A stretch of DNA of 64,000 bases from a virus (lineage: Duplodnaviria > Caudoviricetes), in IMG/VR virus record IMGVR_UViG_3300045938_000114, positions 1 through 64,000 of that record, one strand, 5' to 3'. Shown here piece by piece: positions 1 through 64,000 of the stretch. Below the pieces are notes generated by a model, which was given only the letters and a program-made list of their open reading frames with translations, had not been told where the DNA came from and did not search any database. The stretch's first letter is position 1. Each line of letters starts with the position of its first letter. The position numbers and the translations under genes were made by a program.

Positions 1-1352
1 AGGTGGTTATTTACGTCACTGATAAATACGCGGTTAGCGTCGTAAAATGCGGCATACTGCGGCACGAAGGGCGTCATTGTCAGCGTGACGCCGGCCTGCA
101 TCGGCATAAAATCCGAGTATACCAGTTTGGGAAAGTACTGCGTATCAACGGTGCCGTCTACGTACTGAATACCGCCCACCCCCAGCGCGGGCGGTAGGGC
201 CTTGTTCACGGCCGGCTGCACCAGCCCCAGCTGGCCGTTTACTTTTTCCAGCCCGTAGCCTGGCGCGAGCAGCTTATGGAGGTCGGTGAGTGCACTTTGC
301 GGCACGGCCGGGTCGATGGGTGTGAGTAGGTTGAAGCGGCCATCCTCATCGGCCTTGCCCACTACGCTAATCACGTTGCTGGGCGAAATGTTGATACCGC
401 TTCCCGCTCCATAGACCGGCGCGGGCTGTTGTCCGATTACCCCGCCTCCCGCGTAGGAGTACGTGATAACATCATCCTTCACCGCGCCGGCCGCTGCCAG
501 AATGTTGAGTTGCCCGGCTACGAACGTGTAGCCCGGTGCGGGGGCACCAGGCAACGGCGAAGGCGGACTCAGCGGGATGCTCTTGCCGCCACTCGTGGCA
601 ATACCCACGTCACCGAACCAGGTAGCAGCAGGTTGTGAGATGGTTTGGGCACCGTCCGCGTCGCACTTGTAAGTACCCGTCGCGATGCCGACTGCCTGGC
701 TGGTTAGCTGGCTAACCGTCGCGAAGGGGTCAGCCGCGCTGGCGTTCGGCGCACCAGCAATGGCCGCGAGCTGATTAGCGGTCAGGCCACTGTCACTCAG
801 TAGCGCGTACCCGCTGCTCGACCAGCGGTACTGACGGTTAGTGTCCTCGGCCAGGTAGATTGTATCGCGCTCTCCCGCTATCGGAAAGTTTACCAGCTTT
901 GGGAAAGAAAACACGTCTTTGGACCCGCCCTTGTCCAGCGCGTAGGTGCCCGCCACTACGTCAATGTCCGTGATGGAGAGCGCCGCGCCATTTTCCAGCG
1001 CGTAGCCCTTGAGCGCGAACAGGTCCGGTGTCAGAGCTACCACGAAGACGGTCGCGTTGTTCTGCACGCCGGTCGTGGTATTCGTCCAGACGTCGGCAAA
1101 GTGGTACAGGCCTCGGGTCACCAGGTCGTTACCGTCGGCTCTGAAATCTGCCAGGTCGCTGAGCGTAAATTCTTCGGCTCCAGCGCCTGAAAGCTGGTAA
1201 TTGAGCAGCGCCTCTTTCCCGTCGATAATGGCGCTGATAACCAGCAGACCGCCGCCGGCCAGGATATTGGCATCCGGGATTGATAACTCTACTTCGCGCA
1301 GGCCGTTGCCGTCCTGCGCCGAAGCGGGTAAAATAATAAATGGCAGGCTCAT
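1..1352 (-). CDS. Tail fibre / virion fibre protein, 3' end truncated by the window edge (missing from the ORF track)
   Basis: Manual translation from ATG at 1352 (MSLPFIILPASAQDG...) is open to position 1. It contains the phage fibre motif FPIAGERDTIYLAEDTNRQYRWSSSGY. Confidence 0.8.
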   Translation of the reverse strand, partial: MSLPFIILPASAQDGNGLREVELSIPDANILAGGGLLVISAIIDGKEALLNYQLSGAGAEEFTLSDLADFRADGNDLVTRGLYHFADVWTNTTTGVQNNATVFVVALTPDLFALKGYALENGAALSITDIDVVAGTYALDKGGSKDVFSFPKLVNFPIAGERDTIYLAEDTNRQYRWSSSGYALLSDSGLTANQLAAIAGAPNASAADPFATVSQLTSQAVGIATGTYKCDADGAQTISQPAATWFGDVGIATSGGKSIPLSPPSPLPGAPAPGYTFVAGQLNILAAAGAVKDDVITYSYAGGGVIGQQPAPVYGAGSGINISPSNVISVVGKADEDGRFNLLTPIDPAVPQSALTDLHKLLAPGYGLEKVNGQLGLVQPAVNKALPPALGVGGIQYVDGTVDTQYFPKLVYSDFMPMQAGVTLTMTPFVPQYAAFYDANRVFISDVNNH

Positions 1353-1363
1353 AAAGCTATGTA

Positions 1364-4300
1364 TTAAGAAGAAGTGAGCGCCAGAAAGTGTAGCTTAGCT
1401 GTGAATCCCACCCCGAATTCCGTACCGCCGTCCGGCGTGTCGTACCGCACGCGCAGCAGCACCGGCCGCAGCATGTCGGCCCCCGCCTCGGCGGGCTCCG
1501 TGACCGTAAGCGGCGCGAAGGGGCCGTAGCTCAGCCGCGCGCCTTCCGGCGTGCTGAGCAGCTCGAACGCCGGGCCGGGGTTGATAATCTTGCGCCAGGC
1601 CTCGGTGGAGCGGCTGGCCACGACGCGCCCGTTGTAGAGGAGCGGGCAGTCCTCATTGGTAATTTCCAGGCGCGCCAGGCGGTGCCCGACCCGGCCCGCC
1701 TTATCCAGCAACTCGATGTAGGCATTGCGGGCCGGCTGGCCGTTGTTGGCCGCCTTGCCGAAGGCCGCTAGCAGGAAGCGCACGCCCACGTCGCGCAGGC
1801 GAAAGCCTACTTGGTTGTCATAGCTTGGCAGCGCACAAACCTCCCAGATGCCCAGGAAGGAATCCGCTACCCGCTGCGGATACCAGAATCCCGCTACGTC
1901 GCGGCCCTTGCCGTAGGTGTAGACGCTGCTGTGCAGCACCAGCGCGCCCGTTTCGGGCGTGAACTTCATGCCGTACTGGCCGCTGGCCACGGCCGTGTTG
2001 AACGGCAGCCCCTGGAGCAGGTACACGCCCGCCTCCACCGGCAGCGTGCCGCGGTAGAGCGACAGGCGGCGGGTGCGGATGGTGTCCAGACCGCTCGAGC
2101 GCTTGCAGCAGATGCCGCCGTGCATCCCCTCGTCGTTCGTGAACTTGTAAATCGCGTTGCCGCGAATCACGGCTAAGCCCGTCTTGGCGTTGCTCGTCAG
2201 GTTGTAGGCTGCGTTTTCCAGCGGGTCGCCCTGCGAGTTTACGGCCCCGCTGGTATCGACCGGCAGGCCGTCCTGGTGGTGCAGCTTGTCCATCGCCGTT
2301 TGGCGGTTCTCGTAGAACTCGTCGTACTGGTTGTGCAGCACGAGCTCGCCGATGGCCTGCGCGAAGCCGCCCGTATTGCCGACGCCATGCCCGATTTCGT
2401 AGCCGCCATCCAGCGGATACGGCCCCAGGAACTCGGGGAAGGTAGCTGGCGCAGCCAGGGCCGCCCACTGGTCTACCGTGCCGGGGTGCAGCGTAGCAAT
2501 GTGGAAGCCCGGCCGGGTGGCCGAGCAAAACGAGACTATCGTGCCGTTCGGGGCCTGCATGTTTTGCGTCAGGTAGCCGCCCGGCGTCGTGGGCGAGTTG
2601 ACGCCCAGCACCGGCGACTTGCGCACCAACTGCTTCTCACCCCAGGTAGGCCAGCCCGTAGCCGGGTCGTTTACCAATGGAAACCGCGACCACACCATGC
2701 GCGTGCCTGCGTCGCCGATGCGGTTGTTGTCAATCACGCCGTTCAACTCGCCCTCCAGCACCCACAAGCTGCCATCAGCATAAATGCGGGTGCGGGAGGG
2801 GAAGTACTGCGTGCTGTATCGAATGCCCGTGGCCGGGTCTAGCTCAATGAGCACCACCGCGTCCTTCGGGTCTTGCCGCTGGTGAAAAGCATAGCGGCGC
2901 TTGCTCGTCGGGAAGGTGGTGGCGTTGAGCAGGCGGTTATAGTCGTCGTCAAAGTTGGCCCGGTAGCCCGCCAGCCAGCTGCGCACCGGCACGTAGGTAT
3001 TGGTTTTCCAGTAGTAGAGGTACTCCATGTACTGGGCAAACACGCAAATCACGTCCGGGTCGGGGTAGTTCACGTCAACTACGCAGTTGTAGAAATACCC
3101 TATCCATTCCAGCGTATCGACCACCTCGTAGGTGTCGGTGCGGATGAACTGGTTGCGGAAGCTGCCCGGCTCGCCCGACAAAATCATGCCCGCACCCACC
3201 CAAGCCACGAACGGCACCGAGTTACCACTCGGCGTGTTGCCGAACTTCTTGGCGTTCAGGAAGGCGTACTTGTTCGGCAGCAGCTCTGGCGAGGCCGAAT
3301 AGCCGCCCCCGGCCGCCTGTTCCGCGTGCAGCAGCACGGTCGTGGTGGCCGAGTACCAGCAAATCTTGTGCGTGGCCGTTGTGGTCGGGTCGTTGGCCCG
3401 GCTGCCGTCCTGCGCCACCAGCTGCTGGTAGTCCTCCGAAGCGCGCAGGCTTACCGGGTCGGTCATGCCGGCCAGCGTTTTGTCGGTGGCCGTGCCCACG
3501 CCCTGGTCGCTGAGGTCGAAGCGACGCGGGGTATTCACCTCCTGAATCATCCACAGGATGCGCGGGCCGGTCAGCGTCAGGTGGCGCGGGTCGGTCACGC
3601 TCCAGGTGTTGAGCAGGTTACCCGTCGAGCGGGTATACGTCTCAATGACGCCCATTTTGGCGCGGGCTACCCAGTAAAACTCCAGGCTCATCGCCAGGCC
3701 GGTGATGAACTCGCGCCCATCCCATTGTTCATCACGTGGTATTTCCGGGCTGGCTAGATAAGCAATAGCGTAATGCGTCAGGCCCCCGTTGTAACGCAAT
3801 ACAGTAGCTCCAGATAGCTGCACGTCTAAATCCGTGTCGTCTTCCTGCGGTTCCGTGAGCAGTATGTAACAGCCGTACACGTTCACGCCGTTACCGTTTG
3901 GGCCTCGGTTGGGGGTGAACGTGCCGTGCACGCCCGCCCACCCTACCCGCACGCGGGTATTGGCCGGCAAGGGCTGGCCGAATAGCTCCTCCGATTCTAC
4001 GATAGTAGCCGCGAACGCCTCCTTCTGGTGCACCCGCACCCGCCGCTTAGGGTCGCTAACCAAGCATTTATTCATGCTGGTCGCCTCGCCTTCGGAATAG
4101 GACGTGGCAATCATCAGCCACTTGCCTACCCGCTTGGCGCTGGTGGCCTGGTGCGCATCGTTCCAGACGGCGGCCCCGGTCAGGTCGGCCGAGTTGTTGC
4201 CTATCGTTTTAAGGTGCTCGTGCACCAGCTTGTGGTCGCGCACCTTCGGGTAGCACGTCGCAACCTGCTCGACAGTGAGCAGGTTGCCTTCGTAATCGTA

Positions 4301-4492
4301 GCCATCCCAACGCAGGACGTAGGTGCCGGCTTCCTTCTTGACGTTGGCCTCGACCACCGCGACCAGCACTTCCTCGCCGTTTACCAGCCGAAAAACGCCG
4401 GAGCTAACCGTGGCGGCCTCCGTCAGGGCGTAGGAATACAGCAGGTCGTTGCCAGCCGGCGCGGGCCGCGCTCTCATTTTCGCGAGTGCCAT
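1364..4492 (-). CDS. Large virion-associated protein: N-terminal FlgD-type Ig-like domain plus probable beta-propeller/sandwich domains
   Basis: YVLRWDGYDYEG resembles the FlgD-Ig WDGxDxxG motif; located in the fibre cluster. Confidence 0.6.
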   Translation of the reverse strand: MALAKMRARPAPAGNDLLYSYALTEAATVSSGVFRLVNGEEVLVAVVEANVKKEAGTYVLRWDGYDYEGNLLTVEQVATCYPKVRDHKLVHEHLKTIGNNSADLTGAAVWNDAHQATSAKRVGKWLMIATSYSEGEATSMNKCLVSDPKRRVRVHQKEAFAATIVESEELFGQPLPANTRVRVGWAGVHGTFTPNRGPNGNGVNVYGCYILLTEPQEDDTDLDVQLSGATVLRYNGGLTHYAIAYLASPEIPRDEQWDGREFITGLAMSLEFYWVARAKMGVIETYTRSTGNLLNTWSVTDPRHLTLTGPRILWMIQEVNTPRRFDLSDQGVGTATDKTLAGMTDPVSLRASEDYQQLVAQDGSRANDPTTTATHKICWYSATTTVLLHAEQAAGGGYSASPELLPNKYAFLNAKKFGNTPSGNSVPFVAWVGAGMILSGEPGSFRNQFIRTDTYEVVDTLEWIGYFYNCVVDVNYPDPDVICVFAQYMEYLYYWKTNTYVPVRSWLAGYRANFDDDYNRLLNATTFPTSKRRYAFHQRQDPKDAVVLIELDPATGIRYSTQYFPSRTRIYADGSLWVLEGELNGVIDNNRIGDAGTRMVWSRFPLVNDPATGWPTWGEKQLVRKSPVLGVNSPTTPGGYLTQNMQAPNGTIVSFCSATRPGFHIATLHPGTVDQWAALAAPATFPEFLGPYPLDGGYEIGHGVGNTGGFAQAIGELVLHNQYDEFYENRQTAMDKLHHQDGLPVDTSGAVNSQGDPLENAAYNLTSNAKTGLAVIRGNAIYKFTNDEGMHGGICCKRSSGLDTIRTRRLSLYRGTLPVEAGVYLLQGLPFNTAVASGQYGMKFTPETGALVLHSSVYTYGKGRDVAGFWYPQRVADSFLGIWEVCALPSYDNQVGFRLRDVGVRFLLAAFGKAANNGQPARNAYIELLDKAGRVGHRLARLEITNEDCPLLYNGRVVASRSTEAWRKIINPGPAFELLSTPEGARLSYGPFAPLTVTEPAEAGADMLRPVLLRVRYDTPDGGTEFGVGFTAKLHFLALTSS

Positions 4493-4495
4493 ACG

Positions 4496-6370
4496 CTACA
4501 GCTCGTAAATGCGTGGCTTGTGTACCCCCAGCCCGATACTGCCGTCGCCGACGAAGCTCACGTCAATACCGGCCGGCGCGAATAGCTTGCCGAACGTGTA
4601 CGCCGTCGTGTCATTTTGCTGGGTCCAGTAAAGCCGCGCCTCATACCAGCCGCCGCCTACAGCCACCATCGTCGCAGTAGCCGCGTTGCCCATGGCAGCC
4701 CCCTCAGGCTGCAACGTGTTTACGTTGAAACTAGCCCGCGCAAATTGGTTACCGCTGTTATTAATTAACTGGTTCGAGAAAAACTTAATGCCCGTCCCCG
4801 GCTTTACCAGCACGCACGCCACGTAAGATTTACCATCGCGCACCATCGCGCTCAGGACCTTATTGTGGTAGCCGTGGTTGTCTGTACTCGATGGGTTCGG
4901 TTTCAGGAAGTAGGCCGTAGCCCCCCCAGCGTAGTCGCTCTGGCCGCCCGTTATCGGCGTGAGCAGGTCACTGTAATCGAAGTGAGCCGTGTTGCCCAAA
5001 TCATCCGAGGCCAGCAGGTTTGTACCAGTAAGCGGGGCCGTCGTGCCCCCGCCACCGCCCGCCACGTTAAACGTCGCGGAGTTGAACAGCCAGGGCGAAG
5101 CCGTATTGTTGCTGGTGGCCTTCACGCGCACGCCGACCACGCCGGCTGGCTTGGCCACGTTGCCTACCACGAGCGGTTTCACCGTCACTGCCTGAATCGT
5201 GCTACCGCCGTCGAGCGTGTACTCGTAGTCGCCTACCGCCGAGTAGTTGGGCGTATTGGTCCAGTCCATCGTGTCGGCCGTGTCGTCCACGATGGCCGCC
5301 GTGGGCGCGGCCGGGGTCGGCAGAGTTACCACCGGCTGCGTGAGCAGGGCAATGGCTGCCTCGAAGCAAATCCGGCCCAACTCTTTAAAGCCCGGCGTTT
5401 GCGGGTGCAGCCCGTCGCTACCCATCACCACCGTATCCGTGGAGGGCGCCAGTGCTTTATGCGCTGGGTCTTGGGCGTAGGCCACCTGCGCCGCCATTAC
5501 TTTCGCACGGCCGGTAGCATCCAGGGCCGTTTGGTTAGCCGTAAGCTGCGGCAGCACCAAATACGGCTGGTAACCCAGCCACCCCCACAGGTTGTTGAAG
5601 ACGTTGACCAGGTTCGTACCGTAAGCATCGGCCAGCGCGCCGTAGGCGTCAGCCTCGCCCTGCTTCCATATTACCACGTCAATTGGCGCGGCGTCGTCAC
5701 CGAGGGCAGCCATTGCCGCTGTGATGCACGCCTTGAGCTGGTCGAGCAGTTCACCGGACGAGAGTTGTGACCAGTCCTCGTCGGCGTTGTTGCTAAACGC
5801 CAGTTGCGTGCCGCCCTTGGCGAATTTGATAATACGCACGCCAGGGCCGAAGCGCCCCACCAGTAGGCGGCCCATTTCCGTTTCCGGCCCCCAGTTCAGC
5901 GGGTCGTAGCACCCCGTATTGTAGCCCGGTTTCAGGGGCTCCCAGTAGACACTGTTGCGCTTGAAAATGGACGCCCCGTAGTTCGTATCCGCCAACTCAA
6001 GCGGAAGTGGGTTGTTGGTCGTTTTCAGGCCTTCGGCCAGACTTTGCCCAATTACTAGCACCGTGGGCGGGCGCTGCGCCGCTGCCCCGCCACCGCCCGG
6101 CGAATACCCCATCGTGGTGAGCCGATATTGCAGCTTGGTGTTATTCTGCGTGTATGTGACGATACCGTTCACCACCGTGCGGTCGAAGTCCGGCAGGTCG
6201 GTAATGGGCACGAGGTTGGGCACATCCTGCGCCAGCGCTTCTACTTCCTGCTCCACAAAATCGCGGGTGCGTTGCAGGGCATCTACGACCACCTTCTTGC
6301 CCTTATTTGAGCCGGTGCCGTTGGTGATTTCGTCGTCGTCTTGCTGCGCGAGGTCGGCGTTAGTAGGCAT
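4496..6370 (-). CDS. Tail fibre/spike with SASA (sialate O-acetylesterase/CE6-like, SGNH) domain and C-terminal CBM-like domain
   Basis: Motifs IGQSL, WGPE, AKGGT, WKQGEAD and DGLH; C-terminal TNLL...GWY spike-type domain. Confidence 0.8.
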   Translation of the reverse strand: MPTNADLAQQDDDEITNGTGSNKGKKVVVDALQRTRDFVEQEVEALAQDVPNLVPITDLPDFDRTVVNGIVTYTQNNTKLQYRLTTMGYSPGGGGAAAQRPPTVLVIGQSLAEGLKTTNNPLPLELADTNYGASIFKRNSVYWEPLKPGYNTGCYDPLNWGPETEMGRLLVGRFGPGVRIIKFAKGGTQLAFSNNADEDWSQLSSGELLDQLKACITAAMAALGDDAAPIDVVIWKQGEADAYGALADAYGTNLVNVFNNLWGWLGYQPYLVLPQLTANQTALDATGRAKVMAAQVAYAQDPAHKALAPSTDTVVMGSDGLHPQTPGFKELGRICFEAAIALLTQPVVTLPTPAAPTAAIVDDTADTMDWTNTPNYSAVGDYEYTLDGGSTIQAVTVKPLVVGNVAKPAGVVGVRVKATSNNTASPWLFNSATFNVAGGGGGTTAPLTGTNLLASDDLGNTAHFDYSDLLTPITGGQSDYAGGATAYFLKPNPSSTDNHGYHNKVLSAMVRDGKSYVACVLVKPGTGIKFFSNQLINNSGNQFARASFNVNTLQPEGAAMGNAATATMVAVGGGWYEARLYWTQQNDTTAYTFGKLFAPAGIDVSFVGDGSIGLGVHKPRIYEL

Positions 6371-6373
6371 AAA

Positions 6374-6910
6374 TTATCCGAAAAAAGGTTGCTGAAAAAA
6401 GGGCGCCTGGAAGAAGGTGGCCCCGACTGCTGGCCGCCCTTGGCCGGCCGGCACGCTGAGGCTGCGCAGCGTCGTATCGGGGGCGAAGAGCACGAGCCGC
6501 CGCAGCCGGGGGTTGTAACTGTAGGTGGCCAATGAAACGCCGGTGCCGCTGGGCGGCGTGGGCGTGCCCGGCCCCACGATTGCCCGCCAGCGGCTGTTGT
6601 CGGCCAGCAGGGCGATTTTGGCGGCATCCGTGGGCGCGGCGTTCCAGTCAGCATCGCTGATGGCGAGCTCGTACTCCTCGGCTACGCTGTCCTGCCACAC
6701 GTACACCCGCATCCAGCGCCGCCGCCGCCCGCTACTGTAGCTCGATTCCAGCCGGTCGGTGACGGGTATCGCGTCGCGGGCGGCCAGGCTATCCACGGCC
6801 CGCCAGCCGCCGATGCCCAGCCAGTCGAAATGCGTCCCGAACTTCTCGCTCAAGTCAGCATTAACTACTGGCCCCGACGTCAGGAGTCCTGTTGGTTGCT
6901 TGGTTTCCAT
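6374..6910 (-). CDS. Fibre adaptor/virion protein with Phe-rich C-terminus
   Basis: GGWRAVDSLAARDAIP fibre-type motif; ends FFQAPFFQQPFFG. Confidence 0.65.
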   Translation of the reverse strand: METKQPTGLLTSGPVVNADLSEKFGTHFDWLGIGGWRAVDSLAARDAIPVTDRLESSYSSGRRRRWMRVYVWQDSVAEEYELAISDADWNAAPTDAAKIALLADNSRWRAIVGPGTPTPPSGTGVSLATYSYNPRLRRLVLFAPDTTLRSLSVPAGQGRPAVGATFFQAPFFQQPFFG

Positions 6911-7900
6911 TTACGCCGACTGAATGGTGTAGCCCCCGTTGAGCAGGTTGCCGGTGCGCAGCACGCGCATCGTATTCTGCGCCCCGAACTCATTGGTGAA
7001 GGTGAAATCACGCGTCAGGAAGTCGTTGTTGGGCTGGCCCTGCACCTGGAAGGCTGCCCCGAGTTGCGAATTATCCAGCAGGCTCGTGTCAAAGACGAAA
7101 TACACCCACTGGCTCCGCGGCTGGTAGATGGCGGGGCCGGTGGCGCGGCTCGGCACCAGGTCGCCGGATTGCGTGCGCAGAAAAGCGCTCAGGGCGCTGG
7201 CCGGGTAAAGCGCGGGGTCGAGCAGCTTCTGGTCCGACACGAAGGCGTAGCGATACACCCCGCCCGAAATCACAATGTCCTGCTGAAAGGCCGCGCCCTT
7301 CACGTCCACGCCCTCTAGCCGGAAGTGCTGGCTTTCGCCGAGCTTCACGACGAAGCCGGCCACGGCAAACGTCTGGTTATCGGTGGGCGCTAGTTGCGTA
7401 GCTATCGGCTGCCCTACGGTCAGGTTTGAGAGCGTGAGGCCGGCCGCTGATACGTTGCTGGGGTTGGTGGTGCCCCAGGCAAAGGGGTAGTCGTTGGACG
7501 GGTAGGAGTAGCCCACCGGCCGTACCACGCTGCCCGACCCTTGGAAGGTGAAGAAGCTGATATACGGCCGCAGGTAGCCGATGCGCTCCTCTTCGAGCAG
7601 CTGCTGCAAGGTGCCGTCGAAGTCGGCGGCGGCGCGCGCGCCGATGCGCTCGGTGACGCCGACCAGCTTCACGTGCACCAGCTTGGCGTCAATCGGGCCG
7701 CCGTTGACGTTGGCGCCCACCGGCTCCCAATTGCCGGAAGTGAAGTTGAACTGCCGTATCTCGACAATCTCCGGGTCGGTCGGGTCAATTTCAGCGGCCC
7801 AGAAAATGTAGGTTTTAGCGGGCGGGTTGGGGCCTTTGATGAGGGCCACCACGTTACCGAGGTTCTGCTGGAATTGCGAGGGGTTGCTGCCAGGAGACAT
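6911..7900 (-). CDS. Baseplate/fibre-associated structural protein
   Basis: 329 aa, tightly packed between baseplate and fibre genes. Confidence 0.6.
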   Translation of the reverse strand: MSPGSNPSQFQQNLGNVVALIKGPNPPAKTYIFWAAEIDPTDPEIVEIRQFNFTSGNWEPVGANVNGGPIDAKLVHVKLVGVTERIGARAAADFDGTLQQLLEEERIGYLRPYISFFTFQGSGSVVRPVGYSYPSNDYPFAWGTTNPSNVSAAGLTLSNLTVGQPIATQLAPTDNQTFAVAGFVVKLGESQHFRLEGVDVKGAAFQQDIVISGGVYRYAFVSDQKLLDPALYPASALSAFLRTQSGDLVPSRATGPAIYQPRSQWVYFVFDTSLLDNSQLGAAFQVQGQPNNDFLTRDFTFTNEFGAQNTMRVLRTGNLLNGGYTIQSA

Positions 7901-7906
7901 AAATCG

Positions 7907-8665
7907 TTAATAGTAAAGCAGGTCGCCATCGGCTGAGAGCGTATAGCGGCTGCTGTTGAAGCCCCGTACCCGCAGGTCGCCATTAACCAGGCTCAGGGTG
8001 ATGCCGGGGGCGGCACTGTTGTCGTAAATCAGGTTGCCGTTTGCATCGATGCGAACTAGCAGGGCGTTCAGGCTGATGGGAGAGCCGTTGTAGAGCACGG
8101 TGCGGAGCCGGGCGTTGATGGGCTCGCAGAATCGAATTACCGAGAGTATCCAGGCCCGGATGTCGCTGGTCAGAACCAGCGTACCCGTTAGCTCCAGGTC
8201 GTACTCGGTGCAGCCCGCGCAAGCGCCATCAAAGCGCCGGTCTACATCATCTAAGGTAAGCGGGCTGTCAAAGCCACTTTCTGGCCAGTATTCGACGACG
8301 TTGACCGTCAAAAAACCCAATAATTTCAACAAAATCTCATAAGAGCGCTTCGTACCCTTGATTCGGGTAATGCGCGGGGCCCACGCAATAAGCTTGCGCC
8401 GTACCTCCAGCTTGTCACTAACTATGTAGTTCACTCCCATCTGGTTCTCCAAATAGGGCACGAAGCGAGCCAGCGCCGTAGCCGGGTCAATGACGTTGGC
8501 CACGAAGTTGTCGAGCAGCGGGCGCAGCGAATCATCGAACTCCGCCCCCAGCGCCCGCATGAAGCGCTCGTTCAGGCCGCGCCCGTTCACGTCGGGGTTC
8601 ACGGTGTCGGCCTTCTTCTCGGCTGGCCCGAACAGGCCGAAGATGGTTTCTTTCAGGCTCCACAT
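7907..8665 (-). CDS. Baseplate wedge protein (P2 gpI-like tail protein)
   Basis: RRKLI...IKGTKRSY..LLKLLG motif; follows gpJ; likely start ATG 8665 (MWSLKE). Confidence 0.75.
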   Translation of the reverse strand: MWSLKETIFGLFGPAEKKADTVNPDVNGRGLNERFMRALGAEFDDSLRPLLDNFVANVIDPATALARFVPYLENQMGVNYIVSDKLEVRRKLIAWAPRITRIKGTKRSYEILLKLLGFLTVNVVEYWPESGFDSPLTLDDVDRRFDGACAGCTEYDLELTGTLVLTSDIRAWILSVIRFCEPINARLRTVLYNGSPISLNALLVRIDANGNLIYDNSAAPGITLSLVNGDLRVRGFNSSRYTLSADGDLLYY

Positions 8666-8666
8666 A

Positions 8667-10319
8667 CTACAGGCCGCCCGAGGCAATAATCGTGATGTGG
8701 GCCGCGTCGGTGACCGGCAGGCTCTGCTCGGCCAGCGTGAGGCTGCCGGAGTAGGCGTAGGTCGTAAACTCCCACACGTCGCCTACACTGTAGGCCGCGC
8801 TGCTGCGCACGGTGAGTTCCAGCTGCGGGTAGGTGTACTGCTGGTTGAAGTTGAGGTCGCCCAGGTAGATGTTGCCGCGCACCAGCTCGTACTTATTATT
8901 GGGCAGCACCGTGATGCGCCACTGGATAGTGCTGGTGCTGTCAGGCAGCACCTCTGCATCCCAGTCCAGCACCGGGGCCGCGTCCTGGGCGCGGGCGAAG
9001 GGGATGGGGCTCATCAGCGTGATTTCGCTCCACTCCACCCCTTCCGTATTTTCCAGCTGCTCGTACACGTCGCCGAGGTGAATGCTGCCGTTGATTTTCT
9101 GGCGGCCGGGCGCGTGAAAGGCAACGACAGCATCCAGCGCCCGCTGCACGGTGGTTGCCCGTTCGTAGTTGGGCGCCACGCGCAGGGTGATGGCGTACTT
9201 GATAACGACCTCGCCGGCCGCCAGCGGAATCACTTTGGTCGTGACCATGCGGCGCGAGTCAAAGTAGTTTTCTACCGCCAGCAACAGGCCGGTGCTCGCG
9301 ATGCCGCCCCCGGTCGGGTAGACGTAGATATACACGAACTTGCCGCAGTTGAAGACGAGGCCGGCCTGCGCCACGCCCGGCGCCATCAGGGCCACGTCGA
9401 TGTAATCGTCGTCAGTTACGGCCCGCTCCAGCGTGCGCAGCGAGAGCGGGATGCGCTTCTTCAACTCGGCCAGGCCTTCGGCGTTCGCGCCGCCGCTGGC
9501 CCGCTGCGGGTTTCGCACCTGCACCAGCACGCCGTTGCTCGTAACCAGGCTGCTCAGCTCCGTGATGGTGTTCGGCCCCGCGTTGCCGGCCGCCCCGTCG
9601 CTGGTGAAGTTGTTGACCGTGATGGGCTGGCCGTTGAGGGGTATCGCGCCGCTGGCCCCATCCGGAAACAGCACCTCCATCTGGCCCTGCACGTTGATGC
9701 CGGCCCGGAAGTGCTTATCCTGAAAGGTGGAGTAGGCAAACGTATCTACTGGCGCCCACGGCGTAGAGCCGACGGTCACATATACCTGGCTATCTACTAC
9801 GCCCGCCCCGAGCGCGAAGCGCTGCCCGGCCGTGCCGTTGCTCACGCCTACCTGGCGGCTGGCCACCGGCTTCCAGTTACGCGCTGGTACCGTCACCTTC
9901 AGCTGCCCGGCCCGCAGCACGGCGGCCGTCGTGGTCTGGTACTCGATGCCGGTCTTGGTGCGGGCCACGGTGCCGGCCGGGATGGTGGTATCCGTCGGCG
10001 AGGCCTGCGCCACGTAAAATTCCAGGTCCACGGCGGCGGCCAGCACGCCCCGCACCCGGTAGTCTACCAGGTTGGCGAAGCGAATGGCGCTGCTGTAGTT
10101 GCGGCAGGTATCCAGAAACGATTCGCGGGCATTCACATCGACGTAGAAGCCAATGTGCTCGCAGATGCCCGCGAACACCGAGAGCGCCTTGATGAACGGG
10201 TTGGAGTAGCTATAGTCCGTGATTTCGGGCGCGGCCACCGGCAAGCGGGCAATGACGGCGGTCATTATCTGCTCGTAGCCGCGCTGCACGTAGCCAATCC
10301 AAGGGTTGGTGAGTTTCAT
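8667..10319 (-). CDS. Baseplate J / T4 gp6-like wedge protein
   Basis: PEITDYSYSNP, TIPAGT, GG..AE...LKKR, RAVT.DDY motifs. Confidence 0.9.
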   Translation of the reverse strand: MKLTNPWIGYVQRGYEQIMTAVIARLPVAAPEITDYSYSNPFIKALSVFAGICEHIGFYVDVNARESFLDTCRNYSSAIRFANLVDYRVRGVLAAAVDLEFYVAQASPTDTTIPAGTVARTKTGIEYQTTTAAVLRAGQLKVTVPARNWKPVASRQVGVSNGTAGQRFALGAGVVDSQVYVTVGSTPWAPVDTFAYSTFQDKHFRAGINVQGQMEVLFPDGASGAIPLNGQPITVNNFTSDGAAGNAGPNTITELSSLVTSNGVLVQVRNPQRASGGANAEGLAELKKRIPLSLRTLERAVTDDDYIDVALMAPGVAQAGLVFNCGKFVYIYVYPTGGGIASTGLLLAVENYFDSRRMVTTKVIPLAAGEVVIKYAITLRVAPNYERATTVQRALDAVVAFHAPGRQKINGSIHLGDVYEQLENTEGVEWSEITLMSPIPFARAQDAAPVLDWDAEVLPDSTSTIQWRITVLPNNKYELVRGNIYLGDLNFNQQYTYPQLELTVRSSAAYSVGDVWEFTTYAYSGSLTLAEQSLPVTDAAHITIIASGGL

Positions 10320-10709
10320 CTAGAAGCGGGTTTCTCGGTAAAAGGGATAGATGAAGCTCTCAATCTCATTGCTGCCAAGCAGTTGAAAATTCACCCTGGC
10401 GTTAAGCTGCTCGGCCGACACGATTTCAAAGTCCGTATCCACGTAGCGCACCCGGCGCTCCCACTTATCCACGGCCTCGCGGATGAGGTATTCCATCACG
10501 CTCTGCTGCGTGGTGCTGTTGGGCTCGAAAAGCAGCAGGGCCAGGTGAGTGCCGTAGCTGCGGTTCATGAAGTCCGTGCCGATGGGGGTGCTAAACAGGC
10601 GGCGCAGGCTCTGCTTCACGAGCTTGATGTCCTCGACGAGCGCCTGCTGGCCGTAGATATTGACGTTAGCCGGGTGTTCAGTCCCGACGCCTAAGTAGTC
10701 GCGGGCCAT
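10320..10709 (-). CDS. GPW/gp25-family baseplate sheath initiator
   Basis: QSLRRLFSTPIGTDFMNRSYG..L..LLFEP, WE.RV. Confidence 0.92.
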   Translation of the reverse strand: MARDYLGVGTEHPANVNIYGQQALVEDIKLVKQSLRRLFSTPIGTDFMNRSYGTHLALLLFEPNSTTQQSVMEYLIREAVDKWERRVRYVDTDFEIVSAEQLNARVNFQLLGSNEIESFIYPFYRETRF

Positions 10710-10710
10710 G

Positions 10711-11169
10711 TTAGCTCCAATTGATGGTGAGGTTGGTGCTGAGCTGGGTGGCCGTGCCGGTGCGCAGCCACGCCAGCACGATTTCAGCCAGCTTTTGCAG
10801 GCACTGCTGGTTGCTGCCCTGCTGGTTCACGCCCAAATCGTACACCGGCTCGAAGTCGGGTGGTGCGGCCGGGGGCACGGCGGCCCAGCCGACCATGCCC
10901 GGCGCCAGCACCAGCGCGAGCTTATGCCAGGCGCGGGCGAAGGCAGCGCGCTCGCCGCCCACGGTGCAGCGAAGCATCTCGTCGTAAAAGGCGGCGTAAG
11001 CGCCAGGGCTGTTAGGGCTGGGCGGCGTGATGGGCTGCACCCACTGCGTAGCAGCTGAGGCCCACATCGCCGCCGCCGTTTGGTGCGTATCCGGGAACGC
11101 TACGAAGGCCGGCGAGAGCCGGTCGGCAAACGGTTCGAGCAGGGTGATGAGTGCGGCTTCGGTCAGCAT
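10711..11169 (-). CDS. Baseplate-associated hypothetical protein
   Basis: 152 aa between spike and gp25, coupled stop/start. Confidence 0.6.
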   Translation of the reverse strand: MLTEAALITLLEPFADRLSPAFVAFPDTHQTAAAMWASAATQWVQPITPPSPNSPGAYAAFYDEMLRCTVGGERAAFARAWHKLALVLAPGMVGWAAVPPAAPPDFEPVYDLGVNQQGSNQQCLQKLAEIVLAWLRTGTATQLSTNLTINWS

Positions 11170-11792
11170 TAAACCAGAAACGCCCCGAGTTCTTTCGCCA
11201 GCGCCACGAATTTTAGGGCGTTTATTGGCGGCCCGGATGGGCCTAGCGGGGTGCTTACTGTTAAGGTAGCCTCCTCCTCTAACCAGCTTTTTGCAATTTG
11301 CCCGAGCGTGCGGGTGCCCTTGCCGGCTATCTCAATACCCTTCGGGGTGAGGTCTACGCGCAAGCCGTTCTGGTGCCGCAGGTGCACGGTGCCCGCGGCA
11401 TCATCAAACTCCAGCCGGTGGCCCTGAGGCGTGAGCAGCACGTAGGTCGTAGGCTTGCCACCGGCCGGGGCCGCCCCGCGCACCCACCAGCCCGCCTCAT
11501 AAATCGGGTAGCGCGGGTCGCCACCTTCGAAGGTGAGATAAATAGGGTCGCCCGGCTGGGGCACCCATAGCAAGCCGTGGCCCTTGCCGGCCGGCAGGCC
11601 GCGCGGCCACGCCCACAAATCGGGCGAGTCATCGCCGTAAAACTGCGGGCACAGCACCCGGATACGGCCCAGCCCCTCGGGGTCTTCGTTGCTGTAGCAC
11701 ACGCCCCGGTACAGGCTGTAGTAGCGGCCAAAGAATTCCAGCCCGTAGTTGCGCAGCGTGTTGCTGAATTTGGTAAACAGGTTGAGGGCCAT
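11169..11792 (-). CDS. Baseplate spike protein V / gp5 OB-fold
   Basis: YRG...NEDPEGLGRIRV.CP, WA.P, VPQPGD.I...FEGGDPRYPI. Confidence 0.92.
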   Translation of the reverse strand: MALNLFTKFSNTLRNYGLEFFGRYYSLYRGVCYSNEDPEGLGRIRVLCPQFYGDDSPDLWAWPRGLPAGKGHGLLWVPQPGDPIYLTFEGGDPRYPIYEAGWWVRGAAPAGGKPTTYVLLTPQGHRLEFDDAAGTVHLRHQNGLRVDLTPKGIEIAGKGTRTLGQIAKSWLEEEATLTVSTPLGPSGPPINALKFVALAKELGAFLV

Positions 11793-11797
11793 GATAC

Positions 11798-11992
11798 TTA
11801 ATTAAGGCAGAGCGCTACCTGCACGGTTACTACATCATCTGTGCCGCGCCGCGTGCGGCAGGGCATCGGGTCCAGGTCAGCCCGCCACGGCGGCGGGCAC
11901 GGCCACCCCCCGCGCCGGAACGCGCCCGGTAGCAGCTGGAAGGCCACCGGCTGCCGGGGCGGTGGGTTATGGAGACGGGCGGCTTTGCTCAT
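11798..11992 (-). CDS. Small hypothetical protein
   Basis: ATGA overlap with the hub gene stop; fills the gap to the spike gene. Confidence 0.5.
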   Translation of the reverse strand: MSKAARLHNPPPRQPVAFQLLPGAFRRGGWPCPPPWRADLDPMPCRTRRGTDDVVTVQVALCLN

Positions 11993-13179
11993 TTTACCCG
12001 GTTGGCATTCTGGTCAAACTTCACCCGCACGTCGCGGCCCGCGTCGGTCTTGGCTGGCCCGGCCGCCGTGTTCTTGTCGTCGTTTTTAGCGGCCCCGGTG
12101 GCGGGCGCTTTGTCGGTGGCGTTGCGGCCCATCTCCACCGTGCAGGTGTAGGGGGAGCCGGGGTTGATGGTGTGCGTTACCTTCTTGGCGTACCAGTTGC
12201 CACCGTAGGAGGCCGTCACGCCGGCGATGGTGTACACCTCGTCGGCCAGCAGGTTCGGGTCGCCCTCTACTACCAGCGTCGCCGTGATGTCGTCGAGGCC
12301 GCTATCCTTCTTCTGCTTGCTCGCGACGTTGTCGGCCCCGGCCGCGTCGCGGCTGGGCACTACAATGGTCGTACCCGGCTGAATAGCCGAGGTGCCGACC
12401 CGGTTGCCGTCCTGGTCGTAGGAGACGCGGTAGGTGCCCAGCTTGGTGTCATCCTTGGTTTTACCATCCGCGGCATCGCGCTTGAAGGCCACCCCCGTAA
12501 AGGCATCCACGCCGGGCACGCTGGTCTTTGCCGAGGTGCCTTTCTTATGCAGGTCGTTATTTTTAGGCCGGAACGACACGACGGTACCATTGCCGTCGCC
12601 GTAGGTGAAGGTGCGCCGGCTGGGCTTTTTGAGGTTGCGCTTCGTGAAAATCAGCGTATCGCCCTTGATGCGAAACTGATACAACCCGCTCTGCTCGTGC
12701 GTGGCCAGGTATTTCAGCAGCTGATAATCAGTCTTGCCGGCCGTGGGCACGGACTGCCACACGAAGCTCGTCGCATCGACCTGAGCCTTGAGATTGTGCT
12801 TCTTGGCGATGGCCTCGGCAATCTGGCTGCTGGTTTTTCCCTGGTAGAGGGTCGGCTCATTGCTCTTTTTGGTGGCTACGCCGCTGTGGGTGGCCAGTAC
12901 GATGAGGTTGATAAGCGGGCCGAAATCCGGCTCCGTACCCACGATAACGGCCGTGTACTGGGGGCTGCTGGCTCCGCCCTGGTAGCCGAAGCTAAACAGC
13001 AGCTTTACGCCAGGCTGCAATTCCTTGTCGTCGACAAGCGCCAGCGGTACGCCGCCCAGCGTGAAGCGCACTAGGTCGTCCTCCTCGGTGCAGTCCTCGT
13101 AGGTAAAGGCGGTAATCAGGTCGGTGAGGTCGCGGCCGCTCTTGGCTACGAGCACGCGGTAAAAAGGACTGAGAGCCAT
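11989..13179 (-). CDS. Baseplate hub / late control D (gp27-like)
   Basis: SFGY, SSQIAEAIA, TDYQLL, EGDPNL...YGGNWY..KVTH. Confidence 0.88.
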   Translation of the reverse strand: MALSPFYRVLVAKSGRDLTDLITAFTYEDCTEEDDLVRFTLGGVPLALVDDKELQPGVKLLFSFGYQGGASSPQYTAVIVGTEPDFGPLINLIVLATHSGVATKKSNEPTLYQGKTSSQIAEAIAKKHNLKAQVDATSFVWQSVPTAGKTDYQLLKYLATHEQSGLYQFRIKGDTLIFTKRNLKKPSRRTFTYGDGNGTVVSFRPKNNDLHKKGTSAKTSVPGVDAFTGVAFKRDAADGKTKDDTKLGTYRVSYDQDGNRVGTSAIQPGTTIVVPSRDAAGADNVASKQKKDSGLDDITATLVVEGDPNLLADEVYTIAGVTASYGGNWYAKKVTHTINPGSPYTCTVEMGRNATDKAPATGAAKNDDKNTAAGPAKTDAGRDVRVKFDQNANRVK

Positions 13180-13523
13180 TAATTCTGAGCGTTAGCAAGT
13201 AAGCGGTAGCGGGCCAGGTCGGGGATGAGCAGGCGGCGGCCTACGTGCTCGGTGAGGTCGAGCGGGTTGTCAATGTTGTTGACGGAGGCCAGCACCCACC
13301 ACCAGCGCTCGGCGTTTTCTACCTCGTCCTGCCAATACTCCCAGGCTACCTGGTCCAGCATCTGGCCGGGCAGCAGGGCCGGGTGAAAGCGGTCGCCGGG
13401 GCCGGGCTGGTAGTCGGGGAGGACGACGTGCAGCTCGGCGGTATCGTCGTCGCGCACGAGTAGCTCGCCCCCGCTGTAGGGGTTGTCGTCGTTGAGGCGC
13501 AGGGGCTGGCTAGCGTCGTACAT
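13179..13523 (-). CDS. LysM/gpX-like baseplate protein
   Basis: LDQVAWEYW...WWVLASVNNIDNPLDL...G..LLIP. Confidence 0.85.
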   Translation of the reverse strand: MYDASQPLRLNDDNPYSGGELLVRDDDTAELHVVLPDYQPGPGDRFHPALLPGQMLDQVAWEYWQDEVENAERWWWVLASVNNIDNPLDLTEHVGRRLLIPDLARYRLLANAQN

Positions 13524-13971
13524 CGCGGAGGCGGAGGTTTTTCTTAGGGTCCAGGGCCAGCGTAATATCCACGTAGGCCTGCTGCGGCAGCATGTTGGCG
13601 TTATGCATGAACTGGTCCATGTCGGCCTTGAAGCTGGCCACCACCCATACCTCGCTTTTGAATAGCTGCCCCCACACCAGCTTCACGTTGCGCACGGGGG
13701 CAAATGTGAGCGAGCGCAGCCACTGCACCTTGCGAATCACGTCGAGGCGGCTTTCCAACTCGGTAGCGAAGTCCAGCCGCAAATTGAGCCGGTCTTCGCC
13801 CCCGGTGAGGTGGTAGTGTGGGTTGTTGCGGCCCACCACGGCCAGCGCGGGCAGGTCGGGCGTGCGGCTCCAGGCCAGGCCGGTCGGCATGAACTGAATT
13901 TCCAGCCGCTCAAAGGGTGGGCTCAGCTCAACTATCGCGAGCTGGCCCTGGGTGCTGCTAATACTTTGCAT
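13510..13971 (-). CDS. Tail tube initiator (CIS tube-like)
   Basis: IQFMP, VVGRNNP.YH.TGG, V.LVWG, LP.QA.VDI.L; follows TMP. Confidence 0.8.
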   Translation of the reverse strand: MQSISSTQGQLAIVELSPPFERLEIQFMPTGLAWSRTPDLPALAVVGRNNPHYHLTGGEDRLNLRLDFATELESRLDVIRKVQWLRSLTFAPVRNVKLVWGQLFKSEVWVVASFKADMDQFMHNANMLPQQAYVDITLALDPKKNLRLRDVRR

Positions 13972-16355
13972 TAATCTGATGAGCGGTCTTGCTCGGCCGC
14001 GTCGTATTCTTTCATGCTCTGGTGAAGTATCCGGCCATCAAGCATGACATTGTTCTGCATGGTGACGGACTTGGTAGTCGTGTTCTGCAGCACTGTGGGG
14101 CGGTTGTCAGCCGTGAGGCCCTGCCGCTGCTCCATTGCGCGGTTGATGCGCTGCGTAGACTCGCCGCCATTTGGCGTTGCAATGGAGAGCGTCCCGCCGC
14201 CGCCACCGATGCCTAGTAGGCCCATGATGCTATCGCCCAGCGGCAACTCGTGCAGCAGGTTTAACAGCATGGTTTTGAGCATCGGCCAGGCATTTTGCAG
14301 CCCGGTTTGGATAGCCCGTACCATGTTATAGCCGAAGCTGAAAAAGGCTTCGGGCAGGCCGACCAACCATTCCCCAATTGATTGCCCGAACTCAAAGACG
14401 CTGCTGAACGCATCGGCCACCAGCGACGGAATCCGGCCCAGCCAATTGACTAGCACCATAATACCCATCACGAAGTGCTCCACGATGTCAATAGCAATCG
14501 CGATGACTTTCACGACGGCCGCGATAGCCAGTGCCACTAGGAATAGTACCGCGAGCAGCGCGCCCCCAATCACCTTCGCAATAAAGCCCAGCGTCTGGCC
14601 CAGCGCCTGCCCGGCAATGTGCCAGTCTAGCGTATCGCCGATGAGCTTTTTGATAGTTAGCCCCCACTCGCCCAGGTCGGTGAGCAGCGGCCCGATGTAG
14701 GCCCAGGCTGCGCCGAAGGCCTGCGCAATCCAGCTGCCCGCCTCTTTGAGGCCTTCCCACAGGCCCATCATAAATTCCTTGACGCGGATAAACCAGGTGG
14801 CCAGCCGCAACGTGAGGTCCAGCACCCCAATTTTTTCGAGGCTGGCCCGCATGCGTTCCGAGAAGGAGAACGTAAATCCATCCCAGGTTTGGAAGGCCTC
14901 CACGATGCCCACGACTACGCCGCCGATTTGTTGGAGCACGCCCCAAAAACCGCCCTCCACCTTGCCCCCGGCCATAAGGTCTTGAAAGGACTTCACGCCC
15001 TTCCAGGCCAGCCAGATACCGGCTACCAGCGCGGCGGCTATCGCAATGAACGGTAACAGCGGGGCCAGCGCTGCCCACACGCTCACGGCCAGCAAGTCGA
15101 AGGTAGCCGAAAGGCCGACGTTGGCGATGTACACGCCGAGCTCGCTGGCCTTGAAGGCGGCGAGGGCCTCTGTCGCCCCGATGTAGGCCGGCCCCAGCGA
15201 GAGCACGGCTACGCCCAGCTCCGCCGTGCCTTTCACGAAGGGCAAAATGCTTTTGGTAGCCATGAAGGCCTGCACGGCCCACGCCTGCACGGTGGCCCGG
15301 CCCCGCGCCATCTTCTCGTTGAAGCTGCTCATTACCACGGCCGCCTGGCTGGTGGCCTCGTGGGTGCCGGTCATGGCGGCTACCCAGCCGTTGTTGCCGT
15401 TCATCAGGCCCAGGTTTTCAGCCAGCACCCGGAAAGCGTTGGAGTTTTCGCGGCCGAAAACTTCCGTCACCAGGGCCGAGTCGTTTTGAATCTTGGAAAT
15501 TTCCGCCAAGCGCTGGGCAATGGGCACGGCCTGGTTGCCAATGATGTTGAGGTCTACTCCGGCCGCCCGCAGGCCTGCCAGCGCTTTCTTCGGTAGGTAC
15601 TCACCCTGCGACATGATGCCCAGCACGTTGCGGATAGCTACGCCCGCCTCGCTGCCGTACACCGCGCCCTTACCCATTATCTGGATGAGCGCGTTCAACT
15701 CCTCGAAGCTCACGCCGGCCGACTTGGCGGCAAGGCCACCGGTGCGGATGGAGGCGGCAATGTCCGTGACCTCAGCTGAGCCCACCTTGGCCCCGGCCGC
15801 CATCACGTTCATCTGCCGCGTCATTTCCCGGCTCATCTCCAGCGGGTCGGTGATGCTGCCGGCGTAGATGTTCATCGACGTGGTGAGGGCGGCCGTGGCG
15901 CCCGCGAGGTCGCCCTTCATGCCCTTGCTCAAGATGAAGGCGTCCTCGCCCATCGTTTGCAGGGCGGTGCTGTTCTGCGCGATTTCAGGGCCCAGCTTGC
16001 CCAGGATATTCTGAAACGTGTTCACGCCCTGCGCGGCATCGGCCCCGAAGCGCTTGCTTAGCCCGAGCGCCCGCTTGCCGATGTCGTCGAGGCCAGGGCC
16101 AACAACGCCGGTGAGGGAACTCAACTCGTTCAAGCTCTGGTCGAAGTTGCCGCCCGAGTCGATGAAGCGGTCGAGCATGTCGCGGGCGCGGTTCAGGCCG
16201 TTGCTGAATTGGTTGAGCATCGCCTGCTTGGCCGCCACGCGGGCCAGCCCGCCCTCAATGCCCGCAAAACCCTGAACCACACGGCGGGCCGGCTCGCTGA
16301 ACTCGTCAAAGAGCACCAGCGAAATACCCATACCCAAATCTCCCGAACCCATCAT
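13971..16355 (-). CDS. Tail tape measure protein (TP901 family)
   Basis: Ala/Gly-rich; GSEAGVAIRN, FG.E core; hydrophobic central segment. Confidence 0.92.
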   Translation of the reverse strand: MMGSGDLGMGISLVLFDEFSEPARRVVQGFAGIEGGLARVAAKQAMLNQFSNGLNRARDMLDRFIDSGGNFDQSLNELSSLTGVVGPGLDDIGKRALGLSKRFGADAAQGVNTFQNILGKLGPEIAQNSTALQTMGEDAFILSKGMKGDLAGATAALTTSMNIYAGSITDPLEMSREMTRQMNVMAAGAKVGSAEVTDIAASIRTGGLAAKSAGVSFEELNALIQIMGKGAVYGSEAGVAIRNVLGIMSQGEYLPKKALAGLRAAGVDLNIIGNQAVPIAQRLAEISKIQNDSALVTEVFGRENSNAFRVLAENLGLMNGNNGWVAAMTGTHEATSQAAVVMSSFNEKMARGRATVQAWAVQAFMATKSILPFVKGTAELGVAVLSLGPAYIGATEALAAFKASELGVYIANVGLSATFDLLAVSVWAALAPLLPFIAIAAALVAGIWLAWKGVKSFQDLMAGGKVEGGFWGVLQQIGGVVVGIVEAFQTWDGFTFSFSERMRASLEKIGVLDLTLRLATWFIRVKEFMMGLWEGLKEAGSWIAQAFGAAWAYIGPLLTDLGEWGLTIKKLIGDTLDWHIAGQALGQTLGFIAKVIGGALLAVLFLVALAIAAVVKVIAIAIDIVEHFVMGIMVLVNWLGRIPSLVADAFSSVFEFGQSIGEWLVGLPEAFFSFGYNMVRAIQTGLQNAWPMLKTMLLNLLHELPLGDSIMGLLGIGGGGGTLSIATPNGGESTQRINRAMEQRQGLTADNRPTVLQNTTTKSVTMQNNVMLDGRILHQSMKEYDAAEQDRSSD

Positions 16356-16380
16356 GGCGGTAGTAGCAATTGATTTGCTT

Positions 16381-16412
16381 CAAGCTACCGCGCCGGGCTA
16401 GGGCACTTTTGC
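16381..16412 (-). promoter_or_regulatory. Putative late promoter GCAAAA-N19-TAGCTTG upstream of TMP
   Basis: Same motif and spacing at 22112-22144 and 24418-24450. Confidence 0.5.
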
Positions 16413-16414
16413 AC

Positions 16415-16444
16415 AAAAAAGCCCCACCGGTCAGGGTGAGGCTC
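16415..16444 (-). terminator. Intrinsic terminator
   Basis: GAGCCTCACC...GGTGGGGCT hairpin followed by a T run. Confidence 0.75.
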
Positions 16445-16461
16445 TATTAGGGCGGGGCTAG

Positions 16462-16827
16462 TTACCGGCCCTGGTTTTCAGGCAGGCGGGCACTGATTTC
16501 CCGAACCAGGTCGCGCAGCACCTGCCAAAGAATATCCGCGTCGCGCGGGTTGGTCAAGCGGCGGTAGCGCCGGGAGCTGGGCTCCGCAAATAGCGCGTCG
16601 TAGGTATCGGTAGGCAGGCCGTTCTCGGCGGCGGCCTTACGCAGTTGCAAGCCCGGCAGGTCGCGCACGAGCAGGCGCAGGTCGTTATGCTCAGCTTCGA
16701 GGTTGCGGACAGGCCGGGGCAACAGGCTGGGCGCGTCCCGAATTTGTTCGTCCGTCATGCTGGCCACGATGTGACCGAGCGTGCCCGGCTTAGGCTGCAA
16801 GCTTGATTGTGATGGTTTCAGCGTCAT
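16462..16827 (-). CDS. Hypothetical protein
   Basis: 121 aa ORF in the cargo block. Confidence 0.6.
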   Translation of the reverse strand: MTLKPSQSSLQPKPGTLGHIVASMTDEQIRDAPSLLPRPVRNLEAEHNDLRLLVRDLPGLQLRKAAAENGLPTDTYDALFAEPSSRRYRRLTNPRDADILWQVLRDLVREISARLPENQGR

Positions 16828-17077
16828 TGACTGCGATTAAGTCGTCCCAAAAGAAAGTAGGTTCATCATGGCCCTCCGGCGCAATGGCCATTTCATCCTC
16901 CCTGTCCGGGTCGCTGGACTGCATGTGGCTCCAGCCCTGGGTGAGCAGGTACGCTTCGACTGCTAGCCAGGCTGAGGTGCGGTCAAGGTACGTGCCGGGC
17001 CAGGCACGGCCATTGGGGTAGTCGTCGTGCTCAGGAGCATACTCCTCGTAGGTGCTAAGAATGGTGTACATAAGCAA
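16790..17077 (-). CDS. Acidic hypothetical protein
   Basis: 95 aa ORF. Confidence 0.6.
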   Translation of the reverse strand: MLMYTILSTYEEYAPEHDDYPNGRAWPGTYLDRTSAWLAVEAYLLTQGWSHMQSSDPDREDEMAIAPEGHDEPTFFWDDLIAVNDAETITIKLAA

Positions 17078-17123
17078 AGAAGTGGGGCCTGTTATGCCCC
17101 ACTATTTTTCTTGAAAAAAGTTA

Positions 17124-17540
17124 TTAAATGCCGGCTGCTAAGGCTTTAGCGCACGAGCCGCGCAACTCAACCAGTTCTTTTGCCTGGGCCAGTGGCAGCA
17201 CCCGGCGCAGGCTGTTCTTGATACGCTTCATGATGGTAGCTGCTTCTACGCCGTGGTAGGCGGCCACCCCGACGACGAACTCCTTTACCGAGCGGTTGCC
17301 GCGAGCACTGTTGCAGCTGAGGCAGGCCGTAACCAGGTTGGTTTCCTTATTCGAGCCACCCAGCGAATAAGGGAGCAGGTGGTCAAGGGTGAGCTTCACT
17401 TCATCCTCTACGCCCTTGCCACAGTAGCAGCAGGCCAGCCCGTCGCGTAGGTAAATGGCCAAGCGCTTGTGTTGGGAAATCCAGTTCATACCCTGGCTTT
17501 TCTCGGTACGGTTAGGGCGGGCTTCGGAAATCTGGCACAT
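17124..17540 (-). CDS. HNH endonuclease
   Basis: RDG..CCYCG...LTLDHLLP.S.GGSN...NLVTAC.SCNS.RGN. Likely start 17540, since the ORF-track extension overlaps a promoter and terminator. Confidence 0.85.
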   Translation of the reverse strand: MCQISEARPNRTEKSQGMNWISQHKRLAIYLRDGLACCYCGKGVEDEVKLTLDHLLPYSLGGSNKETNLVTACLSCNSARGNRSVKEFVVGVAAYHGVEAATIMKRIKNSLRRVLPLAQAKELVELRGSCAKALAAGI

Positions 17541-17571
17541 AACGTGTTCTTTGCTAGCGTCTTTAACTATA

Positions 17572-17621
17572 CAAATATACGTAACGCGCTCGGCTTTGTA
17601 CGGCTTTTCCGTACAAATATA
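17572..17621 (-). promoter_or_regulatory. Two Bacteroidota housekeeping -7 elements (TATATTTG)
   Basis: TAnnTTTG matches at 17572-17579 and 17614-17621, upstream of the HNH gene. Confidence 0.65.
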
Positions 17622-17636
17622 GAAACTTTTTTCACT

Positions 17637-17672
17637 AAAAAAGCCCAGCCACTTTTCAATGACTGGGCTTTC
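17637..17672 (-). terminator. Intrinsic terminator
   Basis: AAGCCCAG...CTGGGCTTTTTT. Confidence 0.75.
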
Positions 17673-17674
17673 TT

Positions 17675-18010
17675 TTAATCGGCCTCTTTCGCATAAAGCC
17701 AATGATACTTGACTATCTGCTGCGCTCCGTATAGCAGTGGGGCCCACGGCTCAAACTCCTCGGGGTACACATCGCGCAGGCGGTCGAACAGGCCATTGAG
17801 GCCGCGCCAGTTCACTTGCCACCCCAGGCCCGGCTCGCGCATGTACTCAATGGCCGCGTGCATGTCGGGGTCGCCCTCGTCGATGCGGCGGTTCACCTCC
17901 GCTTGCAGCAGGGCGCACCACTCGTATTCTTCCGCCACCAGCGCGTGACGAAAGGAGTAAGCCAGCTCACCAATATCAATGGTGGGCATCATGCGCAAGG
18001 GGAAGGCCAT
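17675..18010 (-). CDS. Hypothetical protein
   Basis: 111 aa ORF. Confidence 0.6.
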   Translation of the reverse strand: MAFPLRMMPTIDIGELAYSFRHALVAEEYEWCALLQAEVNRRIDEGDPDMHAAIEYMREPGLGWQVNWRGLNGLFDRLRDVYPEEFEPWAPLLYGAQQIVKYHWLYAKEAD

Positions 18011-18015
18011 GATAA

Positions 18016-19353
18016 TTAATGCGTCAACTTTATCACCTGCTGCTGACCTTCCTGCTTGATACGCAAGTAGTAAACGCCCGCTGGCAAGCGGCCCGCATCG
18101 GGCAGCACAACCAGCTGGCCGCTGGTGGCCGTGTGGCTGAGCACCTGCTTGCCCAGCGCATCGTAAAGTACCAGACCGACCGGCCCGGCCCCCAGCCCCG
18201 CTAGCTGCACGTGCAGCTGCTCGCGCCAGGGGTTGGGGTAGGCCTCAGCCCCCCAGGCCGCTGCGCCCGCCGCCAGCGCCACCGCCCGTACTGGCGAGTA
18301 GTGGGCGCTGCCGTCCAGGTCCACCTGCCGCAGGCGGTAGTAGAGCACGGCCGCGCCCGCAGGCAGGGCCATATCGCGGAAGCCGTAGGCGTGGGCCTGG
18401 CTGGTAGTGCCCTGGGCGGCCACCGCCCCCAGCTTGCTGAACGTCGTGCCATCGGTGCTGCGCTCGATGTCGAAGCGGTCGCTGTTCACCTCTGAGGCCG
18501 TGTACCAGGCTAGCGCCACCGCCGCGCCCTGCGCCTTCGCCGTAAACCCGACCAGCTGCACCGGCAGCGGGGCCACGCCGGTTGCTACTGGCGTCAGCAT
18601 GAGCCAGCCTGCCGTAGGGATGCTGGTCAGGCTGTAAGTGGGCGTGCCCACCAGCGCCGTCGGCGATACCCACGAGGAGCCGCCGCCGCCGCCGCCCGCG
18701 CTGCCGTTCAGGGCGGCGGCCCCACCGCCGTAGTAGCCGCCGCCTCCGCCGCCGTAGCCGCCGCTGCCGCCCTGGCCATTGACGCCGGGCGGGCCACCGG
18801 CCCCTACCGCGAACTGCGTAGCACCCTGGCCGGGCGTGGTGCCGTTGATGCCGACACCGTGGCCACCATCCGGCGTACCCCCGACCCCGCCCTGCGGCAT
18901 GGGCCAGGTCAGCCAGTCGTTGCCCCCGGCCCCGCCCGCCACCAGCAGCGCGTTGCGGGTAGTCAGGTAGTCGCCGGTGCTGGCGCCCACGCGGCGCAGG
19001 TCGGTGGCGCCGCCGCCGCCGCCCGCGCCCGCGTAGCCGGCCCCGCCGCCGTTGTAGCTGCTGCTGCCGCTTTGCTGGCCCTGCTCGCCAACTTCAATAA
19101 CAAGCGTTTCGCCCGGCACTACCGCGAGGATAGCTTGCACCTGGCCGCCCATCGAGCGGGCCTGGTCGGGGTTGCCGAGTCCGCCCGCCCCGCCCGCCGC
19201 CGCGACGTTGAGGCGCGTAACGCCGGCTGGCACCGTATAGAACTGCGGCGCACCGGTACAGCTATAGATGGTCTGGGCAGTGGCTACCAGCGGCCCCACC
19301 AGCAGGACGACGGCTACTAGCAGCCACCCTCTAAACGATATTGCGTGTTTCAT
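18016..19353 (-). CDS. T9SS type A sorting-domain protein with glycine-rich domain
   Basis: Signal peptide; GGGGG tracts; PLPVQL..F.A...W.TASE.NS..F.IERS.DG domain; CTD AYPNP...YDALGKQV...LPAGVYYLRI...KL. Confidence 0.9.
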   Translation of the reverse strand: MKHAISFRGWLLVAVVLLVGPLVATAQTIYSCTGAPQFYTVPAGVTRLNVAAAGGAGGLGNPDQARSMGGQVQAILAVVPGETLVIEVGEQGQQSGSSSYNGGGAGYAGAGGGGGATDLRRVGASTGDYLTTRNALLVAGGAGGNDWLTWPMPQGGVGGTPDGGHGVGINGTTPGQGATQFAVGAGGPPGVNGQGGSGGYGGGGGGYYGGGAAALNGSAGGGGGGSSWVSPTALVGTPTYSLTSIPTAGWLMLTPVATGVAPLPVQLVGFTAKAQGAAVALAWYTASEVNSDRFDIERSTDGTTFSKLGAVAAQGTTSQAHAYGFRDMALPAGAAVLYYRLRQVDLDGSAHYSPVRAVALAAGAAAWGAEAYPNPWREQLHVQLAGLGAGPVGLVLYDALGKQVLSHTATSGQLVVLPDAGRLPAGVYYLRIKQEGQQQVIKLTH

Positions 19354-19366
19354 AAAAACGTGTTTT

Positions 19367-20215
19367 TTACACCGCTACCGGCGCTTTAATGGCTGGCCAG
19401 GGGTCGTACCCGGTCAAGGTGAAATCCTCGTAGGTGAAGCTGAAAATGTCTTTTACCTCAGGATTGAGGTGCATCCGCGGCAGCGGGCGGGGCGCGCGGG
19501 TCAGCTGCTCGCGGGCCTGCTCGACGTGGTTGCTGTAGAGGTGCGTATCGCCGCCCGTCCAGATGAATTCGCCGGGCTGCAAGCCCGTCACCTGAGCTAC
19601 CATCATGGTGAGTAGCGCGTAGCTGGCCACGTTGAAGGGTACACCCAGGAACATGTCGGCCGAGCGCTGGTAGAGTTGGCAGCTGAGGCGGCCATCAGCC
19701 ACGTAGAATTGAAAGAGGCAGTGGCACGGGGGTAGCCGCATCAAGGGCAGGTCGGCCACGTTCCACGAGCATACAATCATGCGCCGCGAGTCAGGATTGT
19801 TTTTCAACTCCTCCACTACCTGGCTTATCTGGTCGATGTACTCGCGGGTAACAGTCGCGCCGGTGAGTTCTTCCCCCACCGAGTCGATAACTACCTCTTT
19901 AATTCCGGCCTTCCAGTTGCGCCACTGTGCGCCGTAGACCGGCCCAAGGTCGCTGTTGTCGTCGGCCCACTCGTCCCATATTTTCACCCCATGCTCGTGC
20001 AGGTAGGCCACGTTCGTGTCGCCGCGCAGAAACCACAGCAACTCGTGGATGATGCTTTTCAGGTGCACCTTTTTGGTGGTCACCAGCGGGAAGCCCTCGG
20101 CCAGGTTGAAGCGCATCTGCGGCCCAAAAATTGAGCGGGTGCCAGTGCCGGTACGGTCACCCTTCTCGTGGCCGTGCGTGAGTATTTGGTTCAATAGCGC
20201 GTGATACTGCTGCAT
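19367..20215 (-). CDS. thyA: Thymidylate synthase
   Basis: [43 protein letters not shown]. Confidence 0.97.
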
Positions 20216-20224
20216 AGGAACTGC

Positions 20225-21070
20225 TTATAAAACCGTGATAAGGATGGGCTGCTGATTGGCCGGGCACAGCGCGAAGGCCGTGGCCAGCACCGTGCCGCGG
20301 TACTCAACCGGGTTGGTGAAGGGGGTAATCGGCAGGCCCACATGCTCGCCGCCGCAGCGGGCGCAGCAGGCTACGCTCATGTTTGGCCCGGTGGGCGGTG
20401 GGGCAACCTCGCTGACCGGAGCTGCCGCAGCAGGTGCCTCTACCGGGGGGGGCGGGGCTACTGGCTCGGGGGCGGGCTGGTGCTCAGTCGTCAGCCGTTC
20501 TTGCTGCGCTTTTTGGGCGCGGCGGCCTTCGTCCTTCGCATGTTCCCACTTTGTTTTGAAAGTTGGGTCTTTCCGCCAGGCCGCCAGCTTTACCGACGAC
20601 ATGCCCCTGGTTGAGGTAATGACCTCGGCGGGCGGCATCCCCTCCCGTAGCTTGTCTAGCGCTACCGTTTGCACGACGATGTCCGTGTAGGACGTAGCCT
20701 TTTTAGCGGCCGGGGGCCGGGCTGGTACCGCAATCGGTTCGGGTGTGGCCGGTGGGGCGAGAGCCAGTTCCGCAACCTCGGGCTCAGCGGCCGAGGGCGC
20801 CTCCTCTTGCAGCTCGTCGGGCAGTTCGGGTCTGGAACCGGCAAGCACGACCTTCGGGTGGAAGCGGGGCGGCTTGCCTTTCTCTGCCCGCCGCTGGCGC
20901 TTGCTTTTGCCAACCTCAACCGCCCGGTCGTAGACGGTTTTGAAGTAGTCCTCGAGCAGCCACTCCTCGACCACGGCCTTCGCGGGCATCCCCTCCGCGC
21001 TCAGCACCTCAAAGAGCTTATTGCCGGCCCGCAGGCCTTCAATCACAAGATTTTGTAAGTCGGTCAGCAT
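20225..21070 (-). CDS. Protein with two terminase-small-subunit-like HTH repeats and C-terminal Zn-binding motif
   Basis: EGMPAKAVVEEWL..DYFKT.YDRA and EGMPP...KLAAWRKDPTFKTKWEHAK; CARC...CP; likely start 21070. Confidence 0.55.
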   Translation of the reverse strand: MLTDLQNLVIEGLRAGNKLFEVLSAEGMPAKAVVEEWLLEDYFKTVYDRAVEVGKSKRQRRAEKGKPPRFHPKVVLAGSRPELPDELQEEAPSAAEPEVAELALAPPATPEPIAVPARPPAAKKATSYTDIVVQTVALDKLREGMPPAEVITSTRGMSSVKLAAWRKDPTFKTKWEHAKDEGRRAQKAQQERLTTEHQPAPEPVAPPPPVEAPAAAAPVSEVAPPPTGPNMSVACCARCGGEHVGLPITPFTNPVEYRGTVLATAFALCPANQQPILITVL

Positions 21071-21080
21071 ACGTTGCTTG

Positions 21081-21272
21081 TTACCTATTGGCCCTGCGGG
21101 CTTCTTCAATGGCGGCGTTCTCGCGTTCCTTCTGCTCCTTCATGCGTGTCAGAAGCCTATCTATCTCCTCGTAGCTCATGCGCTCCAGCGTTTCGAGACT
21201 GGTGCTGTGGAGCCCGCCGTAGTCGAGGGCGAAGTAGCAGTCGATTAAATCGCCTGAGAAGGGAAGAAAAAA
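21081..21272 (-). other. Programmed -1 frameshift extension (gpGT-like)
   Basis: In-frame slippery heptamer T TTT TTC at 21272-21266; the -1 frame is open ~62 codons to TAA at 21081. Confidence 0.8.
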
Positions 21273-22075
21273 TCGGGGGTGGTCACCAGGTCGATGCGTG
21301 CTTCACGACCGTCTTTTTCGTTGCTGATGCTGAGCACCGTATCAATCAGGCCTTCCACGCGGCGGATTTCTTTGCGGAAGCCTTCCGTATCCATGATAAC
21401 GGCGCGCTGTGGGCTCCAGCTGGTCAGCGTTTTGTCCGCATCGCCAAGAACCAGCTTAGGCACGCGCATAGCGAGCATCGTATTGCTGTCCACATCGGCC
21501 TTGCTGAGCTTACCGAACTTCTTCTCTTGCTCACCCGTCAACAACTCCCACTGTACAACTTCACCCGATTTGGGCATTGCGTAGTGCTGCTCGGAGTTAG
21601 CTACTAGCATTGCGGAGTAGCTACTGTAGAGTTCCGGAAAGGTGAAGGGACCTCCATCAAAGGGTGTACCCGCCGCCGCCAAGCGAGCCAGTTCATCCGC
21701 TACCCAGGCGTAAGGAATACGCTTGAAGTCCTTATCGTTGAATTTCACGGAGTACGGCTCCATGTGCTTAACCACCGTGGTCTTATCAATCGGCCAGGTG
21801 TACATAAAGTCGAAGCTTTCCTGAAATTCCAGCGAGAACTGGCGCAGCATCACCAGTGCGTCCTTGCGGTCGTTGGTCAGCATGCGAAGCACGTCATTTT
21901 TGTTGACGTTGGTTTTATCGCCCAGGTGGGTGATGCGGCCCGCTAGCATCTCGAAGTAGGCGGTATTGTCAGACAGGTTCTTCTGCTTAGTAATCATGCC
22001 TTGGTCGGCACCAGTCAGGCTGGTAAGTCCAATAGCAACGCCGCTGGGTAGTACACCCTCAAAAGTTGTAGCCAT
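21245..22075 (-). CDS. Tail assembly chaperone (gpG-like)
   Basis: Follows the tube gene; LPSG..., ends DFFFP. Confidence 0.8.
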   Translation of the reverse strand: MATTFEGVLPSGVAIGLTSLTGADQGMITKQKNLSDNTAYFEMLAGRITHLGDKTNVNKNDVLRMLTNDRKDALVMLRQFSLEFQESFDFMYTWPIDKTTVVKHMEPYSVKFNDKDFKRIPYAWVADELARLAAAGTPFDGGPFTFPELYSSYSAMLVANSEQHYAMPKSGEVVQWELLTGEQEKKFGKLSKADVDSNTMLAMRVPKLVLGDADKTLTSWSPQRAVIMDTEGFRKEIRRVEGLIDTVLSISNEKDGREARIDLVTTPDFFFPSQAI

Positions 22076-22111
22076 CTTAATCAGTTAGGCAAAAGTGAAT
22101 TTTTACACTGG

Positions 22112-22144
22112 TAAAAATAGCCGCACCCCAAAACCGCTTTTTGC
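22112..22144 (-). promoter_or_regulatory. Putative late promoter GCAAAA-N19-TATTTTTA
   Basis: Shared motif and spacing. Confidence 0.5.
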
Positions 22145-22146
22145 AC

Positions 22147-22181
22147 AAAAAAGAGGGGGCCGGCCAAAGGCCGACCCCCTC
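22147..22181 (-). terminator. Intrinsic terminator after tube gene
   Basis: GAGGGGGTCGGCC-TTT-GGCCGGCCCCCTC followed by a T run. Confidence 0.8.
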
Positions 22182-22274
22182 AGGGTAGCTGACGACGCTG
22201 CGTTCACTTTTGCCCAGCTGATGCAGGCCGCCAGCCTCTGCCGCGCCGCCGACGAAGCCGGCGCGGTCAGACTG

Positions 22275-22790
22275 CTACAGGGCGGTGCCCAGGGCGAACG
22301 GCAGGCCGCCCGCCTTGGCCCCGCTGCCGCCAAACAAAGCCAGCCACAGAGGCGAGGACTGCGAGAAGAAGCGCTCCACCTGGAAGGTCACTGTCTCTAT
22401 GATGTTCTCGTTGCTGTCGGCCAGCGTCACGAGGCCCGAGGGCGAAATCTTGGACGGCCAGATTTTGCCGCAGTAGTATTTCTCTACTACCGTTACGCCG
22501 TCCGGGGCCAACTCGCTCAGGAAACCTACCTTCTGGTAGGCCGAGGCCGGCGAGCCCGCCGCGATAGCCATCCAGTCCCAGATGTAGGCACTCGATACAA
22601 GTTCCGGCTTGCACATCTTGGCGACCAGCTCGCCCACTTTGGCTTTGCCCGCCGTTTTACCGTCGGGCAGGTTGCCCGGCGAGCCGTGCAGCACGACACC
22701 CAGCTCAACGTCGGGAGCCTGAACTTCTTGGATGTACAAGTGATTGACACCCTGAATTTCCAGCGCCCAGCGGAAATTTTTTCTCATCAT
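22275..22790 (-). CDS. Tail tube protein (T4 gp19-like)
   Basis: F.W.LEI.G, K.AG..KVG.L, W.W, WPSK, IE.V. Confidence 0.88.
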   Translation of the reverse strand: MMRKNFRWALEIQGVNHLYIQEVQAPDVELGVVLHGSPGNLPDGKTAGKAKVGELVAKMCKPELVSSAYIWDWMAIAAGSPASAYQKVGFLSELAPDGVTVVEKYYCGKIWPSKISPSGLVTLADSNENIIETVTFQVERFFSQSSPLWLALFGGSGAKAGGLPFALGTAL

Positions 22791-22802
22791 GGTCGTAAAG
22801 AA

Positions 22803-24383
22803 TTAAAGCGTTGAAGAGAGGGTAGCGCCCTGGCTGACCGCGTAGCTGATGCTGTTCGAGTCGGCCGCCGTGAGCGAAAGGTTGATGTATTCGGTAGCCG
22901 CGATGGGCTGCGCGATGAGGCCCGCCCGGAAGATGCCCGCCGTGAGGTCGGCCTGCGTGTTGTAGGTCGCGTCCTCGCGGGTAGTCGCGTCCTGGTCGCC
23001 GAGCCATACCCAGCCCACGCCCTCGCCCGGCACGATGGCCTCGCGGCGCTCCAGGTCTTCCATGATGGGCAGAATCTTGCGGTAGATGCTCTTCCACATC
23101 CGCGGGTTGTTGGGCTCAAACTGCTCGCTGCGCATGATGGGCCGCAGCGTCCGGATGAGGTACATCATCAGGTCGGCCACGTTCTCCTTGCTCAGCAGCT
23201 TCGTGTTGTCGAGCAGGGCCGAGCGGTTGCCGTACACCATTGCCCCGTAGGTCGGGTCCTGCACCACGGCGTTCACGCCGCGCAGGTAGATGCGGTCGAA
23301 GTCAGCCGAGAGGTCGGGCGAAATGAGGTTGTAAGGCACGCCCTTGTTGAAGGTGCGCACCCGGCCGCGCTTCGGCCCGGCCACCGCGTACCACGGCCCG
23401 AAGTTGCTATCCTTGGCGGCCATGCAGGCTACCGTTTCGACCACGGCCGGAATGTCGATATCGACTGTCAGGGCCGCCCCGTCGTTGCCGATGGTGTTCA
23501 CGCCCCAGTAGCTACCCAGCCAGGTATCGATGGGCGTGTGGTCGTACACGCCGGTACCCATGCGGTAATCTTCCAAGCCCTGCGCGTTGGCGCCCAGCGG
23601 CATGCCGAGGTGGAAGCGCATATCGCCCCGGTCAATGACGTACTGCTTCAAGGCATCATCAATCAGCGGGTCGGGGCGGTGCAGGTTGGCGATGCGGAAG
23701 GCGTCGGTTACGTTGCTGAACGCATACCAGCCGGTGCCGGCTTGGCGGTCGCCGTTGTAGTCCTCGGCCACAATAGCAGTCACGTCCTGCGCGCCCCCGG
23801 CCAGCGTGATGGTGCCGAGCGACAGGGTACCACTCACCATCTTCACTTGGTCCAGCTGCTGGTTGAGGGCTGTGAGCTGGGCGGCCGTGGGCGTGGCGGC
23901 GATGTTGCGCAGGCTCTGCACCTGGTCAGAGCCGGGCAGCTTCACCAACACGTCAAACACGCCCGCCTGAAAAGAGGCGGGGGCCTGAATGGTCACGGTC
24001 GTGCCGTTGTAGCCCGCGCCAATAAACTTGGCCGCAAAGGTGAGGGTGGGCGCGTTGCTCGGGCCGAGGCTGCCGGTGGCGGCGGTACCGACCAGCGTGC
24101 TCGCGTCGGTCGGGTCGGTGTAGTGCCCGGCCCGCGAAACCCACAGCTTGGCGCCGGCATTGAGCAGGCGCAGGCAGTAGGTCGGGAAGGGGCTGGCCGG
24201 GTGCAAACCGCCCAGCAAACGCTTAAACTGGCCGGCCGAGCCCACGAAGACGGCTTTGCCCACCTCGCCGCGCAGGGTTTCGCCCTGCACGCAGATAATG
24301 CCACCTATCGCGGTAGCCACCAGATTGGTTACGTCGTTTACGTCAACGACGGTCTTCGGCGCGCCGGTTAGGGGTACGCTCAT
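22803..24383 (-). CDS. Tail sheath protein
   Basis: PWYAVAG.KRG, GVN, YGNR, FEPN...W. Confidence 0.93.
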   Translation of the reverse strand: MSVPLTGAPKTVVDVNDVTNLVATAIGGIICVQGETLRGEVGKAVFVGSAGQFKRLLGGLHPASPFPTYCLRLLNAGAKLWVSRAGHYTDPTDASTLVGTAATGSLGPSNAPTLTFAAKFIGAGYNGTTVTIQAPASFQAGVFDVLVKLPGSDQVQSLRNIAATPTAAQLTALNQQLDQVKMVSGTLSLGTITLAGGAQDVTAIVAEDYNGDRQAGTGWYAFSNVTDAFRIANLHRPDPLIDDALKQYVIDRGDMRFHLGMPLGANAQGLEDYRMGTGVYDHTPIDTWLGSYWGVNTIGNDGAALTVDIDIPAVVETVACMAAKDSNFGPWYAVAGPKRGRVRTFNKGVPYNLISPDLSADFDRIYLRGVNAVVQDPTYGAMVYGNRSALLDNTKLLSKENVADLMMYLIRTLRPIMRSEQFEPNNPRMWKSIYRKILPIMEDLERREAIVPGEGVGWVWLGDQDATTREDATYNTQADLTAGIFRAGLIAQPIAATEYINLSLTAADSNSISYAVSQGATLSSTL

Positions 24384-24417
24384 GGCAGTAGGGAGTTATT
24401 GAGAAGAAAGAACTTCA

Positions 24418-24450
24418 CAATACTACCCCGCTGCCCGAGGGGCTTTTTGC
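24418..24450 (-). promoter_or_regulatory. Putative late promoter GCAAAA-N19-TAGTATTG upstream of sheath
   Basis: Shared motif and spacing. Confidence 0.5.
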
Positions 24451-24464
24451 AAAAAAACCAGGGG

Positions 24465-25241
24465 CTACCCCCAGAAGGGATACTCAAAAAACGGGTAGTT
24501 GAAAAAGGCCTTGTGGCCGGGCGGAAACATGTCGTCCTTTATCACCAGCAGGTAAGCGGGCAGGGAGCCGCCCTGCGCGACGGGGCCCACGCTCAGGTTC
24601 ACGCCCAGCTCCACGGCGGCCGGCACCGTGTCGAGCTGGCGGGCCGGGATGAGTACCACGTCCAGCACATCAAAGCGCCATACGCGCTCGATGTATTTGT
24701 CGCTGCTCATGTCAACGCCGTCGCCGACCCGCATTACCTCGAAGCCCTCCTTCATTTTGGTCAGGTCGTCGTTGATGCCACGGTAGTAGGTAGGCACGCC
24801 GAAGCAGGTGAGCCAGAGCTGCGTGCCTACCCGGTCCATATCCACGTCGTCACTGACGAAGCGCACCTCATACCGCAGGCGCTGCGGCTCGCGGGCCAGC
24901 AGCAGCTCGCGGTAGCCGGCCCGCTTATCGAGCGGGTCTATCTGCTCATACACAATCGGCTGGCTGATACCGTACGAGCCGCGCCCGTCCGGCCCCCGCG
25001 AGAGCACCAGGTTGTTGCCATTCAACTCGCCCCGGTCTTGCCAGGGGCCCACGCCCAACACTTCCATCAACGGCCGGCCCGCCGCGAGGATGGCGGCCTT
25101 CGCGGCCGCAAAGTCGGCATCGGTGGCCCCGGCCGCCAGCAGCGCCCGCTGGTCGGGCCAGTAGCCCGCCGCGATAACCGCGTCGCGCAGCACCCACTCT
25201 AGGGCGTGGTCAATCTGGTCGAGGGTGAAATTGAAAGCCAT
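24465..25241 (-). CDS. Tail terminator / neck protein with Phe-rich C-terminus
   Basis: Immediately upstream of sheath; ends FFNYPFFEYPFWG. Confidence 0.65.
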   Translation of the reverse strand: MAFNFTLDQIDHALEWVLRDAVIAAGYWPDQRALLAAGATDADFAAAKAAILAAGRPLMEVLGVGPWQDRGELNGNNLVLSRGPDGRGSYGISQPIVYEQIDPLDKRAGYRELLLAREPQRLRYEVRFVSDDVDMDRVGTQLWLTCFGVPTYYRGINDDLTKMKEGFEVMRVGDGVDMSSDKYIERVWRFDVLDVVLIPARQLDTVPAAVELGVNLSVGPVAQGGSLPAYLLVIKDDMFPPGHKAFFNYPFFEYPFWG

Positions 25242-25243
25242 AC

Positions 25244-25885
25244 TTACCGCTTGTGATAGATTTTGCGCCCACTGGGCGAAATGTGGTAGCGCCCGCCGCG
25301 CTTGCCGGTTTCGAGGGGTGGCGGGGCTTTCAGCACGACCTCAGGCTGCACGGCCTCGCCGGTAGCGTCGGCGGCCCCGGCCAGTGCCCCGCCGCCGTAC
25401 TTCTTTGTCAATTCCTTAATGACCTCGGCCGCGAAGTAGTTGGTGCGCCGCAGCCAGTCCGCGGTTTCGGCCAGCACTACCGACCACAGCGGCCGGGGCG
25501 GGATGCCGCGCTTGAGGCTGCCGAATTCCAGCACCCGCGCAATGTCGGCCACGAGTTGGCCATCGGCCTCGCGGGCCTCCTTGTTCACGCCCGCGAACAC
25601 CCGGCCCCGCTCTACCGTGCTGGTGATGCTTTGCAGGTAGGTGCTGGTTTTGATGAGAATCTTATCGCTCTGCCCGGCTTTCTCCTTGCGGGCCAGGTAG
25701 CGCGGGCTGAGGGGTGCCCAGCCCAGGTCTTGGTTGGCGAGGTGCTTTGCGGCCTCCGCCTCCATTCTTAGGCCTACGCGCTGTATGCTGCGGTTGTTGA
25801 CGCGGTTAATGTCGTCGCGAAACTGGCGCATAAACTGCCGCATTTGCTTCATGCCGTGCGACTTTATTTCAACGCGGATACTCAT
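25244..25885 (-). CDS. Tail completion/virion morphogenesis protein (HK97 gp10/gpS-like)
   Basis: WAPLSPRYLARK, LEFGS..RGIPPRPLW; likely start 25885. Confidence 0.8.
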   Translation of the reverse strand: MSIRVEIKSHGMKQMRQFMRQFRDDINRVNNRSIQRVGLRMEAEAAKHLANQDLGWAPLSPRYLARKEKAGQSDKILIKTSTYLQSITSTVERGRVFAGVNKEAREADGQLVADIARVLEFGSLKRGIPPRPLWSVVLAETADWLRRTNYFAAEVIKELTKKYGGGALAGAADATGEAVQPEVVLKAPPPLETGKRGGRYHISPSGRKIYHKR

Positions 25886-26112
25886 GAGCGGATAATTTCG
25901 AGCAGTTCTCTGCTGGTGACGACCTCGCAGCGGGCCTGTATCTCGGCGATGCGGCGGGCGGGTATGTCGTAGTGCCAACGGCCCGGCTTATTATGAAACC
26001 AGCACTTCTTGATGCCCAGGGCCTGCGCCATCCGGTGCAGGTTGGCCACCGAGTAAGGAAGGCAAACCAGGTGCCGCGCCTCGTCGCAGATGTAGCGCAG
26101 GCCGGGGCTCAC
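25882..26112 (-). CDS. DUF4031-like small protein
   Basis: HL...LH.MA..LGIK..WF....HYDI...V.SREL; 4-bp overlaps at both ends. Confidence 0.7.
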   Translation of the reverse strand: MSPGLRYICDEARHLVCLPYSVANLHRMAQALGIKKCWFHNKPGRWHYDIPARRIAEIQARCEVVTSRELLEIIRS

Positions 26113-26555
26113 GGACGGTTGGCCGCTAGCAGCTTCTTGGTGATAAACTTGCCCAGCGTGTACTTCCCATCAAGCGGGCCCAGGGGCGTAGCCGTGAGTA
26201 GCTTATACCGCTCCCCGCCAATCTTCACCGTGTCGGTGGCGGGATTCACGGCCAGCTCCCCGGCGAGGTTGGCCAGGCCCACGGCCGCCAGGTCTTCGCG
26301 GTTGCAGAGCACGTACCCATCGCCGAGGTCGGCGGCACCGGTGGCCGCCGTATCGAGCACCTGCTGGCCCTGAATGAACAAGCCCAGCACTACCTTCTCC
26401 GTAATAGTGGAGTTCTTGGCCCGGTTGTCGGTGAAGGCGGCGAGCTTAGCCGTGTGTATCTCAAACGTTACCTCCTGCTTCATGAAGGTATCCGTCGTGC
26501 CCTTGATAGCCGCTAGTGCAGCCTGAATATCAGCGGAACCCAGAAAGCCACTCAT
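26109..26555 (-). CDS. Head closure/neck protein
   Basis: Position in the neck module, 148 aa. Confidence 0.6.
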   Translation of the reverse strand: MSGFLGSADIQAALAAIKGTTDTFMKQEVTFEIHTAKLAAFTDNRAKNSTITEKVVLGLFIQGQQVLDTAATGAADLGDGYVLCNREDLAAVGLANLAGELAVNPATDTVKIGGERYKLLTATPLGPLDGKYTLGKFITKKLLAANRP

Positions 26556-27091
26556 GGTAGATAGCAGCCAAGGGGAGCGCCGGGCCAGTAGCCTACGTCC
26601 GTGAGCGTAATGAAGGGAATAGGGCCGGCTGCCTCGCCGTCCGGGTCAACCGCTCCGCACAGGGCCAGCTCATAGCCCAGCGTCCGGGCGTAGCCGCAGG
26701 CCGCCTTTCGAATCTCATCGAGCAGGCTGGACGTGTTCAGGGCGATGCTCGTGCCATCGGAAAGCTTCACCGACTCAAACTCGGTTTCAACTACGTCGGC
26801 CTTTACCCGCTTCACTACCCGCCCGGCCGCGCCGCCCCCGGCCGCGCCAGTGCCGCCTACGGTCTGGGCGGCCTTGAGGATTACCAACTGATAGGCGGTC
26901 AGCTCTTTCAGGAGGAGACATTGCATCTTGGTATAGTTTGTCTCGATTTCGGAGGCGAGGTCGGATAGTTTCGTCCACGGTTGCAGCACCACGAACTGCT
27001 CTTCCAGCGCGGCCTGAATGGTCGGGTTATCGGCTACAGTGAGCCAGGGCAGGCGCTCGCGCACCATTTCCACGATAGGTTTGAGGGCCAT
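26552..27091 (-). CDS. Head-tail adaptor
   Basis: VKRVKADVVETEF motif; likely start 27091 (MALKPIV). Confidence 0.65.
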   Translation of the reverse strand: MALKPIVEMVRERLPWLTVADNPTIQAALEEQFVVLQPWTKLSDLASEIETNYTKMQCLLLKELTAYQLVILKAAQTVGGTGAAGGGAAGRVVKRVKADVVETEFESVKLSDGTSIALNTSSLLDEIRKAACGYARTLGYELALCGAVDPDGEAAGPIPFITLTDVGYWPGAPLGCYLP

Positions 27092-27108
27092 AGTAATTGA
27101 GTTTCCTG

Positions 27109-27148
27109 AAAATACAAAGTGCCGACAATCACTTGTCGGCACTTTGTA
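27109..27148 (-). terminator. Perfect 16-bp inverted repeat, terminator-like
   Basis: TACAAAGTGCCGACAA-TCAC-TTGTCGGCACTTTGTA. Confidence 0.7.
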
Positions 27149-27174
27149 AGGTTCGATACTGGCTGCTCAGCTGG

Positions 27175-27483
27175 CTAGGGCTTCGGGGCAGCGGGCGTGG
27201 CCTTTGTTTTCGTAGCCGTAGACTTGGGCGCAGTAGCGGGCGGCTCGGGGGTCACCTCATTAACTGGCTTTGGCTCCGTAGCCGAGTCCGTGGCCATGTT
27301 GACTACCGGGGCGCTGGCAGCGGGTTCCTCGGCCGGGCCTTCCACCTTGCGGAGGATGCGGCCTGCTAAGCCCGCCTTCACCCGCTTGTCGAGCGGCAGC
27401 CGCAGTACCGCGTCGTGGGTCAGGGTGCCCTCAGCGTGCTCGAAGCGCCCGCCAGGGTCTACCAGTTGGACGTAGGCGCTCAT
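27175..27483 (-). CDS. Head-associated hypothetical protein, Pro/Ala-rich tail
   Basis: Downstream of MCP; N-terminus resembles the neighbouring gene (F.hp...l). Confidence 0.65.
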   Translation of the reverse strand: MSAYVQLVDPGGRFEHAEGTLTHDAVLRLPLDKRVKAGLAGRILRKVEGPAEEPAASAPVVNMATDSATEPKPVNEVTPEPPATAPKSTATKTKATPAAPKP

Positions 27484-27486
27484 GCG

Positions 27487-27906
27487 TTACGCCTGCGGTT
27501 TAGCAGCGTCAGCCTTGATTTTCTCAGCCTCTTTTTCTGCGTCCTGGGTAATTTTGGTGGCCTCCTTTTGGGCGTCAGCAATGATTTTATCAGCTTGCTT
27601 TTGGGCGGCAGTGGGCGTAGTTGGGGCAGCGGCAGCGGTGGCCGGAGCTGCTTTGGCGGCGCGCTCGGTTGCTTCCTTTTTCACCTTCTCTTCGTACTTT
27701 TTGAACTGCGCCTCCGTGGCAGTTTCAATGTGGCCCGCTCGGAAGGCCAGCGCCACGCGCTCGGTGGGTTCCAGCTTCACCACCTGGCCAGCCAGCAGCT
27801 TGCCTTTCTCTTGGCTGGGGTCGTGGAAAATAGAACGGCCCGGCGCCAGCTTGTAGTACTGCTCGGTGATTACGTCCTCTTCGTGGTCTTCGTGCTCGTC
27901 GGCCAT
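27487..27906 (-). CDS. Head-associated hypothetical protein with coiled-coil tail
   Basis: Downstream of MCP; A.KI..DA repeats. Confidence 0.65.
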   Translation of the reverse strand: MADEHEDHEEDVITEQYYKLAPGRSIFHDPSQEKGKLLAGQVVKLEPTERVALAFRAGHIETATEAQFKKYEEKVKKEATERAAKAAPATAAAAPTTPTAAQKQADKIIADAQKEATKITQDAEKEAEKIKADAAKPQA

Positions 27907-27951
27907 GATACTAAAAAGTTAAATACGGGGGGATGGGTGCCTGTAAACTCA

Positions 27952-27985
27952 CGAGCCGCCCGCCCCAGGCACGGCGGGCGGCTCG
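27952..27985. terminator. GC-rich hairpin after MCP
   Basis: CGAGCCGCCCGCC / GGCGGGCGGCTCG. Confidence 0.55.
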
Positions 27986-28002
27986 CTTGCGATAACCGAC
28001 GC

Positions 28003-29307
28003 TTACTGCGCCAGGAAGCCCTGACGGATACGCTTGTCGATGTCCATGTAGGCCGGGTAGGGCAGCAAGCTGATAGGCTGCGACTTATCGAGCAGCAAGC
28101 GGGCGTCGCGCTTGATAATCGAGAAGTTGATGTAGTCCGACACGAAAATCTCGGAGGTCTGATTCTGGATGTTGCGCTGGTCTTCCATCAGCATGCCGCG
28201 GTGGGTCAGCTTCATGAGCGCCCGCTGCGGGTTGAGCAGCATCACCTGGTCTTCGGGCAGCACAAAGGCATCGAGGTCGAAGCGCTCAGGCACCCCGATA
28301 ACGGTGCTGATGTTGGCCAGCTTCGACTCACCGGCATAGCCCTGGAACTGCGGGGCGCTGGTCACGTCGATGGCGTCATCCTCGCCCGCAATTACGCGGG
28401 TGTAGGGGATGCCCAGACGCTTGCCACGGCTGAACGCCTTCTTGAAGTCACCGTACTGGAAACCCTTGGTAGGGTCCAGCACGCCCACTACCGGGGCCGA
28501 CTCCGAGCCGTTGGGCTGCTCGCCGTTGATGAGCACCTGCATAGCGGCCCAGTCACCGCCGATGGCCATGTCGGTACCTACTTCCTGCAGGAAGATGCTT
28601 ACCAAGTCCATCGACGAAATGTCAATGAGCTCGTCGGTAAGCGAGAAGCCGGTGCCCACCTTGTACACGTCCACCGACTTCTGGCCGAAGCGCACCGAGC
28701 CCAGCGGAATGTTGGCGCCCTCGTTTACCCGGCTGACGCTGGTGTTACCACGCAGCAACTGCGGCATGGTGGCCTTCATCATAGCCAAGTTCTGCGTGCC
28801 GGCCGTCCAGTTGGGGTGCTGGGCGCTGCCGGTGTAGCCGGTGCGCACGGCGGCCATAATCACTTCCGGAATCAGGAAGCGCCAAGCGTCGTTGAGGCCA
28901 GCCGTGTTGTGCGGTTGGGCCGCGCCGAAGCTGGCCCCGCCGTAGTTGCCGTGGTCTTCGAGCGACTTGTAGAGCGTGTTCTTGTTGAGGTTGCTCATGC
29001 CCAGGCGCTCAGCGGCCGAGCTGATGGTGTCCGTGCCGGTGTAGATACCCAGCGAGCGGAGCAGCTGCTGCGTGGTCGAGCCGAAGAACTCCAGCGCAGC
29101 CGCTTCCAGCGACACGTCGCGGCCGGGCGTCTGCTTGCCCTTCTTGTTTACACTCCCCTTGCGGGTTTCGTAAACCTCCTTGGCAAACTGCGTGAATTTC
29201 TCCTCCACCGTTTTTTGCACGTCGATGGTTTTCTCCAGACCGCTTTTGTTGGCCCGCTCCTCCGCGAAGTGTTTTTTGACACGGCCGAGGTCAAGTACTG
29301 TTGACAT
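28003..29307 (-). CDS. Major capsid protein (HK97 fold)
   Basis: L.PEVI, V.EGA.IP, K.G.G...TDE, LING, ARL.LD. Confidence 0.9.
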   Translation of the reverse strand: MSTVLDLGRVKKHFAEERANKSGLEKTIDVQKTVEEKFTQFAKEVYETRKGSVNKKGKQTPGRDVSLEAAALEFFGSTTQQLLRSLGIYTGTDTISSAAERLGMSNLNKNTLYKSLEDHGNYGGASFGAAQPHNTAGLNDAWRFLIPEVIMAAVRTGYTGSAQHPNWTAGTQNLAMMKATMPQLLRGNTSVSRVNEGANIPLGSVRFGQKSVDVYKVGTGFSLTDELIDISSMDLVSIFLQEVGTDMAIGGDWAAMQVLINGEQPNGSESAPVVGVLDPTKGFQYGDFKKAFSRGKRLGIPYTRVIAGEDDAIDVTSAPQFQGYAGESKLANISTVIGVPERFDLDAFVLPEDQVMLLNPQRALMKLTHRGMLMEDQRNIQNQTSEIFVSDYINFSIIKRDARLLLDKSQPISLLPYPAYMDIDKRIRQGFLAQ

Positions 29308-29375
29308 TTAGTTGAAATAAAAAGTGAAAAAACGGGGAAGGGCTACTCGGCAGCAGTACCCGCGCTGCTTTGAGA

Positions 29376-29840
29376 TTAGGCTTTGATGAAAGGCTGGTTG
29401 AGGATGCCCAGGCGCACTTCCGAGCCGGCCGCGCCACCGGCAATTACCACGGCGCACACCCAGTCGCCCGAGGCAGCGGCGGCATAGAGCGGCCCGCCAT
29501 CAGCGTCCTGCGTGCCGGTAGGCACCACGAACGTGCCTACCGTCAGGGCAGCAGCCGACGTGACGTAGAGGTCGCGGTCAAAGAAGGTGGCCACGGTGCA
29601 GGTGGTCTGCGTGGGGAGGCGCAGGTTTTTCGCTACCGTGATAGTACCGATGGGGTATTGCGAGCCCAGGGTGCGGGTCTTGACCGTGTTGTTGGCCGAG
29701 AGGTACACCTCCTGCCCTTCCGCGATGCGGCCGTTACCGGCCGTGCCATCCTGGAACGTGATGGGCAGGCCTTTGCGCGGGAAGCGGGTTTTGGTCCGGC
29801 CTTCGTCCTGAATTGTGCCGGAGTTAAAATCGTCAGCCAT
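29376..29840 (-). CDS. Head decoration/cement protein
   Basis: 154 aa from ATG 29840 (MADDFNSG), between scaffold and MCP. Confidence 0.7.
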   Translation of the reverse strand: MADDFNSGTIQDEGRTKTRFPRKGLPITFQDGTAGNGRIAEGQEVYLSANNTVKTRTLGSQYPIGTITVAKNLRLPTQTTCTVATFFDRDLYVTSAAALTVGTFVVPTGTQDADGGPLYAAAASGDWVCAVVIAGGAAGSEVRLGILNQPFIKA

Positions 29841-29893
29841 TGTTGAGAGAAAAAAAAGGGGTTGCGAATGAAGTGAAAGGCGGGGGCGGGGGC

Positions 29894-31324
29894 TTAGCTC
29901 CGGAAGCGCTCGCTGAGGGGGATGTGCTCCTCGTCGGTGGGGCCGTCGAGCATGCCCTCCTTCTGAGCCACGCTGCTGCGGAAGTCGATGCTGTCGGACG
30001 AGTTGCACTTGGTGCAATGAGCTGCGAAGCCTACGGCCGTAGCCCCGCCCCACATTTTGATTTTGGCTTCGAGCGAGGCGGTGTCAGCCGTTTTCAGCTC
30101 GTCCAGAATCTTCTGGTCGGGGTTGCCCTTAGCGAACTTGGTGTACTCGGCCTCGGCGGCGGCGCGCAGTTGGGTGCTGAAGCTTTTGCCGGCCTCTACG
30201 AACGAAGCGTTGGCCTCCTTCTCCTGGGTCAGCGTGTTCACCTCGCCTTCGGCTTTCGTCTTGGCGGCCAGCGCGTCGGTCTTCTCCTGGTTCAGGCTGG
30301 TGATGGTGGTGGCCTGGGTGCCGTGCTCGGCTTTCAGGGTATCGTACTCCGTTTTGGGCACGATGGTCAGTGACTGCACGGCGGCATCAAACTTGGCTTG
30401 GTCGAAGGCTTCGACCTGCTCAGCGGTCAGGCCAAGCTTGGTGCCCATAAATGAAAAAAGAGGATGCTTCATGGAATTGGGTGAATTAGGCGGGGGCGTT
30501 GGGGGCGTGGCAGAATTGGAGATAGCAGATGAGCGGGTGCGCAGGCCTTCGGCCACGTAGTAGCGGGTTACCTTGGCGACATCGTAGCTGGTGAGCTTGG
30601 AGGCGTTGAATTGGCCAGCCAACTCAGTATCCTGCACGTTCACGTCCAGCACTTGGTCACCGATGAGCATCCGGGCAAACACGTCGGCTCCTTTCCACAC
30701 CAGCGACGACTCGTAGTAGTCGTTGATTTTGGTGACGATGCGCCGCACCTCCTCATCGTTGATGATTTCGCCCAGGTGGTAGTAGAAGTCCCACTCGTTT
30801 TCAAACTCGTGGCTGGCTTCCCACTCGAAATCAATCGTGACCGAGCAGCACTGCACCGGCGATACCGGCGAGTTCATCTGGCGTACCAGCTTGGGCTGCA
30901 ACTGGAAGTCCAGCACGAACGGCGCTTCAATGCCGGCTGGAATCTGCACATTCTGCTCATTGGTGTAAGCGTCCTTCCAGACGGCCGTACCAACGTGGCC
31001 TACCTCATTGCCTACCTCCATGTCGTGGTTGGTGTAGGCGGGCTTATTGCTCAGCAGTGGCACCGAGGCCTTGAGCACGGCCAGATTGCGGAAGTCCGTG
31101 GCCTTCCAGCTACCCGACCCCACGATGGTGGCCGATAGCTGGCGAAACATAAAGCTGAAAAAGTCTTCCTCGGCAGGCGTGGGGGCGTACCGCACGCCGC
31201 CCGGCGTGGCCGCATCGAACTGCGTACCATCCTGCCCCGGCTCCTTGGGAGCCGGGCGGGTGCCTGCCTGGAACTTCGGGTTGCCTTGCAGCAGCGTAAT
31301 AGAGTGCGAGCCGGTTAGCTTCAT
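29894..31324 (-). CDS. Prohead protease-scaffold fusion
   Basis: NH....VG and SV.I...E.SLVW.GAD protease-like motifs; coiled-coil C-half; CTKC. Confidence 0.75.
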   Translation of the reverse strand: MKLTGSHSITLLQGNPKFQAGTRPAPKEPGQDGTQFDAATPGGVRYAPTPAEEDFFSFMFRQLSATIVGSGSWKATDFRNLAVLKASVPLLSNKPAYTNHDMEVGNEVGHVGTAVWKDAYTNEQNVQIPAGIEAPFVLDFQLQPKLVRQMNSPVSPVQCCSVTIDFEWEASHEFENEWDFYYHLGEIINDEEVRRIVTKINDYYESSLVWKGADVFARMLIGDQVLDVNVQDTELAGQFNASKLTSYDVAKVTRYYVAEGLRTRSSAISNSATPPTPPPNSPNSMKHPLFSFMGTKLGLTAEQVEAFDQAKFDAAVQSLTIVPKTEYDTLKAEHGTQATTITSLNQEKTDALAAKTKAEGEVNTLTQEKEANASFVEAGKSFSTQLRAAAEAEYTKFAKGNPDQKILDELKTADTASLEAKIKMWGGATAVGFAAHCTKCNSSDSIDFRSSVAQKEGMLDGPTDEEHIPLSERFRS

Positions 31325-31328
31325 GGGC

Positions 31329-31520
31329 TTAGTTGAGTAATAGGAGAGTGTCGAAAGCGCCGGATAGCTCGGCAGCTTCGTCCTTACCTGTCACAATGAT
31401 AGAGAGGTACTGAGCCCTCGTTTTTATGACTTTTCCACGACTAGCCAGGGGCAAAGCGTGGAAATACGGCGCAAAAACCATTGTCACCCGTTGCGTCAGG
31501 TGTATTTGGGTAGCCTTCAT
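31329..31520 (-). CDS. Small hypothetical protein
   Basis: 63 aa filling the gap between portal and protease. Confidence 0.5.
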   Translation of the reverse strand: MKATQIHLTQRVTMVFAPYFHALPLASRGKVIKTRAQYLSIIVTGKDEAAELSGAFDTLLLLN

Positions 31521-31563
31521 AGTGGGGGTGCAGTTAGTACTTTGTCAGGGGTTGCCCGCTTTT

Positions 31564-34164
31564 TTATATCACGGCCACCACGCGGCCCCGGCAATGGCAG
31601 TGGTAGGAGGGCAAGCCAATGCCCTGCGCTTGCAATTCGGCCGCCGTGAGCTTTTTGAAATTCTCCAGCGGAATGTTGGTTGCAAAGGGCGCCAGCGTAG
31701 GCGTGTCGCCCGGCTCACCTTCCACGACCTTCTTCATCTGGGCCACGCTATCGGCTACCGAAAAGGTTTTGCCGTTCATGTGCTCGCAGTACCCGCAGGT
31801 GCGCTTGTCGTTCACCTCTACCACCTCGTACTCGTCCAGCTCCGCCTGATTGATATAATTCAGGTTGGCGTAGTTGCGGCAGCGGTTAGCGGTCGTTTCC
31901 ATGATGCGCCGGATTTTGTAGGCCTCCAGCTGCACCTGCGCCTCATAGCGGTCGAGGAACTCCGTCACAGCGGCTTGGCCCTTGCCGATGGGGCTGTTCT
32001 GGCCCAGGTATTCTAGGGCTATCCAGTCGAGCAGGCGGCGGCGCGTATCCTCGTCCACGATGAAGCGGCCGAGGTAGAAGGTGTCGTGGGCTACCAGGTA
32101 CTCCACCGCCCGGTAGTCGGGTAGGCCAAATACCGGGTCGGGCACCGCGAAGAACTTGGCGGGCGCGCTAAAGCCCCGCGCCTGGGTGAAGATGCGTTTG
32201 TCCTTACGGAAGGTGCGGAAGCCGCTCATTTGGTGCTTCTGGGCCAGCTCCTGCACGGGCTGCCGGAAGTTGGCGTCCCACTTGCGAATAAGGTGGTAGA
32301 GCACCGTATCCTGCAAATCCTTTTGGCTGGCCGTTTTCGGCAGCTTGTACAAGGCCTTGCGTAGCGGGTCGCGGGTGCGCTGCACGGCCTTGGCGAAGCG
32401 GCGCATCACGGCCGCCTCGTAGGGCCGCAGGTAGTTTTCCAATAGCTCGTCGTGGAAGTCGGTGGCCTCGCCGAAGCTCTGGCCTACCTCACAGCCGGCC
32501 GGCACCGAGTAATCGAACTCGCCCCCGCCCTTGCGCAGCCCGGCCCAGGCCCAGGCCAGGTGCGGCGCGATTCGGCGCGCGGCATCGTTGGCCTGCTTAT
32601 CGGCGTTGGGGTTGCCGCTGCCGGTGCTTTCGGTGCCGTCCTTGTTATCGGCGGCGGTGGCCCCGCTGCCCACCGGCCCGCGCACCGGGCCTTTGGCAAA
32701 GGCCTTGTCGTAGCCCAGTTCGGCCGCGCCGATATCCTGGCTGATGATGCCGGCGTTGATTTTGTTGGTGACGTTGGCGATGCGCAGCTGCTCGGTTTCC
32801 TCCTCGCGCTTTTTATCGCCGATGAGGGCCGGCTCAAACGTGCACTTCACCGAGCCCGGCCGGAAGCCGGCCAGGTAGAGTTCCATCAAATACAGCTGCT
32901 CGAAGAAGCTGGCCACCACGCGCTGGTAGCTGGCCACCTGCGCGGTCATCTTCGCCAGGATTACCCGCCCGAAGGTTTCGGTGGTAGCCTGGTTGTCACC
33001 AAGCATGTTGGGGTCTTGGTGTAGGCCGGCGTAGATGAGGCTGTTCATCATGTTCATGATGCCCTCGGCCCCCTGCACGTTCATCTGGTTGCCCTGCAAC
33101 TCAAACTTATGGGCGTTTTGAAAGCCAATGGTCATGCCCCGCGCAAAACCCATCTCCACCTGCGGCCGCACCTCGTTTTGCAGGTGATGCACGAGCCGCT
33201 GCTTATAGGCCACCCCGGTTTCGCCTTCAAACTTTTTCGGCATCTGCACCAGCACCGACAAGAAGCCCAGCATGCCCATCCGGTCAATCATGCTGTTGAA
33301 GCTGCCCAGCGCCTTGTTGGCGCGGGCAATGTCTTCCAGGGCGGCGATGAACGGGGGCTGCCCGTAGGGCGTGGCCTTGTACTTTTTGGCCGCGATGTAC
33401 TTATAGGTCTGCTGATTCAGCTCCTTGTACCCCGCCAGCCGCCCGGTGCCCGAGCCCGGCGTACCCAGGCCCACCTTCTGGAAGGGCGTGTAGCTGTCCG
33501 AATCCCGGTCGTAGAAAAAACGAATACGCTGCGGCCCCACCTTCGGCACGCTCTGCACGCCGTCAAGCTTCTTGGTGGGCACAATCTCGGCGCTGAGGCA
33601 GCCGAAGGTGGCTACCTGCGCGAACAGGTCGTTGGTGAGGCTGGCCTGCCCGTCCGTGAAAGCGTACCACCGGCTCTCCGCCCCGCGCAGGTGGGCCCGC
33701 ATCTTCTTGGCATCGGCGGTTTTCACGGTGTCCGCAAACTCCACGGTCATCGTGGTCGCCGCCAGCGTCACCACGTTATCGACTGCGTAGCTCAGGTGCC
33801 GGTTGAAAATGGCGGAGTTCTCCAGTACGTCGAGCAGTTGGAACGGAAAGTCCGTGCTCACCGGCTGAAAATAGTTGGGGAGCACGTTGAACTCGCTCTC
33901 GTTTGTCGAGCTGCGCCCGCCACCGGCTATCGGTTTCCCGTCCTCGGGCTCACTGGCCAGAAATTCCTGGAACGCCTGCTGTTGCACGGCCAGCGTGTCC
34001 GGGTCGGCAACGGCAAGCACCCCCGCTGCCGCTGGCTGAGCAGCGGTAGGCGGGGGCGCAGGGTGTTGAGCTTCAAGGCCGGCCGGGGGGGTAGCAGTGG
34101 CGGCTACTGCGTTACCACTAAAGCGGCGGCGGATGCTCTCGGGCAGAATATCAAACAGGGACAT
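31564..34164 (-). CDS. Portal protein fused to MuF/gp7 head morphogenesis domain
   Basis: PYGQPP, H.DP.MLG and GIIS portal features; C-terminal D.RTC..C..MNGK.F...LPSYHCHCRG MuF motif. Confidence 0.85.
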   Translation of the reverse strand: MSLFDILPESIRRRFSGNAVAATATPPAGLEAQHPAPPPTAAQPAAAGVLAVADPDTLAVQQQAFQEFLASEPEDGKPIAGGGRSSTNESEFNVLPNYFQPVSTDFPFQLLDVLENSAIFNRHLSYAVDNVVTLAATTMTVEFADTVKTADAKKMRAHLRGAESRWYAFTDGQASLTNDLFAQVATFGCLSAEIVPTKKLDGVQSVPKVGPQRIRFFYDRDSDSYTPFQKVGLGTPGSGTGRLAGYKELNQQTYKYIAAKKYKATPYGQPPFIAALEDIARANKALGSFNSMIDRMGMLGFLSVLVQMPKKFEGETGVAYKQRLVHHLQNEVRPQVEMGFARGMTIGFQNAHKFELQGNQMNVQGAEGIMNMMNSLIYAGLHQDPNMLGDNQATTETFGRVILAKMTAQVASYQRVVASFFEQLYLMELYLAGFRPGSVKCTFEPALIGDKKREEETEQLRIANVTNKINAGIISQDIGAAELGYDKAFAKGPVRGPVGSGATAADNKDGTESTGSGNPNADKQANDAARRIAPHLAWAWAGLRKGGGEFDYSVPAGCEVGQSFGEATDFHDELLENYLRPYEAAVMRRFAKAVQRTRDPLRKALYKLPKTASQKDLQDTVLYHLIRKWDANFRQPVQELAQKHQMSGFRTFRKDKRIFTQARGFSAPAKFFAVPDPVFGLPDYRAVEYLVAHDTFYLGRFIVDEDTRRRLLDWIALEYLGQNSPIGKGQAAVTEFLDRYEAQVQLEAYKIRRIMETTANRCRNYANLNYINQAELDEYEVVEVNDKRTCGYCEHMNGKTFSVADSVAQMKKVVEGEPGDTPTLAPFATNIPLENFKKLTAAELQAQGIGLPSYHCHCRGRVVAVI

Positions 34165-34199
34165 AAGAGGCGGATTTCCCGCAACCTATGCCCCTGTCG

Positions 34200-35027
34200 C
34201 TATGCCTTTTTTGCGCTTTCGGGCAGCAGGTAGATGTCGCGCAGCAAGGCATTTTCTCGCTGGGTGAGCTCGGCCTGAATCTGCTTTATCATGTCGACGG
34301 TGAACTTCTCGTCCACGTCGCCGGCAGCAATACGCTCTTTGCGGCGCTTTACGGCTTCCAGCTGCATGGACAGGTCCAGGTATTGCTGCCGCTGGCGGTC
34401 GGCCCGTTGGCGCAAGGCCTTGCGCTGGGCAGTCTGGTTTTTCGAGAAGTTGCGGTTACGGGCAATGTTCTCGGCGCGGGTAAGCAGGCGCAGGTTGCCG
34501 AGCTCGCAGTTCAGCGGGTCGCCATCGATGAAGGCCACGATATAGCCGGCTGGTACCGGCCCATTGGCCTCTTCCCAGACGTGGTTGCTATAGCTCACCA
34601 TCTCGCCGCCCTTTTTGATACGCAGTATATCGCGCACCTTCCCGTCTGACTGCCGCTCCTTCCACACCCGAATGTCGCCCTCCTGCACCGTATGCGGCGC
34701 TTCAAAGCCCTCCGGGCGGCGAAAGGCGCCGGCCTCCTTGTTGCGTTGGAGAATAGCCCGGCGATGCATGTTGTCGCGCTTGAGGTTCATCGCCAAGCGC
34801 TTTTTCTCAACCATCTTGGCGTTGTACACCCGCTCGTCGCGCGGGTCTGCGGTGAGGTCCGCCGCTATTTCGCGGTCGCCACGCTCGGTGTAGTTATCCT
34901 CAATGTATTGAGCTGCCCAGTGCGGCCAGGGTAACGGGCGTGCTTGTAGTGGTCTATCAATAGCATTATCAGCGGAATAATGAAAAGCGGAATCTGGAAG
35001 CGAGTCGGATGAAGAATACATAATCAT
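34200..35027 (-). CDS. HTH-HNH endonuclease
   Basis: VWE..NGPVP.G.IV.FIDGD.LNC.L.NL.L.TR.EN. Confidence 0.85.
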   Translation of the reverse strand: MIMYSSSDSLPDSAFHYSADNAIDRPLQARPLPWPHWAAQYIEDNYTERGDREIAADLTADPRDERVYNAKMVEKKRLAMNLKRDNMHRRAILQRNKEAGAFRRPEGFEAPHTVQEGDIRVWKERQSDGKVRDILRIKKGGEMVSYSNHVWEEANGPVPAGYIVAFIDGDPLNCELGNLRLLTRAENIARNRNFSKNQTAQRKALRQRADRQRQQYLDLSMQLEAVKRRKERIAAGDVDEKFTVDMIKQIQAELTQRENALLRDIYLLPESAKKA

Positions 35028-35039
35028 GTCAGGGGTGTA

Positions 35040-35066
35040 ATAAGGCGGGCTGTACGCCCGCCTTAT
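35040..35066. other. Hairpin at the edge of an AT-rich intergenic region
   Basis: ATAAGGCGGGC-TGTAC-GCCCGCCTTAT. Confidence 0.6.
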
Positions 35067-35221
35067 GCAACATGCGCGGTGAGGGTCTACATAGGATTCT
35101 ATCTAGCAATGCTAAAACGGATTAAATAGAACAACGCACTAACCTAGCAAATTTTTATACTTAACAAAATTACTTGCGCTCCCTATTGGTTCAAAGCATC
35201 TACGCCTATCTAAGCAGTTTA

Positions 35222-35629
35222 TTATTCTGCTATAGCAGGCACTTCCTCTCCAGTAGCGAGGTCAATCGCTACCTTCTGCACATTAACTCCCTGACTAGGT
35301 CGCAGTTGCTCACGCACGTACTGGCGGGCCTGCTCGCGGGCTAATTCTTCGTCAATGCCGGCGCAGTCCAAAAATAGTTCTAGTTTGGCCTCATAGGATA
35401 CAAGGCCTAAATCCGGGTACTGCGCCAGCTTTTCCAGCAGTGGCTGTACGGTGTGTTTCCAGAGGCCCAGCATCGCCTCGCGTAGGGCCATCATGGCATA
35501 GGCTGGGCTGGCCACTTCTACGATAACGCAGGCGGCGTTGGGGTGGTCGAGCTGGTGCTGCTCGACCACGGCGCGGCTCGGGTCGTGGAAGACGACCGTG
35601 TGGTCGGTAGTGTTGAGGAGATAAACCAT
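35222..35629 (-). CDS. Hypothetical protein, third gene of the par operon
   Basis: Stop/start overlap with the RHH gene. Confidence 0.7.
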   Translation of the reverse strand: MVYLLNTTDHTVVFHDPSRAVVEQHQLDHPNAACVIVEVASPAYAMMALREAMLGLWKHTVQPLLEKLAQYPDLGLVSYEAKLELFLDCAGIDEELAREQARQYVREQLRPSQGVNVQKVAIDLATGEEVPAIAE

Positions 35630-35949
35630 TACAAGTTGCGGAGTTCCTTGGGAGTGGGCTTCAATGCTTCGGGAAACTTCAACAGGTACTCGCGCAGGGC
35701 ATTGTTTAAAATCTCCTGCTTACTGGGCTGCTCTGGCTCCCGTACCCAGTGCTTGACGCGCTCCAGCATCAGGTCGTTCTCGATGGAGATGCGCGACGAG
35801 AAAGCTGTAAATTCCTGGCGGGGCGGGGCCGGGGGTGTGGGCAATGCCTCGCGGGGTTCATCGAGCGGCCGGGCCTCTACGGCTGGCGCGGGCTTGCGTA
35901 GGTGATTAAGGAAATCTTTGCCCGCTTTAGGCTTGGTAGGTTCGTTCAT
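35629..35949 (-). CDS. Small ribbon-helix-helix centromere-binding protein (type Ib ParB/ParG-like)
   Basis: Flexible basic N-terminus then FSSRIS...L.RVK.W....SKQEILNNALREYL; coupled to parA. Confidence 0.75.
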   Translation of the reverse strand: MNEPTKPKAGKDFLNHLRKPAPAVEARPLDEPREALPTPPAPPRQEFTAFSSRISIENDLMLERVKHWVREPEQPSKQEILNNALREYLLKFPEALKPTPKELRNL

Positions 35950-36749
35950 ACGAGTTTGGCCAGGATGGCAGAAGTGAGTTTATGAAAGTCTTGTACGCCG
36001 TTCGAGTCGGGGTTGTCGCTCACCGGCAGCGTGCCGAAGGCCTGCGAATCTGACAGGGCTCCATCCTGCCGGATGTTGGGCAGCACCATATCGGGTCCGA
36101 AGTCCTCGCCGGTAATCTGCACTACCTGCTGGTGCAGGCGGCGGTTGGAGCGTGGGTTGTAGGGCAGGAAGAAAACGCCCAGCGCCTTGAGTTTGGGGTT
36201 CACGCCGCTTTCGCGCAGGCCCTGCGCGAGCTGCGCAATCAAGGCCTGCTTGTCGTAGGAAAACTTCTCCGGCTTGGACGGCACGACGTAGGCCGTGGCC
36301 GCCACGAACGCCATGTACGTCATGGTCGTTTGCGCGGGCGGGCAGTCGATGAGCACGTAGTCATACTGTTTGGCCACGGCCGCGAGCTTCTTCTTCAACA
36401 ACTCGTGGTAGTCGTCTACCTCACGAATTTGGTATTCCTGCACGGCCAGGTAGTTGCTGGCCGGTAATAGAAACAGGTTGGGGAAAGGCTCGCCCTGGGT
36501 ACGCAGGGGCTGGATAGCCTCTACGATGTCGGCCTGGCTCAGCAGCACCTCGCCCAGGCTGCGCCCGGCTGGGTCGCAGTTAAACCAGTTTGTGAGGTCG
36601 GATTGCCAGTCCGCATCAATGAGTAGTACGCGGTGGCCACGCTGGGCCAGGTCGGCGCCGATACAGGCCACGCTGGTCGTTTTGCCTACGCCGCCTTTGG
36701 CGTTGGTGACTGCGATAACAACGGGAGATTTGGGGGGAGTTTTTGCCAT
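35946..36749 (-). CDS. parA: ParA/Soj Walker-A partition ATPase
   Basis: KGGVGKTT, LIDAD.Q, YDYVLIDCPP; no N-terminal HTH; likely start 36749. Confidence 0.95.
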   Translation of the reverse strand: MAKTPPKSPVVIAVTNAKGGVGKTTSVACIGADLAQRGHRVLLIDADWQSDLTNWFNCDPAGRSLGEVLLSQADIVEAIQPLRTQGEPFPNLFLLPASNYLAVQEYQIREVDDYHELLKKKLAAVAKQYDYVLIDCPPAQTTMTYMAFVAATAYVVPSKPEKFSYDKQALIAQLAQGLRESGVNPKLKALGVFFLPYNPRSNRRLHQQVVQITGEDFGPDMVLPNIRQDGALSDSQAFGTLPVSDNPDSNGVQDFHKLTSAILAKLV

Positions 36750-36769
36750 ACTGGGTAGTTTATGGGGTG

Positions 36770-36912
36770 CAAGCGTTGTAAGCATCACTTACAACACTTG
36801 CAAAGCTGGCAAATAATATTCGTACTTGCAAGGCTTACATTTCTTACAACACTTACAAGACTTGCAAAAGCTGACCTGTCTGCAAGTCTTGTAAGTGTTG
36901 TAAGTCTTGCAA
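36770..36912. repeat. Cluster of 9-bp iterons (CTTRCAANA / TNTTGYAAG) with a perfect 24-bp inverted repeat (36843-36866 / 36881-36904); putative parS/operator
   Basis: CTTACAACACTTACAAGACTTGCA-N14-TGCAAGTCTTGTAAGTGTTGTAAG directly upstream of parA. Confidence 0.85.
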
Positions 36913-37113
36913 TGTCTTAATGGGCAGCAATAGGCCACCCAACACATGCTGGCGTACCATCTTTCTTATGGTCAACGTCTTGACGGACGTATTCAGGTTG
37001 CGGAGCTGCATTGCTACCGGGCCTGCGGCCTCAATAAGCAGCAGATTTCCGGTAGCTTTTTGCACGTAGGCAACGGCCTCGGTATCGAGGCTGGGTGTGG
37101 TAGTGGGGTTCAT
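36853..37113 (-). CDS. Hypothetical protein whose C-terminus reads through the iterons
   Basis: CCCAGTATG start; LQDLQHLQDLQ. Confidence 0.55.
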   Translation of the reverse strand: MNPTTTPSLDTEAVAYVQKATGNLLLIEAAGPVAMQLRNLNTSVKTLTIRKMVRQHVLGGLLLPIKTLQDLQHLQDLQTGQLLQVL

Positions 37114-37149
37114 ACTGGGGTGAGTATTGGGTAACAGCCGTAAATATAC

Positions 37150-37173
37150 GTTTCTGTTACATATATAACAAAC
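37150..37173. promoter_or_regulatory. Putative operator GTTTCTGTTACA-N2-TATAAC
   Basis: 12-bp half-site identical to 44015-44026. Confidence 0.55.
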
Positions 37174-37186
37174 TCACCCCCGTATT

Positions 37187-37789
37187 TTACAGCTCAGACC
37201 CTAACTTCTGATACCAGAAGCTTTTAGCTGCCATCTCGTTTATTTCCCGGCAATACGACTCGTGCCGTTCGTGGAACTCCTCCCCCATTTCTTCGCCGGC
37301 GAGGTAGCGTTGGTCATTGCTCATGCCGAGTAGCTCCTGCATCACCGGCGCGAAGGCGCCCGCTACCTCTACCCCACCCCGCGGCACTACTGGCACCTGC
37401 GGGGCCGGGCGCACGTCGAGCAGCCGGAAGCTGCCACCCTGGTAGCGCATCAGCTGGCCGTGTCGGTGGGCATACACCACCCATACCTCGCCGCCTTGAT
37501 GTTTCAGCCAGTAGCGTGCAGTAGGCGTGCTCGGACGCTCGGCCTGCACGACGGGCACACCCGTTACCAGGCTAACGCGCTCCTGGGTTTCTACGTCGTC
37601 GGCTTCGACGACGTGCTGCCAGCGGGGCACCCCATAGGGCCGGAAGATGGAGCGAACCCGCACCAGTCGATTGTGCAGCCACAACTCCTGCCCGATAAAC
37701 AGGCTGTTGAAGTTGTAAAGAACCTGGGGCTGGGTAACGGGGGGGAGGGGCTGGGGTGCGGGGGTAATGGGCGAGATACTAGTCAACAC
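37187..37789 (-). CDS. Hypothetical protein
   Basis: 200 aa ORF. Confidence 0.6.
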   Translation of the reverse strand: MLTSISPITPAPQPLPPVTQPQVLYNFNSLFIGQELWLHNRLVRVRSIFRPYGVPRWQHVVEADDVETQERVSLVTGVPVVQAERPSTPTARYWLKHQGGEVWVVYAHRHGQLMRYQGGSFRLLDVRPAPQVPVVPRGGVEVAGAFAPVMQELLGMSNDQRYLAGEEMGEEFHERHESYCREINEMAAKSFWYQKLGSEL

Positions 37790-38083
37790 GTCGTCGGGGA
37801 AGAAAGCTCAGGAAAACAGCGGCCGGGGCAACGGCAGTGCTGTGAACAGGCTGTTATTCGCTGGCCCACCGTAATTATTACAGCGTGTCGGCGAATAAAG
37901 AGGCAGTAACTCTACTGCAAGTACGTTTGTTTAGCGCGAAAGACAAGGCTCGGGGCCGTAATCTTTATCAAGATAACCGCGAAATTCTGTTGTTTTCCTG
38001 TTGTTGAAATGAAAATAGTGCCCCGCAATTGCGCTGGAGTGCGTTTTCGTATTGTACCTTGCCCGCCCTATTTCCTATTCTAA

Positions 38084-38638
38084 ATGAGTCAGCCATCTAC
38101 CCCCTGGTACAATAAGCCGGTTCGCGTCAACCTGCTGCTATTTTTCTTTTTCCCGGTTGGCCTGTACGGCCTCTGGAAGTCTGCCAAAATAGCTATGTGG
38201 TGGAAGGTGCTGGGCACCCTGCTTATTTCTGCCTTAGTTATCAGCGTGGCGCGCACGCCGGCCCCCGCGCCAGCAGCCTACGCCAGCCGCGATGAACGGC
38301 CGGAAGCTGCTGCTACGCCCGCCCCGGAAAGCCGGGTAACCATTTCCTCCACGGCGCTGGCCACCCGCTATGCCGAGAATGAGGTAAAGGCTGACCAGGA
38401 CTTCAAGGGCCAGTATCTGTACGTCAGCGGTACGGTGAGCGGTATCAAGAAGGATATGTTTGACAAGATTTACGTCACGCTGGCCACTGACAATGAATTT
38501 ATGCCAACCTGGTGCTATCTCGATGATGAGGCGGCGGCGGCGGCGCTCCAAACCGGTCAGCACATAGTTATCAAAGGCAAGTGTACCGGCATGATAATCG
38601 GCAGCGTTCAACTGAAAGACTGCGAACTGGCAAAATAA
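38084..38638 (+). CDS. Membrane-anchored OB-fold protein (tRNA_anti-like family)
   Basis: Two N-terminal TM segments; Y..NEVKAD..FKG..L.VSG.V..I, L..GQ.I.IKG.C.G...L.DC; the only convincing + strand gene. Confidence 0.85.
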   Translation: MSQPSTPWYNKPVRVNLLLFFFFPVGLYGLWKSAKIAMWWKVLGTLLISALVISVARTPAPAPAAYASRDERPEAAATPAPESRVTISSTALATRYAENEVKADQDFKGQYLYVSGTVSGIKKDMFDKIYVTLATDNEFMPTWCYLDDEAAAAALQTGQHIVIKGKCTGMIIGSVQLKDCELAK

Positions 38639-38672
38639 AAAGTGGCCCCGCCAATTCTGGCGGGGCCACTTT
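38639..38672. terminator. Bidirectional terminator between convergent genes
   Basis: AAAGTGGCCCCGCCA-ATTC-TGGCGGGGCCACTTT. Confidence 0.85.
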
Positions 38673-38674
38673 CG

Positions 38675-39181
38675 TTAATTGGGCCGGTAAGTCACCAGGG
38701 GCGTGCCCTTGGCTACGTAGAGTGGATGCCGCGGGTGGCCCTCCTTCGTGGTGCCCAGGCAGAGCAGCCTCGCCCCGACCTGCTGCGCCAGCAGCTGTAC
38801 GCCCGCCGCCCGCGCCGCCGCTACCGGCTGCGCGCCCCAGGCGGCTACGACTGCGCCGGCATCCACGAAGGCCTGCTGCAGGAAGTAGTCATTCTGCGGG
38901 CCGATGGCGCCGTTGGCCAGCAGCAATTCCTGCGGGTCGGTGGCCCGCCATGCGAACAGGTTTACAACGGCGATACCGCCGTAGCCCCAGGCCTGCGCGA
39001 AGCCGATGCAGCGGCGGATAGTTGGGTCGTCCTGGCTCGCGTCGGCGGTGCTGGGGTTGAGCATGATGAATACTACCAGCGGCTTCTTCGGCGACCAGAT
39101 ACGAAAGAGCTGGTAGCGGTACTTACCGCAGTCGCTGATAACAGCAGCGCGGGCGGGCGGGTCGTTGAATAGTTGGCTCAT
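38675..39181 (-). CDS. DUF1643 protein
   Basis: YRY.L.R.W, FIMLNPSTAD...DDPTIRRC, NLFA.RAT.P, AAWG, PRHPLY. Confidence 0.92.
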   Translation of the reverse strand: MSQLFNDPPARAAVISDCGKYRYQLFRIWSPKKPLVVFIMLNPSTADASQDDPTIRRCIGFAQAWGYGGIAVVNLFAWRATDPQELLLANGAIGPQNDYFLQQAFVDAGAVVAAWGAQPVAAARAAGVQLLAQQVGARLLCLGTTKEGHPRHPLYVAKGTPLVTYRPN

Positions 39182-39387
39182 TCAGGTTGAGGGGTTTCGT
39201 AGTTGCGGTCGGGGCTGGTGCTGGCCTCCCGCAACAGTTGGCTCAGCCACTGTGCGGGGACGTGTACAAACCCCTGGCCATGATAATCTGCGGTGGCCAG
39301 CATCCCTTGACCGTTGGTTTTGCAGGACTCAGCCAGAGCGGCTAGCCGCTGCCGGCATTCCTCATCGAGGTCGAATACAAAACTCAT
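39178..39387 (-). CDS. Hypothetical protein
   Basis: Coupled overlaps. Confidence 0.55.
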   Translation of the reverse strand: MSFVFDLDEECRQRLAALAESCKTNGQGMLATADYHGQGFVHVPAQWLSQLLREASTSPDRNYETPQPE

Positions 39388-39590
39388 TTCGTAGAGGCCT
39401 CAGTAGCAGGTGTGGCCGGGGTCGGCGCTTCCTTCTTGTTATCTATATCCTTGACCTCAGTCGGAAAGCGCCAGACGTACACGAGCTTGGTTAGGCGGTC
39501 AATTAGTCCTTCGATAAAAAGCAGCCCTAGCATAGCGGCAACGAAGAGCATGAGGAAGCACCCAGCGAAGTGGCTGAAATCCTGAAACAT
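39384..39590 (-). CDS. Small membrane protein
   Basis: One TM segment; start uncertain (39590 or 39608). Confidence 0.55.
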   Translation of the reverse strand: MFQDFSHFAGCFLMLFVAAMLGLLFIEGLIDRLTKLVYVWRFPTEVKDIDNKKEAPTPATPATEASTK

Positions 39591-39591
39591 G

Positions 39592-39629
39592 AATTGTAAG
39601 TATTGCATGTTGTGTAAGTGTTGTAAGTA
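39592..39629. repeat. 4-unit 9-bp iteron array (degenerate)
   Basis: AATTGTAAG TATTGCATG TTGTGTAAG TGTTGTAAG. Confidence 0.7.
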
Positions 39630-39872
39630 TTACTGCTTTTCTTCTTCCTCGTCGGCTGTGAGTTTATCCTTCGCCCAGTGCCAGAGCATCCGTGCATACT
39701 CGTAAGGGCCAGCAATGACCATGAGCAGCCAGAATAGCATGTCGTATATCTGCAAGCCGCTATGAGGCTGTTCCGCCAGCAATTCTTCTAGCTCCTTCCG
39801 GTCGATGAGCACGACAACCAAGCCGACTAGCAACCAGAGCCCAACGGCAACGAGAATATGATGTAGCATCAC
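39630..39872 (-). CDS. Small two-TM membrane protein
   Basis: Hydrophobic segments. Confidence 0.6.
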   Translation of the reverse strand: MMLHHILVAVGLWLLVGLVVVLIDRKELEELLAEQPHSGLQIYDMLFWLLMVIAGPYEYARMLWHWAKDKLTADEEEEKQ

Positions 39873-40144
39873 TTTTCGAGATTAAGATTAATGTGCCAGA
39901 GGCGGCGGGGCCGGTCGGGGCGCTGGTAGTACTCGCGGGCGGCGGCCTGCACCACCAACGCCAGCAGGCCCAGGGCCAGCGCCGGCAGCGACCAGATGAG
40001 CCAGCCCGCTAGGCCCACCGGCCAGCCCAACCAGAATTGACGCATGAAGCCGCTGGCCAGGCTGATGCTGTTGCCGACCAAGAGCAGCTGCACGCCGTTG
40101 GTTGGTATGGTGCGGAAGGGCCGGCCGGTGAGAAAGAACTTCAT
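39869..40144 (-). CDS. Small two-TM membrane protein
   Basis: Hydrophobic segments. Confidence 0.6.
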   Translation of the reverse strand: MKFFLTGRPFRTIPTNGVQLLLVGNSISLASGFMRQFWLGWPVGLAGWLIWSLPALALGLLALVVQAAAREYYQRPDRPRRLWHINLNLEK

Positions 40145-40251
40145 TTAATCATGAGCCATAATATGACGTGAAGCAGTTCCGTCATTAGCTCGAAGCCAAC
40201 TACAAAGCCGCCTACATATTCTATCCACGCGGGTATTATTGGCTTGCTCAT
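40141..40251 (-). CDS. 36-aa hydrophobic peptide (below ORF-track cutoff)
   Basis: MSKPIIPAWIEYVGGFVVGFELMTELLHVILWLMIK; ATGA overlap with the next gene. Confidence 0.5.
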   Translation of the reverse strand: MSKPIIPAWIEYVGGFVVGFELMTELLHVILWLMIK

Positions 40252-40254
40252 AAC

Positions 40255-40917
40255 CTAGTCGTGAGCCAGAATGTACACGTCGACATAGTGCGGGTCGTGT
40301 TCGCCGCACACGTTCAGCTCCAGCCCGATTTCGCTCAGGTCAAGGTCTTCGTTCCAGTTCTTGTTGAGCAGGTCGTACAGTTGCTCTACCGAAAGAGGTT
40401 CAGCAGGCGGCCCACCCGCCGCCCACTCTTGGGCGCAGTCAACTAGGTGCTTGCGGACCTCGGCCACATCGAGCTCGCTTTTTTGCAGCTTCACGATGTT
40501 GAAGTTGGGGTCGTCCCGTTTTTTCAGGCTGATGGTAAGTCGGCAGGAATGATTATCGGAATACATATCGCTGTTTTTGTGATGGTTGACAAAAGCTTCC
40601 GGCGATTCAAATACCGGAATGTTGGTTTTGAGCTTAGACATATCGAGTATCTTCATCTGCTGCGCGAGGCGGAACCGCCAGTTGTCGTGCAGCTTGTTAG
40701 CCTGCTGCAACATGAGCAGCGCCCCGGCGCACTGGCTGTCGTCGGCGGGCGGGGCCAGCCACGGCGTTTCAACGCCGGTCGTTTTGTGGCAGGCGAAGGT
40801 TTTATCTTCCCTCGTCAGCTCGGCGGCGATGCGTTCCGCGCTGCGGCCGAGCCAACCGGTGGGACAATCCGTGCGGAATGGGCAATCCTTGCAGGGGCGC
40901 GTGAGGTTAAACTTCAT
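40255..40917 (-). CDS. Cys-rich phage protein (DUF6283-like)
   Basis: PC.DCPFR, FACHKT, CAGAL. Confidence 0.7.
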   Translation of the reverse strand: MKFNLTRPCKDCPFRTDCPTGWLGRSAERIAAELTREDKTFACHKTTGVETPWLAPPADDSQCAGALLMLQQANKLHDNWRFRLAQQMKILDMSKLKTNIPVFESPEAFVNHHKNSDMYSDNHSCRLTISLKKRDDPNFNIVKLQKSELDVAEVRKHLVDCAQEWAAGGPPAEPLSVEQLYDLLNKNWNEDLDLSEIGLELNVCGEHDPHYVDVYILAHD

Positions 40918-41261
40918 GCGTACTGCTGTTTGAGGCGTTCGTACAGGCGGCTGGCACCCGGCACATAATCGAAACTATCCTGGTGCTGCGCGAGGCAGTC
41001 GTAGGCCTTTCGAGCTAATAGCTGCGGCATATCCAGGAGCTTTTTACGGCCCAGCTTCTCTACCCAACCCATAAGCTCTTTCTCCGCTGGCGGCGTGATT
41101 TCAACCTTGCGCCTGCTCGGCTGCGGCTTCTGTTTAGCTTCCTTCGGCGCTAGCGTCAACGCCCGCTCTTGGACCTGCTCCTCAGGCTTATTGAGCTTTT
41201 TAGCCACGAGTGAGGCATCTATTCTTCGTGCTGGCCTGAGGCCGGTCTTCGTTGTTCCCAT
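40914..41261 (-). CDS. Hypothetical protein
   Basis: 115 aa, coupled. Confidence 0.6.
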   Translation of the reverse strand: MGTTKTGLRPARRIDASLVAKKLNKPEEQVQERALTLAPKEAKQKPQPSRRKVEITPPAEKELMGWVEKLGRKKLLDMPQLLARKAYDCLAQHQDSFDYVPGASRLYERLKQQYA

Positions 41262-41263
41262 TA

Positions 41264-41707
41264 CTATTTCAATAATTTGTACGCCTCCAATTGTACCCGC
41301 ACCGCCTGCACCTGCGTCTTGGCGATTTCATTAATGGCGCCCGCCTGCCCGATGTAGGACGGGTCGGTGCTTACCTTATCAATGGCCGCCTGCAAGGCCC
41401 CATTCATGCTGGTGAAAAAGTCGCCCATGCTTTTCGGCAACTCGGGCAGGGGCGCGGCCAGTGCGGTCACCACCTGCACCGCGCCTACGGCCCGCAACTC
41501 CGCCTCGCTGGGTTGCTGCCAGTTGGCCATTTCACCGGCGAACGTTTGCAGGGAGCACTCGAAAATGTCTTTGTCGGTAGAGTAGCGGACGGTAGCCCCC
41601 TCGACCAGGAAGGCTTGGAATAGGTGGATGCTGCCCCCACGATGCTTCCAATACTTTTTCATTTTTGCCCCCAGGATAGAGGACGGAGTTTCAATTTGAG
41701 CTGCCAT
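41264..41707 (-). CDS. Hypothetical protein, HNH-associated type
   Basis: C-terminal QA.AINEIAKT.V.A.RV.L helix. Confidence 0.6.
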   Translation of the reverse strand: MAAQIETPSSILGAKMKKYWKHRGGSIHLFQAFLVEGATVRYSTDKDIFECSLQTFAGEMANWQQPSEAELRAVGAVQVVTALAAPLPELPKSMGDFFTSMNGALQAAIDKVSTDPSYIGQAGAINEIAKTQVQAVRVQLEAYKLLK

Positions 41708-42638
41708 TGGGGTGTTGCGCTACGGCGCGGCTTAGTTGAATTTGCAAGCGTTTCACGTTCAGTAGTTCCGGTTGGGCCAGCAGCGCAGCGCGTTCCTCCG
41801 GGCGGCCCTTGGTCAGGTAGGCGGCAATGCTGCGGTCGCTGAGCTTTTTGGAGGCTGCCTGCTCCCCGTGGCCATTCAGGGCCAGGTTCTCAGCGCGCGT
41901 CAGCAACTTCCAGTTGTCGGCCGCTGCATTCAGCGTATCACCGTCAATGCAGCGCAGAACGTGTCCCTTGGGAAGCGGGCCGTTGATGGCCTCCCAGTTC
42001 ACCCGGTGTAGCTCACGCCACTTGCCCAGGCTGATGCGTACCCACTGGTATTGCCGCCCGCCGTGGTCGGAGCGCGTGGTAAGGGCCCCATCGCCCAACT
42101 TGCAGGTAGTCTGCGGCAGGTTGCCTTTCTGGAACCGCGTGGCCTCGGTACCAGCCGCCGACCAGCCCTTCATACCGGCGTTCCACGGCTTCTGGCCGGG
42201 CTGAATACGGCCGGCATTAAAGCCCGCTGGCTTGCGCAGTTTATGCCGCACGGAGTAGTTGAGTATGCTGGACTCCGGCCGCCCGAGCATCGTGCCCAGG
42301 TGTGGGTTGGTAGCCCGCGTGTAAAACCGCCGCAGGTAGCGGCTTTCTAACGCCGAGAAGGGCCGATGCTTCTGGCTGAGGCGTACCCGCCCGTTGGCGA
42401 TGGCTATTACCGTCAGGCGGCATAACTCGTGGGGCAGGTGGTAGGATTTATGCCAGTACACGCCCTGCGGTTCCTCCTCGTAGCTATAGTCGGCGCGGTA
42501 GTAAACTTGCTCCCCTACTTGGGTATGGGCTTCGCGCACCCAGTACTCCGTGTCAGGCTTCAACTCTACGCGCACGCGCACCAGCCCATGCGCCCGTAGG
42601 CGGCGTACCTGCCGCAGGGATAGGTTAAGCGGTTTCAC
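41691..42638 (-). CDS. ASCH-like + HTH + HNH endonuclease fusion
   Basis: WVRE...YRAD...W..S.HLP...CRL; FS..E..YL..FY HTH; RFQKG.LP; HR..WE..NGP.PKG......DGD..N....N..L.TR.EN. Confidence 0.8.
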   Translation of the reverse strand: MKPLNLSLRQVRRLRAHGLVRVRVELKPDTEYWVREAHTQVGEQVYYRADYSYEEEPQGVYWHKSYHLPHELCRLTVIAIANGRVRLSQKHRPFSALESRYLRRFYTRATNPHLGTMLGRPESSILNYSVRHKLRKPAGFNAGRIQPGQKPWNAGMKGWSAAGTEATRFQKGNLPQTTCKLGDGALTTRSDHGGRQYQWVRISLGKWRELHRVNWEAINGPLPKGHVLRCIDGDTLNAAADNWKLLTRAENLALNGHGEQAASKKLSDRSIAAYLTKGRPEERAALLAQPELLNVKRLQIQLSRAVAQHPNGSSN

Positions 42639-43380
42639 GTTTGTTGCGGGGCGTTACGAGCGGGCGGGGAGCGGGGGCAATCATACTGACGACCTGACTC
42701 AGCACCTCATTCAGCCAGGGGTTGTCGCTGCTGGTGCGTAACTCCTCGGGGCAGGTGCCGGGGCCGGCAACGTGGCGCAGCAGGTGGCGCGTGCCGGGCA
42801 CTACCTGATAGGCGCTCTGCTGCAAGTGCTGGTAGAGGTGCGGGTTGTGAATTTCCAGCACAATCAGGTCGCGTGAATTGGCGGCGGCTAGTAGCGCCAA
42901 GTGCAGCATCAACCGGCCGAAATCACCGTTGTGCGGCACGTTGTTGATAACGGCCAGCAATTCGTAGGCCGTGGGGCCCGGCCGCAGCGAGCCGACGCAG
43001 GTGCCAAACCGGAAATCGAAGTACTCGGGAATGAGGCCATTGGCCGTAACCTCCAATTGGTGCGGGTTGGTGCTCAGCTTCAACAGGTCGAGCAGGTCGG
43101 CGCGGATGCCCACGGCAATCTCGCTACCGGCCAGATTGATGTGCGGCGGCTTGGTGAAGCGAACCGCTTTAAGCCAGTGCCGCACCTCGCGTTTGAGCAG
43201 CGGCAGGTTGTCCTGGTCGTGGTGGTGGCGCAGGTGGGTGCGGACGAAGGCGCTATCCCGCAGGGTCGGGTCGGTCGCGTAGTCGAGGTAGTGTAGCGGG
43301 AAGGTCGCTTGGTGCTTGGTGCGGCGGCCAGCGTTGGCCACCTGCGTGAAGTCGATGGCAAAGAGGGGTTGGGTATTCAT
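42625..43380 (-). CDS. Hypothetical protein (possible GNAT-like C-terminal domain)
   Basis: CCCAGTATG start; N...H.GDF..LM..L...N..L..HL. Confidence 0.55.
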   Translation of the reverse strand: MNTQPLFAIDFTQVANAGRRTKHQATFPLHYLDYATDPTLRDSAFVRTHLRHHHDQDNLPLLKREVRHWLKAVRFTKPPHINLAGSEIAVGIRADLLDLLKLSTNPHQLEVTANGLIPEYFDFRFGTCVGSLRPGPTAYELLAVINNVPHNGDFGRLMLHLALLAAANSRDLIVLEIHNPHLYQHLQQSAYQVVPGTRHLLRHVAGPGTCPEELRTSSDNPWLNEVLSQVVSMIAPAPRPLVTPRNKRETA

Positions 43381-43404
43381 ACTGGGTGGGGGTTAGTGGG
43401 TAGT

Positions 43405-43614
43405 TTATTCAGTTTGCTCGCAGCGGCGGCCCTGGGCCATCAGGGCGTCATACACGCCCCACAGGAAGGAGCCGGGCGGCGGCTCTTGGTCAGCGATGGC
43501 CCAGGCCCGCTCGTACCAGTCGGCGGGTTTCTGCGGGTAGGCGGGGCACGGCCGAGGCGTGCCCCGCCAGAATTCTTTGAGTGCAACCCAGGCGGAACGG
43601 AGGAGCGTCTTCAT
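43405..43614 (-). CDS. Hypothetical protein
   Basis: Likely start 43614, directly after the iteron array. Confidence 0.55.
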   Translation of the reverse strand: MKTLLRSAWVALKEFWRGTPRPCPAYPQKPADWYERAWAIADQEPPPGSFLWGVYDALMAQGRRCEQTE

Positions 43615-43652
43615 ACTTGTAAGTACTGTAAGTCTTGTAAGTCTTGTAAGTA
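43614..43652. repeat. 4-unit 9-bp iteron array
   Basis: ACTTGTAAG TACTGTAAG TCTTGTAAG TCTTGTAAG. Confidence 0.85.
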
Positions 43653-44000
43653 TTAACGAATAAAAACACCGCGCTGCTTGAGCAAATGATTCAAGACCCG
43701 CTTGCTGCAACCTGACTTATGCAACTCGTAATAACCGCGCTCCTTTGCTACGTGGCCACCTACGCCACTGCCATCACTTCCCCACACGGAGCCGGGGCCG
43801 GTCGCCGGGCACAGGGCCAGCAGGTGCGGGCCTTGCTGGTCACAGGCCACGTAAGCGGCGTTATCGCCGGGCTCGAAGTGCTTGCTCACGGTCAGCGTGT
43901 AGGTGCCGGCCGTGTTGACGAGGGTAACGGAAAAGCCGTGCTGTTTGGCTTCGGCCACGAGCTGGGCCGCTACTGCGCTGGGGAGTTGTTTGGTCGCCAT
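43653..44000 (-). CDS. Hypothetical protein
   Basis: PGSVWGSDGSGVGG..A motif; CCCAGTATG start. Confidence 0.7.
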   Translation of the reverse strand: MATKQLPSAVAAQLVAEAKQHGFSVTLVNTAGTYTLTVSKHFEPGDNAAYVACDQQGPHLLALCPATGPGSVWGSDGSGVGGHVAKERGYYELHKSGCSKRVLNHLLKQRGVFIR

Positions 44001-44014
44001 ACTGGGGTTATTGG

Positions 44015-44040
44015 GTTTCTGTTACAAATGTAACTGAAAC
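44015..44040. promoter_or_regulatory. Palindromic operator overlapping a TACATTTG -7 element (minus strand)
   Basis: GTTTCTGTTACA-AA-TGTAACTGAAAC (11/12 inverted match). Confidence 0.65.
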
Positions 44041-44041
44041 G

Positions 44042-45727
44042 CTAGGCGGGTACAAGTGGCGTTGAATTTTTATTAAGATAAAAATTAGCCAAGGCTTTCA
44101 TGCGGCTCTCGTCACTGTACTGCGCGGTGGGTTGTAACAGCGGGTCTACGATGCTGTGCGATTGCGAAGATTTGAGCCCCAGTAGGTTAATGATAACCGG
44201 GTCGCTGCCTTCCTCACTCACCGGGTAGATGGCCGTAACCTGCTCGGTCTGGCCGTCGCGGTCCACGCGGGCAATCAGCTGCTCGTGTACCTTGGGTGAC
44301 CAGTCCAGTTCCCCGATAACGACAGTTTTGCAGCAGTACTGCAACCCATCCAGACCGTCCCCGGAGCGCACCGAAATAATCATCAGCTTGGTTTGGCCCG
44401 ACACGAAGGCAGCCTTAGCGGCCTCCTTCTGCGGCCCGAGTTGCTTGCCGGTGTACATCACCGGGTTGAAGTCGGCCAGTTCGCGCATCCAAATGTCGTA
44501 CACGTCATGGTGCCAGCCGCCCAGCAGCACCGACTCGCCGGCTTCCAGCAGCAGGCGCACGAAGGCGGCCACCTCGCGGGCCTTGCTCACGCCGGTCGTG
44601 TGGCGGGCCATCATATCCAGTTCGCGGGCGGCCTGGCCCCGCTGCTCAAAGCTGCCGGTGGTGAGTCGCATGGCCAGCGCCTGCATCAGCTGCTCCGTTT
44701 TCTGCACTTCGGCCGAGTCATAGCCGACCGTCCGCACGATGGTGTTTACCTTGGCCAGCTCGCGGCCTACATCGGCGCGGGTGCGGCGCAGCACCAGGTG
44801 ATTATCGCGCAGGTAGCTGCCCAGCGCGGCGGGGTCGTTTATCTTGTGGTGGCCGGTGCCGATGGGCGTGCCCCACTCCCGCAGGAAGGCCTCGCGCTCA
44901 CCCAGGCAGTTGGGGTTGAGCAAGTCCAGAATGTTGTACATCTCGTCGCCGTAGTTGTAGATGGGCGTAGCCGTGAGGCCTAGCGTGTACTCTACATTCT
45001 GGCTCAGCTGCATTCCACCTGCATAGCGCTGGCTGGTTATGCCCCGTAGCTCCTGAATCTCATCAAAAATAGCGGACTTAAAGAAGCCCGTATGGTAGAA
45101 GTCCGACCAGCCGGCAAGCTGCGAGTACTTCATAATGTACACGTCAGCCACCGGCAGGGTATAGGGCTGCGGCGTTTTGATGAGGTGAACCCGCAGGTTA
45201 GTAAACCGCTCAATCTGCGCCTTCCATTGGGTAGGCAAATGGGTTTTTACGACTACCAGGGCGGGCCGTAAAGCCGGCTCCAGCAACGAGAGGATAGAAG
45301 TGAGCGTCTTGCCCAGGCCCAGGTCGTCCATGAGCAGCAGGCGCTTTACCAGCAGGTGAAACTGGCTGCCCTGTAGTTGGTAGTCGCGGGCCTGCTCCCC
45401 GGCCGCCAGCGCCACGGCGGGCGCCACGTAGTCCGGGGCGAATAGCTGCTCGCGCTTGGCCACGTTATCCGCGTGCTCAGCCCGGCCCTCGGCCAGCACC
45501 TCGCGGGTGGTGCCTTCCAGCGCCAGCGGGTACCGCATCATAAACCAGTCCAGGTGCGTGCAGTTGGCGGGCGAGGCCGGTAGGTAGTAGGGCGGCGGTG
45601 CGGTGCGTGGGATGCCGCGGAAAACGTTCTTTAGCTCAATGCGAACGTGGGGTAAGGCCTCCGTAATCGCGAAGCGCCGCAACTCGGGCTCAAACACGAC
45701 GGTGCCGTAGGTTTTGGTCATAACCAT
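44042..45727 (-). CDS. SNF2-family helicase/ATPase
   Basis: DDLGLGKT, DEIQ, TATP, GLDGLQ, W.P....Q..AR..R.GQ. Confidence 0.93.
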   Translation of the reverse strand: MVMTKTYGTVVFEPELRRFAITEALPHVRIELKNVFRGIPRTAPPPYYLPASPANCTHLDWFMMRYPLALEGTTREVLAEGRAEHADNVAKREQLFAPDYVAPAVALAAGEQARDYQLQGSQFHLLVKRLLLMDDLGLGKTLTSILSLLEPALRPALVVVKTHLPTQWKAQIERFTNLRVHLIKTPQPYTLPVADVYIMKYSQLAGWSDFYHTGFFKSAIFDEIQELRGITSQRYAGGMQLSQNVEYTLGLTATPIYNYGDEMYNILDLLNPNCLGEREAFLREWGTPIGTGHHKINDPAALGSYLRDNHLVLRRTRADVGRELAKVNTIVRTVGYDSAEVQKTEQLMQALAMRLTTGSFEQRGQAARELDMMARHTTGVSKAREVAAFVRLLLEAGESVLLGGWHHDVYDIWMRELADFNPVMYTGKQLGPQKEAAKAAFVSGQTKLMIISVRSGDGLDGLQYCCKTVVIGELDWSPKVHEQLIARVDRDGQTEQVTAIYPVSEEGSDPVIINLLGLKSSQSHSIVDPLLQPTAQYSDESRMKALANFYLNKNSTPLVPA

Positions 45728-46074
45728 GCGGTGCCAAGATTTAAAAGGTGGATAGGCTTGCCGGTATCGGTCGGAAGCCCGATTGATTTATTGGTGACGA
45801 GCAGCAGTTCCGCTACCTCCGGGAAGGCGCAGTAGCGCTCGCACTGCTGGTAGATGCTCTTGGCGCTGATGCTGGCCCGAATCTTCACCTCCACGCCGAC
45901 CGTCCCGACCATGAAGTCAATGATGCTGGCAGGCGAAAGCCGGACCTCCCTGGTGAAGGGAAGCCCGGCCTCGGTGAGCACCTTGGCAATCTGCCGCTGT
46001 AGCTCTTTCTCGTCGTGCAGGGTGAAGCGCTGGCCTTGCAACGCGAGTAGTACCTGCTGGGCGGTGATACTCAT
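45718..46074 (-). CDS. Small PD-(D/E)XK nuclease-like protein
   Basis: E.ELQ, REV.L, IDF....VGVEVK, Q.ERY. Confidence 0.75.
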   Translation of the reverse strand: MSITAQQVLLALQGQRFTLHDEKELQRQIAKVLTEAGLPFTREVRLSPASIIDFMVGTVGVEVKIRASISAKSIYQQCERYCAFPEVAELLLVTNKSIGLPTDTGKPIHLLNLGTAWL

Positions 46075-46077
46075 TAT

Positions 46078-46443
46078 TTAGCTGAGCAGGCTGCCGTAGC
46101 GTGAAATCTGGTGGTCCATTTCATCGAGCAGGGTTTCCAACTCGTCCAGGTCTTTCGGCCGCCATTTGGTGCCCTTCATGTTTTCCACGTAGAAGCCGTG
46201 GGCATCAGGTATGTAGGTTACGTAGGTCTGGCGGCCCGGCGAGTCGATGCTGTACGTGCGGCTGTCGCGGCCTTCCGGCAGGGCGTCTTTCTGCGGGTCG
46301 TAGCCACTGTAGCTCTCGATAGTGTCGCCGGTTTCTTCGGCGCCAGCCGCCAGCAGTTGTTCCGTGGTGGGGATGGTTTGCTCGGGGTAGCCCTTTTTGC
46401 CGGGGCCGTACCACCGTAGTTCATCAACGATTGTCGTTGCCAT
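46078..46443 (-). CDS. Hypothetical protein
   Basis: 121 aa. Confidence 0.6.
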   Translation of the reverse strand: MATTIVDELRWYGPGKKGYPEQTIPTTEQLLAAGAEETGDTIESYSGYDPQKDALPEGRDSRTYSIDSPGRQTYVTYIPDAHGFYVENMKGTKWRPKDLDELETLLDEMDHQISRYGSLLS

Positions 46444-46468
46444 GCATGAAATTGGAAATGGTGAGAAA

Positions 46469-46846
46469 TTAAACGTGGGCGGCTTGCAGCCGCAGCAGTT
46501 CGGCGGGCTTGAGCACCCCGACCACCTGCGCGTCGGCGCGGTCGAAGGCTACTTGGTGGCCGCTGCGGGAGCGAAAGAGTTTGTCGGGCAGCACCTCGTA
46601 AGCTGTGACCACGAAGCCGGCTTGCGTGAGCTGGGCCAGGAAAGGGCCGAACCACAGCACGACGTGCTCCAGCGTGGCCGTCGCGCAGATATGCCGGCCG
46701 CAGTTGAAGCCGATGACGTCGCCATAGGCCTCGGGCAGGTCGTGGGCCAGCGTGTGGGCCGAGAGGGCGTCGCGGCTGGGGTTGGCCTGGCTGAACGGGC
46801 CGTGCAGCTGGTGCTGCGGGTGCTCGATGCGAAAGATGATTTTCAT
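46469..46846 (-). CDS. Hypothetical protein
   Basis: FRIEH....GPF, WF, QVAF. Confidence 0.65.
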   Translation of the reverse strand: MKIIFRIEHPQHQLHGPFSQANPSRDALSAHTLAHDLPEAYGDVIGFNCGRHICATATLEHVVLWFGPFLAQLTQAGFVVTAYEVLPDKLFRSRSGHQVAFDRADAQVVGVLKPAELLRLQAAHV

Positions 46847-47130
46847 AACAAAACCCCTTCTTCTACTTCGCGCAAGAGTTCAGCTACGGCAGCCTCAGCC
46901 TCGGCTTCTAAGTCATCACCCAGCGGAGCGAAGTATTCCTGATTGAATGCCCAATCAGCGTCGTTCTCAGAGGGGAATTCAAGAAACGTCACCAGCCACA
47001 TACCTTCATCTTTTACAGAGGCTTTAACGTGGTAGATTTCTCCTTTCTTGGGAACGGGACCGGGCAGCGGGTGCCAGTCGTCTTTGATGCAAACGACCGC
47101 CTGGCCGTCGTGGAATAGTGGGCCGTCCAT
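46843..47130 (-). CDS. Small SH3-like hypothetical protein
   Basis: F..GQ.VVCI.D, G.IY.V, F.PL. Confidence 0.6.
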   Translation of the reverse strand: MDGPLFHDGQAVVCIKDDWHPLPGPVPKKGEIYHVKASVKDEGMWLVTFLEFPSENDADWAFNQEYFAPLGDDLEAEAEAAVAELLREVEEGVLL

Positions 47131-47133
47131 AGC

Positions 47134-47406
47134 TTAGTTCAAAATGACTTCGCCTTGGTGCAGCTTGACCGAGGCATTAAGGATTTCAGCCGCCCGCCGC
47201 TGCGTGATGCGAAACTGCCGGTTGAGGGCGTTCATCTTCTTCTTAGCCTCCGGCAGCGTATTAGCATCTGGGTGAAGCTTTTGGGGCATAGGTGCCACCA
47301 TCGGCTTGCGGGCATCGACCATGCACACCGGGTAGGTTGGTGGGCGCTTGCCGTGCCTGTTCTGAACTAGGGCGCCACAGTAGAAGGCGCGGTGCTCGTT
47401 AATCAT
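47134..47406 (-). CDS. Hypothetical protein
   Basis: 90 aa. Confidence 0.55.
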   Translation of the reverse strand: MINEHRAFYCGALVQNRHGKRPPTYPVCMVDARKPMVAPMPQKLHPDANTLPEAKKKMNALNRQFRITQRRAAEILNASVKLHQGEVILN

Positions 47407-47413
47407 GAGGCGG

Positions 47414-47650
47414 CTAAATTTTGGGTTGGGGTATATTCTTGCTTTTGAAAAGCTTGCGAATGATGCGGTTAAGGCGCGCTACCTCGGCGCGTAAATCCTT
47501 GATTTCCTGCCGGGCTTCGGCGCTGGCCATCCGCGGCGATGTAGGCGGAGTGCAGCAGCAGTTGCGGGCATCCGGCTGGTGTAGCGAACCGTAGCAGTAA
47601 GGCATGAACATGCGCGTACCGTCTTCGAGCGTGGTGAAGTGGCACCTCAT
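47414..47650 (-). CDS. Small Cys-rich coiled-coil protein
   Basis: C..., P.C.G, C.C, then coiled coil. Confidence 0.6.
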   Translation of the reverse strand: MRCHFTTLEDGTRMFMPYCYGSLHQPDARNCCCTPPTSPRMASAEARQEIKDLRAEVARLNRIIRKLFKSKNIPQPKI

Positions 47651-48063
47651 CCCGGGTAGTAGATGAAGTTGGTAGGCACGAGCTGGGGTGCGGTGTTGTC
47701 GACGAGGATGCGCCGACAGGGCCGGCGTAGCTGGGCAGCATTTACCGCGTCAATCCTTCGCATCGTGGCCACGAACTCGCCAATTTTCGCGGGCGGCATG
47801 TTGGCAAAGTGTCGGGCCTGGGCCTCATCGTAGCTGAGGCCCAGGAAGTGCAGCAACTGTAGCATCGTGCCCAGGTCTAGCGGCCGCTCGTGGCGCAACT
47901 TGGCCCGCAGGGGTTCCAGCCTGCCCAACCTGTACCACTTCAATAACTGAGTCGCGCTCACCTCCACTTGCTCCATCTGCTGCGCCAGGGTTTCTTCAAA
48001 CGTGGCCAGCAGCGTAGGCTCGCCGTCTGATATGTAGCGTAGAATGCGTTTCCAGTTACCCAT
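47647..48063 (-). CDS. Hypothetical protein
   Basis: 138 aa, coupled. Confidence 0.6.
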   Translation of the reverse strand: MGNWKRILRYISDGEPTLLATFEETLAQQMEQVEVSATQLLKWYRLGRLEPLRAKLRHERPLDLGTMLQLLHFLGLSYDEAQARHFANMPPAKIGEFVATMRRIDAVNAAQLRRPCRRILVDNTAPQLVPTNFIYYPG

Positions 48064-48440
48064 TAGTACCGCTGCGCGTGCAGTTCAAGGGTGATAAAAT
48101 CAACGATTCGCTTTAGCGCCTCGTCGGTCAGCTCGCCCCCGATGCGCAGCACGTGCAGGCCGGGGCTCAACTGGTTTTTCTTGGAGTGGTAGCGGATGGG
48201 GCGGGCCGTGAGCACTACCACCTCAACGGCCTCCGTTGCTTCGGGCGGCGGCGGGGGCTCGGGGGGCGGGGCCGGCGCGGGCGCCACCTCAACTACCGGC
48301 TCCGGGGCCGGAAGCTGGTTGAGGTAGACGTTTAAGCTGGTGGCGCCCGTCTGGCTGGGCGCGGGTTTAGACGACGGCTTTTTGCCGACCTCCCGGCCCT
48401 CTATCTTAGCATCCCAGCCCTTACGGTCACCGAACCCCAT
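48063..48440 (-). CDS. Hypothetical Pro-rich protein
   Basis: 125 aa. Confidence 0.6.
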   Translation of the reverse strand: MGFGDRKGWDAKIEGREVGKKPSSKPAPSQTGATSLNVYLNQLPAPEPVVEVAPAPAPPPEPPPPPEATEAVEVVVLTARPIRYHSKKNQLSPGLHVLRIGGELTDEALKRIVDFITLELHAQRY

Positions 48441-49110
48441 TTTGTAGCAGGCCCAGCACGCCGCCCACGGCTACCCGCTGGGCGCGTATCATCGTTTTGA
48501 TTTCCTGGTCACCGTGCTCGGCCCATTTCTCGCCGTGCTGTAATACCAGCTTGGTGAGCCAGTGCAGCACGAAGGCCTGCTCACGCTCTGCCTTGTGCGG
48601 AATATCGTGGCCAGCCCGGCGAAAGATGGGCGCGAATTGGCCGCACTTGTAGTTCGGCCAGCCTAGCACTACAGCTAAGTGCGGCGTGAGGGTTTCGGGG
48701 TAAGCCGCCTGTTTGAGAGCCGCCACCTCAGCAACTAGCTCCTGCACGCGCTTTTCGTTCCTGTCATGCTGGCCGTAGAGTTGGCCAGTCAGGTGGTTGA
48801 ATGCTTCAATTAGGCAAAATATCTGGTCACAAGCAGAGGTTGAATTGCGGGCTGCCCGACGCCAGTACAAAGTTGAATCGCTAAGCAGCTCCAATTCGCG
48901 TTCAGGTACTGGCGTAGTGGCTGCTTGGAATAACTCGCGCAGGCCTTGCAACTCGGCTACGAGCCGCTTCATGTTGCCCTCGGCCAAGGTGAGCAGTTCC
49001 TCCTTGGCTATTTCCTTATCGCTGAAACTACCATGGGTGTAGGTCGTTTCAATGCCCTGCAACTGCTCGGCGAATTGTTCGAGTTGGTAATCGGTGAATG
49101 ACTTAGCCAT
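48427..49110 (-). CDS. Hypothetical protein
   Basis: 227 aa. Confidence 0.65.
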   Translation of the reverse strand: MAKSFTDYQLEQFAEQLQGIETTYTHGSFSDKEIAKEELLTLAEGNMKRLVAELQGLRELFQAATTPVPERELELLSDSTLYWRRAARNSTSACDQIFCLIEAFNHLTGQLYGQHDRNEKRVQELVAEVAALKQAAYPETLTPHLAVVLGWPNYKCGQFAPIFRRAGHDIPHKAEREQAFVLHWLTKLVLQHGEKWAEHGDQEIKTMIRAQRVAVGGVLGLLQNGVR

Positions 49111-49114
49111 AAGA

Positions 49115-50287
49115 TTATTGGGTAATGCGGGCCGTGGGCCACTGGTCGTAAGTCTTGCCTTCCAGCAGCCGCCCGGCCGCCTCCTTGCCCACGTTGCGCA
49201 TGCGGGCTACGGTAGCCTCGCAGCCATCCCCAAACTCGAAATACACACGGTCGTCGGGCACCTGTCCATAGCTTACTATTTTGCCATCCGGCCCCAGGAA
49301 AATATCGCCTTTGCGGGGAGAGCCACCGGTGCCGGCTTCCGAGAATTGTTCCGTCCAGTTGCCCCACTGTTTGAACAGGAAGGGTACGCCCGCCTCCTCG
49401 CACTGTAGTTGAATATCGCGCGCCCAGTCGGGGTGCATGGGCCGGGCGTGGTGGCCAGACTCGCCGCCGACGATAACCCAATCAATGCCAACCTGGCTAT
49501 CCTCGTAGCCCTCACCTGGGCCACTGGAAGTATTGGGGGTAGTACCATCCCGCTTTACTACGCCGGGGCCGGTCAGCGTCCGCTCATCGTGGTCGACGCG
49601 CCACAGGTTCACTGGCCCTAGCAACGGCTCACAACTGAGGAAACGAACGGCGGCTGGCGCGGCCAGCAACTGAGGGACGCGAATGTCCGCCTGTTCCTGA
49701 TTCTCGACGGAGGTGCCTAGCCAGACGTTGGTAGGCGGGGTGCCTGCTATCCACTTTTCCAGCCAGTGAGCAAACAAGCCCCTCCGCTCAATCATGGAAT
49801 AGGCCGCCATAAGCGCTGGCAGAATGTTCTCCGGCCGCTTGGTAAGCAAAAGCCAGTCAAGGTTTGGCGTTTCGTAGATGAGTTTTAGCAGGCGGTAGCG
49901 CTCGGCCGCGATGGCGACGAAACGCACCGTGCGCGTTTTGCCCTCGCCTACTGGTACCGTGCCGGTGGTACCGGCGTAGCTGAGGCTCTTGGCGCTCTGC
50001 ACCTCAAACACGTCGGCCATGCTGCTGCAGAACACGCGACGGCGTTCCCCCTGGGCAGCGGCGGCGGCGTTCCACTTCCGCGGCTTCGCCCAGTTGGCCT
50101 CGCTCCGGGCCAAGCGGGGGGCGTTGATGCCCCAGCAGGTGCCGGGGTTGTCGCCCTCATTAAGCGCCGAGTGCCATAGCCGGTGCTGCGCCTCAGCGTA
50201 GCAGTTTTTGCAGCCAGGCGATATTTTGGCACAACCTTCCCACGAATTGAAGGTGTGGTCGCACCATTCGATTTTGCTATTTTCCAT
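49115..50287 (-). CDS. DUF5131 / phage Gp37-Gp68 radical-SAM-like protein
   Basis: IEW.D.TFN.W.GC.KISPGCKNCYAE, SMAD.F, LLTKRP, NVWLG.SVE, SCEPLL, WVIVGGESG, FKQWG. Confidence 0.93.
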   Translation of the reverse strand: MENSKIEWCDHTFNSWEGCAKISPGCKNCYAEAQHRLWHSALNEGDNPGTCWGINAPRLARSEANWAKPRKWNAAAAAQGERRRVFCSSMADVFEVQSAKSLSYAGTTGTVPVGEGKTRTVRFVAIAAERYRLLKLIYETPNLDWLLLTKRPENILPALMAAYSMIERRGLFAHWLEKWIAGTPPTNVWLGTSVENQEQADIRVPQLLAAPAAVRFLSCEPLLGPVNLWRVDHDERTLTGPGVVKRDGTTPNTSSGPGEGYEDSQVGIDWVIVGGESGHHARPMHPDWARDIQLQCEEAGVPFLFKQWGNWTEQFSEAGTGGSPRKGDIFLGPDGKIVSYGQVPDDRVYFEFGDGCEATVARMRNVGKEAAGRLLEGKTYDQWPTARITQ

Positions 50288-50774
50288 CTTGAATAGTGGT
50301 AATGTCGATGTATTGTTCAGGCTCTAAGCCCACGGCGAAGCCCTTGTCCCGCAGGTAGTTTATTATCTCCATGTTGAGGTGGCCGGCGCCAAAGGCCCAG
50401 GTGCTAATGAAGAAGCGCCTCACGCCGGGGTAATCTTCCAGCGCCATCGCGTAGCCTACTGCGGGCGCGTCGTAGTGCAGGTGAGGCACCATATCCGGCC
50501 ATTCGTGGCCTTGTAGCCGGGCCACGGCGATAACGGGTATCTCACCAGCGGGCAACGCCTCCACCAGCGCGTTGAAGCCGCGCAGTAGGGGTATCAGCTC
50601 GGCGGGCGTTGCCCAGCCCCGCTCCCAGGTGCCGAAGGCGTCCAGGTACTCAATGTGCGCGCAGGCCTCTTCCCGAAAGTCGAAACCTACCAACTCGCAA
50701 CGGCGGCCGTCAGCAAGTTGGTAGGGTGCACGAGCGTAGGCCAGCAGCGTGGCCAGGGTCGTAGGGAAGGCCAC
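50277..50774 (-). CDS. Hypothetical protein
   Basis: Probable GTG start at 50774, just after the upstream stop. Confidence 0.55.
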   Translation of the reverse strand: MAFPTTLATLLAYARAPYQLADGRRCELVGFDFREEACAHIEYLDAFGTWERGWATPAELIPLLRGFNALVEALPAGEIPVIAVARLQGHEWPDMVPHLHYDAPAVGYAMALEDYPGVRRFFISTWAFGAGHLNMEIINYLRDKGFAVGLEPEQYIDITTIQDGK

Positions 50775-50775
50775 G

Positions 50776-51327
50776 CTATTCGACTCGGCGAAGCGTGATG
50801 TGCCAGAAGTACTCGTTACTGGGAATCTCCCCCTCTCTGTCGGGGTACTGTAAGGCAATTTCCCAGCTGACTATCTCGTAAACCAGTCGGCACGCCTGCC
50901 TGGGCATTTCCGTAGCCGGGAGCCAGGGGAAAGGACGGTCGTAGTGGTCGTAGAAAGTGCCATTTTTCTCGTAGCACCACAAGCCATGATTGCTATCGCG
51001 GTTTACGTCCGTGGACCGGTACAGGTAGCCGCAGTGCGAAACGTGCCCGGAGAAGCCGCGCTGAAACTCCTCCTGAATCCAAAGGTGGTCGCCAACTTCA
51101 CCGTGCGGGAACGGGTACTCTTTTGCGATTTCCTCAATCGTCCAGCCAGCAATAGGGGCGGGATTAGGCGAGCTGCCGAATACCTTCTTTGAGCGCGGGT
51201 TTGCACTGGGGCGCCAGCTTTCGACTTTCGCCAACAGCACCTCGTTTCTAGTGCGCAATAGGTCGGCTACTACGTGGCTCGGCAGGGCCAACGGCCGTTC
51301 CTGAACGGCTAATGCGGTATCATTCAT
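50776..51327 (-). CDS. ASCH/PUA-like phage protein
   Basis: P.G.VGD.LWI.E, W.P...MPR.A.RL..EI. Confidence 0.7.
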   Translation of the reverse strand: MNDTALAVQERPLALPSHVVADLLRTRNEVLLAKVESWRPSANPRSKKVFGSSPNPAPIAGWTIEEIAKEYPFPHGEVGDHLWIQEEFQRGFSGHVSHCGYLYRSTDVNRDSNHGLWCYEKNGTFYDHYDRPFPWLPATEMPRQACRLVYEIVSWEIALQYPDREGEIPSNEYFWHITLRRVE

Positions 51328-51356
51328 GGGGTGTGGGTGCCCGAAGGCTTATTGGG

Positions 51357-51394
51357 TGATGCAAGTTATGTAAGTCTTGTAAGTATTGCAAGTA
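51357..51394. repeat. 4-unit 9-bp iteron array
   Basis: TGATGCAAG TTATGTAAG TCTTGTAAG TATTGCAAG. Confidence 0.8.
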
Positions 51395-51414
51395 AATTTT
51401 TATACGAAACAAAA

Positions 51415-51702
51415 TTACTCACTCACTGCCGGGGGCTGGGGCACCAAAATAGCCTCGCGCAACTCAGGTAGTCGCGCGGCGAAATCTTCCAGCAACTGGT
51501 GCAGCTGAGTGGCATCATCAAACGCCCATCGCTTAGTTTTCAATACCGGATAGGCTACTTGGTGCGGTGGCAAGCCGGTATCCTCAATACTGAGTTTGAT
51601 ACGCTGCGTAGGCATGCCGTCCAACTGCATTTCGTCGGCGGGCTGCTCGTAGGTAATGCTGGCGGCGACTACGCGCACATCACGCGGTAAGGACTGGCTC
51701 AT
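51415..51702 (-). CDS. Hypothetical protein
   Basis: TY.Q..D, LKT.RWAFD. Confidence 0.65.
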   Translation of the reverse strand: MSQSLPRDVRVVAASITYEQPADEMQLDGMPTQRIKLSIEDTGLPPHQVAYPVLKTKRWAFDDATQLHQLLEDFAARLPELREAILVPQPPAVSE

Positions 51703-52873
51703 TCTTCGGGCGCCGATGTGGCTTAGGTGGGTATTGATACAGCAGGTAATCGAGGTACTTGGTAGACTTCAGCCAGGCGGGCCGCAGCTTGGCGATAACC
51801 GCCGGCTTGAGCTTGAACTGCCGAGCCAGCGCCGTGGCGGAGTAGTGCCCCTCGGGGTAGTCGGCCGTGGGGTAGATGGGCACGTAGTCTATGCCCTTCC
51901 GCAGCTTGCCTAAATCGTACAGGTCGTGGGCATCCAGCCACTGGCCGGGGTTTTGCTCATTATACCCGTAGACGTACAGGGCAGCCGGCTGGGCGGTCTT
52001 CTTTTTGGGCAGCAGGTGTACCTCCCGCGCCAGCACCAGGTGCTTCGGGCGGCGGCTGTTCACGGCATCGTAGCGCGGCAGGCCTAGCCGGTGCTCGCCG
52101 TAGCGCTCCCATACCCGGACAGCGTAGCCGGTGAGGTGCTGGCAGAACACGTCCGCGGATGCCTCGGCCCGCAGGTAGGCGGGGCACACGAATGAGACGC
52201 CCAGTAGCGGCTCTAACCGGTGGCGGTTGGTCAAGTCCAGCATCAGGTCGTGCTCCCGGTCCTTTTCAGCTTGGCGCATTTCACACCGGGCGAGGTAGTA
52301 TTCTACCTCACGGCTCAGATACGCCTCCTCTTTTGCGGCATCAATCCGCGCCCGCTCCTCGGGGTCCGTGCACCAGGCCCACACGTCGCGGGTCGCAAAG
52401 CAGTCCGGCAACGAGCCGTGTGCCTTACCCTGCCACTGGTGGCCGACGTGGGCCGCTGCTGACACGAGGCTATGCCAGTGCCAGTTACCGTGATAGTTAT
52501 CCCACCAAGCCACTTGCTCATCCTGAGCATATTTGAGCATCGCGCAATGCACCTCGGCGGGCGGGCCCAGCGCGAATGCCTCGCGCAGAATCGTGGTATC
52601 GTACACGGCAGAGTAAATCACGACGACGCGCCCGCGCAGGATGTCGGCTATGACGGGGTTCAGCTCCTCCAACGTGGGCAGGTCTGGCCGCAGCACCTGG
52701 GCGGGCGTGATGCCGTGAATCTTCTGGGCCGCTGGCCACACAGTATGGCGCACCGGGCGCACCAGCGTATCGAGCAGCACGACCCCGGTGTTGTCGATGA
52801 TGGACACGCTCAGCACCTCTGCCGTTTCGGGGTACTTATCTGTAGCCTCGGTATCTAGGACGAGGTAGCTCAT
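51680..52873 (-). CDS. DEDDh 3'-5' exonuclease with C-terminal extension
   Basis: LDTEAT, IHGIT, YD..IL, AHGSL.DC. Confidence 0.9.
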   Translation of the reverse strand: MSYLVLDTEATDKYPETAEVLSVSIIDNTGVVLLDTLVRPVRHTVWPAAQKIHGITPAQVLRPDLPTLEELNPVIADILRGRVVVIYSAVYDTTILREAFALGPPAEVHCAMLKYAQDEQVAWWDNYHGNWHWHSLVSAAAHVGHQWQGKAHGSLPDCFATRDVWAWCTDPEERARIDAAKEEAYLSREVEYYLARCEMRQAEKDREHDLMLDLTNRHRLEPLLGVSFVCPAYLRAEASADVFCQHLTGYAVRVWERYGEHRLGLPRYDAVNSRRPKHLVLAREVHLLPKKKTAQPAALYVYGYNEQNPGQWLDAHDLYDLGKLRKGIDYVPIYPTADYPEGHYSATALARQFKLKPAVIAKLRPAWLKSTKYLDYLLYQYPPKPHRRPKNEPVLTA

Positions 52874-53401
52874 TTAGCACTTGGTTTTGATTGCTTTAGT
52901 TCAGCGCGTTCCTGTTTGGCACGCTTTGTCTCTGCTTTGCGCCACTCACCTTCCATACCAGCGTGCAGTATGCCAGCTATATACTCCTGTTCGCTAGGGT
53001 TTTTACACCCCGTCAGCACTTTGCGAATCGCCTTCATGGCCCCCTTCCATACTGGCCGGAGTGCCAGCATTTCTTCTTCAGTTAATCTTGGCATTTCAGG
53101 AAAACAGTTATGAGTAAGGTGGGCAAGGGACAGATGTACACGCGGCGCTTGGGCCGGTCGATGAAGACGCCGACCCACAGGTCGTACCACGCGAAGGAGA
53201 AGGTGATTCTCATGATGGTTGATTGCGATTAACCTGATAGCCAAGCTCATTCAAACACTTGACCAGATGCTGTACCTCTGTTTTAGCTTGGTGCAATTCG
53301 TCATGAGTGAAGGGACCGCGATTATCCTCAGCGTTCATTTTTTCCAGTGCATTCAACACGGCGTTTGACTGCTCGTCCGGTAGATGGTTGTACAGTTTCA
53401 T
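52870..53401 (-). CDS. Two small hypothetical ORFs (52870-53250, start uncertain; 53210-53401)
   Basis: ORF track; lower GC patch. Confidence 0.45.
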
Positions 53402-53405
53402 AGGG

Positions 53406-53684
53406 TTAGAATAAACTTAGGGGTGGGCGGGGCTTGTCTTTTGGAGGTTTTGCGGGTGGGGCGGGCTGGTATTCTGCTCGCTTGAAACTGAAGTCGAGCA
53501 GTCGCTTCATCTGGTCATCCGCTATTTCGTAGGGGTCGCAGAACTTGTCTTGCGCAGGCTCCGGGCCGTGGGTGGTGCGCCGGCTGAGGTGCAGCTTACC
53601 TTGGCTATGCGTGACGTGATATAGAACCTCGTCGTGGATTCCGTAATAGTAGCCGAGGTGCGGCTTAGCTTCCTTTTCAGTCAT
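53406..53684 (-). CDS. Hypothetical protein ending LSLF
   Basis: 92 aa. Confidence 0.6.
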   Translation of the reverse strand: MTEKEAKPHLGYYYGIHDEVLYHVTHSQGKLHLSRRTTHGPEPAQDKFCDPYEIADDQMKRLLDFSFKRAEYQPAPPAKPPKDKPRPPLSLF

Positions 53685-53738
53685 ATTTTACAGATTATAC
53701 TACTGCAATACAACATATTACAGCGGCCAACCGTGCCC

Positions 53739-54545
53739 TTAGTTAAGTACTTTGAGCTGATAGGCCGCCTCTATTGTCAGGCCCGTAATCTCCGGCAGCG
53801 TCTTGCGGCTCATGTGCAGGGTGTAGCCCGTTTCCTGTTCCAGCGCGACATACTCGGCGTACAATTCCGGATTGTGCAGCGCCCCGTTGCGCAGGTCGTT
53901 GGCGCTGGCCATGATGCAGAAGACGCAACTGAGGCGGTCGTTACCCAGGGCGTAGGCGTAGTGGGGCTTCTCGCCGGCCGCCGCGATGATGCCGAACACC
54001 TCGGCGGTGCTGAGGTGGTGAATCGGCAGCCACTCGTACCAGGTACGGCCGGCCACCGAGCCTTTCTCATTTTTCCGCCATACCTGCATCTTAGCGCGGT
54101 TAGGACTCTCCTGGGCGCGCAGGCCCATGCAGGTTACTATCGTAGTGAAGCCGTGGGCTCGGGCGTACCGGCGCACCTCGCGCTCGATGGGGCCGCGCTT
54201 CAAGTCCGAGGTACACTGGCGGTTGCCGGCCTGCGGGAAGCTGGGGGCCGTGGGGTAGTTGGCGTGCCGGTGGCGCACGAGTTGCAGAAACGTCTTGGTA
54301 GCCGGGGCCAGTACGAACTTCACGCCGTAGCTAGCCGCTTGGTCGCGGGCCAACTCCAACGCGCCCGGCCACTCGGCCTCACCCAGCGGCGCGTGAATAC
54401 ACACGAGCTGCCGGGCGGGTACTAAGGCACGCAACCGGATAAGCATAGCCTGGCTGTCTTTACCGCCGCTGTGGTTCACCACGAACAACGCGCCGGCTGC
54501 TACCAGCGCCGCCGTATCAGGCGTATTTACAATTAGGTCGCTCAT
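53739..54545 (-). CDS. PAPS-reductase/PP-loop family protein, paralogue 1
   Basis: SGGKDS, R.CTSDLKRGP, G.RA.ES..RA, LPI, RLSC.FC. Confidence 0.92.
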   Translation of the reverse strand: MSDLIVNTPDTAALVAAGALFVVNHSGGKDSQAMLIRLRALVPARQLVCIHAPLGEAEWPGALELARDQAASYGVKFVLAPATKTFLQLVRHRHANYPTAPSFPQAGNRQCTSDLKRGPIEREVRRYARAHGFTTIVTCMGLRAQESPNRAKMQVWRKNEKGSVAGRTWYEWLPIHHLSTAEVFGIIAAAGEKPHYAYALGNDRLSCVFCIMASANDLRNGALHNPELYAEYVALEQETGYTLHMSRKTLPEITGLTIEAAYQLKVLN

Positions 54546-55642
54546 AGCAATTTAAATTGGGTGCCTGCTTTCGGCGCGGGCGCGGCGGCCAGTATCTGCT
54601 CTTTCAGCTCAGCCGCCCGGCCCACCACCGGCAACTCGGCCAGACTCCACCCATGCTTGAAGGTGGCCCCGCCGATAATTTCCAGTTCCAGGTAGTGGCC
54701 GTAGAGGTCGGGGTTATGGTTGGCCCCGTTGAGCAGGTCGCTCTTGGAGCCGAGGACGCACAGCGCGCAGCTGAGGCGCTCGTTGCCGTACACGTAGGCC
54801 GGGTGGAACTGCCAGCCCTCCAAGGCTTGGTCAACCAGCCCCGCTTTGTAGAGGCGGCGGCGGTATTCCAACTCGGCGCGGGTATGGCCCAGCGCCTGCC
54901 ATATATCATCCTCCGTAAAACGCAGCAGGGGCCGCCAGTTGAAGGCCAGCCGCGTACCCATCCCCCCGTTAAAGTTGCTGTAAGCGCCCTCCGGGGTAAG
55001 TGACTCCCGCAGTAGCGCGGCCGAAGTAATAGCGGTGCGCAGTTCAAGCGCGGGCTTGCCGGCCCTGGCGGCGCTCTCCCCGGCCCGCACGCCCTCGGCG
55101 CTAATCACTACGCCGGTGTACTCGCGCAGGGCCGTGTCGAGCGGCCCACGCTTTAGGTCGCTGGTGCAGTAGCGCGTGCTGGCCGAGGGCCAGTACTGCT
55201 CCGGGTTGCGCAGCGCGGTATCAATCGGCCCGCTTTTCAGGTGCGAAGTGCAGTAGCGGCTGCTGGCGCTGGGCCAGAATGGGGCGGGCGCTTCGTCCTC
55301 GGTAGCGTCAGGCTTGGGCCGGGTGGCCAGCAGCCGCTCCTCGATGCGCTGCACGAGGTCGCCTTTCGGGCGCTGCACCGTGACCAAAGGCACGTCGTAC
55401 AACTCGGCTTGGCGCCGCACCTCAAACGGCGTCTCGCCCCACTCGGCCCGGCCCAGGTCGGCGTGCAGGGCGAACAGCGGGCCGGGGTAGCCGTTGAGCC
55501 GGTGGTGCTCCACCAGCCGTTTCAACAGCACCTGACTATCCTTGCCGCCGCTGATGCTGATGGCCAGCGCCGCGCCGTTCTCCAGCGCGTCGGTTAGCGG
55601 CTCCGGGATGGCCAGCGGGGTATAGCTAATCTTCTGGTGCAT
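54542..55642 (-). CDS. PAPS-reductase/PP-loop family protein, paralogue 2, with internal 28-aa duplication
   Basis: SGGKDS, two copies of WPSAS.RYCTS.LK.GP.DTALR, G.RA.ES..RA, RLSC.LC. Confidence 0.92.
   Translation of the reverse strand: MHQKISYTPLAIPEPLTDALENGAALAISISGGKDSQVLLKRLVEHHRLNGYPGPLFALHADLGRAEWGETPFEVRRQAELYDVPLVTVQRPKGDLVQRIEERLLATRPKPDATEDEAPAPFWPSASSRYCTSHLKSGPIDTALRNPEQYWPSASTRYCTSDLKRGPLDTALREYTGVVISAEGVRAGESAARAGKPALELRTAITSAALLRESLTPEGAYSNFNGGMGTRLAFNWRPLLRFTEDDIWQALGHTRAELEYRRRLYKAGLVDQALEGWQFHPAYVYGNERLSCALCVLGSKSDLLNGANHNPDLYGHYLELEIIGGATFKHGWSLAELPVVGRAAELKEQILAAAPAPKAGTQFKLL
55124..55279. repeat. Diverged 84-bp-period tandem duplication
   Basis: Copies begin at 55124 and 55208. 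Confidence 0.85.
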
Positions 55643-55829
55643 GTTGTGGGGGGGGCCGTAGGGCGGCGCACTTGGGGCAGTGGGTAGGGCGGGCGGGCTG
55701 CTGCGTCAGCTGCTGGTGCCAGGTGATGCGGCGCAGCGGGTTGCAGAGCAGGTCGCCGTCGCGGGTGATGTAGTGCTCACCGTGAATGGTGATGCCCCAG
55801 CCCTCTTCTAAGTCGGCAGGTAGTGGCAT
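55626..55829 (-). CDS. Small Zn-finger-like protein
   Basis: H..., LC, CPKC. Confidence 0.55.
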   Translation of the reverse strand: MPLPADLEEGWGITIHGEHYITRDGDLLCNPLRRITWHQQLTQQPARPTHCPKCAALRPPPQHAPED

Positions 55830-55830
55830 T

Positions 55831-56787
55831 TCAGAAAAGCGTTAGTTGTAGGTTGGTGGCCACCGCAGGGGTGGGCATCAGCACCAGCTCAGGGGCGCGG
55901 GCCGGGCGGGGCGCGGCTACGGGCACCATTTTGGCCGTAACCTCAGGCCGGTACAGGCGGGGCGAGAAGAACATCACTTCATCGCCCGCCTGGCGGGTCT
56001 GTGCGCTGTAGTGCAGGTTGAATTCCAGCGACTCGTACTGCTGGTAGAGCGCCCGGATAGCCGGCACGTTATCGTAGGAAACTATCCAATGCCCGCGCAG
56101 GGTGCTACGCAGCTTGCCCACCATGTCGGCCACGGCCGCGTGCTCAGCGTGCCCGTAGGCGTTGGCGTAAAGCCCCTGGCCTTTTTCATAATAGGGCGGG
56201 TCCAGGTAAATCAGGTTGCAGATGTCTACCTCAGGCTCTATTGCCTCCAAAAACTTCGGCGCATCAAGGTTATACAGCCGTATTTGAAACTCCCGGTAGG
56301 CTATTTTTTGAATCCGGCGTGAAAGGTCTTCGCGGTTGAAACGGTCGTCTACCTGGCAGCTACCGTCCTGCTGCTGCCCACCGATAACGCCCCCGGTCAA
56401 GATGCCGGAGCGGTTGGTGCGGTTCAAAAAGAAACAGGCTTGGCCTAGCTCCAGCCGCGAGGCGCTGGGGTCGGCCAGTATCTGGCGCTGGCGGTGCCAC
56501 TGCTTCATCGTGACCGGCGTATCCCGCACGAAGCGCAGCAGCTCATCCGTTTGATAGAGCACGCAGTACCAGAAGGCGTACACGGCGGGGTCAGCGTCAT
56601 TGAGGTAAACCCGGCCGGCATATTGCCCGGCCAGCAGGGCCCACGCGACGCTGGCGCCCCCACAGTAGGGTTCGATGTAGTGCCCGTCGCACAGCCCGTT
56701 CATCTCAAAAACGCGGCAGATGTACTGCGCTAGCTTGCGCTTGCCACCGGGGTAGCGCAGGGGCGAGCGGTAGGGGTGTAAAGCCAT
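55831..56787 (-). CDS. D12-class N6-adenine DNA methyltransferase (Dam-like)
   Basis: SPLRYPGGK, EPYCGG, LND, NRSG, YLDPPY; ends QLTLF. Confidence 0.95.
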   Translation of the reverse strand: MALHPYRSPLRYPGGKRKLAQYICRVFEMNGLCDGHYIEPYCGGASVAWALLAGQYAGRVYLNDADPAVYAFWYCVLYQTDELLRFVRDTPVTMKQWHRQRQILADPSASRLELGQACFFLNRTNRSGILTGGVIGGQQQDGSCQVDDRFNREDLSRRIQKIAYREFQIRLYNLDAPKFLEAIEPEVDICNLIYLDPPYYEKGQGLYANAYGHAEHAAVADMVGKLRSTLRGHWIVSYDNVPAIRALYQQYESLEFNLHYSAQTRQAGDEVMFFSPRLYRPEVTAKMVPVAAPRPARAPELVLMPTPAVATNLQLTLF

Positions 56788-56788
56788 T

Positions 56789-57094
56789 TTAGAAAAGCGT
56801 TAGCTGTTTGCGGGTAAGCGTCTTCGGGCTACGGCCTAGCGCCGTGGGGCCCTTTGGGCACATTTTCACTAAGCCACTGTCGACGGCGGCCTGCTCACGC
56901 TCGACGTGCACGTAGCCGCCCACGTTGATGTGCTCGCTGGGACGCACGCAGGGCGAGCCGGCCGGGGCGAAGCACTTGGAGCAGGGCACCACCCAAAACG
57001 GGTGCGTTTCCCAGTGCTCCCCGCAGGTGTTACAGGTGAAGCCCTGCCCGTTGCGGCCCCGGCCCTTGCGGCTTTTAGATGCGGGCTTATTCAT
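56789..57094 (-). CDS. Zn-finger protein ending QLTLF
   Basis: C..C, C..C.A..G.PC.RPS.H...H.ER. Confidence 0.75.
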   Translation of the reverse strand: MNKPASKSRKGRGRNGQGFTCNTCGEHWETHPFWVVPCSKCFAPAGSPCVRPSEHINVGGYVHVEREQAAVDSGLVKMCPKGPTALGRSPKTLTRKQLTLF

Positions 57095-58413
57095 AGCCGA
57101 GTAGCTAAGTAGTTATCCAGCACCCGTTCAATGCCCCCGTACAGCCCCCGCCGATTTTTATTGAAGCGGTTCGTTTCCAGCACCTTCATTGACTGTTGAA
57201 TCAAGTCGTAGTGGTCCGGCTCGTCGGCGCACACCTCGCGCAGCAGCGCATCGGCCTCCGCCCGGTTGGCCTGTATCCGCGGCAGGGCTACCGCCGTGGG
57301 GTACACCTCAGCGTGCACGGCCGTAACCGAGTAGTCGTAGATGCCGTCCTGGTGCCACTGCCCCTGGATGGCCACCAGCTCGCGGGCCGAGATGAAGCTG
57401 AGCGTCGGGTCGTAGCCCTGCTGTATCTCGCGCTGCGCCAGCAGCAGCCGGCGCAGCACCTCCGCCCGAACCTCGGGCAGGTATGGCCCCCAGCGGCCTT
57501 CCAACTGGTAGCCCCGGCGCAGGGTCTTGCTGCGGTAGCGCTCGGGGTTGTCGCGGGTTTCCACGAGGTAGTCGCGCAGGTCGGCCAGCGGCTCCATCCA
57601 CTCCTCGCCGTGTTGCAGGAGGCCTTTCATTGACTTGTCCTCTTTCACCACCGTGCACACGTAGCAGCCGAAGCGGCTCTTGCCGCACGAGGGCGTTTCG
57701 GTATCGACCACTAGCGGGCAATCCTCGTCGGTGCTGGCGTTGCGGTAGAGCGTAATCAGCTCCTTGTGGGTGCCGCCCCAGGGCGGGGGCACCTGGCTGA
57801 GGTACTGCCACACCCCGGCCGTTTCTACGTCGCGGATGGGGGCGTACACGTAGGCGTTGGGCAGCAGGTGCTTACGCAGCCGGTGGCCGTGTACGGCGTG
57901 CTTGGCCATTGAGCGGGCACGGCGGGCGCTCTCCGCCGAGCGCGTGCCTAGCAGGATAATTACCTCGCCGGCCTGGCTCACCTTCGCCTTGATGAAGGCC
58001 GTGGTCGGGTTGATTTTCAGCCGGTCGGTACACCAGCGGAAAGTACTGCTGGGGGCTGGGTAGCCCTTGCCGATAAGCGAAAACCAAAACGCCTGTTCAA
58101 CGACGGGCGTAGTGCGCACCACGACGAAGGGCATTTGATGGGCGGGCGCGGCGGCCTCGATGCGTTGCAGCGTTGCCTCGATAAAGCCCACGATGCGCGG
58201 GTTCTCCACCAGCGTATCGTTGCACACGACGTACACCGGCCGGTGGCGCTGGGCGGCCGGCAGCTTGGCCACGGCCAGCCACACGAGTTGCAGCAGCATC
58301 GTGGAGTCCTTACCGCCGCTGAACCCGACTATCCAGGGCCGGTTGTTGTCGTCGGCCGTGTACTGGTCCTGAATCTCGGCCAGCATGAACGGGAGCATGA
58401 TGGAGCTACTCAT
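57091..58413 (-). CDS. dndC: DNA phosphorothioation sulfurtransferase DndC homologue (orphan)
   Basis: RPWIVGFSGGKDST, DTLVENP, LIGKGYPAP...FRWCTDRLKI.P, GTR.AES, CPLV.D..TPSCG.SRFGC..CTVV..DKSM, GPY; likely start 58413. Confidence 0.92.
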   Translation of the reverse strand: MSSSIMLPFMLAEIQDQYTADDNNRPWIVGFSGGKDSTMLLQLVWLAVAKLPAAQRHRPVYVVCNDTLVENPRIVGFIEATLQRIEAAAPAHQMPFVVVRTTPVVEQAFWFSLIGKGYPAPSSTFRWCTDRLKINPTTAFIKAKVSQAGEVIILLGTRSAESARRARSMAKHAVHGHRLRKHLLPNAYVYAPIRDVETAGVWQYLSQVPPPWGGTHKELITLYRNASTDEDCPLVVDTETPSCGKSRFGCYVCTVVKEDKSMKGLLQHGEEWMEPLADLRDYLVETRDNPERYRSKTLRRGYQLEGRWGPYLPEVRAEVLRRLLLAQREIQQGYDPTLSFISARELVAIQGQWHQDGIYDYSVTAVHAEVYPTAVALPRIQANRAEADALLREVCADEPDHYDLIQQSMKVLETNRFNKNRRGLYGGIERVLDNYLATRL

Positions 58414-58594
58414 GGTCGCGCCCCTCCTGCCAAATGTCCCACAGGGCAAACACCCCGAATAAGCCCCACCCGAATAATACCAGGACGGCCCGCACAGCCC
58501 TGCGCCGTGGGCTGATGCCCGCCATTGGGGTAGAGGGCAGGATGAAGATGCCCACGCACAGGTAAGCGGTTATGAGGTAGTGCCACCACATCAT
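58406..58594 (-). CDS. Small two-TM membrane protein
   Basis: Hydrophobic; coupled overlaps. Confidence 0.55.
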   Translation of the reverse strand: MMWWHYLITAYLCVGIFILPSTPMAGISPRRRAVRAVLVLFGWGLFGVFALWDIWQEGRDHE

Positions 58595-58941
58595 GCTGCT
58601 ACCCCTCCTTCAATTTGAAAAAGCGTGAGTGGCTGTTTAAGCAGCTTTGCCTGCCCCAGCCTAGTTTCTAATTCTGACTTTGCAAGCCGCAGGCGCAACT
58701 GCTGCACGTCCTTTTCAGAATAATCCGGTAGGGAAAGCAGGCGCTCGCACAGGCTGATGTCGCTGCGTAGTTGCTCGGTTGTTCGGCCTACGTAGTACCT
58801 GCTCAGGGATTGCTCCAGGCTTAATCCGGTGCGCATATCGGCTATCACCTTATCCGCACAATTGGGGTCGAAACGGGAGATAAAGCCCGCGCCCACGGCC
58901 GTTTGCGGCAGCAGGAATGAAGTTTGAGGGCGTTTGCTCAT
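58591..58941 (-). CDS. Hypothetical protein
   Basis: Real start likely 58941 (MSKRPQTSF), ATGA overlap with the Dcm stop. Confidence 0.6.
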   Translation of the reverse strand: MSKRPQTSFLLPQTAVGAGFISRFDPNCADKVIADMRTGLSLEQSLSRYYVGRTTEQLRSDISLCERLLSLPDYSEKDVQQLRLRLAKSELETRLGQAKLLKQPLTLFQIEGGVAA

Positions 58942-61301
58942 GCGGCGGCCCTCCCTCCAAATAAGTCCAGCTGCTCCCAGGCGTGCACCGTAGCCTCGCA
59001 CAGCGGGCGCAGCTTGCGCTTGCGGGCGGCGCGCAGGCTGGGCGTCATGGCGCGGGCCAGGGCCTCGGCTATCTGCGGCACTACGGCGTTGCCTAGCATC
59101 TCCTTTTTCTTGGTATCGCTGCCAGCTAGATAGTAGTCGGCGGGAAAGCCCATTATCAACTTCAGCTCCTCCACCTTCAGCATTCGCATGTAGATGTCGG
59201 CGATGCCGTGGCGGCGGCAGTAGGCTTTGAGCAACCGCATAGCTTCCGAGTCGCCCGGCTCGTGGGCGACGGGCGAGCCGGGCGCGGCGAGCACCAGGTA
59301 CTGGTGGCGGCGGCTGGCCACGATGGTCTTCGCCGGCCCACGTAGCGAGTAGGGAGCGCTGGCCCCATGGCTGGGCGTGAGGAACCCCAGCAGTCCCACC
59401 CGGTCGTGGGTAGTCAGCGTGGGGCACGGCCGGCATAGTGACTGCACGGTGCCGTTGCCGTAGTAGGTCATCAGGTACAGGTTGCCGCCGTTGGTCGTGA
59501 CGGTGGGCGCCTGGCCATCAAGGGACATGGTGAGCCGGGCCGCGTCATCGTCGGCGCGGGTGCCGTTGCTTTGCAGCAGGGCAGCCGTGAGCAGCGACTG
59601 GTTGGGCTGCGCGGTGATGGTGCGGCTGGCGGTGGTGCTGGGCCACGTCTTGGCGGCCGGGCTGGTGCCCTCGCTTACCCCGTTGCTTTGGGCCAGGAAC
59701 TCCACCTGCACCGTGCTGAAACGGTTCTCAGTGGTCACGGTATTCACCGGGCCTTCCAGGCTCAGCACCCGGCAGTTATCGGAGCCGCCGTTATGCTGCT
59801 GCACGAATACTGGCGTAAGTAGGCGGCTCTTAGGTTGGGTAGTCAGGCAAGGGTGCGGGGCGCACATAGCTGAGGTCTGGCCCCGGCCGCTGTAGAAGTG
59901 CGTGAGGTATTGCTGCCCACCGCTGCCGGTGATGGTAGCCGAAGGCTCGTCGAGCGAGCGCCCCCGGTTCTCGCCCCCGTAGTTGTGCATCAGGTAGGCC
60001 GTAGCCAGATTATGATGGTCGGCGGTGGTGATAGTGCTCGCGGGCTTGCTCAGCGGGTAGCTCTGGTGGGTAGGGTCGCCGCCGTAGGACTTTACCATTA
60101 TCTCGGCGCTCACCAACCCGAGCGGCCCCTTATCCTGGCGGGCTACTATTGTGGGTGAGGGGGCCGTACTGCTAGCCGAAGCGCCGCCCCAGGCGGGGTT
60201 AGCCACGAACTCAGCCGTCACGAGGTCAGGATGCCACGAGGCCGCTATCACGTCGCTGGGCCGGTTGATGCTGGCGCCTACGCCAGGCTTACCGCTGGGC
60301 GGGTTGCTCTGGTTTTTGTGGATGAAGGCCGGCGTGAGCAGGTCGGGCAGGTAGCAGGTAGCGATAGTGCTCGACGGGTTAGTGCCGGGCACGCTGCCCT
60401 CAGGGCGCTGCGTGCCCGTGCGCTTCACCAGTACCTCGCTCTCACCCGCCCCTATAACGTGCTTTTTCAGGCCAGCCAGAATGCGGCGCAGGGTTTTGTC
60501 AGCCGGTTTATCGCCGGGCTTGCGGTTCTTGCCCTGGTCCCATTGCGTGAAGATGCTGCGGCCCCGGTCGCCCAGGTCGAGCACGTCACGCACCGGCAGC
60601 CAGGTAGGCAGCTTACCCTTACCGTCGCGGTCGTGGGTAGGCTTGGGCCATTTGATTTTGATGCCGGCCCGCGTGAAGATGCCGAAGTAACGCTTGCGGC
60701 TTTGGGGTGCGCCGAAGTCGGCCGCGTTCAAAATCCGGTATTCGTAGTTGACGAAGCCCATCTTCTTCATTACCTCCAACCAGTGGTTGTAGTACTCGGA
60801 CTTACGCTCCTTAATCGGGTCGTAGATGGGCTCGCCCTTCTTATCGAAGACCAGCTCCCCGCGCTTGTTGCGCCGCTGCTGCACCGGCCCCCAGGTTAGG
60901 AACTGCGACACGTTCTCAATCATGATGCAGTTCACGTTGAGGGCGAGCGCGAAGCGGGGCAGTTCCTCGGCCAAGGCGCGCTCCTTGGCGTCGCGGCTCT
61001 GGCCACCTTTCGCAATAGAATGGTGCGTGCAATCCGGGCTGGCCCACATCACGTCGGCCATCACGCCCACCTTCCACTCACTTTGTTTGCGGATGTCGCA
61101 CAGCAGGTGCTTGGCGTAGGGGAAGTTGTGTTTGTGGGTAGCGATAGCTACCGGCGAGTGGTTGAGGGCCAGCATCGCCAGCCAGCCGGCCCAGCTCAGG
61201 CCCTTGCTGGCCCCACCGCCGCCCGCGAAGAAGTCAGCGTAGCGGATAGGCGCGTCAGGCTCTACCTCGGCTGTGGCGATTTTACGGATGGTCTTAACCA
61301 T
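58938..61301 (-). CDS. C5-cytosine DNA methyltransferase with expanded repetitive variable region
   Basis: FFAGGGG (I), SPDC (IV), ENV (VI), PQSRKR (VIII), RML...EL...MGFP..Y (IX), GNAV (X). Confidence 0.95.
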   Translation of the reverse strand: MVKTIRKIATAEVEPDAPIRYADFFAGGGGASKGLSWAGWLAMLALNHSPVAIATHKHNFPYAKHLLCDIRKQSEWKVGVMADVMWASPDCTHHSIAKGGQSRDAKERALAEELPRFALALNVNCIMIENVSQFLTWGPVQQRRNKRGELVFDKKGEPIYDPIKERKSEYYNHWLEVMKKMGFVNYEYRILNAADFGAPQSRKRYFGIFTRAGIKIKWPKPTHDRDGKGKLPTWLPVRDVLDLGDRGRSIFTQWDQGKNRKPGDKPADKTLRRILAGLKKHVIGAGESEVLVKRTGTQRPEGSVPGTNPSSTIATCYLPDLLTPAFIHKNQSNPPSGKPGVGASINRPSDVIAASWHPDLVTAEFVANPAWGGASASSTAPSPTIVARQDKGPLGLVSAEIMVKSYGGDPTHQSYPLSKPASTITTADHHNLATAYLMHNYGGENRGRSLDEPSATITGSGGQQYLTHFYSGRGQTSAMCAPHPCLTTQPKSRLLTPVFVQQHNGGSDNCRVLSLEGPVNTVTTENRFSTVQVEFLAQSNGVSEGTSPAAKTWPSTTASRTITAQPNQSLLTAALLQSNGTRADDDAARLTMSLDGQAPTVTTNGGNLYLMTYYGNGTVQSLCRPCPTLTTHDRVGLLGFLTPSHGASAPYSLRGPAKTIVASRRHQYLVLAAPGSPVAHEPGDSEAMRLLKAYCRRHGIADIYMRMLKVEELKLIMGFPADYYLAGSDTKKKEMLGNAVVPQIAEALARAMTPSLRAARKRKLRPLCEATVHAWEQLDLFGGRAAA

Positions 61302-62481
61302 GAATCGCTACCTCCTCACTTTGGGCTAGTGCCAGGCCACCGGCCCCACGCTCGCGGCGGCCTTGCTTAGCGGTGCCGCAGAACGGCGACGTCATGTATA
61401 AAATGGACGGCGTAGTCATGGCCGGCAGTTCGCCTACCGTCAACATGCGGTCGGTGGGCACGGCCTGCATGTGGGGTTGCAGGCCGTGGTTGATGCTGAC
61501 AACCGGCTTTTCGGCAAGCTGCTGCTGTTCCTGCTTGGCCTTCATGAACTCCTCCCAGCTACGCCGACCGCCGCGCATGTATGCGAAGCGCTCCTCGTGA
61601 TTAGCTGGCAGGTTGCGGATGTAGAAGGCTGAGCCGGGGCTGGTGTCCTCCTTCGGCGTGCCGCGCTTTTTAGGCGCGACCGTGGCTTGAACAGGAGCCG
61701 GCGCGGGCGGGGTAGGCTTAGCAACGGCCACTACCTTTTTAGGAGTCGGCTCCTTCACAACCTTCGGGGCTGGGGCCGGGCGGGCAGCCTTCGCCGCTTT
61801 CTGCACCGGCTCTTTCTTCGGGCGCACGGTTGACGTAGCTGCATCCGAGCGCCGGGCGCGGCGGCGCAACTTTAGCTTGTTGGCGTAAGCTACTACACGT
61901 TTCACTGACTTGCCTATCAGCGCAGCCAGCTCAGACATCGGCATTGACGTTTCGTAGTGGGCCCGCACCAATGCATCCTTCTCACCTGACCAACTCGTCT
62001 TGCGCGGCCCCTTTTTAGGGCGCTTGATAACCAGACGTTTTATTTTCAACTTCCTGGCGCGCTTCACGAGGTCGCTCACCTTCGTGCGGCCGAGCAGCGC
62101 GGCGAGTTCACGCAACGGCATTGCGGTCGGGTAGTGCGCAAGCATCAACTCATCTGCTTCCGCTGTCCAACGTTTGTAGCCCGAGTTACGGCGCAGCTTC
62201 AAATCCTCCGCCTTGTTTCTGACCGAGGCTAGCGAGCGGCCTAGCAAGTCGGATACCCCTTTGTAACCCAGGGCCTCGTAGTTCTCGCGCAACGTAGCCG
62301 TCTCCGACTCCGTCCAATCCTGGTCGCTTATGCGCTTAATACTCAGCTCTCTGGCCTTAACGGCAATAGCGCTCCAGGTATGGGCTGGGATTTCAGCCAG
62401 CAGTGCTGCCCGTTTTGCCTTCGGGTATAAATCGCTCAATAACACTACTTCGGCGGGTGTCCAACGATTGTAATTTCTCAT
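61294..62481 (-). CDS. DNA-binding protein with four tandem Myb/SANT-like HTH repeats
   Basis: 4x W[TS]..E...L...Y......LA..LGR....V...A..L.L.R. Confidence 0.8.
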   Translation of the reverse strand: MRNYNRWTPAEVVLLSDLYPKAKRAALLAEIPAHTWSAIAVKARELSIKRISDQDWTESETATLRENYEALGYKGVSDLLGRSLASVRNKAEDLKLRRNSGYKRWTAEADELMLAHYPTAMPLRELAALLGRTKVSDLVKRARKLKIKRLVIKRPKKGPRKTSWSGEKDALVRAHYETSMPMSELAALIGKSVKRVVAYANKLKLRRRARRSDAATSTVRPKKEPVQKAAKAARPAPAPKVVKEPTPKKVVAVAKPTPPAPAPVQATVAPKKRGTPKEDTSPGSAFYIRNLPANHEERFAYMRGGRRSWEEFMKAKQEQQQLAEKPVVSINHGLQPHMQAVPTDRMLTVGELPAMTTPSILYMTSPFCGTAKQGRRERGAGGLALAQSEEVAIHG

Positions 62482-62482
62482 A

Positions 62483-62518
62483 ACATGTAAGTGTTGTAAG
62501 TATTGTAAGTGTTGTAAG
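62483..62518. repeat. 4-unit 9-bp iteron array
   Basis: ACATGTAAG TGTTGTAAG TATTGTAAG TGTTGTAAG. Confidence 0.88.
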
Positions 62519-62520
62519 AT

Positions 62521-63942
62521 TTAAGAAGCAAGCGCGATGGCCGAAACCTTGGCGGCGCGGGCCACCAGCGCGTAGGCCGGGTAGCTCGTGTGGGTTTCCA
62601 GCACGCTCCACCCCTTCATCGGCACCAGGTACTGGTCGCCGGCCGTGTCAAAGGCGGTGTACACCAGCAGGTCACGGTTCGGGCTTTTCCAGTAGTACGC
62701 CTGGCCACCACCGTTCAGCAGTCGGCGCAGGTCGCGCCAGCCCGTCCAGTTTGCCCCCGTGTCGAGCAGGCCCGAGGCGCTGGCCCACGCTCCCTGAAAG
62801 AACGGCCGGGTGTAGGCCTCCAGCTCCTCATCGGTTTTCTCCACCGTGGCAATGCCTAGCTCCTGCACGCGCTCAGCCAGCGCGGGGTTGTGGCCCGGCC
62901 GGCTGTCAATCTTGTCGTTGGGGTTAGGCTCGTAGCGGGTGCCCAGGTTGCCTTCGTAGGCGCTGGCGTGGCGTAGCTCGCTGGTTAGCTCACTTACCCG
63001 CTGGTGCAGCTTGTAATGCCACTCACCGTGCGCGACGTACCGCTTATTCACCGTCCAAAAGCCGCACTGACCGAGGACGCGCACCTGCGCGCCCAGGCAG
63101 TACTTTGGGGCGGGTGCTTCGGCGGGCACCGGCTCTTCGAGCAACTGAATCCAGCGCAGGCCTTGCGGGCCGCGCAGGCGCTGCTCACCCTTAGCGCCCG
63201 GTTGCAGCGTGCGGCGCAGCCAATCTGCATCGTCTTCGCGCTCCTTGAAATCCAGCACCTGCTGGCAGTGGGCGTAGGCCTCTTCGAGCGTGACGAAGAA
63301 GTGAGCCGGCCGGTCGTCATTGTAGCCGCAATTCACCTCGTACTGGTAGGCCGGGGCCGGGGCAGGTGTCAGGGCTGCTTCCAGCTCCCGACGTTCCTGC
63401 TCTGTAATCTCCTCCCCGTAGAAGAAGCCCAGCCCGGCAATCAAAATCATGTAGCGGCGCAGGCTGGCGCGGTAGGCCACATAGTAGACGAGGCCGTTGG
63501 GCCCCTGGCCCGAGGCGTGGGTATCGCGGTAGCCGCGAGCAAATTTAGTAGCCTCCACGTAGTCGGTGAGGCGCACCAGTAGCGAGCCCGCCACCGTGAA
63601 CTGCGCCTTGGCCAGTAGCTCCGGCTCGCTTAGCTCCGGGCCGTCGGCCAGCAAATCCGCATGGGCCTGCTCATACCCGCCGACGTTGAGCGCCGCATAG
63701 TAGTCGGTACGACGAAAGTAGATGCGGAAGTCGCTCTCCGCGCCCAGGTCACGAACCTGGTAGCTTTGCGACTTCGGGTAGTAAGCTAGTACGAGCGCCT
63801 GCTGCTGCTCGCCCCGGCCGCGCAGGCCGGTCGTGGTGAGGTAGGTGCCGAGGGCACCGCTCAGGATGTCGCCGGGCTTGATGCCGCGGGTTTCGTGCAG
63901 CTTCTCAAAAACGCGCTGCGACGTGATTTCGTGGGTGGTCAT
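62521..63942 (-). CDS. Hypothetical multi-domain protein
   Basis: 473 aa; CCCAGTATG start. Confidence 0.7.
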   Translation of the reverse strand: MTTHEITSQRVFEKLHETRGIKPGDILSGALGTYLTTTGLRGRGEQQQALVLAYYPKSQSYQVRDLGAESDFRIYFRRTDYYAALNVGGYEQAHADLLADGPELSEPELLAKAQFTVAGSLLVRLTDYVEATKFARGYRDTHASGQGPNGLVYYVAYRASLRRYMILIAGLGFFYGEEITEQERRELEAALTPAPAPAYQYEVNCGYNDDRPAHFFVTLEEAYAHCQQVLDFKEREDDADWLRRTLQPGAKGEQRLRGPQGLRWIQLLEEPVPAEAPAPKYCLGAQVRVLGQCGFWTVNKRYVAHGEWHYKLHQRVSELTSELRHASAYEGNLGTRYEPNPNDKIDSRPGHNPALAERVQELGIATVEKTDEELEAYTRPFFQGAWASASGLLDTGANWTGWRDLRRLLNGGGQAYYWKSPNRDLLVYTAFDTAGDQYLVPMKGWSVLETHTSYPAYALVARAAKVSAIALAS

Positions 63943-64000
63943 ACTGGGGTTGGGGTATTGGGGTGAAGGGATGAACTAGGCGGCGCGGCGGTAGCGCGGC

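What the first reader, a model, noticed from the sequence alone, without database searches (positions are those of the whole stretch)
49115..61301. Candidate new system: phage-borne DNA sulfur + methyl modification cluster with three PP-loop enzymes
Seen: one co-oriented, mostly translationally coupled run of Dcm, DndC, Zn-finger, Dam, Zn-finger, PAPS-reductase paralogue 2 and paralogue 1, followed by a DEDDh exonuclease, an ASCH-like protein and DUF5131 (Cx6CxxC). Established: DndC/SspD-type PP-loop Fe-S enzymes catalyse DNA phosphorothioation, and orphan phage methylases are anti-restriction devices. Inference: three SGGKDS enzymes interleaved with both methylase classes, with no cognate restriction genes and no sulfur-assimilation genes, look like a combinatorial self-modification kit. 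It could install PT or another adenylation/thiolation-derived mark that protects phage DNA against Dnd/Ssp/RM defences.
Basis: partly seen in the sequence, partly recalled or inferred. Interest (0 to 1): 0.9.

Follow-up and report, generated by a model that had tools for sequence, protein, structure and literature searches.

The report
Phage anti-restriction island with orphan DndC
An uncultured phage of Hymenobacter-like soil bacteria packs two DNA methylases, a genuine but partner-less copy of the DNA-sulfur enzyme DndC and two further "PAPS-reductase" enzymes into one operon. This is most likely a stack of separately acquired tools for disguising its DNA from host restriction, not one new pathway.

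Summary
The gene run is real. On the minus strand lie a C5-methylase, DndC, a small Zn-finger-like protein, a D12 adenine methylase, two PAPS-reductase paralogues, a DEDDh exonuclease and DUF5131. They are co-oriented and mostly overlap start to stop. "ASCH-like" and the second "Zn-finger" stay unconfirmed.

The DndC is bona fide (TIGR03183, 434 bits against a cut-off of 290) and keeps every invariant Cys and PP-loop residue. The 94.9-kb record has no DndD, DndE or cysteine desulfurase.

Each part also occurs alone or in other combinations in other phages, so I read it as an anti-restriction island, not one obligate system. A phage PAPS-domain::Dam fusion that defeats Dnd is already published (Piel et al. 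2022). This scan has noted PAPS-reductase/methylase islands in about 80 other genomes.

New here:
- Orphan full-length DndC recurs in phage and mobile-element replication modules, often beside methylases.
- QLxLF clamp-binding-like peptides end five cluster proteins and begin about 40% of PAPSr2 homologues. This points to DNA at the replication fork, not sulfur assimilation.
- The C5-methylase carries about 11 tandem target-recognition-like repeats.
- GATC is completely absent from the record (0 sites, about 193 expected).

No chemistry has been shown.

The parts
61294..62481 (-). GcrA-like / Myb-type HTH-repeat protein (395 aa) heading the coupled run
   Evidence: PF07750 GcrA 30.2 bits (cut-off 26.9); phrog_323 transcriptional regulator. 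Its stop overlaps the Dcm start by 8 nt.
58938..61301 (-). C5-cytosine DNA methyltransferase (787 aa) with about 11 tandem TRD-like repeats; C-terminus ...EQLDLFGGRAAA
   Evidence: PF00145 split 20-136 / about 700-760; phrog_116. Motifs FAGGGG, PDC, ENV, QSRKR and GNAVVP, and repeated PxxT[ILV]T units, are read. The two halves of the insert align at E 1e-10. A 6-repeat relative sits in a Hymenobacter siberiensis prophage.
58591..58941 (-). 116-aa ORF of no known family, ending ...KQPLTLFQIEGGVAA
   Evidence: Translation; no Pfam, PHROG or PADLOC hit.
58406..58594 (-). 62-aa hydrophobic ORF
   Evidence: Translation.
57091..58398 (-). Orphan full-length DndC (435 aa; the ORF is open to 58449)
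   Evidence: TIGR03183 434 bits against a cut-off of 290, profile positions 3-446 of 447. PADLOC DndC 478 bits. SGGKDS and C140, C244, C255, C262, C265 are invariant in alignment A1. It is 64-70% identical to Cytophagales DndC.
56789..57094 (-). 101-aa Zn-finger-like protein; 4-nt overlap with the dndC stop; ends ...RKQLTLF
   Evidence: PF24623 23.7 bits (cut-off 24). No homologue besides itself in the 5.8-billion-protein set.
55831..56787 (-). D12-class N6-adenine DNA methyltransferase (318 aa); ends ...NLQLTLF; specificity unknown and not useful at GATC
   Evidence: PF02086; PADLOC PD-Lambda-5_B 362 bits. DPPY read. The only PDB sequence relative is 7m6b, with no E. coli, T4 or DpnM Dam. The record has zero GATC.
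55626..55829 (-).
   Evidence: Translation; no family hit.
54542..55642 (-). PAPSr2: PP-loop enzyme with three conserved Cys and a duplicated WPSxxxRYCTS(H/D)LK module (366 aa)
   Evidence: PF01507, phrog_424. The duplication is shared by 9 of 10 homologues in alignment A2. The model has pLDDT 80 and a PP-loop fold nearest TtuA, TilS and APS reductase.
53739..54545 (-). PAPSr1: PP-loop enzyme with three conserved Cys (268 aa)
   Evidence: PF01507, phrog_424 at E 8e-41. It is 63% identical to Pseudomonas phage Dolphis gp103 and to a Klebsiella phage protein. SGGKDS, CTSDLKRGP and RLSCVFC are read.
53406..53684 (-). 92-aa ORF ending ...RPPLSLF
   Evidence: no family hit.
51680..52873 (-). DEDDh (RNase T / DnaQ-like) exonuclease with an unknown C-terminal half
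   Evidence: PF00929; phrog_192; PADLOC DEDDh.
50776..51327 (-). 183-aa protein, phrog_874; ASCH/PUA-like is only a lead
49115..50287 (-). DUF5131 (Gp37/Gp68) protein with an N-terminal Cx6CxxC; radical-SAM superfamily member
   Evidence: PF07505 264 bits; phrog_2045. RadicalSAM.org places DUF5131 in megacluster 5-2 (PMC9477430).

Best explanation
This is the accessory anti-restriction island of the early/replication operon of a myovirus-like phage that infects Hymenobacter-like Cytophagales. It is built from independently mobile DNA-modification genes and is not one pathway.

(1) Methylases. The C5-methylase, with about 11 tandem target-recognition-like modules, and the D12 adenine methylase methylate phage DNA at many sequences. 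This protects it from host restriction enzymes.

(2) DndC. The orphan DndC is a catalytically intact copy captured from a Bacteroidota dndCDE cluster. In Dnd-positive hosts it most likely plugs into the host's IscS/DndA, DndD and DndE. That would speed phosphorothioate marking of replicating phage DNA so that PT-based restriction spares it.

(3) PAPS reductases. The two paralogues belong to phage-typical, usually solitary PP-loop families with three conserved Cys, candidate [4Fe-4S] ligands. They act on DNA as further counter-defence enzymes, in the way the Vibrio phage PAPS::Dam fusion counters Dnd.

(4) Clamp tethering. QLxLF-type peptides at the ends of the methylases and several small proteins probably tether the machinery to the host beta sliding clamp. 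The same peptide sits at the N-terminus of many PAPSr2 homologues. Marks would then be laid down as DNA is copied.

Shown: gene content, family membership, conserved residues, absence of partners, recurrence of the parts elsewhere, the motifs, and the GATC void. Inferred: every biochemical activity, clamp binding, and use of host Dnd proteins.
For: Phage identity and host range.

DndC:
- It scores above the equivalog cut-off and keeps the PP-loop and five invariant Cys.
- It is 67% identical to a DndC inside a canonical dndC-D-E-B-A cluster (L005).
- Canonical dndCD follows DndC in most of 80 Bacteroidota loci. DndD lies beside DndC in 6 of 8 DndC-positive genomes (one copy partial) among 201 of the host-related family.
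- The phage record has no DndD, DndE or DndA.

Orphan DndC above the cut-off recurs in mobile contexts:
- L110, 70% identical: HTH_36, DndC, DnaB, VRR_NUC, D12 methylase.
- L008, next to ArdC, SSB and an S24 peptidase.
- L007/L114, with a DUF4942 methylase.
- Provirus L012, between two N6_N4 methylases; the record is 93% complete and has no DndD.
- L015: RNase_T, dUTPase, DndC, ThyX, then Dcm.

PAPSr families occur alone or beside methylases.

Published phenotype: a PAPS::Dam fusion gives anti-Dnd resistance. Phage PAPS reductases sit in Aca-regulated anti-defence loci.

Not CysH: no ECGLH motif and no CysH model hit.

Clamp-like peptides:
- Five of the cluster's proteins end in or near [QP]L[TSD]LF. 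None of the roughly 140 other ORF C-termini listed does.
- Ten of 25 PAPSr2 homologues start with QLxLF or QFDLF.
- One homologue lies two genes after two phage beta-clamp genes.

Multi-repeat Dcm.

C-containing palindromes are not avoided, while GATC is totally absent. This fits reliance on C-methylation for some sites and site loss for another.
Against: - No modification has been measured; the phage is known only from metagenomes.
- Only about 3% of sampled genomes of the host-related family carry dndCD, so a host-dependent DndC would pay off in few hosts.
- DndC itself carries no clamp-like peptide.
- The three PP-loop genes are tightly coupled in one operon. That would also fit a joint function.
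- The record is only 68% complete by CheckV, so partner genes could lie in the missing third.
- PT-sensing defences (SspE, ScoMcrA-type) would penalise a PT-marked phage.
- The clamp motif is not conserved on the Dcm of the related H. siberiensis prophage.
Confidence: 0.55

Rival explanations
1. Autonomous new sulfur-marking system. DndC, PAPSr2 and PAPSr1, with the small Zn-finger proteins, the clamp-binding tails and perhaps DUF5131, together install PT or another thio- or amino-mark on phage DNA without DndD/E-type partners.
For: - Tight translational coupling of all three PP-loop genes with both methylases.
- All catalytic residues are kept.
- The clamp-like peptides could replace the DNA-handling role of DndD and DndE.
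- Near-complete proviruses carry DndC without any DndD.
- In B. thetaiotaomicron, BrxP plus BrxC (cloned together with McrA) produced PT, which shows the machinery is modular.
Against: - Every established PT system needs an NTPase, and none is in the record.
- No other locus examined carries the three genes together.
- Each family is found alone in other phages.
- Znf101 has no homologues, so it cannot be a conserved partner.
Confidence: 0.15
2. The orphan DndC is a decoy or inhibitor. It titrates host DndD/DndE or the IscS persulfide and so disables the host Dnd system instead of marking phage DNA.
For: High identity (64-70%) to host-type DndC, which would allow it to enter host complexes. 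Orphan copies sit next to anti-restriction genes such as ArdC.
Against: - All catalytic residues are invariant, which a pure decoy would not need.
- Blocking PT synthesis does not protect unmodified phage DNA from DndFGH-type restriction (established logic of Dnd systems).
Confidence: 0.1
3. The PP-loop enzymes modify RNA (for example tRNA thiolation or lysidine-like chemistry) to escape tRNA-targeting defences, and do not modify DNA.
For: - The PAPSr2 model's nearest solved folds are the tRNA enzymes TtuA and TilS.
- Weak TilS N-terminal and PF01171 signals.
Against: - Those matches are weak: TM-score by query about 0.3, and APS/PAPS reductases match equally well.
- The genes are embedded among DNA methylases and replication genes.
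- A PAPS domain is fused to a Dam in a Vibrio phage.
- Many homologues carry clamp-binding-like peptides.
- The record has no tRNA genes.
Confidence: 0.07
4. Auxiliary metabolic genes: phage CysH-type PAPS reductases that boost host sulfate assimilation.
For: This is the usual database annotation (phrog_424, 'moron, auxiliary metabolic gene'). It is still argued in recent work.
Against: - No ECGLH catalytic motif and no hit to CysH models.
- A canonical SGGKDS PP-loop plus C...CxxC.
- No other sulfur-assimilation gene or desulfurase.
- The context is DNA methylases and replication genes.
Confidence: 0.03

Closest known systems
Vibrio phage 44E38.1 p0018, a PAPS-reductase-domain::Dam fusion that confers resistance to host Dnd (Piel et al. 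2022, Nat Microbiol; preprint 10.1101/2021.05.05.442762)
   Same: A phage-borne PAPS-reductase-type PP-loop enzyme physically linked to an adenine methylase. It is exchanged as an accessory anti-defence cassette, and an RNase T-type exonuclease lies nearby.
   Different: - There it is one fused protein with a T1-type Dam domain. Here the genes are separate, include a true full-length DndC plus two other subfamilies, and the methylase is D12 class.
- No sequence match at E<=1e-3 between the window's PP-loop proteins and Vibrio phages.
- Its mechanism is also unresolved.
DndABCDE DNA phosphorothioation system (DndC = TIGR03183)
   Same: The phage DndC scores above the equivalog cut-off, is full length, keeps the PP-loop and all conserved Cys, and is 67% identical to a DndC in a canonical cluster.
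   Different: The record has no DndD, DndE, DndB or DndA. The gene is flanked instead by a Zn-finger-like ORF and methylases.
Multispecific C5-methyltransferases of Bacillus phages SPR, phi3T, rho11s and H2 (own knowledge)
   Same: A single catalytic core carrying several tandem target-recognition modules, used by a phage for self-protection.
   Different: The Bacillus enzymes carry only a few TRDs (own knowledge). This one has about 11 TRD-like PxxT[ILV]T repeats, and a prophage relative has 6. The specificities are untested.
Solitary phage 'PAPS reductases' (PHROG 424; e.g. Pseudomonas phage Dolphis gp103, Klebsiella phage ST11-OXA245phi3.2, Streptomyces phage Gilgamesh gp116)
   Same: PAPSr1 is 63% identical to the Pseudomonas and Klebsiella phage proteins. 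PAPSr2 is 31% identical over its full length to Gilgamesh gp116. These genes often sit beside methylases.
   Different: Elsewhere there is one copy per phage. Here there are two paralogues plus DndC in one operon.
Bacterial beta-clamp-binding motif QL[SD]LF, and replication-coupled methylation by DNMT1-PCNA (own knowledge; phage Mu MuC uses such a motif, PMC12867686)
   Same: Pentapeptides QLDLF, QLTLF (twice), PLTLF and PLSLF at or near C-termini. QLSLF, QLDLF, QLGLF and similar peptides sit at the N-termini of PAPSr2 homologues.
   Different: Binding is untested, and no clamp gene is in the record. To my knowledge the motif has not been reported on PAPS-reductase-type enzymes.

Membership tests
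DndC (TIGR03183 equivalog) | Whole-protein score above the curated cut-off, full-length match | tested here: met
   434 bits against 290.4; profile positions 3-446 of 447.
DndC (TIGR03183 equivalog) | PP-loop SGGKDS and the conserved Cys set (Fe-S ligands and the Cys dyad) | tested here: met
   S44-S49 and C140, C244, C255, C262, C265 are invariant in a 20-sequence alignment.
DndABCDE phosphorothioation system | dndD (ABC/SMC-like ATPase) adjacent to dndC | tested here: not met
   No TIGR03185 hit and no tblastn hit in the 94.9-kb record. The record is 68% complete.
DndABCDE phosphorothioation system | dndE and a cysteine desulfurase (dndA; host iscS can substitute) | tested here: not met
   No TIGR03184 or PF00266 hit. 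The DndE model rang in no control genome, so that absence is weaker; tblastn with a Cytophagales DndE was also negative.
DndABCDE phosphorothioation system | PT dinucleotides in DNA | not testable with these tools
   Needs LC-MS/MS or iodine cleavage.
Assimilatory PAPS/APS reductase (CysH) | C-terminal catalytic ECGLH motif; match to CysH models | tested here: not met
   The motif is absent from all three proteins. No CysH NCBIfam hit at E<=0.01.
PP-loop ATP pyrophosphatase superfamily (PF01507 PAPS_reduct) | Pfam hit over the gathering score; SGGKDS; PP-loop fold | tested here: met
   32-42 bits against a cut-off of 22.5 for all three. The PAPSr2 model matches TtuA, TilS and APS reductase.
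C5-cytosine DNA methyltransferase (PF00145) | Motifs I (FxGxG), IV (catalytic Cys), VI (ENV), VIII (QxRxR) and X (GNAV) | tested here: met
   FAGGGG, SPDC, IENV, QSRKR and GNAVVP in the translation; PF00145 at E 7.6e-29.
Multispecific C5-methyltransferases | Several tandem TRDs, each conferring a separate target | tested here: inconclusive
   About 11 repeats by eye, and internal similarity at E 1e-10. The targets are untested.
D12-class N6-adenine methyltransferase (PF02086) | Pfam hit over the cut-off; DPPY motif | tested here: met
   67 bits against a cut-off of 22; YLDPPYY.
GATC-specific Dam | Acts on GATC in the carrier genome | tested here: not met
   Zero GATC in 94,888 bp. TIGR00571 scores 54 bits against a cut-off of 115.
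Beta-clamp-binding proteins | Terminal QL[SD]LF-type pentapeptide | tested here: met
   Dcm, Znf101, the D12 methylase and two small ORFs carry it; so do 10 of 25 PAPSr2 homologues.
Beta-clamp-binding proteins | Physical binding to the clamp | not testable with these tools
   Needs a pull-down or ITC with a Cytophagales DnaN.
DUF5131 (PF07505; radical-SAM superfamily) | Pfam hit; N-terminal Cys triad | tested here: met
   264 bits; C19-x6-C26-x2-C29. Superfamily placement per PMC9477430.
ASCH domain (PF04266) | Profile or fold match | tested here: inconclusive
   No Pfam hit. The only leads are an Atlas feature score of 0.86 to a cluster in which 19% of members carry ASCH, and TM 0.64 to a cluster named ASCH.

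The most novel reading that the evidence does not exclude
Replication-clamp-tethered DNA sulfur marking that needs no DndD/SspC-type ATPase. The phage's DndC and PAPS-reductase enzymes would be brought to the fork by QLxLF peptides, either their own or those of small adaptor proteins. They would write phosphorothioate, or a so far unknown thio- or amino-mark, into nascent phage DNA, with the sliding clamp replacing the DNA-handling partners of cellular PT systems. If true, the abundant phage 'PAPS reductase AMGs' would be a large class of replication-coupled DNA modifiers.
Probability: 0.12. Interest if true: 0.85.

Novelty: new variant of a known kind. Interest (0 to 1): 0.55.

Why it matters
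Phage 'PAPS reductases' are among the most often reported viral 'auxiliary metabolic genes', yet their function is unsettled. Recent papers still read them as sulfur-assimilation genes, while one genetic study shows an anti-Dnd role.

This locus gives three sequence-level arguments for a DNA-directed, replication-coupled role:
- a genuine DndC sits in the same operon;
- the genes are embedded among methylases;
- clamp-binding-type peptides occur on the cluster proteins and on many PAPSr2 homologues.

It also shows that full-length DndC has been captured repeatedly, without its partners, by phages and other mobile elements. That raises a testable question: can a single phage-supplied subunit hijack a host phosphorothioation machine?

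The roughly 11-module cytosine methylase and the total loss of GATC show how many layers of restriction evasion one phage can stack.

Tried and rejected
- **Complex prediction, DndC (alignment A1) with Znf101:** no support and no verdict (score 0.00). This is not evidence either way.
- **Viral-contig scan with DndC as a single protein:** nothing found. The alignment-based scan gave only 9 distant viral loci.
- **Znf101:** no homologue besides itself, so a conserved DndC/Zn-finger pair could not be tested.
- **100%-identical DndC on a 113.7-kb contig:** could not be fetched.
- **DndC tree, orphan against canonical:** sequences were prepared, but the script machine was lost. Whether the orphans form one clade is therefore unknown.
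- **Sequence search of PDB:** nothing useful for PAPSr1 or DndC.
- **Fold search of the PAPSr2 model:** could not separate thiolase-like from reductase-like relatives.
- **Sulfur-assimilation AMG reading:** rejected, because there is no ECGLH motif, no CysH model hit and no pathway genes.
- **Classical RM system or known defence system:** rejected, because no nuclease or defence partner was found.
- **Self-protection of GATC by the 'Dam':** rejected, because the genome has no GATC.

Full report
**What the window is.** The window is the first 64 kb of a 94,888-bp IMG/VR virus record that CheckV rates 68% complete, with linear ends. It encodes a contractile-tail virion: sheath, baseplate wedge, tape measure, portal, protease and major head protein. 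GC content is about 62%. The closest named relatives of its DndC and PAPS-reductase genes are in Hymenobacter, Spirosoma, Dyadobacter, Larkinella and Pontibacter.

**Observation.** All genes of the finding lie on the minus strand and mostly overlap start to stop. In transcription order they are:
- a GcrA-like HTH-repeat protein (PF07750);
- a 787-aa C5-methylase (PF00145);
- a 116-aa ORF and a 62-aa ORF;
- DndC;
- a 101-aa Zn-finger-like protein (PF24623, just under the cut-off);
- a D12 adenine methylase (PF02086);
- a 67-aa ORF;
- two PAPS-reductase paralogues, 29% identical to each other;
- several small ORFs;
- a DEDDh exonuclease;
- a phrog_874 protein;
- a 193-aa unknown;
- DUF5131.

The 'ASCH-like' label has only weak Atlas support, and the second 'Zn-finger' has none. 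PADLOC finds methylases and DndC/SspD/BrxP-like hits but no nuclease or other defence partner. The record has exactly three PF01507 genes and no DndD, DndE or Aminotran_5 desulfurase.

**The DndC is genuine and orphan.**
- It scores 434 bits on TIGR03183 (cut-off 290) over the full profile, and 478 bits on PADLOC DndC.
- In an alignment with 19 homologues, the PP-loop SGGKDS and five cysteines are invariant.
- A relative at 67% identity sits in a canonical dndC-dndD-dndE-dndB-dndA cluster (L005).
- DndD follows DndC directly in most of 80 Bacteroidota genome loci.
- I sampled 201 genomes of the family of Pontibacter indicus. Eight have a full DndC. DndD lies beside it in six (one copy partial) and not in two.

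So the phage gene derives from host-type Dnd systems, which occur in a few per cent of the host-related family.

**Orphan DndC recurs on mobile elements.** The closest relative (70% identity, L110) lies in a phage-like replication module: HTH_36, DndC, DnaB, VRR_NUC, then a faint D12 methylase. Other orphans:
- next to ArdC, SSB and an S24 peptidase (L008);
- in a Hymenobacter island with a DUF4942 methylase (L007/L114);
- in an islet with a DUF3846 protein (L115);
- in IMG/VR provirus L012, between two N6_N4 methylases, and in L015 among dUTPase, ThyX, RNase T and Dcm.

The two records L012 (93% complete) and L014 (100% complete) have no DndD anywhere. All of the orphans tested pass the DndC cut-off. 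The literature mentions solitary DndC or SspD hits in prophages only in passing.

**The two PAPS-reductase paralogues are phage-typical and usually solitary.**
- PAPSr1 is 63% identical to proteins of Pseudomonas phages Dolphis and Jeremy and of a Klebsiella lambdoid phage. In Dolphis and PseuP_222 it abuts a DNA methylase; elsewhere it stands alone.
- PAPSr2 has relatives at about 60% identity in Hymenobacter and Spirosoma prophages. In H. siberiensis the order is a PAPS reductase of another subtype, a 6-repeat Dcm, a 56-aa ORF, then the PAPSr2 homologue.
- In a metagenomic phage the PAPSr2 homologue follows two phage beta-clamp genes and an N6_N4 methylase.
- In small temperate prophages it is solitary, once beside an RNase T exonuclease.

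No other locus examined combines DndC with both paralogues. Their shared features are SGGKDS, CTSDLKRGP and RLSCxxC, with no ECGLH motif and no CysH model hit. The duplicated Cys-bearing module of PAPSr2 is a subfamily trait: 9 of 10 homologues have it, and one has three copies. An AlphaFold model (pLDDT 80) has a PP-loop fold. It resembles the [4Fe-4S] tRNA thiolase TtuA, TilS and APS/PAPS reductases about equally, and weakly.

**Known precedent.** PT synthesis in Dnd, Ssp and BREX type 4 needs a PAPS-reductase-type enzyme plus an NTPase, with a desulfurase supplied in cis or by the host. A Vibrio podovirus gene that fuses a PAPS domain to a Dam domain converts a Dnd-sensitive phage into a Dnd-resistant one. 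A 2026 survey notes PAPS reductases in Aca-regulated anti-defence loci. Other authors still treat prophage PAPS reductases as sulfur AMGs. This scan has logged 82 similar notes in at least 81 genomes, generally judged to be swappable accessory cassettes. My reading agrees.

**Clamp-binding-like peptides.**
- The Dcm ends ...EQLDLFGGRAAA.
- The 116-aa ORF ends ...QPLTLFQIEGGVAA.
- Znf101 and the D12 methylase both end in QLTLF.
- The 92-aa ORF ends in PLSLF.
- None of the roughly 140 other ORF C-termini listed for the genome ends this way.
- Independently, 10 of 25 PAPSr2 homologues begin with QLSLF, QLDLF, QLGLF, QLALF, QLPLF, QLRLF or QFDLF within their first 16 residues.

These match the bacterial beta-clamp-binding consensus QL[SD]LF (own knowledge). 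The record has no dnaN, so the host clamp would be used. This is sequence evidence only. It still argues that the enzymes work on DNA at the fork. The scan has seen clamp-tail methylases in other phages.

**Other notable features.** The Dcm insert of about 450 residues consists of about 11 PxxT[ILV]T-type units resembling tandem target-recognition domains, and its two halves align at E 1e-10. GATC is absent from all 94,888 bp, against about 193 expected. In the last 15 kb, GGCC is over-represented, CCGG is normal and GCGC is only mildly low. GAAC/GTTC is mildly low. The 'Dam' therefore cannot be protecting GATC in this genome. It scores below the Dam subfamily cut-off, and its only PDB relative is not a classical Dam.

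**Verdict.**
- Best reading (0.55): a stacked anti-restriction island of independently mobile DNA modifiers, with a host-derived DndC that probably depends on host Dnd partners, and probable clamp tethering.
- Autonomous three-enzyme sulfur system: not excluded (0.15), but it lacks the NTPase that every known PT system needs and lacks conserved co-occurrence.
- Decoy (0.10), RNA-modification (0.07) and AMG (0.03) readings are less likely.

Novelty: a new variant of a known kind.

Noticed in passing
whole record: window 1-64000 plus L112 and L113 (64001-94888): GATC is completely absent: 0 sites against about 129+33+31 expected from dinucleotide-preserving shuffles. GGCC, CCGG and GCGC are present at normal to high levels. 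This implies very strong selection by a GATC-directed host nuclease, whether methyl-sensitive or methyl-dependent.
   Followed up: partly
window 59230-60410 (-), residues about 300-690 of the Dcm: About 11 tandem PxxT[ILV]T units that look like target-recognition domains. A Hymenobacter siberiensis prophage Dcm has 6 (L104:8128-9834). This may be an unusually multispecific C5-methylase.
   Followed up: partly
PAPSr2 homologues P0127-P0129, P0132, P0134, P0140, P0144, P0154, P0161, P0166: N-terminal QLxLF or QFDLF pentapeptides (beta-clamp-binding consensus) within the first 16 residues of a phage PAPS-reductase subfamily. The window's own copy lacks it and ends in GTQFKLL.
   Followed up: partly
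L105:5412-7806 and L106:5406-7806: A metagenomic Cytophagales-type phage encodes two adjacent beta-clamp (DnaN) paralogues just upstream of an N6_N4 methylase and a PAPSr2 homologue.
   Followed up: no
window 61294-62481 (-): The protein heading the operon matches GcrA (PF07750), the family of the methylation-sensing Caulobacter cell-cycle regulator, and carries repeated Myb-like HTH units. It may regulate the modification operon.
   Followed up: partly
L111:347-5299: A variant dnd cluster whose DndC is 70% identical to the phage's: DndC, an HNH_2 protein, a 316-aa unknown, then a DndE domain fused to an AAA/HerA-like ATPase. There is no classical DndD.
   Followed up: no
L007:11323-11622: The small ORF right after the orphan DndC of Hymenobacter sp. 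J193 ends ...GTQATLFS, again resembling a clamp-binding tail.
   Followed up: no
P0207 (384 aa PAPSr2 relative): It carries three, not two, copies of the WPxxxxRYCT(A/S)xxK module, so the Cys-bearing module expands and contracts within the subfamily.
   Followed up: no
window 44042-45727 (-): An SNF2-family helicase (phrog_62; PADLOC DpdE, ZorD and BrxH-like hits) lies 3.4 kb downstream of the island. A similar SNF2 gene lies near the PAPSr2 homologue in L105.
   Followed up: no

Follow-up and report, generated by a model that had tools for sequence, protein, structure and literature searches.

A phage-borne dndC gene without its dnd partners as a candidate counter-defence phosphorothioate writer

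DndC is the enzyme that inserts sulfur into the DNA backbone. Phosphorothioation (PT), to our knowledge the only natural modification of the DNA backbone, has been studied as a cellular defence mark that is written by multi-protein machines. What, then, might a phage do with a dndC gene that stands alone? Such a gene lies on the minus strand at positions 57091-58413 of the window analyzed here, a 64-kb stretch that represents the first part of a 94,888-b contig deposited as an IMG/VR virus record.

The gene encodes a 440-aa homologue of the DNA phosphorothioation sulfurtransferases of the PP-loop/[4Fe-4S] type. Read from a TTG codon, the open reading frame spans 57091-58449 (minus strand); the likely start is the ATG at 58413. 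The NCBIfam model TIGR03183 (DndC) was matched with 434.3 bits against a cut-off of 290.4, covering profile positions 3-446 of 447, and the PADLOC DndC model gave 478 bits. The PP-loop GFSGGKDS (residues 30-37) was invariant in an alignment of 33 DndCs, and the further motifs GKGYPAPSSTFRWCTDRLKI, CPLVVD...TPSCGKSRFGCYVC and WGPY also fell on invariant columns. Cysteines C128, C232, C243, C250 and C253 are invariant in the phage protein, in its lone relatives described below and in the operon types. They form a putative [4Fe-4S] cluster and sulfur-relay set, which by this comparison is complete in the phage DndC. DndC has been predicted to make the main DNA contact, and a DNA specificity loop has been described (PMC12193691). 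In the phage protein this loop (GYPAPxxxFRW) reads GYPAPSSTFRW, giving the triad SST. Mutation within residues 433-482 of DndC from E. coli B7A breaks DndD binding (PMC12193691). The equivalent segment aligns to residues 383-432 of the phage DndC, in which the C-terminal DndD-docking segment (residues about 383-436), counted in B7A together with the terminal helix, is kept.

The contig is ~68% complete according to CheckV. Its genes include tail sheath, baseplate, tape measure, portal, major head protein and protease, and identify a myovirus. The phage is present in leaf metagenomes (leaf-surface source). No tRNA genes were found in the 64-kb window. A T9SS-sorted gene on the contig points to a Bacteroidota host, and the closest relatives of the phage DndC are Bacteroidota DndCs. 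An alphaproteobacterial host, suggested by a GcrA match, was rejected because this match is weak (30 bits) and both the T9SS sorting domain and the DndC phylogeny point to Bacteroidota. No relative of the major head protein turned up among 274 Hymenobacteraceae genomes, a search in which the positive control likewise gave no match. A database protein 100% identical to the phage DndC (P0002) is recorded on a contig of 113.7 kb.

The neighbouring genes discussed here all lie on the minus strand. At the head of this co-oriented run stands a 395-aa Myb/GcrA-like HTH protein (61294-62481; PF07750 GcrA, 30.2 bits; phrog_323, transcriptional regulator), followed by a 787-aa C5-cytosine DNA methyltransferase of the Dcm type with a long insert (58938-61301; PF00145, 101.6 bits; phrog_116, 250 bits). 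Between Dcm and dndC lie a 116-aa ORF (58591-58941), which has ATGA overlaps at both ends and no Pfam or PADLOC match, and a 62-aa hydrophobic, membrane-like ORF without a family match (58406-58594). The stop of the latter overlaps the likely dndC ATG by 8 nt, which suggests translational coupling. On the downstream side, the dndC stop is overlapped by 4 nt by the start of a 101-aa phage zinc-finger-like gene (56789-57094; PF24623, 23.7 bits, just below the cut-off of 24), which is followed by a 318-aa D12-class N6-adenine DNA methyltransferase of the Dam family (55831-56787; PF02086, 67.3 bits; phrog_56, 172.6 bits). Farther downstream are two PAPS-reductase-like PP-loop paralogues of 366 aa (54542-55642; PF01507, 37.7 bits; phrog_424, 117.6 bits) and 268 aa (53739-54545; PF01507, 41.7 bits; phrog_424, 141.5 bits; weak BrxP/SspD matches). 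The smaller one is not a DndC, and the larger one was rejected as a second DndC, since the DndC model gave only 15 bits. In Pfam and PADLOC searches, neither DndE nor any defence protein was matched by the 116-aa ORF, the 62-aa ORF or the zinc-finger gene.

In ~65 of 80 genome loci, canonical dndC is found directly 5' of dndD. Six-frame searches of the whole 94.9-kb contig revealed no DndD (TIGR03185), DndE (TIGR03184) or DndB (TIGR03233), the DndE result being weak taken alone as its control gave no match either. An Aminotran_5 cysteine desulfurase (DndA type) was also absent from the six frames of the contig, and tblastn with Bacteroidota DndD, DndE, DndB and DndA gave no match on it. An earlier note on this DNA, made from the window, had described a full-length DndC with family-specific motifs on a phage, orphaned from its partners and flanked by a zinc-finger gene and Dam and by a small membrane-like gene and Dcm. 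This description was borne out by the profile coverage, the invariant columns, the virion genes and the searches of a contig that is ~68% complete; the 116-aa ORF and the two PAPS-reductase-like genes (53739-55642) can be added to the flanks.

When the phage DndC served as a single query against viral contigs, no related loci were found; viral relatives were recovered with an alignment query instead. Of the IMG/VR records, 18 had a DndC scoring above the cut-off, and 15 of these, complete genomes with terminal repeats included, were without DndD. Many other viral DndC-like proteins are without the docking segment, their match ending at profile position ~365 of 447. A phylogeny including cellular DndCs, which the earlier note had proposed, placed the phage protein in a 16-member clade (UFBoot 100 / SH-aLRT 99) that consists of lone copies only, evolves faster than the operon DndCs and is separate from them. 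All 12 members with known context are without adjacent DndD/E and reside in phage, prophage or mobile-element DNA of Hymenobacteraceae-like Bacteroidota; one (L133) adjoins TerS, TerL and portal genes, and another (L008) DnaB, VRR-NUC and Dam. The sister clade (97/92) comprises dndC genes of Hymenobacteraceae dndC-dndD-dndE(+dndA) operons, one of them flanked by DndH (594 bits). With the DndCs of canonical Hymenobacteraceae dndCDE operons the phage protein shares 64-70% identity. As judged from the tree, the lone clade descends from a host operon DndC. Literature searches on lone or orphan phage DndC returned no description of this clade.

Pairwise dN/dS values within the lone clade ranged from 0.08 to 0.37 and are upper-bound style estimates, as dS was saturated for every pair. 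These values indicate purifying selection on the lone clade and not the relaxed selection that the earlier note had considered. Seventy of the 81 columns invariant in 25 operon-type DndCs were also invariant in 12 aligned lone DndCs. The docking segment was present in all 12, with a relative conservation like that of the operon types (0.47/0.67 against 0.41/0.56). One position of this segment (415 in the query) never changes among the Bacteroidota operon DndCs and is variable in the lone clade. The specificity loop carries three different triads in the lone clade: SST, DRR and DTR. SST is found in this phage and in 16/16 sister operon-type DndCs, while DRR and DTR were not seen in any operon-type DndC compared. 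The DRR subclade is also without the basic residue that aligns with R471 of B7A.

For prediction of a complex, a host-type DndD was folded together with residues 296-440 of the phage DndC. The complex score was 0.51, and the best of three controls reached 0.00. Runs agreed in at least 84% of contacts, with a partner pLDDT of at least 70. In calibration, 58 of 80 solved complexes passed the score mark, as did 2 of 110 mismatched pairs; among these passing cases, a score of 0.60 or below was seen for only 7 of the 80 solved complexes and for both mismatched pairs. The structure prediction with host DndD suggested in the earlier note weakly supports binding of the phage DndC to host-type DndD, and its score could stem simply from the resemblance of the phage protein to the cognate DndC. 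Single-sequence and profile searches of the PDB matched no DndC or DndCDE structure.

We tentatively favour, at somewhat less than even confidence, that the phage DndC is a counter-defence phosphorothioate writer using the host sulfur supply and host DndD/E. A catalytically intact DndC would have been captured by an ancestor of the phage lineage from the dndCDE operon of a Hymenobacteraceae-type host and kept as a lone gene since. Its present setting would be an early operon with translational coupling, in which the orphan DNA-modification enzymes Dcm, DndC and Dam are encoded together. In an infected host that carries a Dnd system, with dndCDE and DndFGH-type restriction, the host cysteine desulfurase would supply persulfide sulfur to the phage DndC, which would dock on host DndD-DndE via its conserved C-terminal segment. 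The host's own phosphorothioate motif, presumably set by the same SST loop, would then be written on replicating phage DNA, and the marked DNA would be read as self and escape PT-sensing restriction. The earlier note had likewise proposed that the protein plugs into host DndD/E and IscS. The 64-70% identity, the docking segment and the SST triad speak for this part. Against it stand four Hymenobacteraceae genomes (G030, G132, G079 and G146) with a clade member in prophage-like DNA and no DndD anywhere, so the gene persists where host DndD/E cannot be the partner. A fifth lysogen (G093) has only a DndD-like ATPase; this gene was rejected as a natural partner because it belongs to a methylase/helicase/HerA-type system and not to a PT system. 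Canonical dndC-dndD pairs occur in only ~7-8 of the 274 Hymenobacteraceae genomes, a small range of hosts for so strongly constrained a gene, and it is hard to see what a phage copy would add in a cell with a DndC of its own. The common SST triad may also simply be the ancestral state.

The main rival is that the captured DndC became self-sufficient and writes the mark as a single protein, with no requirement beyond a cysteine desulfurase and Fe-S assembly from the host. We regard this as possible but rather doubtful. Such an enzyme would mark phage DNA in any host and act as a general anti-restriction function beside the orphan Dcm and Dam of the same operon, a setting into which it fits. It would be consistent with purifying selection on clade members in DndD-free genomes and with the 15 of 18 IMG/VR records without DndD, some of them complete. 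Diversification of the triad (SST, DRR, DTR) would be expected if the protein itself reads DNA, and a precedent exists in tdpABC, for which only one gene, tdpC, is reported to be required for PT synthesis (An et al. 2025, as cited in PMC12914056). However, all experimental work on Dnd-type DndC has found DndD and DndE to be required (PMC12707154, PMC12193691), and the lone clade retains the DndD-docking segment that many other viral DndC-like proteins have lost. The more specific proposal that a Bacteroidota phage lineage turned DndC into a one-protein sulfur writer, its triad evolving from SST to DRR and DTR to retarget the mark, seems to us unlikely. A different chemistry or substrate is less probable still. 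Three PP-loop enzymes in one operon could indicate a different thiolation or adenylation step on DNA or RNA, in which the two PAPS-reductase paralogues may take part, or a prophage function of use to the host; homologues of PAPS reductase are common in phages and uncharacterized (PMC11437467), and the gene persists in DndD-free lysogens. The DNA-reading and sulfur-transfer motifs specific to DndC are nevertheless intact. In addition, the two paralogues and all other neighbours are absent from other lone-DndC loci, so the conserved function cannot depend on them.

This last point also bears on the idea, raised in the earlier note, that DndC works with phage partners. All-vs-all BLASTP of the ORFs around lone DndCs revealed no gene common to this phage and the others, the 62-aa ORF included; the only matches between loci were shadow ORFs inside dndC. 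A conserved phage partner is thus unsupported. The same note had considered a dominant decoy, that is, a subunit that binds host DndD/E or the desulfurase unproductively and sabotages the host Dnd system instead of marking phage DNA. The retained docking segment, the weak predicted binding to host-type DndD (0.51 against 0.00) and the reported toxicity of overexpressed DndC/DndD (PMC12707154) would all suit a decoy, but the PP-loop, the five invariant cysteines and the specificity loop would be needless for it. This reading is very unlikely, because purifying selection has preserved all catalytic motifs throughout the lone clade, and a block of host modification would leave unmodified phage DNA open to DndFGH. 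An ordinary split operon or assembly gap, with dndD/E and a desulfurase on the ~30% of the phage genome outside the contig, draws on the CheckV completeness of 68% and on the record of the same protein on a 113.7-kb contig. We consider it very unlikely as well, given that adjacent DndD/E are missing in 12/12 lone-clade members with context, that canonical dndC is directly followed by dndD in ~65 of 80 loci, that DndD is absent from four whole genomes that carry a clade member and that neither of the genes overlapping dndC at its two ends is related to dnd genes.

Lone phage DndCs that form one conserved, monophyletic clade would represent counter-defence by mimicry of a backbone mark; to date, experiments have hinted at this only for a PAPS-domain::Dam fusion of Vibrio phages. 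The finding makes it possible to test a Dnd-type DndC without DndD/E or supplied in trans to a foreign DndDE, and the three natural loop variants (SST, DRR and DTR) offer a ready test of the proposed DndC specificity code. Were the protein autonomous, phages would have in it a backbone modification against restriction that is portable and independent of DndD/E, and experimenters a minimal, programmable phosphorothioation enzyme.

The known counterpart is the DndC of canonical dndBCDE(A) systems (TIGR03183; E. coli B7A, Salmonella Cerro 87, Streptomyces lividans), with the Hymenobacteraceae dndC-D-E operons as the nearest examples. The phage protein shares with the latter the full-length match, the PP-loop, the invariant cysteines, the SST-bearing GYPAPxxxFRW loop and the docking segment. 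Unlike in canonical Dnd systems, its gene is accompanied by no dndD, dndE, dndB or dndA on the 94.9-kb contig and lies between orphan methyltransferases in an apparent phage early operon. A fusion of a PAPS-reductase domain to Dam in a Vibrio podophage gave resistance to the host Dnd system (Piel et al., bioRxiv 10.1101/2021.05.05.442762; Vibrio crassostreae). Both cases associate a phage PP-loop module of the PAPS-reductase superfamily with a Dam methylase; compared by description only, the Vibrio fusion joins a generic ~170-aa PAPS domain to Dam, whereas here a complete DndC with Fe-S, loop and docking regions is encoded separately from Dam, with the zinc-finger ORF in between. TdpC belongs to tdpABC, a cellular defence system of thermophiles in which it is paired with TdpAB (An et al. 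2025, Nat Chem Biol, as cited in PMC12914056); likened by description only, it would be a precedent for PT by one gene without partners of the DndD/E type. BrxP (BREX type 4) and SspD (Ssp) are PP-loop sulfur-inserting enzymes of systems in which PT involves an ATPase other than DndD (BrxC/SspC) (PMC12914056). No BrxC-, SspC- or SspB-like gene was noted among the annotated genes of the contig, and the phage protein matched the PADLOC models of BrxP (56.6 bits) and SspD (40.6 bits) only weakly, compared to 478 bits for DndC.

The dndC reading frame lies on the minus strand at 57091-58449 with a TTG start. Translation likely begins at an ATG at 58413 that overlaps the stop codon of the 62-aa ORF before it, giving a product of 440 aa. 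This protein matches TIGR03183, the NCBIfam DndC profile, over positions 3-446 of 447 (434.3 bits; curated cut-off 290.4 bits) and reaches 478 bits with the PADLOC DndC model; Pfam assigns the generic PAPS_reduct domain only. SGGKDS (PP-loop), RWCT.RLKI, CPLV.D and SCG.SRFGC..C are invariant columns in an alignment of 33 DndCs, and the DndC-specific motifs quoted in the earlier note are present and fall on such columns. The absence of dndB/D/E and a cysteine desulfurase, noted at the same time, was borne out across the contig. Six-frame profile searches of its 94,888 b (~68% complete) revealed no DndD, DndE, DndB or class-V aminotransferase/desulfurase, and Bacteroidota DndD, DndE, DndB and DndA used as tblastn queries gave no match on the whole contig.

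The IMG/VR record (94,888 b), whose bases 1-64000 form the window, lacks terminal repeats, and CheckV puts its completeness at ~68%. Its genes for tail sheath, baseplate wedge, tape measure, portal, major head protein and head protease identify the element as a myovirus. Beyond the window it carries a small-terminase-like protein, a glucosaminidase and a serine recombinase (Resolvase, 93 bits; contig 78676-79422, i.e. L002:14676-15422, +). A ParA-type ATPase (AAA_31, 125 bits) is encoded beside the portal region at 35946-36788 (-). The myovirus is possibly temperate, plasmid-like or a phage-plasmid. In the tail/structural region, the gene at 18016-19353 (-) encodes two domains, one glycine-rich (ALK_LTK_GRD, 61.8 bits) and one for T9SS C-terminal sorting (Por_Secre_tail, 31.9 bits, cut-off 27). 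Its predicted product is a host-style secreted surface protein, and the sorting domain argues for a host from the Bacteroidota. Also situated between structural genes is a full-length gene for the thymidylate synthase ThyA (416 bits; 19367-20215, -). The GC content is ~62%, and the phage DNA recurs in several leaf metagenome runs.

The dndC gene is tightly packed within a co-oriented run with overlaps of 4-8 nt. The order is a Myb/GcrA-like HTH, Dcm (787 aa), a 116-aa ORF, the 62-aa hydrophobic ORF, DndC, a Zn-finger-like ORF, Dam, a 67-aa ORF and two PAPS-reductase-like paralogues (phrog_424), followed by an RNase T-like exonuclease and DUF5131. The flanks described before, Zn-finger/Dam on one side and a small TM gene/Dcm on the other, were thus recovered, with the 116-aa ORF between the 62-aa ORF and Dcm. 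The adjacent phrog_424 genes (268 and 366 aa; 53739-55642, -) belong to the same operon and are not DndCs, so that three PP-loop enzymes lie within 5 kb of the operon; no phrog_424 homologue adjoins other lone DndCs. The distance from dndC downstream to the DUF5131 gene (49115-50287, -; 263.8 bits) is 7 kb. In a 189-kb IMG/VR provirus, another DUF5131 gene (L014:8015-9142) is separated by 1 kb from a lone DndC unrelated to this one, and the association may be recurrent.

The best database matches share 55-70% identity with the phage protein and, wherever named, are DndCs of Cytophagales or other Bacteroidota. Almost all of the 80 best matches in species-representative genomes are from Bacteroidota, and in ~65 of these 80 dndC is directly followed by dndD and dndE. 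The closest matches are of two kinds: canonical dndC-dndD-dndE clusters with dndA (one also with dndB and DndH), and solitary DndCs amid small phage-like genes, as in Hymenobacter sp. J193 (locus L006), next to genes for DnaB, VRR-NUC and Dam (L008), or at a distance of 6 kb from genes for TerS, TerL and portal (L133). In a maximum likelihood tree (IQ-TREE, LG+G4, 42 rows), the phage protein falls inside a 16-member lone clade (UFBoot 100/SH-aLRT 99). DndD/E are absent in all 12 members with known context, the remaining four having no context information. The sister clade (16 members, 97/92) includes six DndCs of intact Hymenobacteraceae dndCDE operons, two whose operons are decaying and have a truncated dndD, and one with an HNH gene next in line. 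Quick trees built beforehand agreed with this topology. Pairwise identity in the lone clade is ~63-70%, and its end branches are longer than in the operon clade. The lone copies therefore stem from a single capture of host-type dndC and then diversified.

Beyond this clade, 29 IMG/VR records encode a DndC relative, 18 of them over the DndC cut-off, and only three of the 18 also encode DndD. Among the records without DndD are large proviruses as well as genomes of 41.9 kb and 75.3 kb that carry direct terminal repeats and are rated complete. The label "lone" requires at least 12 changes on the tree, so that lone DndCs arose many times. Neighbours of the viral lone DndCs are genes of replication and DNA modification: PolA and primase, DpdA, DUF5131 with a helicase, an N6/N4 methylase and ThyX. 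Many of these viral forms are short, ending at profile positions up to ~365 and missing the docking tail; those of the clade studied here are not. In the cultured-phage collection, comparable DndCs occur only on three uncultured gut "Bacteriophage sp." contigs (36-42% identity), two matching over 88-96% of the query. A second layout devoid of DndD/E was seen in Cytophagales and Saprospiraceae, where dndC directly precedes a conserved HNH_2 nuclease gene of ~330 aa (L009:10001-12340, L053:3603-5925, L054:9998-12325, L086:1827-4152, L094:3603-5983). The nucleases are 40-57% identical between loci, and three loci have a dndA-like desulfurase gene, in some cases broken, close by; these arrangements look like a compact DndC-HNH(-DndA) module.

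Purifying selection is evident. Nei-Gojobori dN/dS was 0.08-0.37, with synonymous sites saturated in every pair, and 0.08-0.12 in the closest lone pairs. Seventy of 81 columns invariant across 25 operon-type DndCs, five cysteines among them, stay invariant in 12 aligned lone DndCs; the other 11 show mostly conservative changes. Relaxed selection is therefore rejected. The query is a real, intact and selected phage-lineage DndC of host origin.

According to PMC12193691 (predicted structures backed by pull-downs and LC-MS), E. coli B7A DndC contacts DndD through residues 433-482 and the terminal helix, an interaction lost in L458D/E462A/R471A; its loop G135-YPAPxxxFRW-145 enters the major groove, and residues 140-142 track the phosphorothioate (PT) motif. 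Positions were transferred through a Salmonella DndC with the same loop numbering. The docking segment aligns to query residues 383-432 and is retained by every one of the 12 lone-clade members aligned, its segment/whole-protein conservation (0.47/0.67) resembling that of operon DndCs of equal divergence (0.41/0.56). Two signs of erosion were noticed: position 415, which the operon DndCs of Bacteroidota keep invariant, is free to change in the lone clade, and a subclade with the triad DRR has no basic residue aligned to R471. The triad is SST in the query, four other basal lone members and 16/16 sister-clade DndCs, DRR in four lone members and DTR in seven; neither DRR nor DTR was seen in the operon-type DndCs compared here. 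The complex of a host-type DndD (L148; alignment of 23 DndDs) with phage DndC residues 296-440 was predicted with a score of 0.51 (best of three controls 0.00), graded as weak support. Between runs, at least 84% of contacts were the same, and the partner pLDDT was at least 70. The mark is reached by 58/80 solved complexes and 2/110 mismatched pairs; scores of 0.60 or under comprise 7/80 solved complexes and both mismatches that passed. The pass may reflect likeness to the cognate DndC, not retained binding. The PDB copy searched held no match to a DndC or DndCDE structure.

Among 274 Hymenobacteraceae genomes, 14 encode a full DndC; a full dndD is adjacent in seven or eight, and three have broken dnd operons. 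Four genomes (G030, G132, G079, G146) carry a lone-clade DndC with DndD nowhere in the genome. A fifth (G093) has a lone-clade DndC and a DndD-like ATPase of a methylase/helicase/HerA-type system. Its DndC-less island (contig 21, L154:1920-16344) encodes this DndD-like ABC ATPase, a HerA/FtsK-type ATPase, an AAA_21 ATPase, a ResIII helicase, an N6/N4 methylase and a SIR2-like protein, resembling the methylase-based DndD/CxC systems of Rakesh, Aravind and Krishnan (PMC10853773). The decaying operons (L145 in G129, L146 in G046, G161:C170:13757-16975) retain dndC, whole or broken, together with a split dndE and only the C-terminal half of dndD. DndE of Hymenobacteraceae-type operons is ~520 aa (L004:13549-15114, L010:13488-15074 and relatives), an N-terminal DndE domain fused to a HerA/FtsK-like ATPase region (PADLOC DndE and DndH/mad8 matches), whereas E. 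coli DndE has 110 aa.

The position of dndC between orphan Dcm and Dam, the host-identical triad and the occurrence of DndH next to one such host operon point to protective marking of phage DNA. Our best guess, tentatively held, is that the phage DndC would borrow host DndD/E, as the earlier note had proposed. The main counterargument is that clade members persist in cells, the four DndD-free genomes among them, in which host DndD/E cannot be the partner; even so, a phage could retain the gene for those few of its hosts that are Dnd-positive. Action of DndC alone, in the manner of TdpC, ranks second, with a lower probability. Less likely than either are three other readings: a different chemistry, which we consider improbable; a dominant decoy, very unlikely since the catalytic columns, five cysteines included, are kept under purifying selection, which argues against a catalytically dead protein; and a split operon with partners on unsequenced DNA, the least probable of all.

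The DndC family is known; its lone, phage-borne, monophyletic and selected form is undescribed in the literature searched, where no account of a lone full-length DndC on phages was found. Reviews and the Aravind-group survey regard DndD-DndE as the obligatory core of Dnd-type systems. Among related systems, BrxP and BrxC make PT in BREX type 4 (PMC12914056), tdpC is reported to be sufficient by itself for PT synthesis in the Tdp system (as cited in PMC12914056), and a PAPS-domain::Dam fusion of a Vibrio podophage confers escape from host Dnd (bioRxiv 10.1101/2021.05.05.442762).
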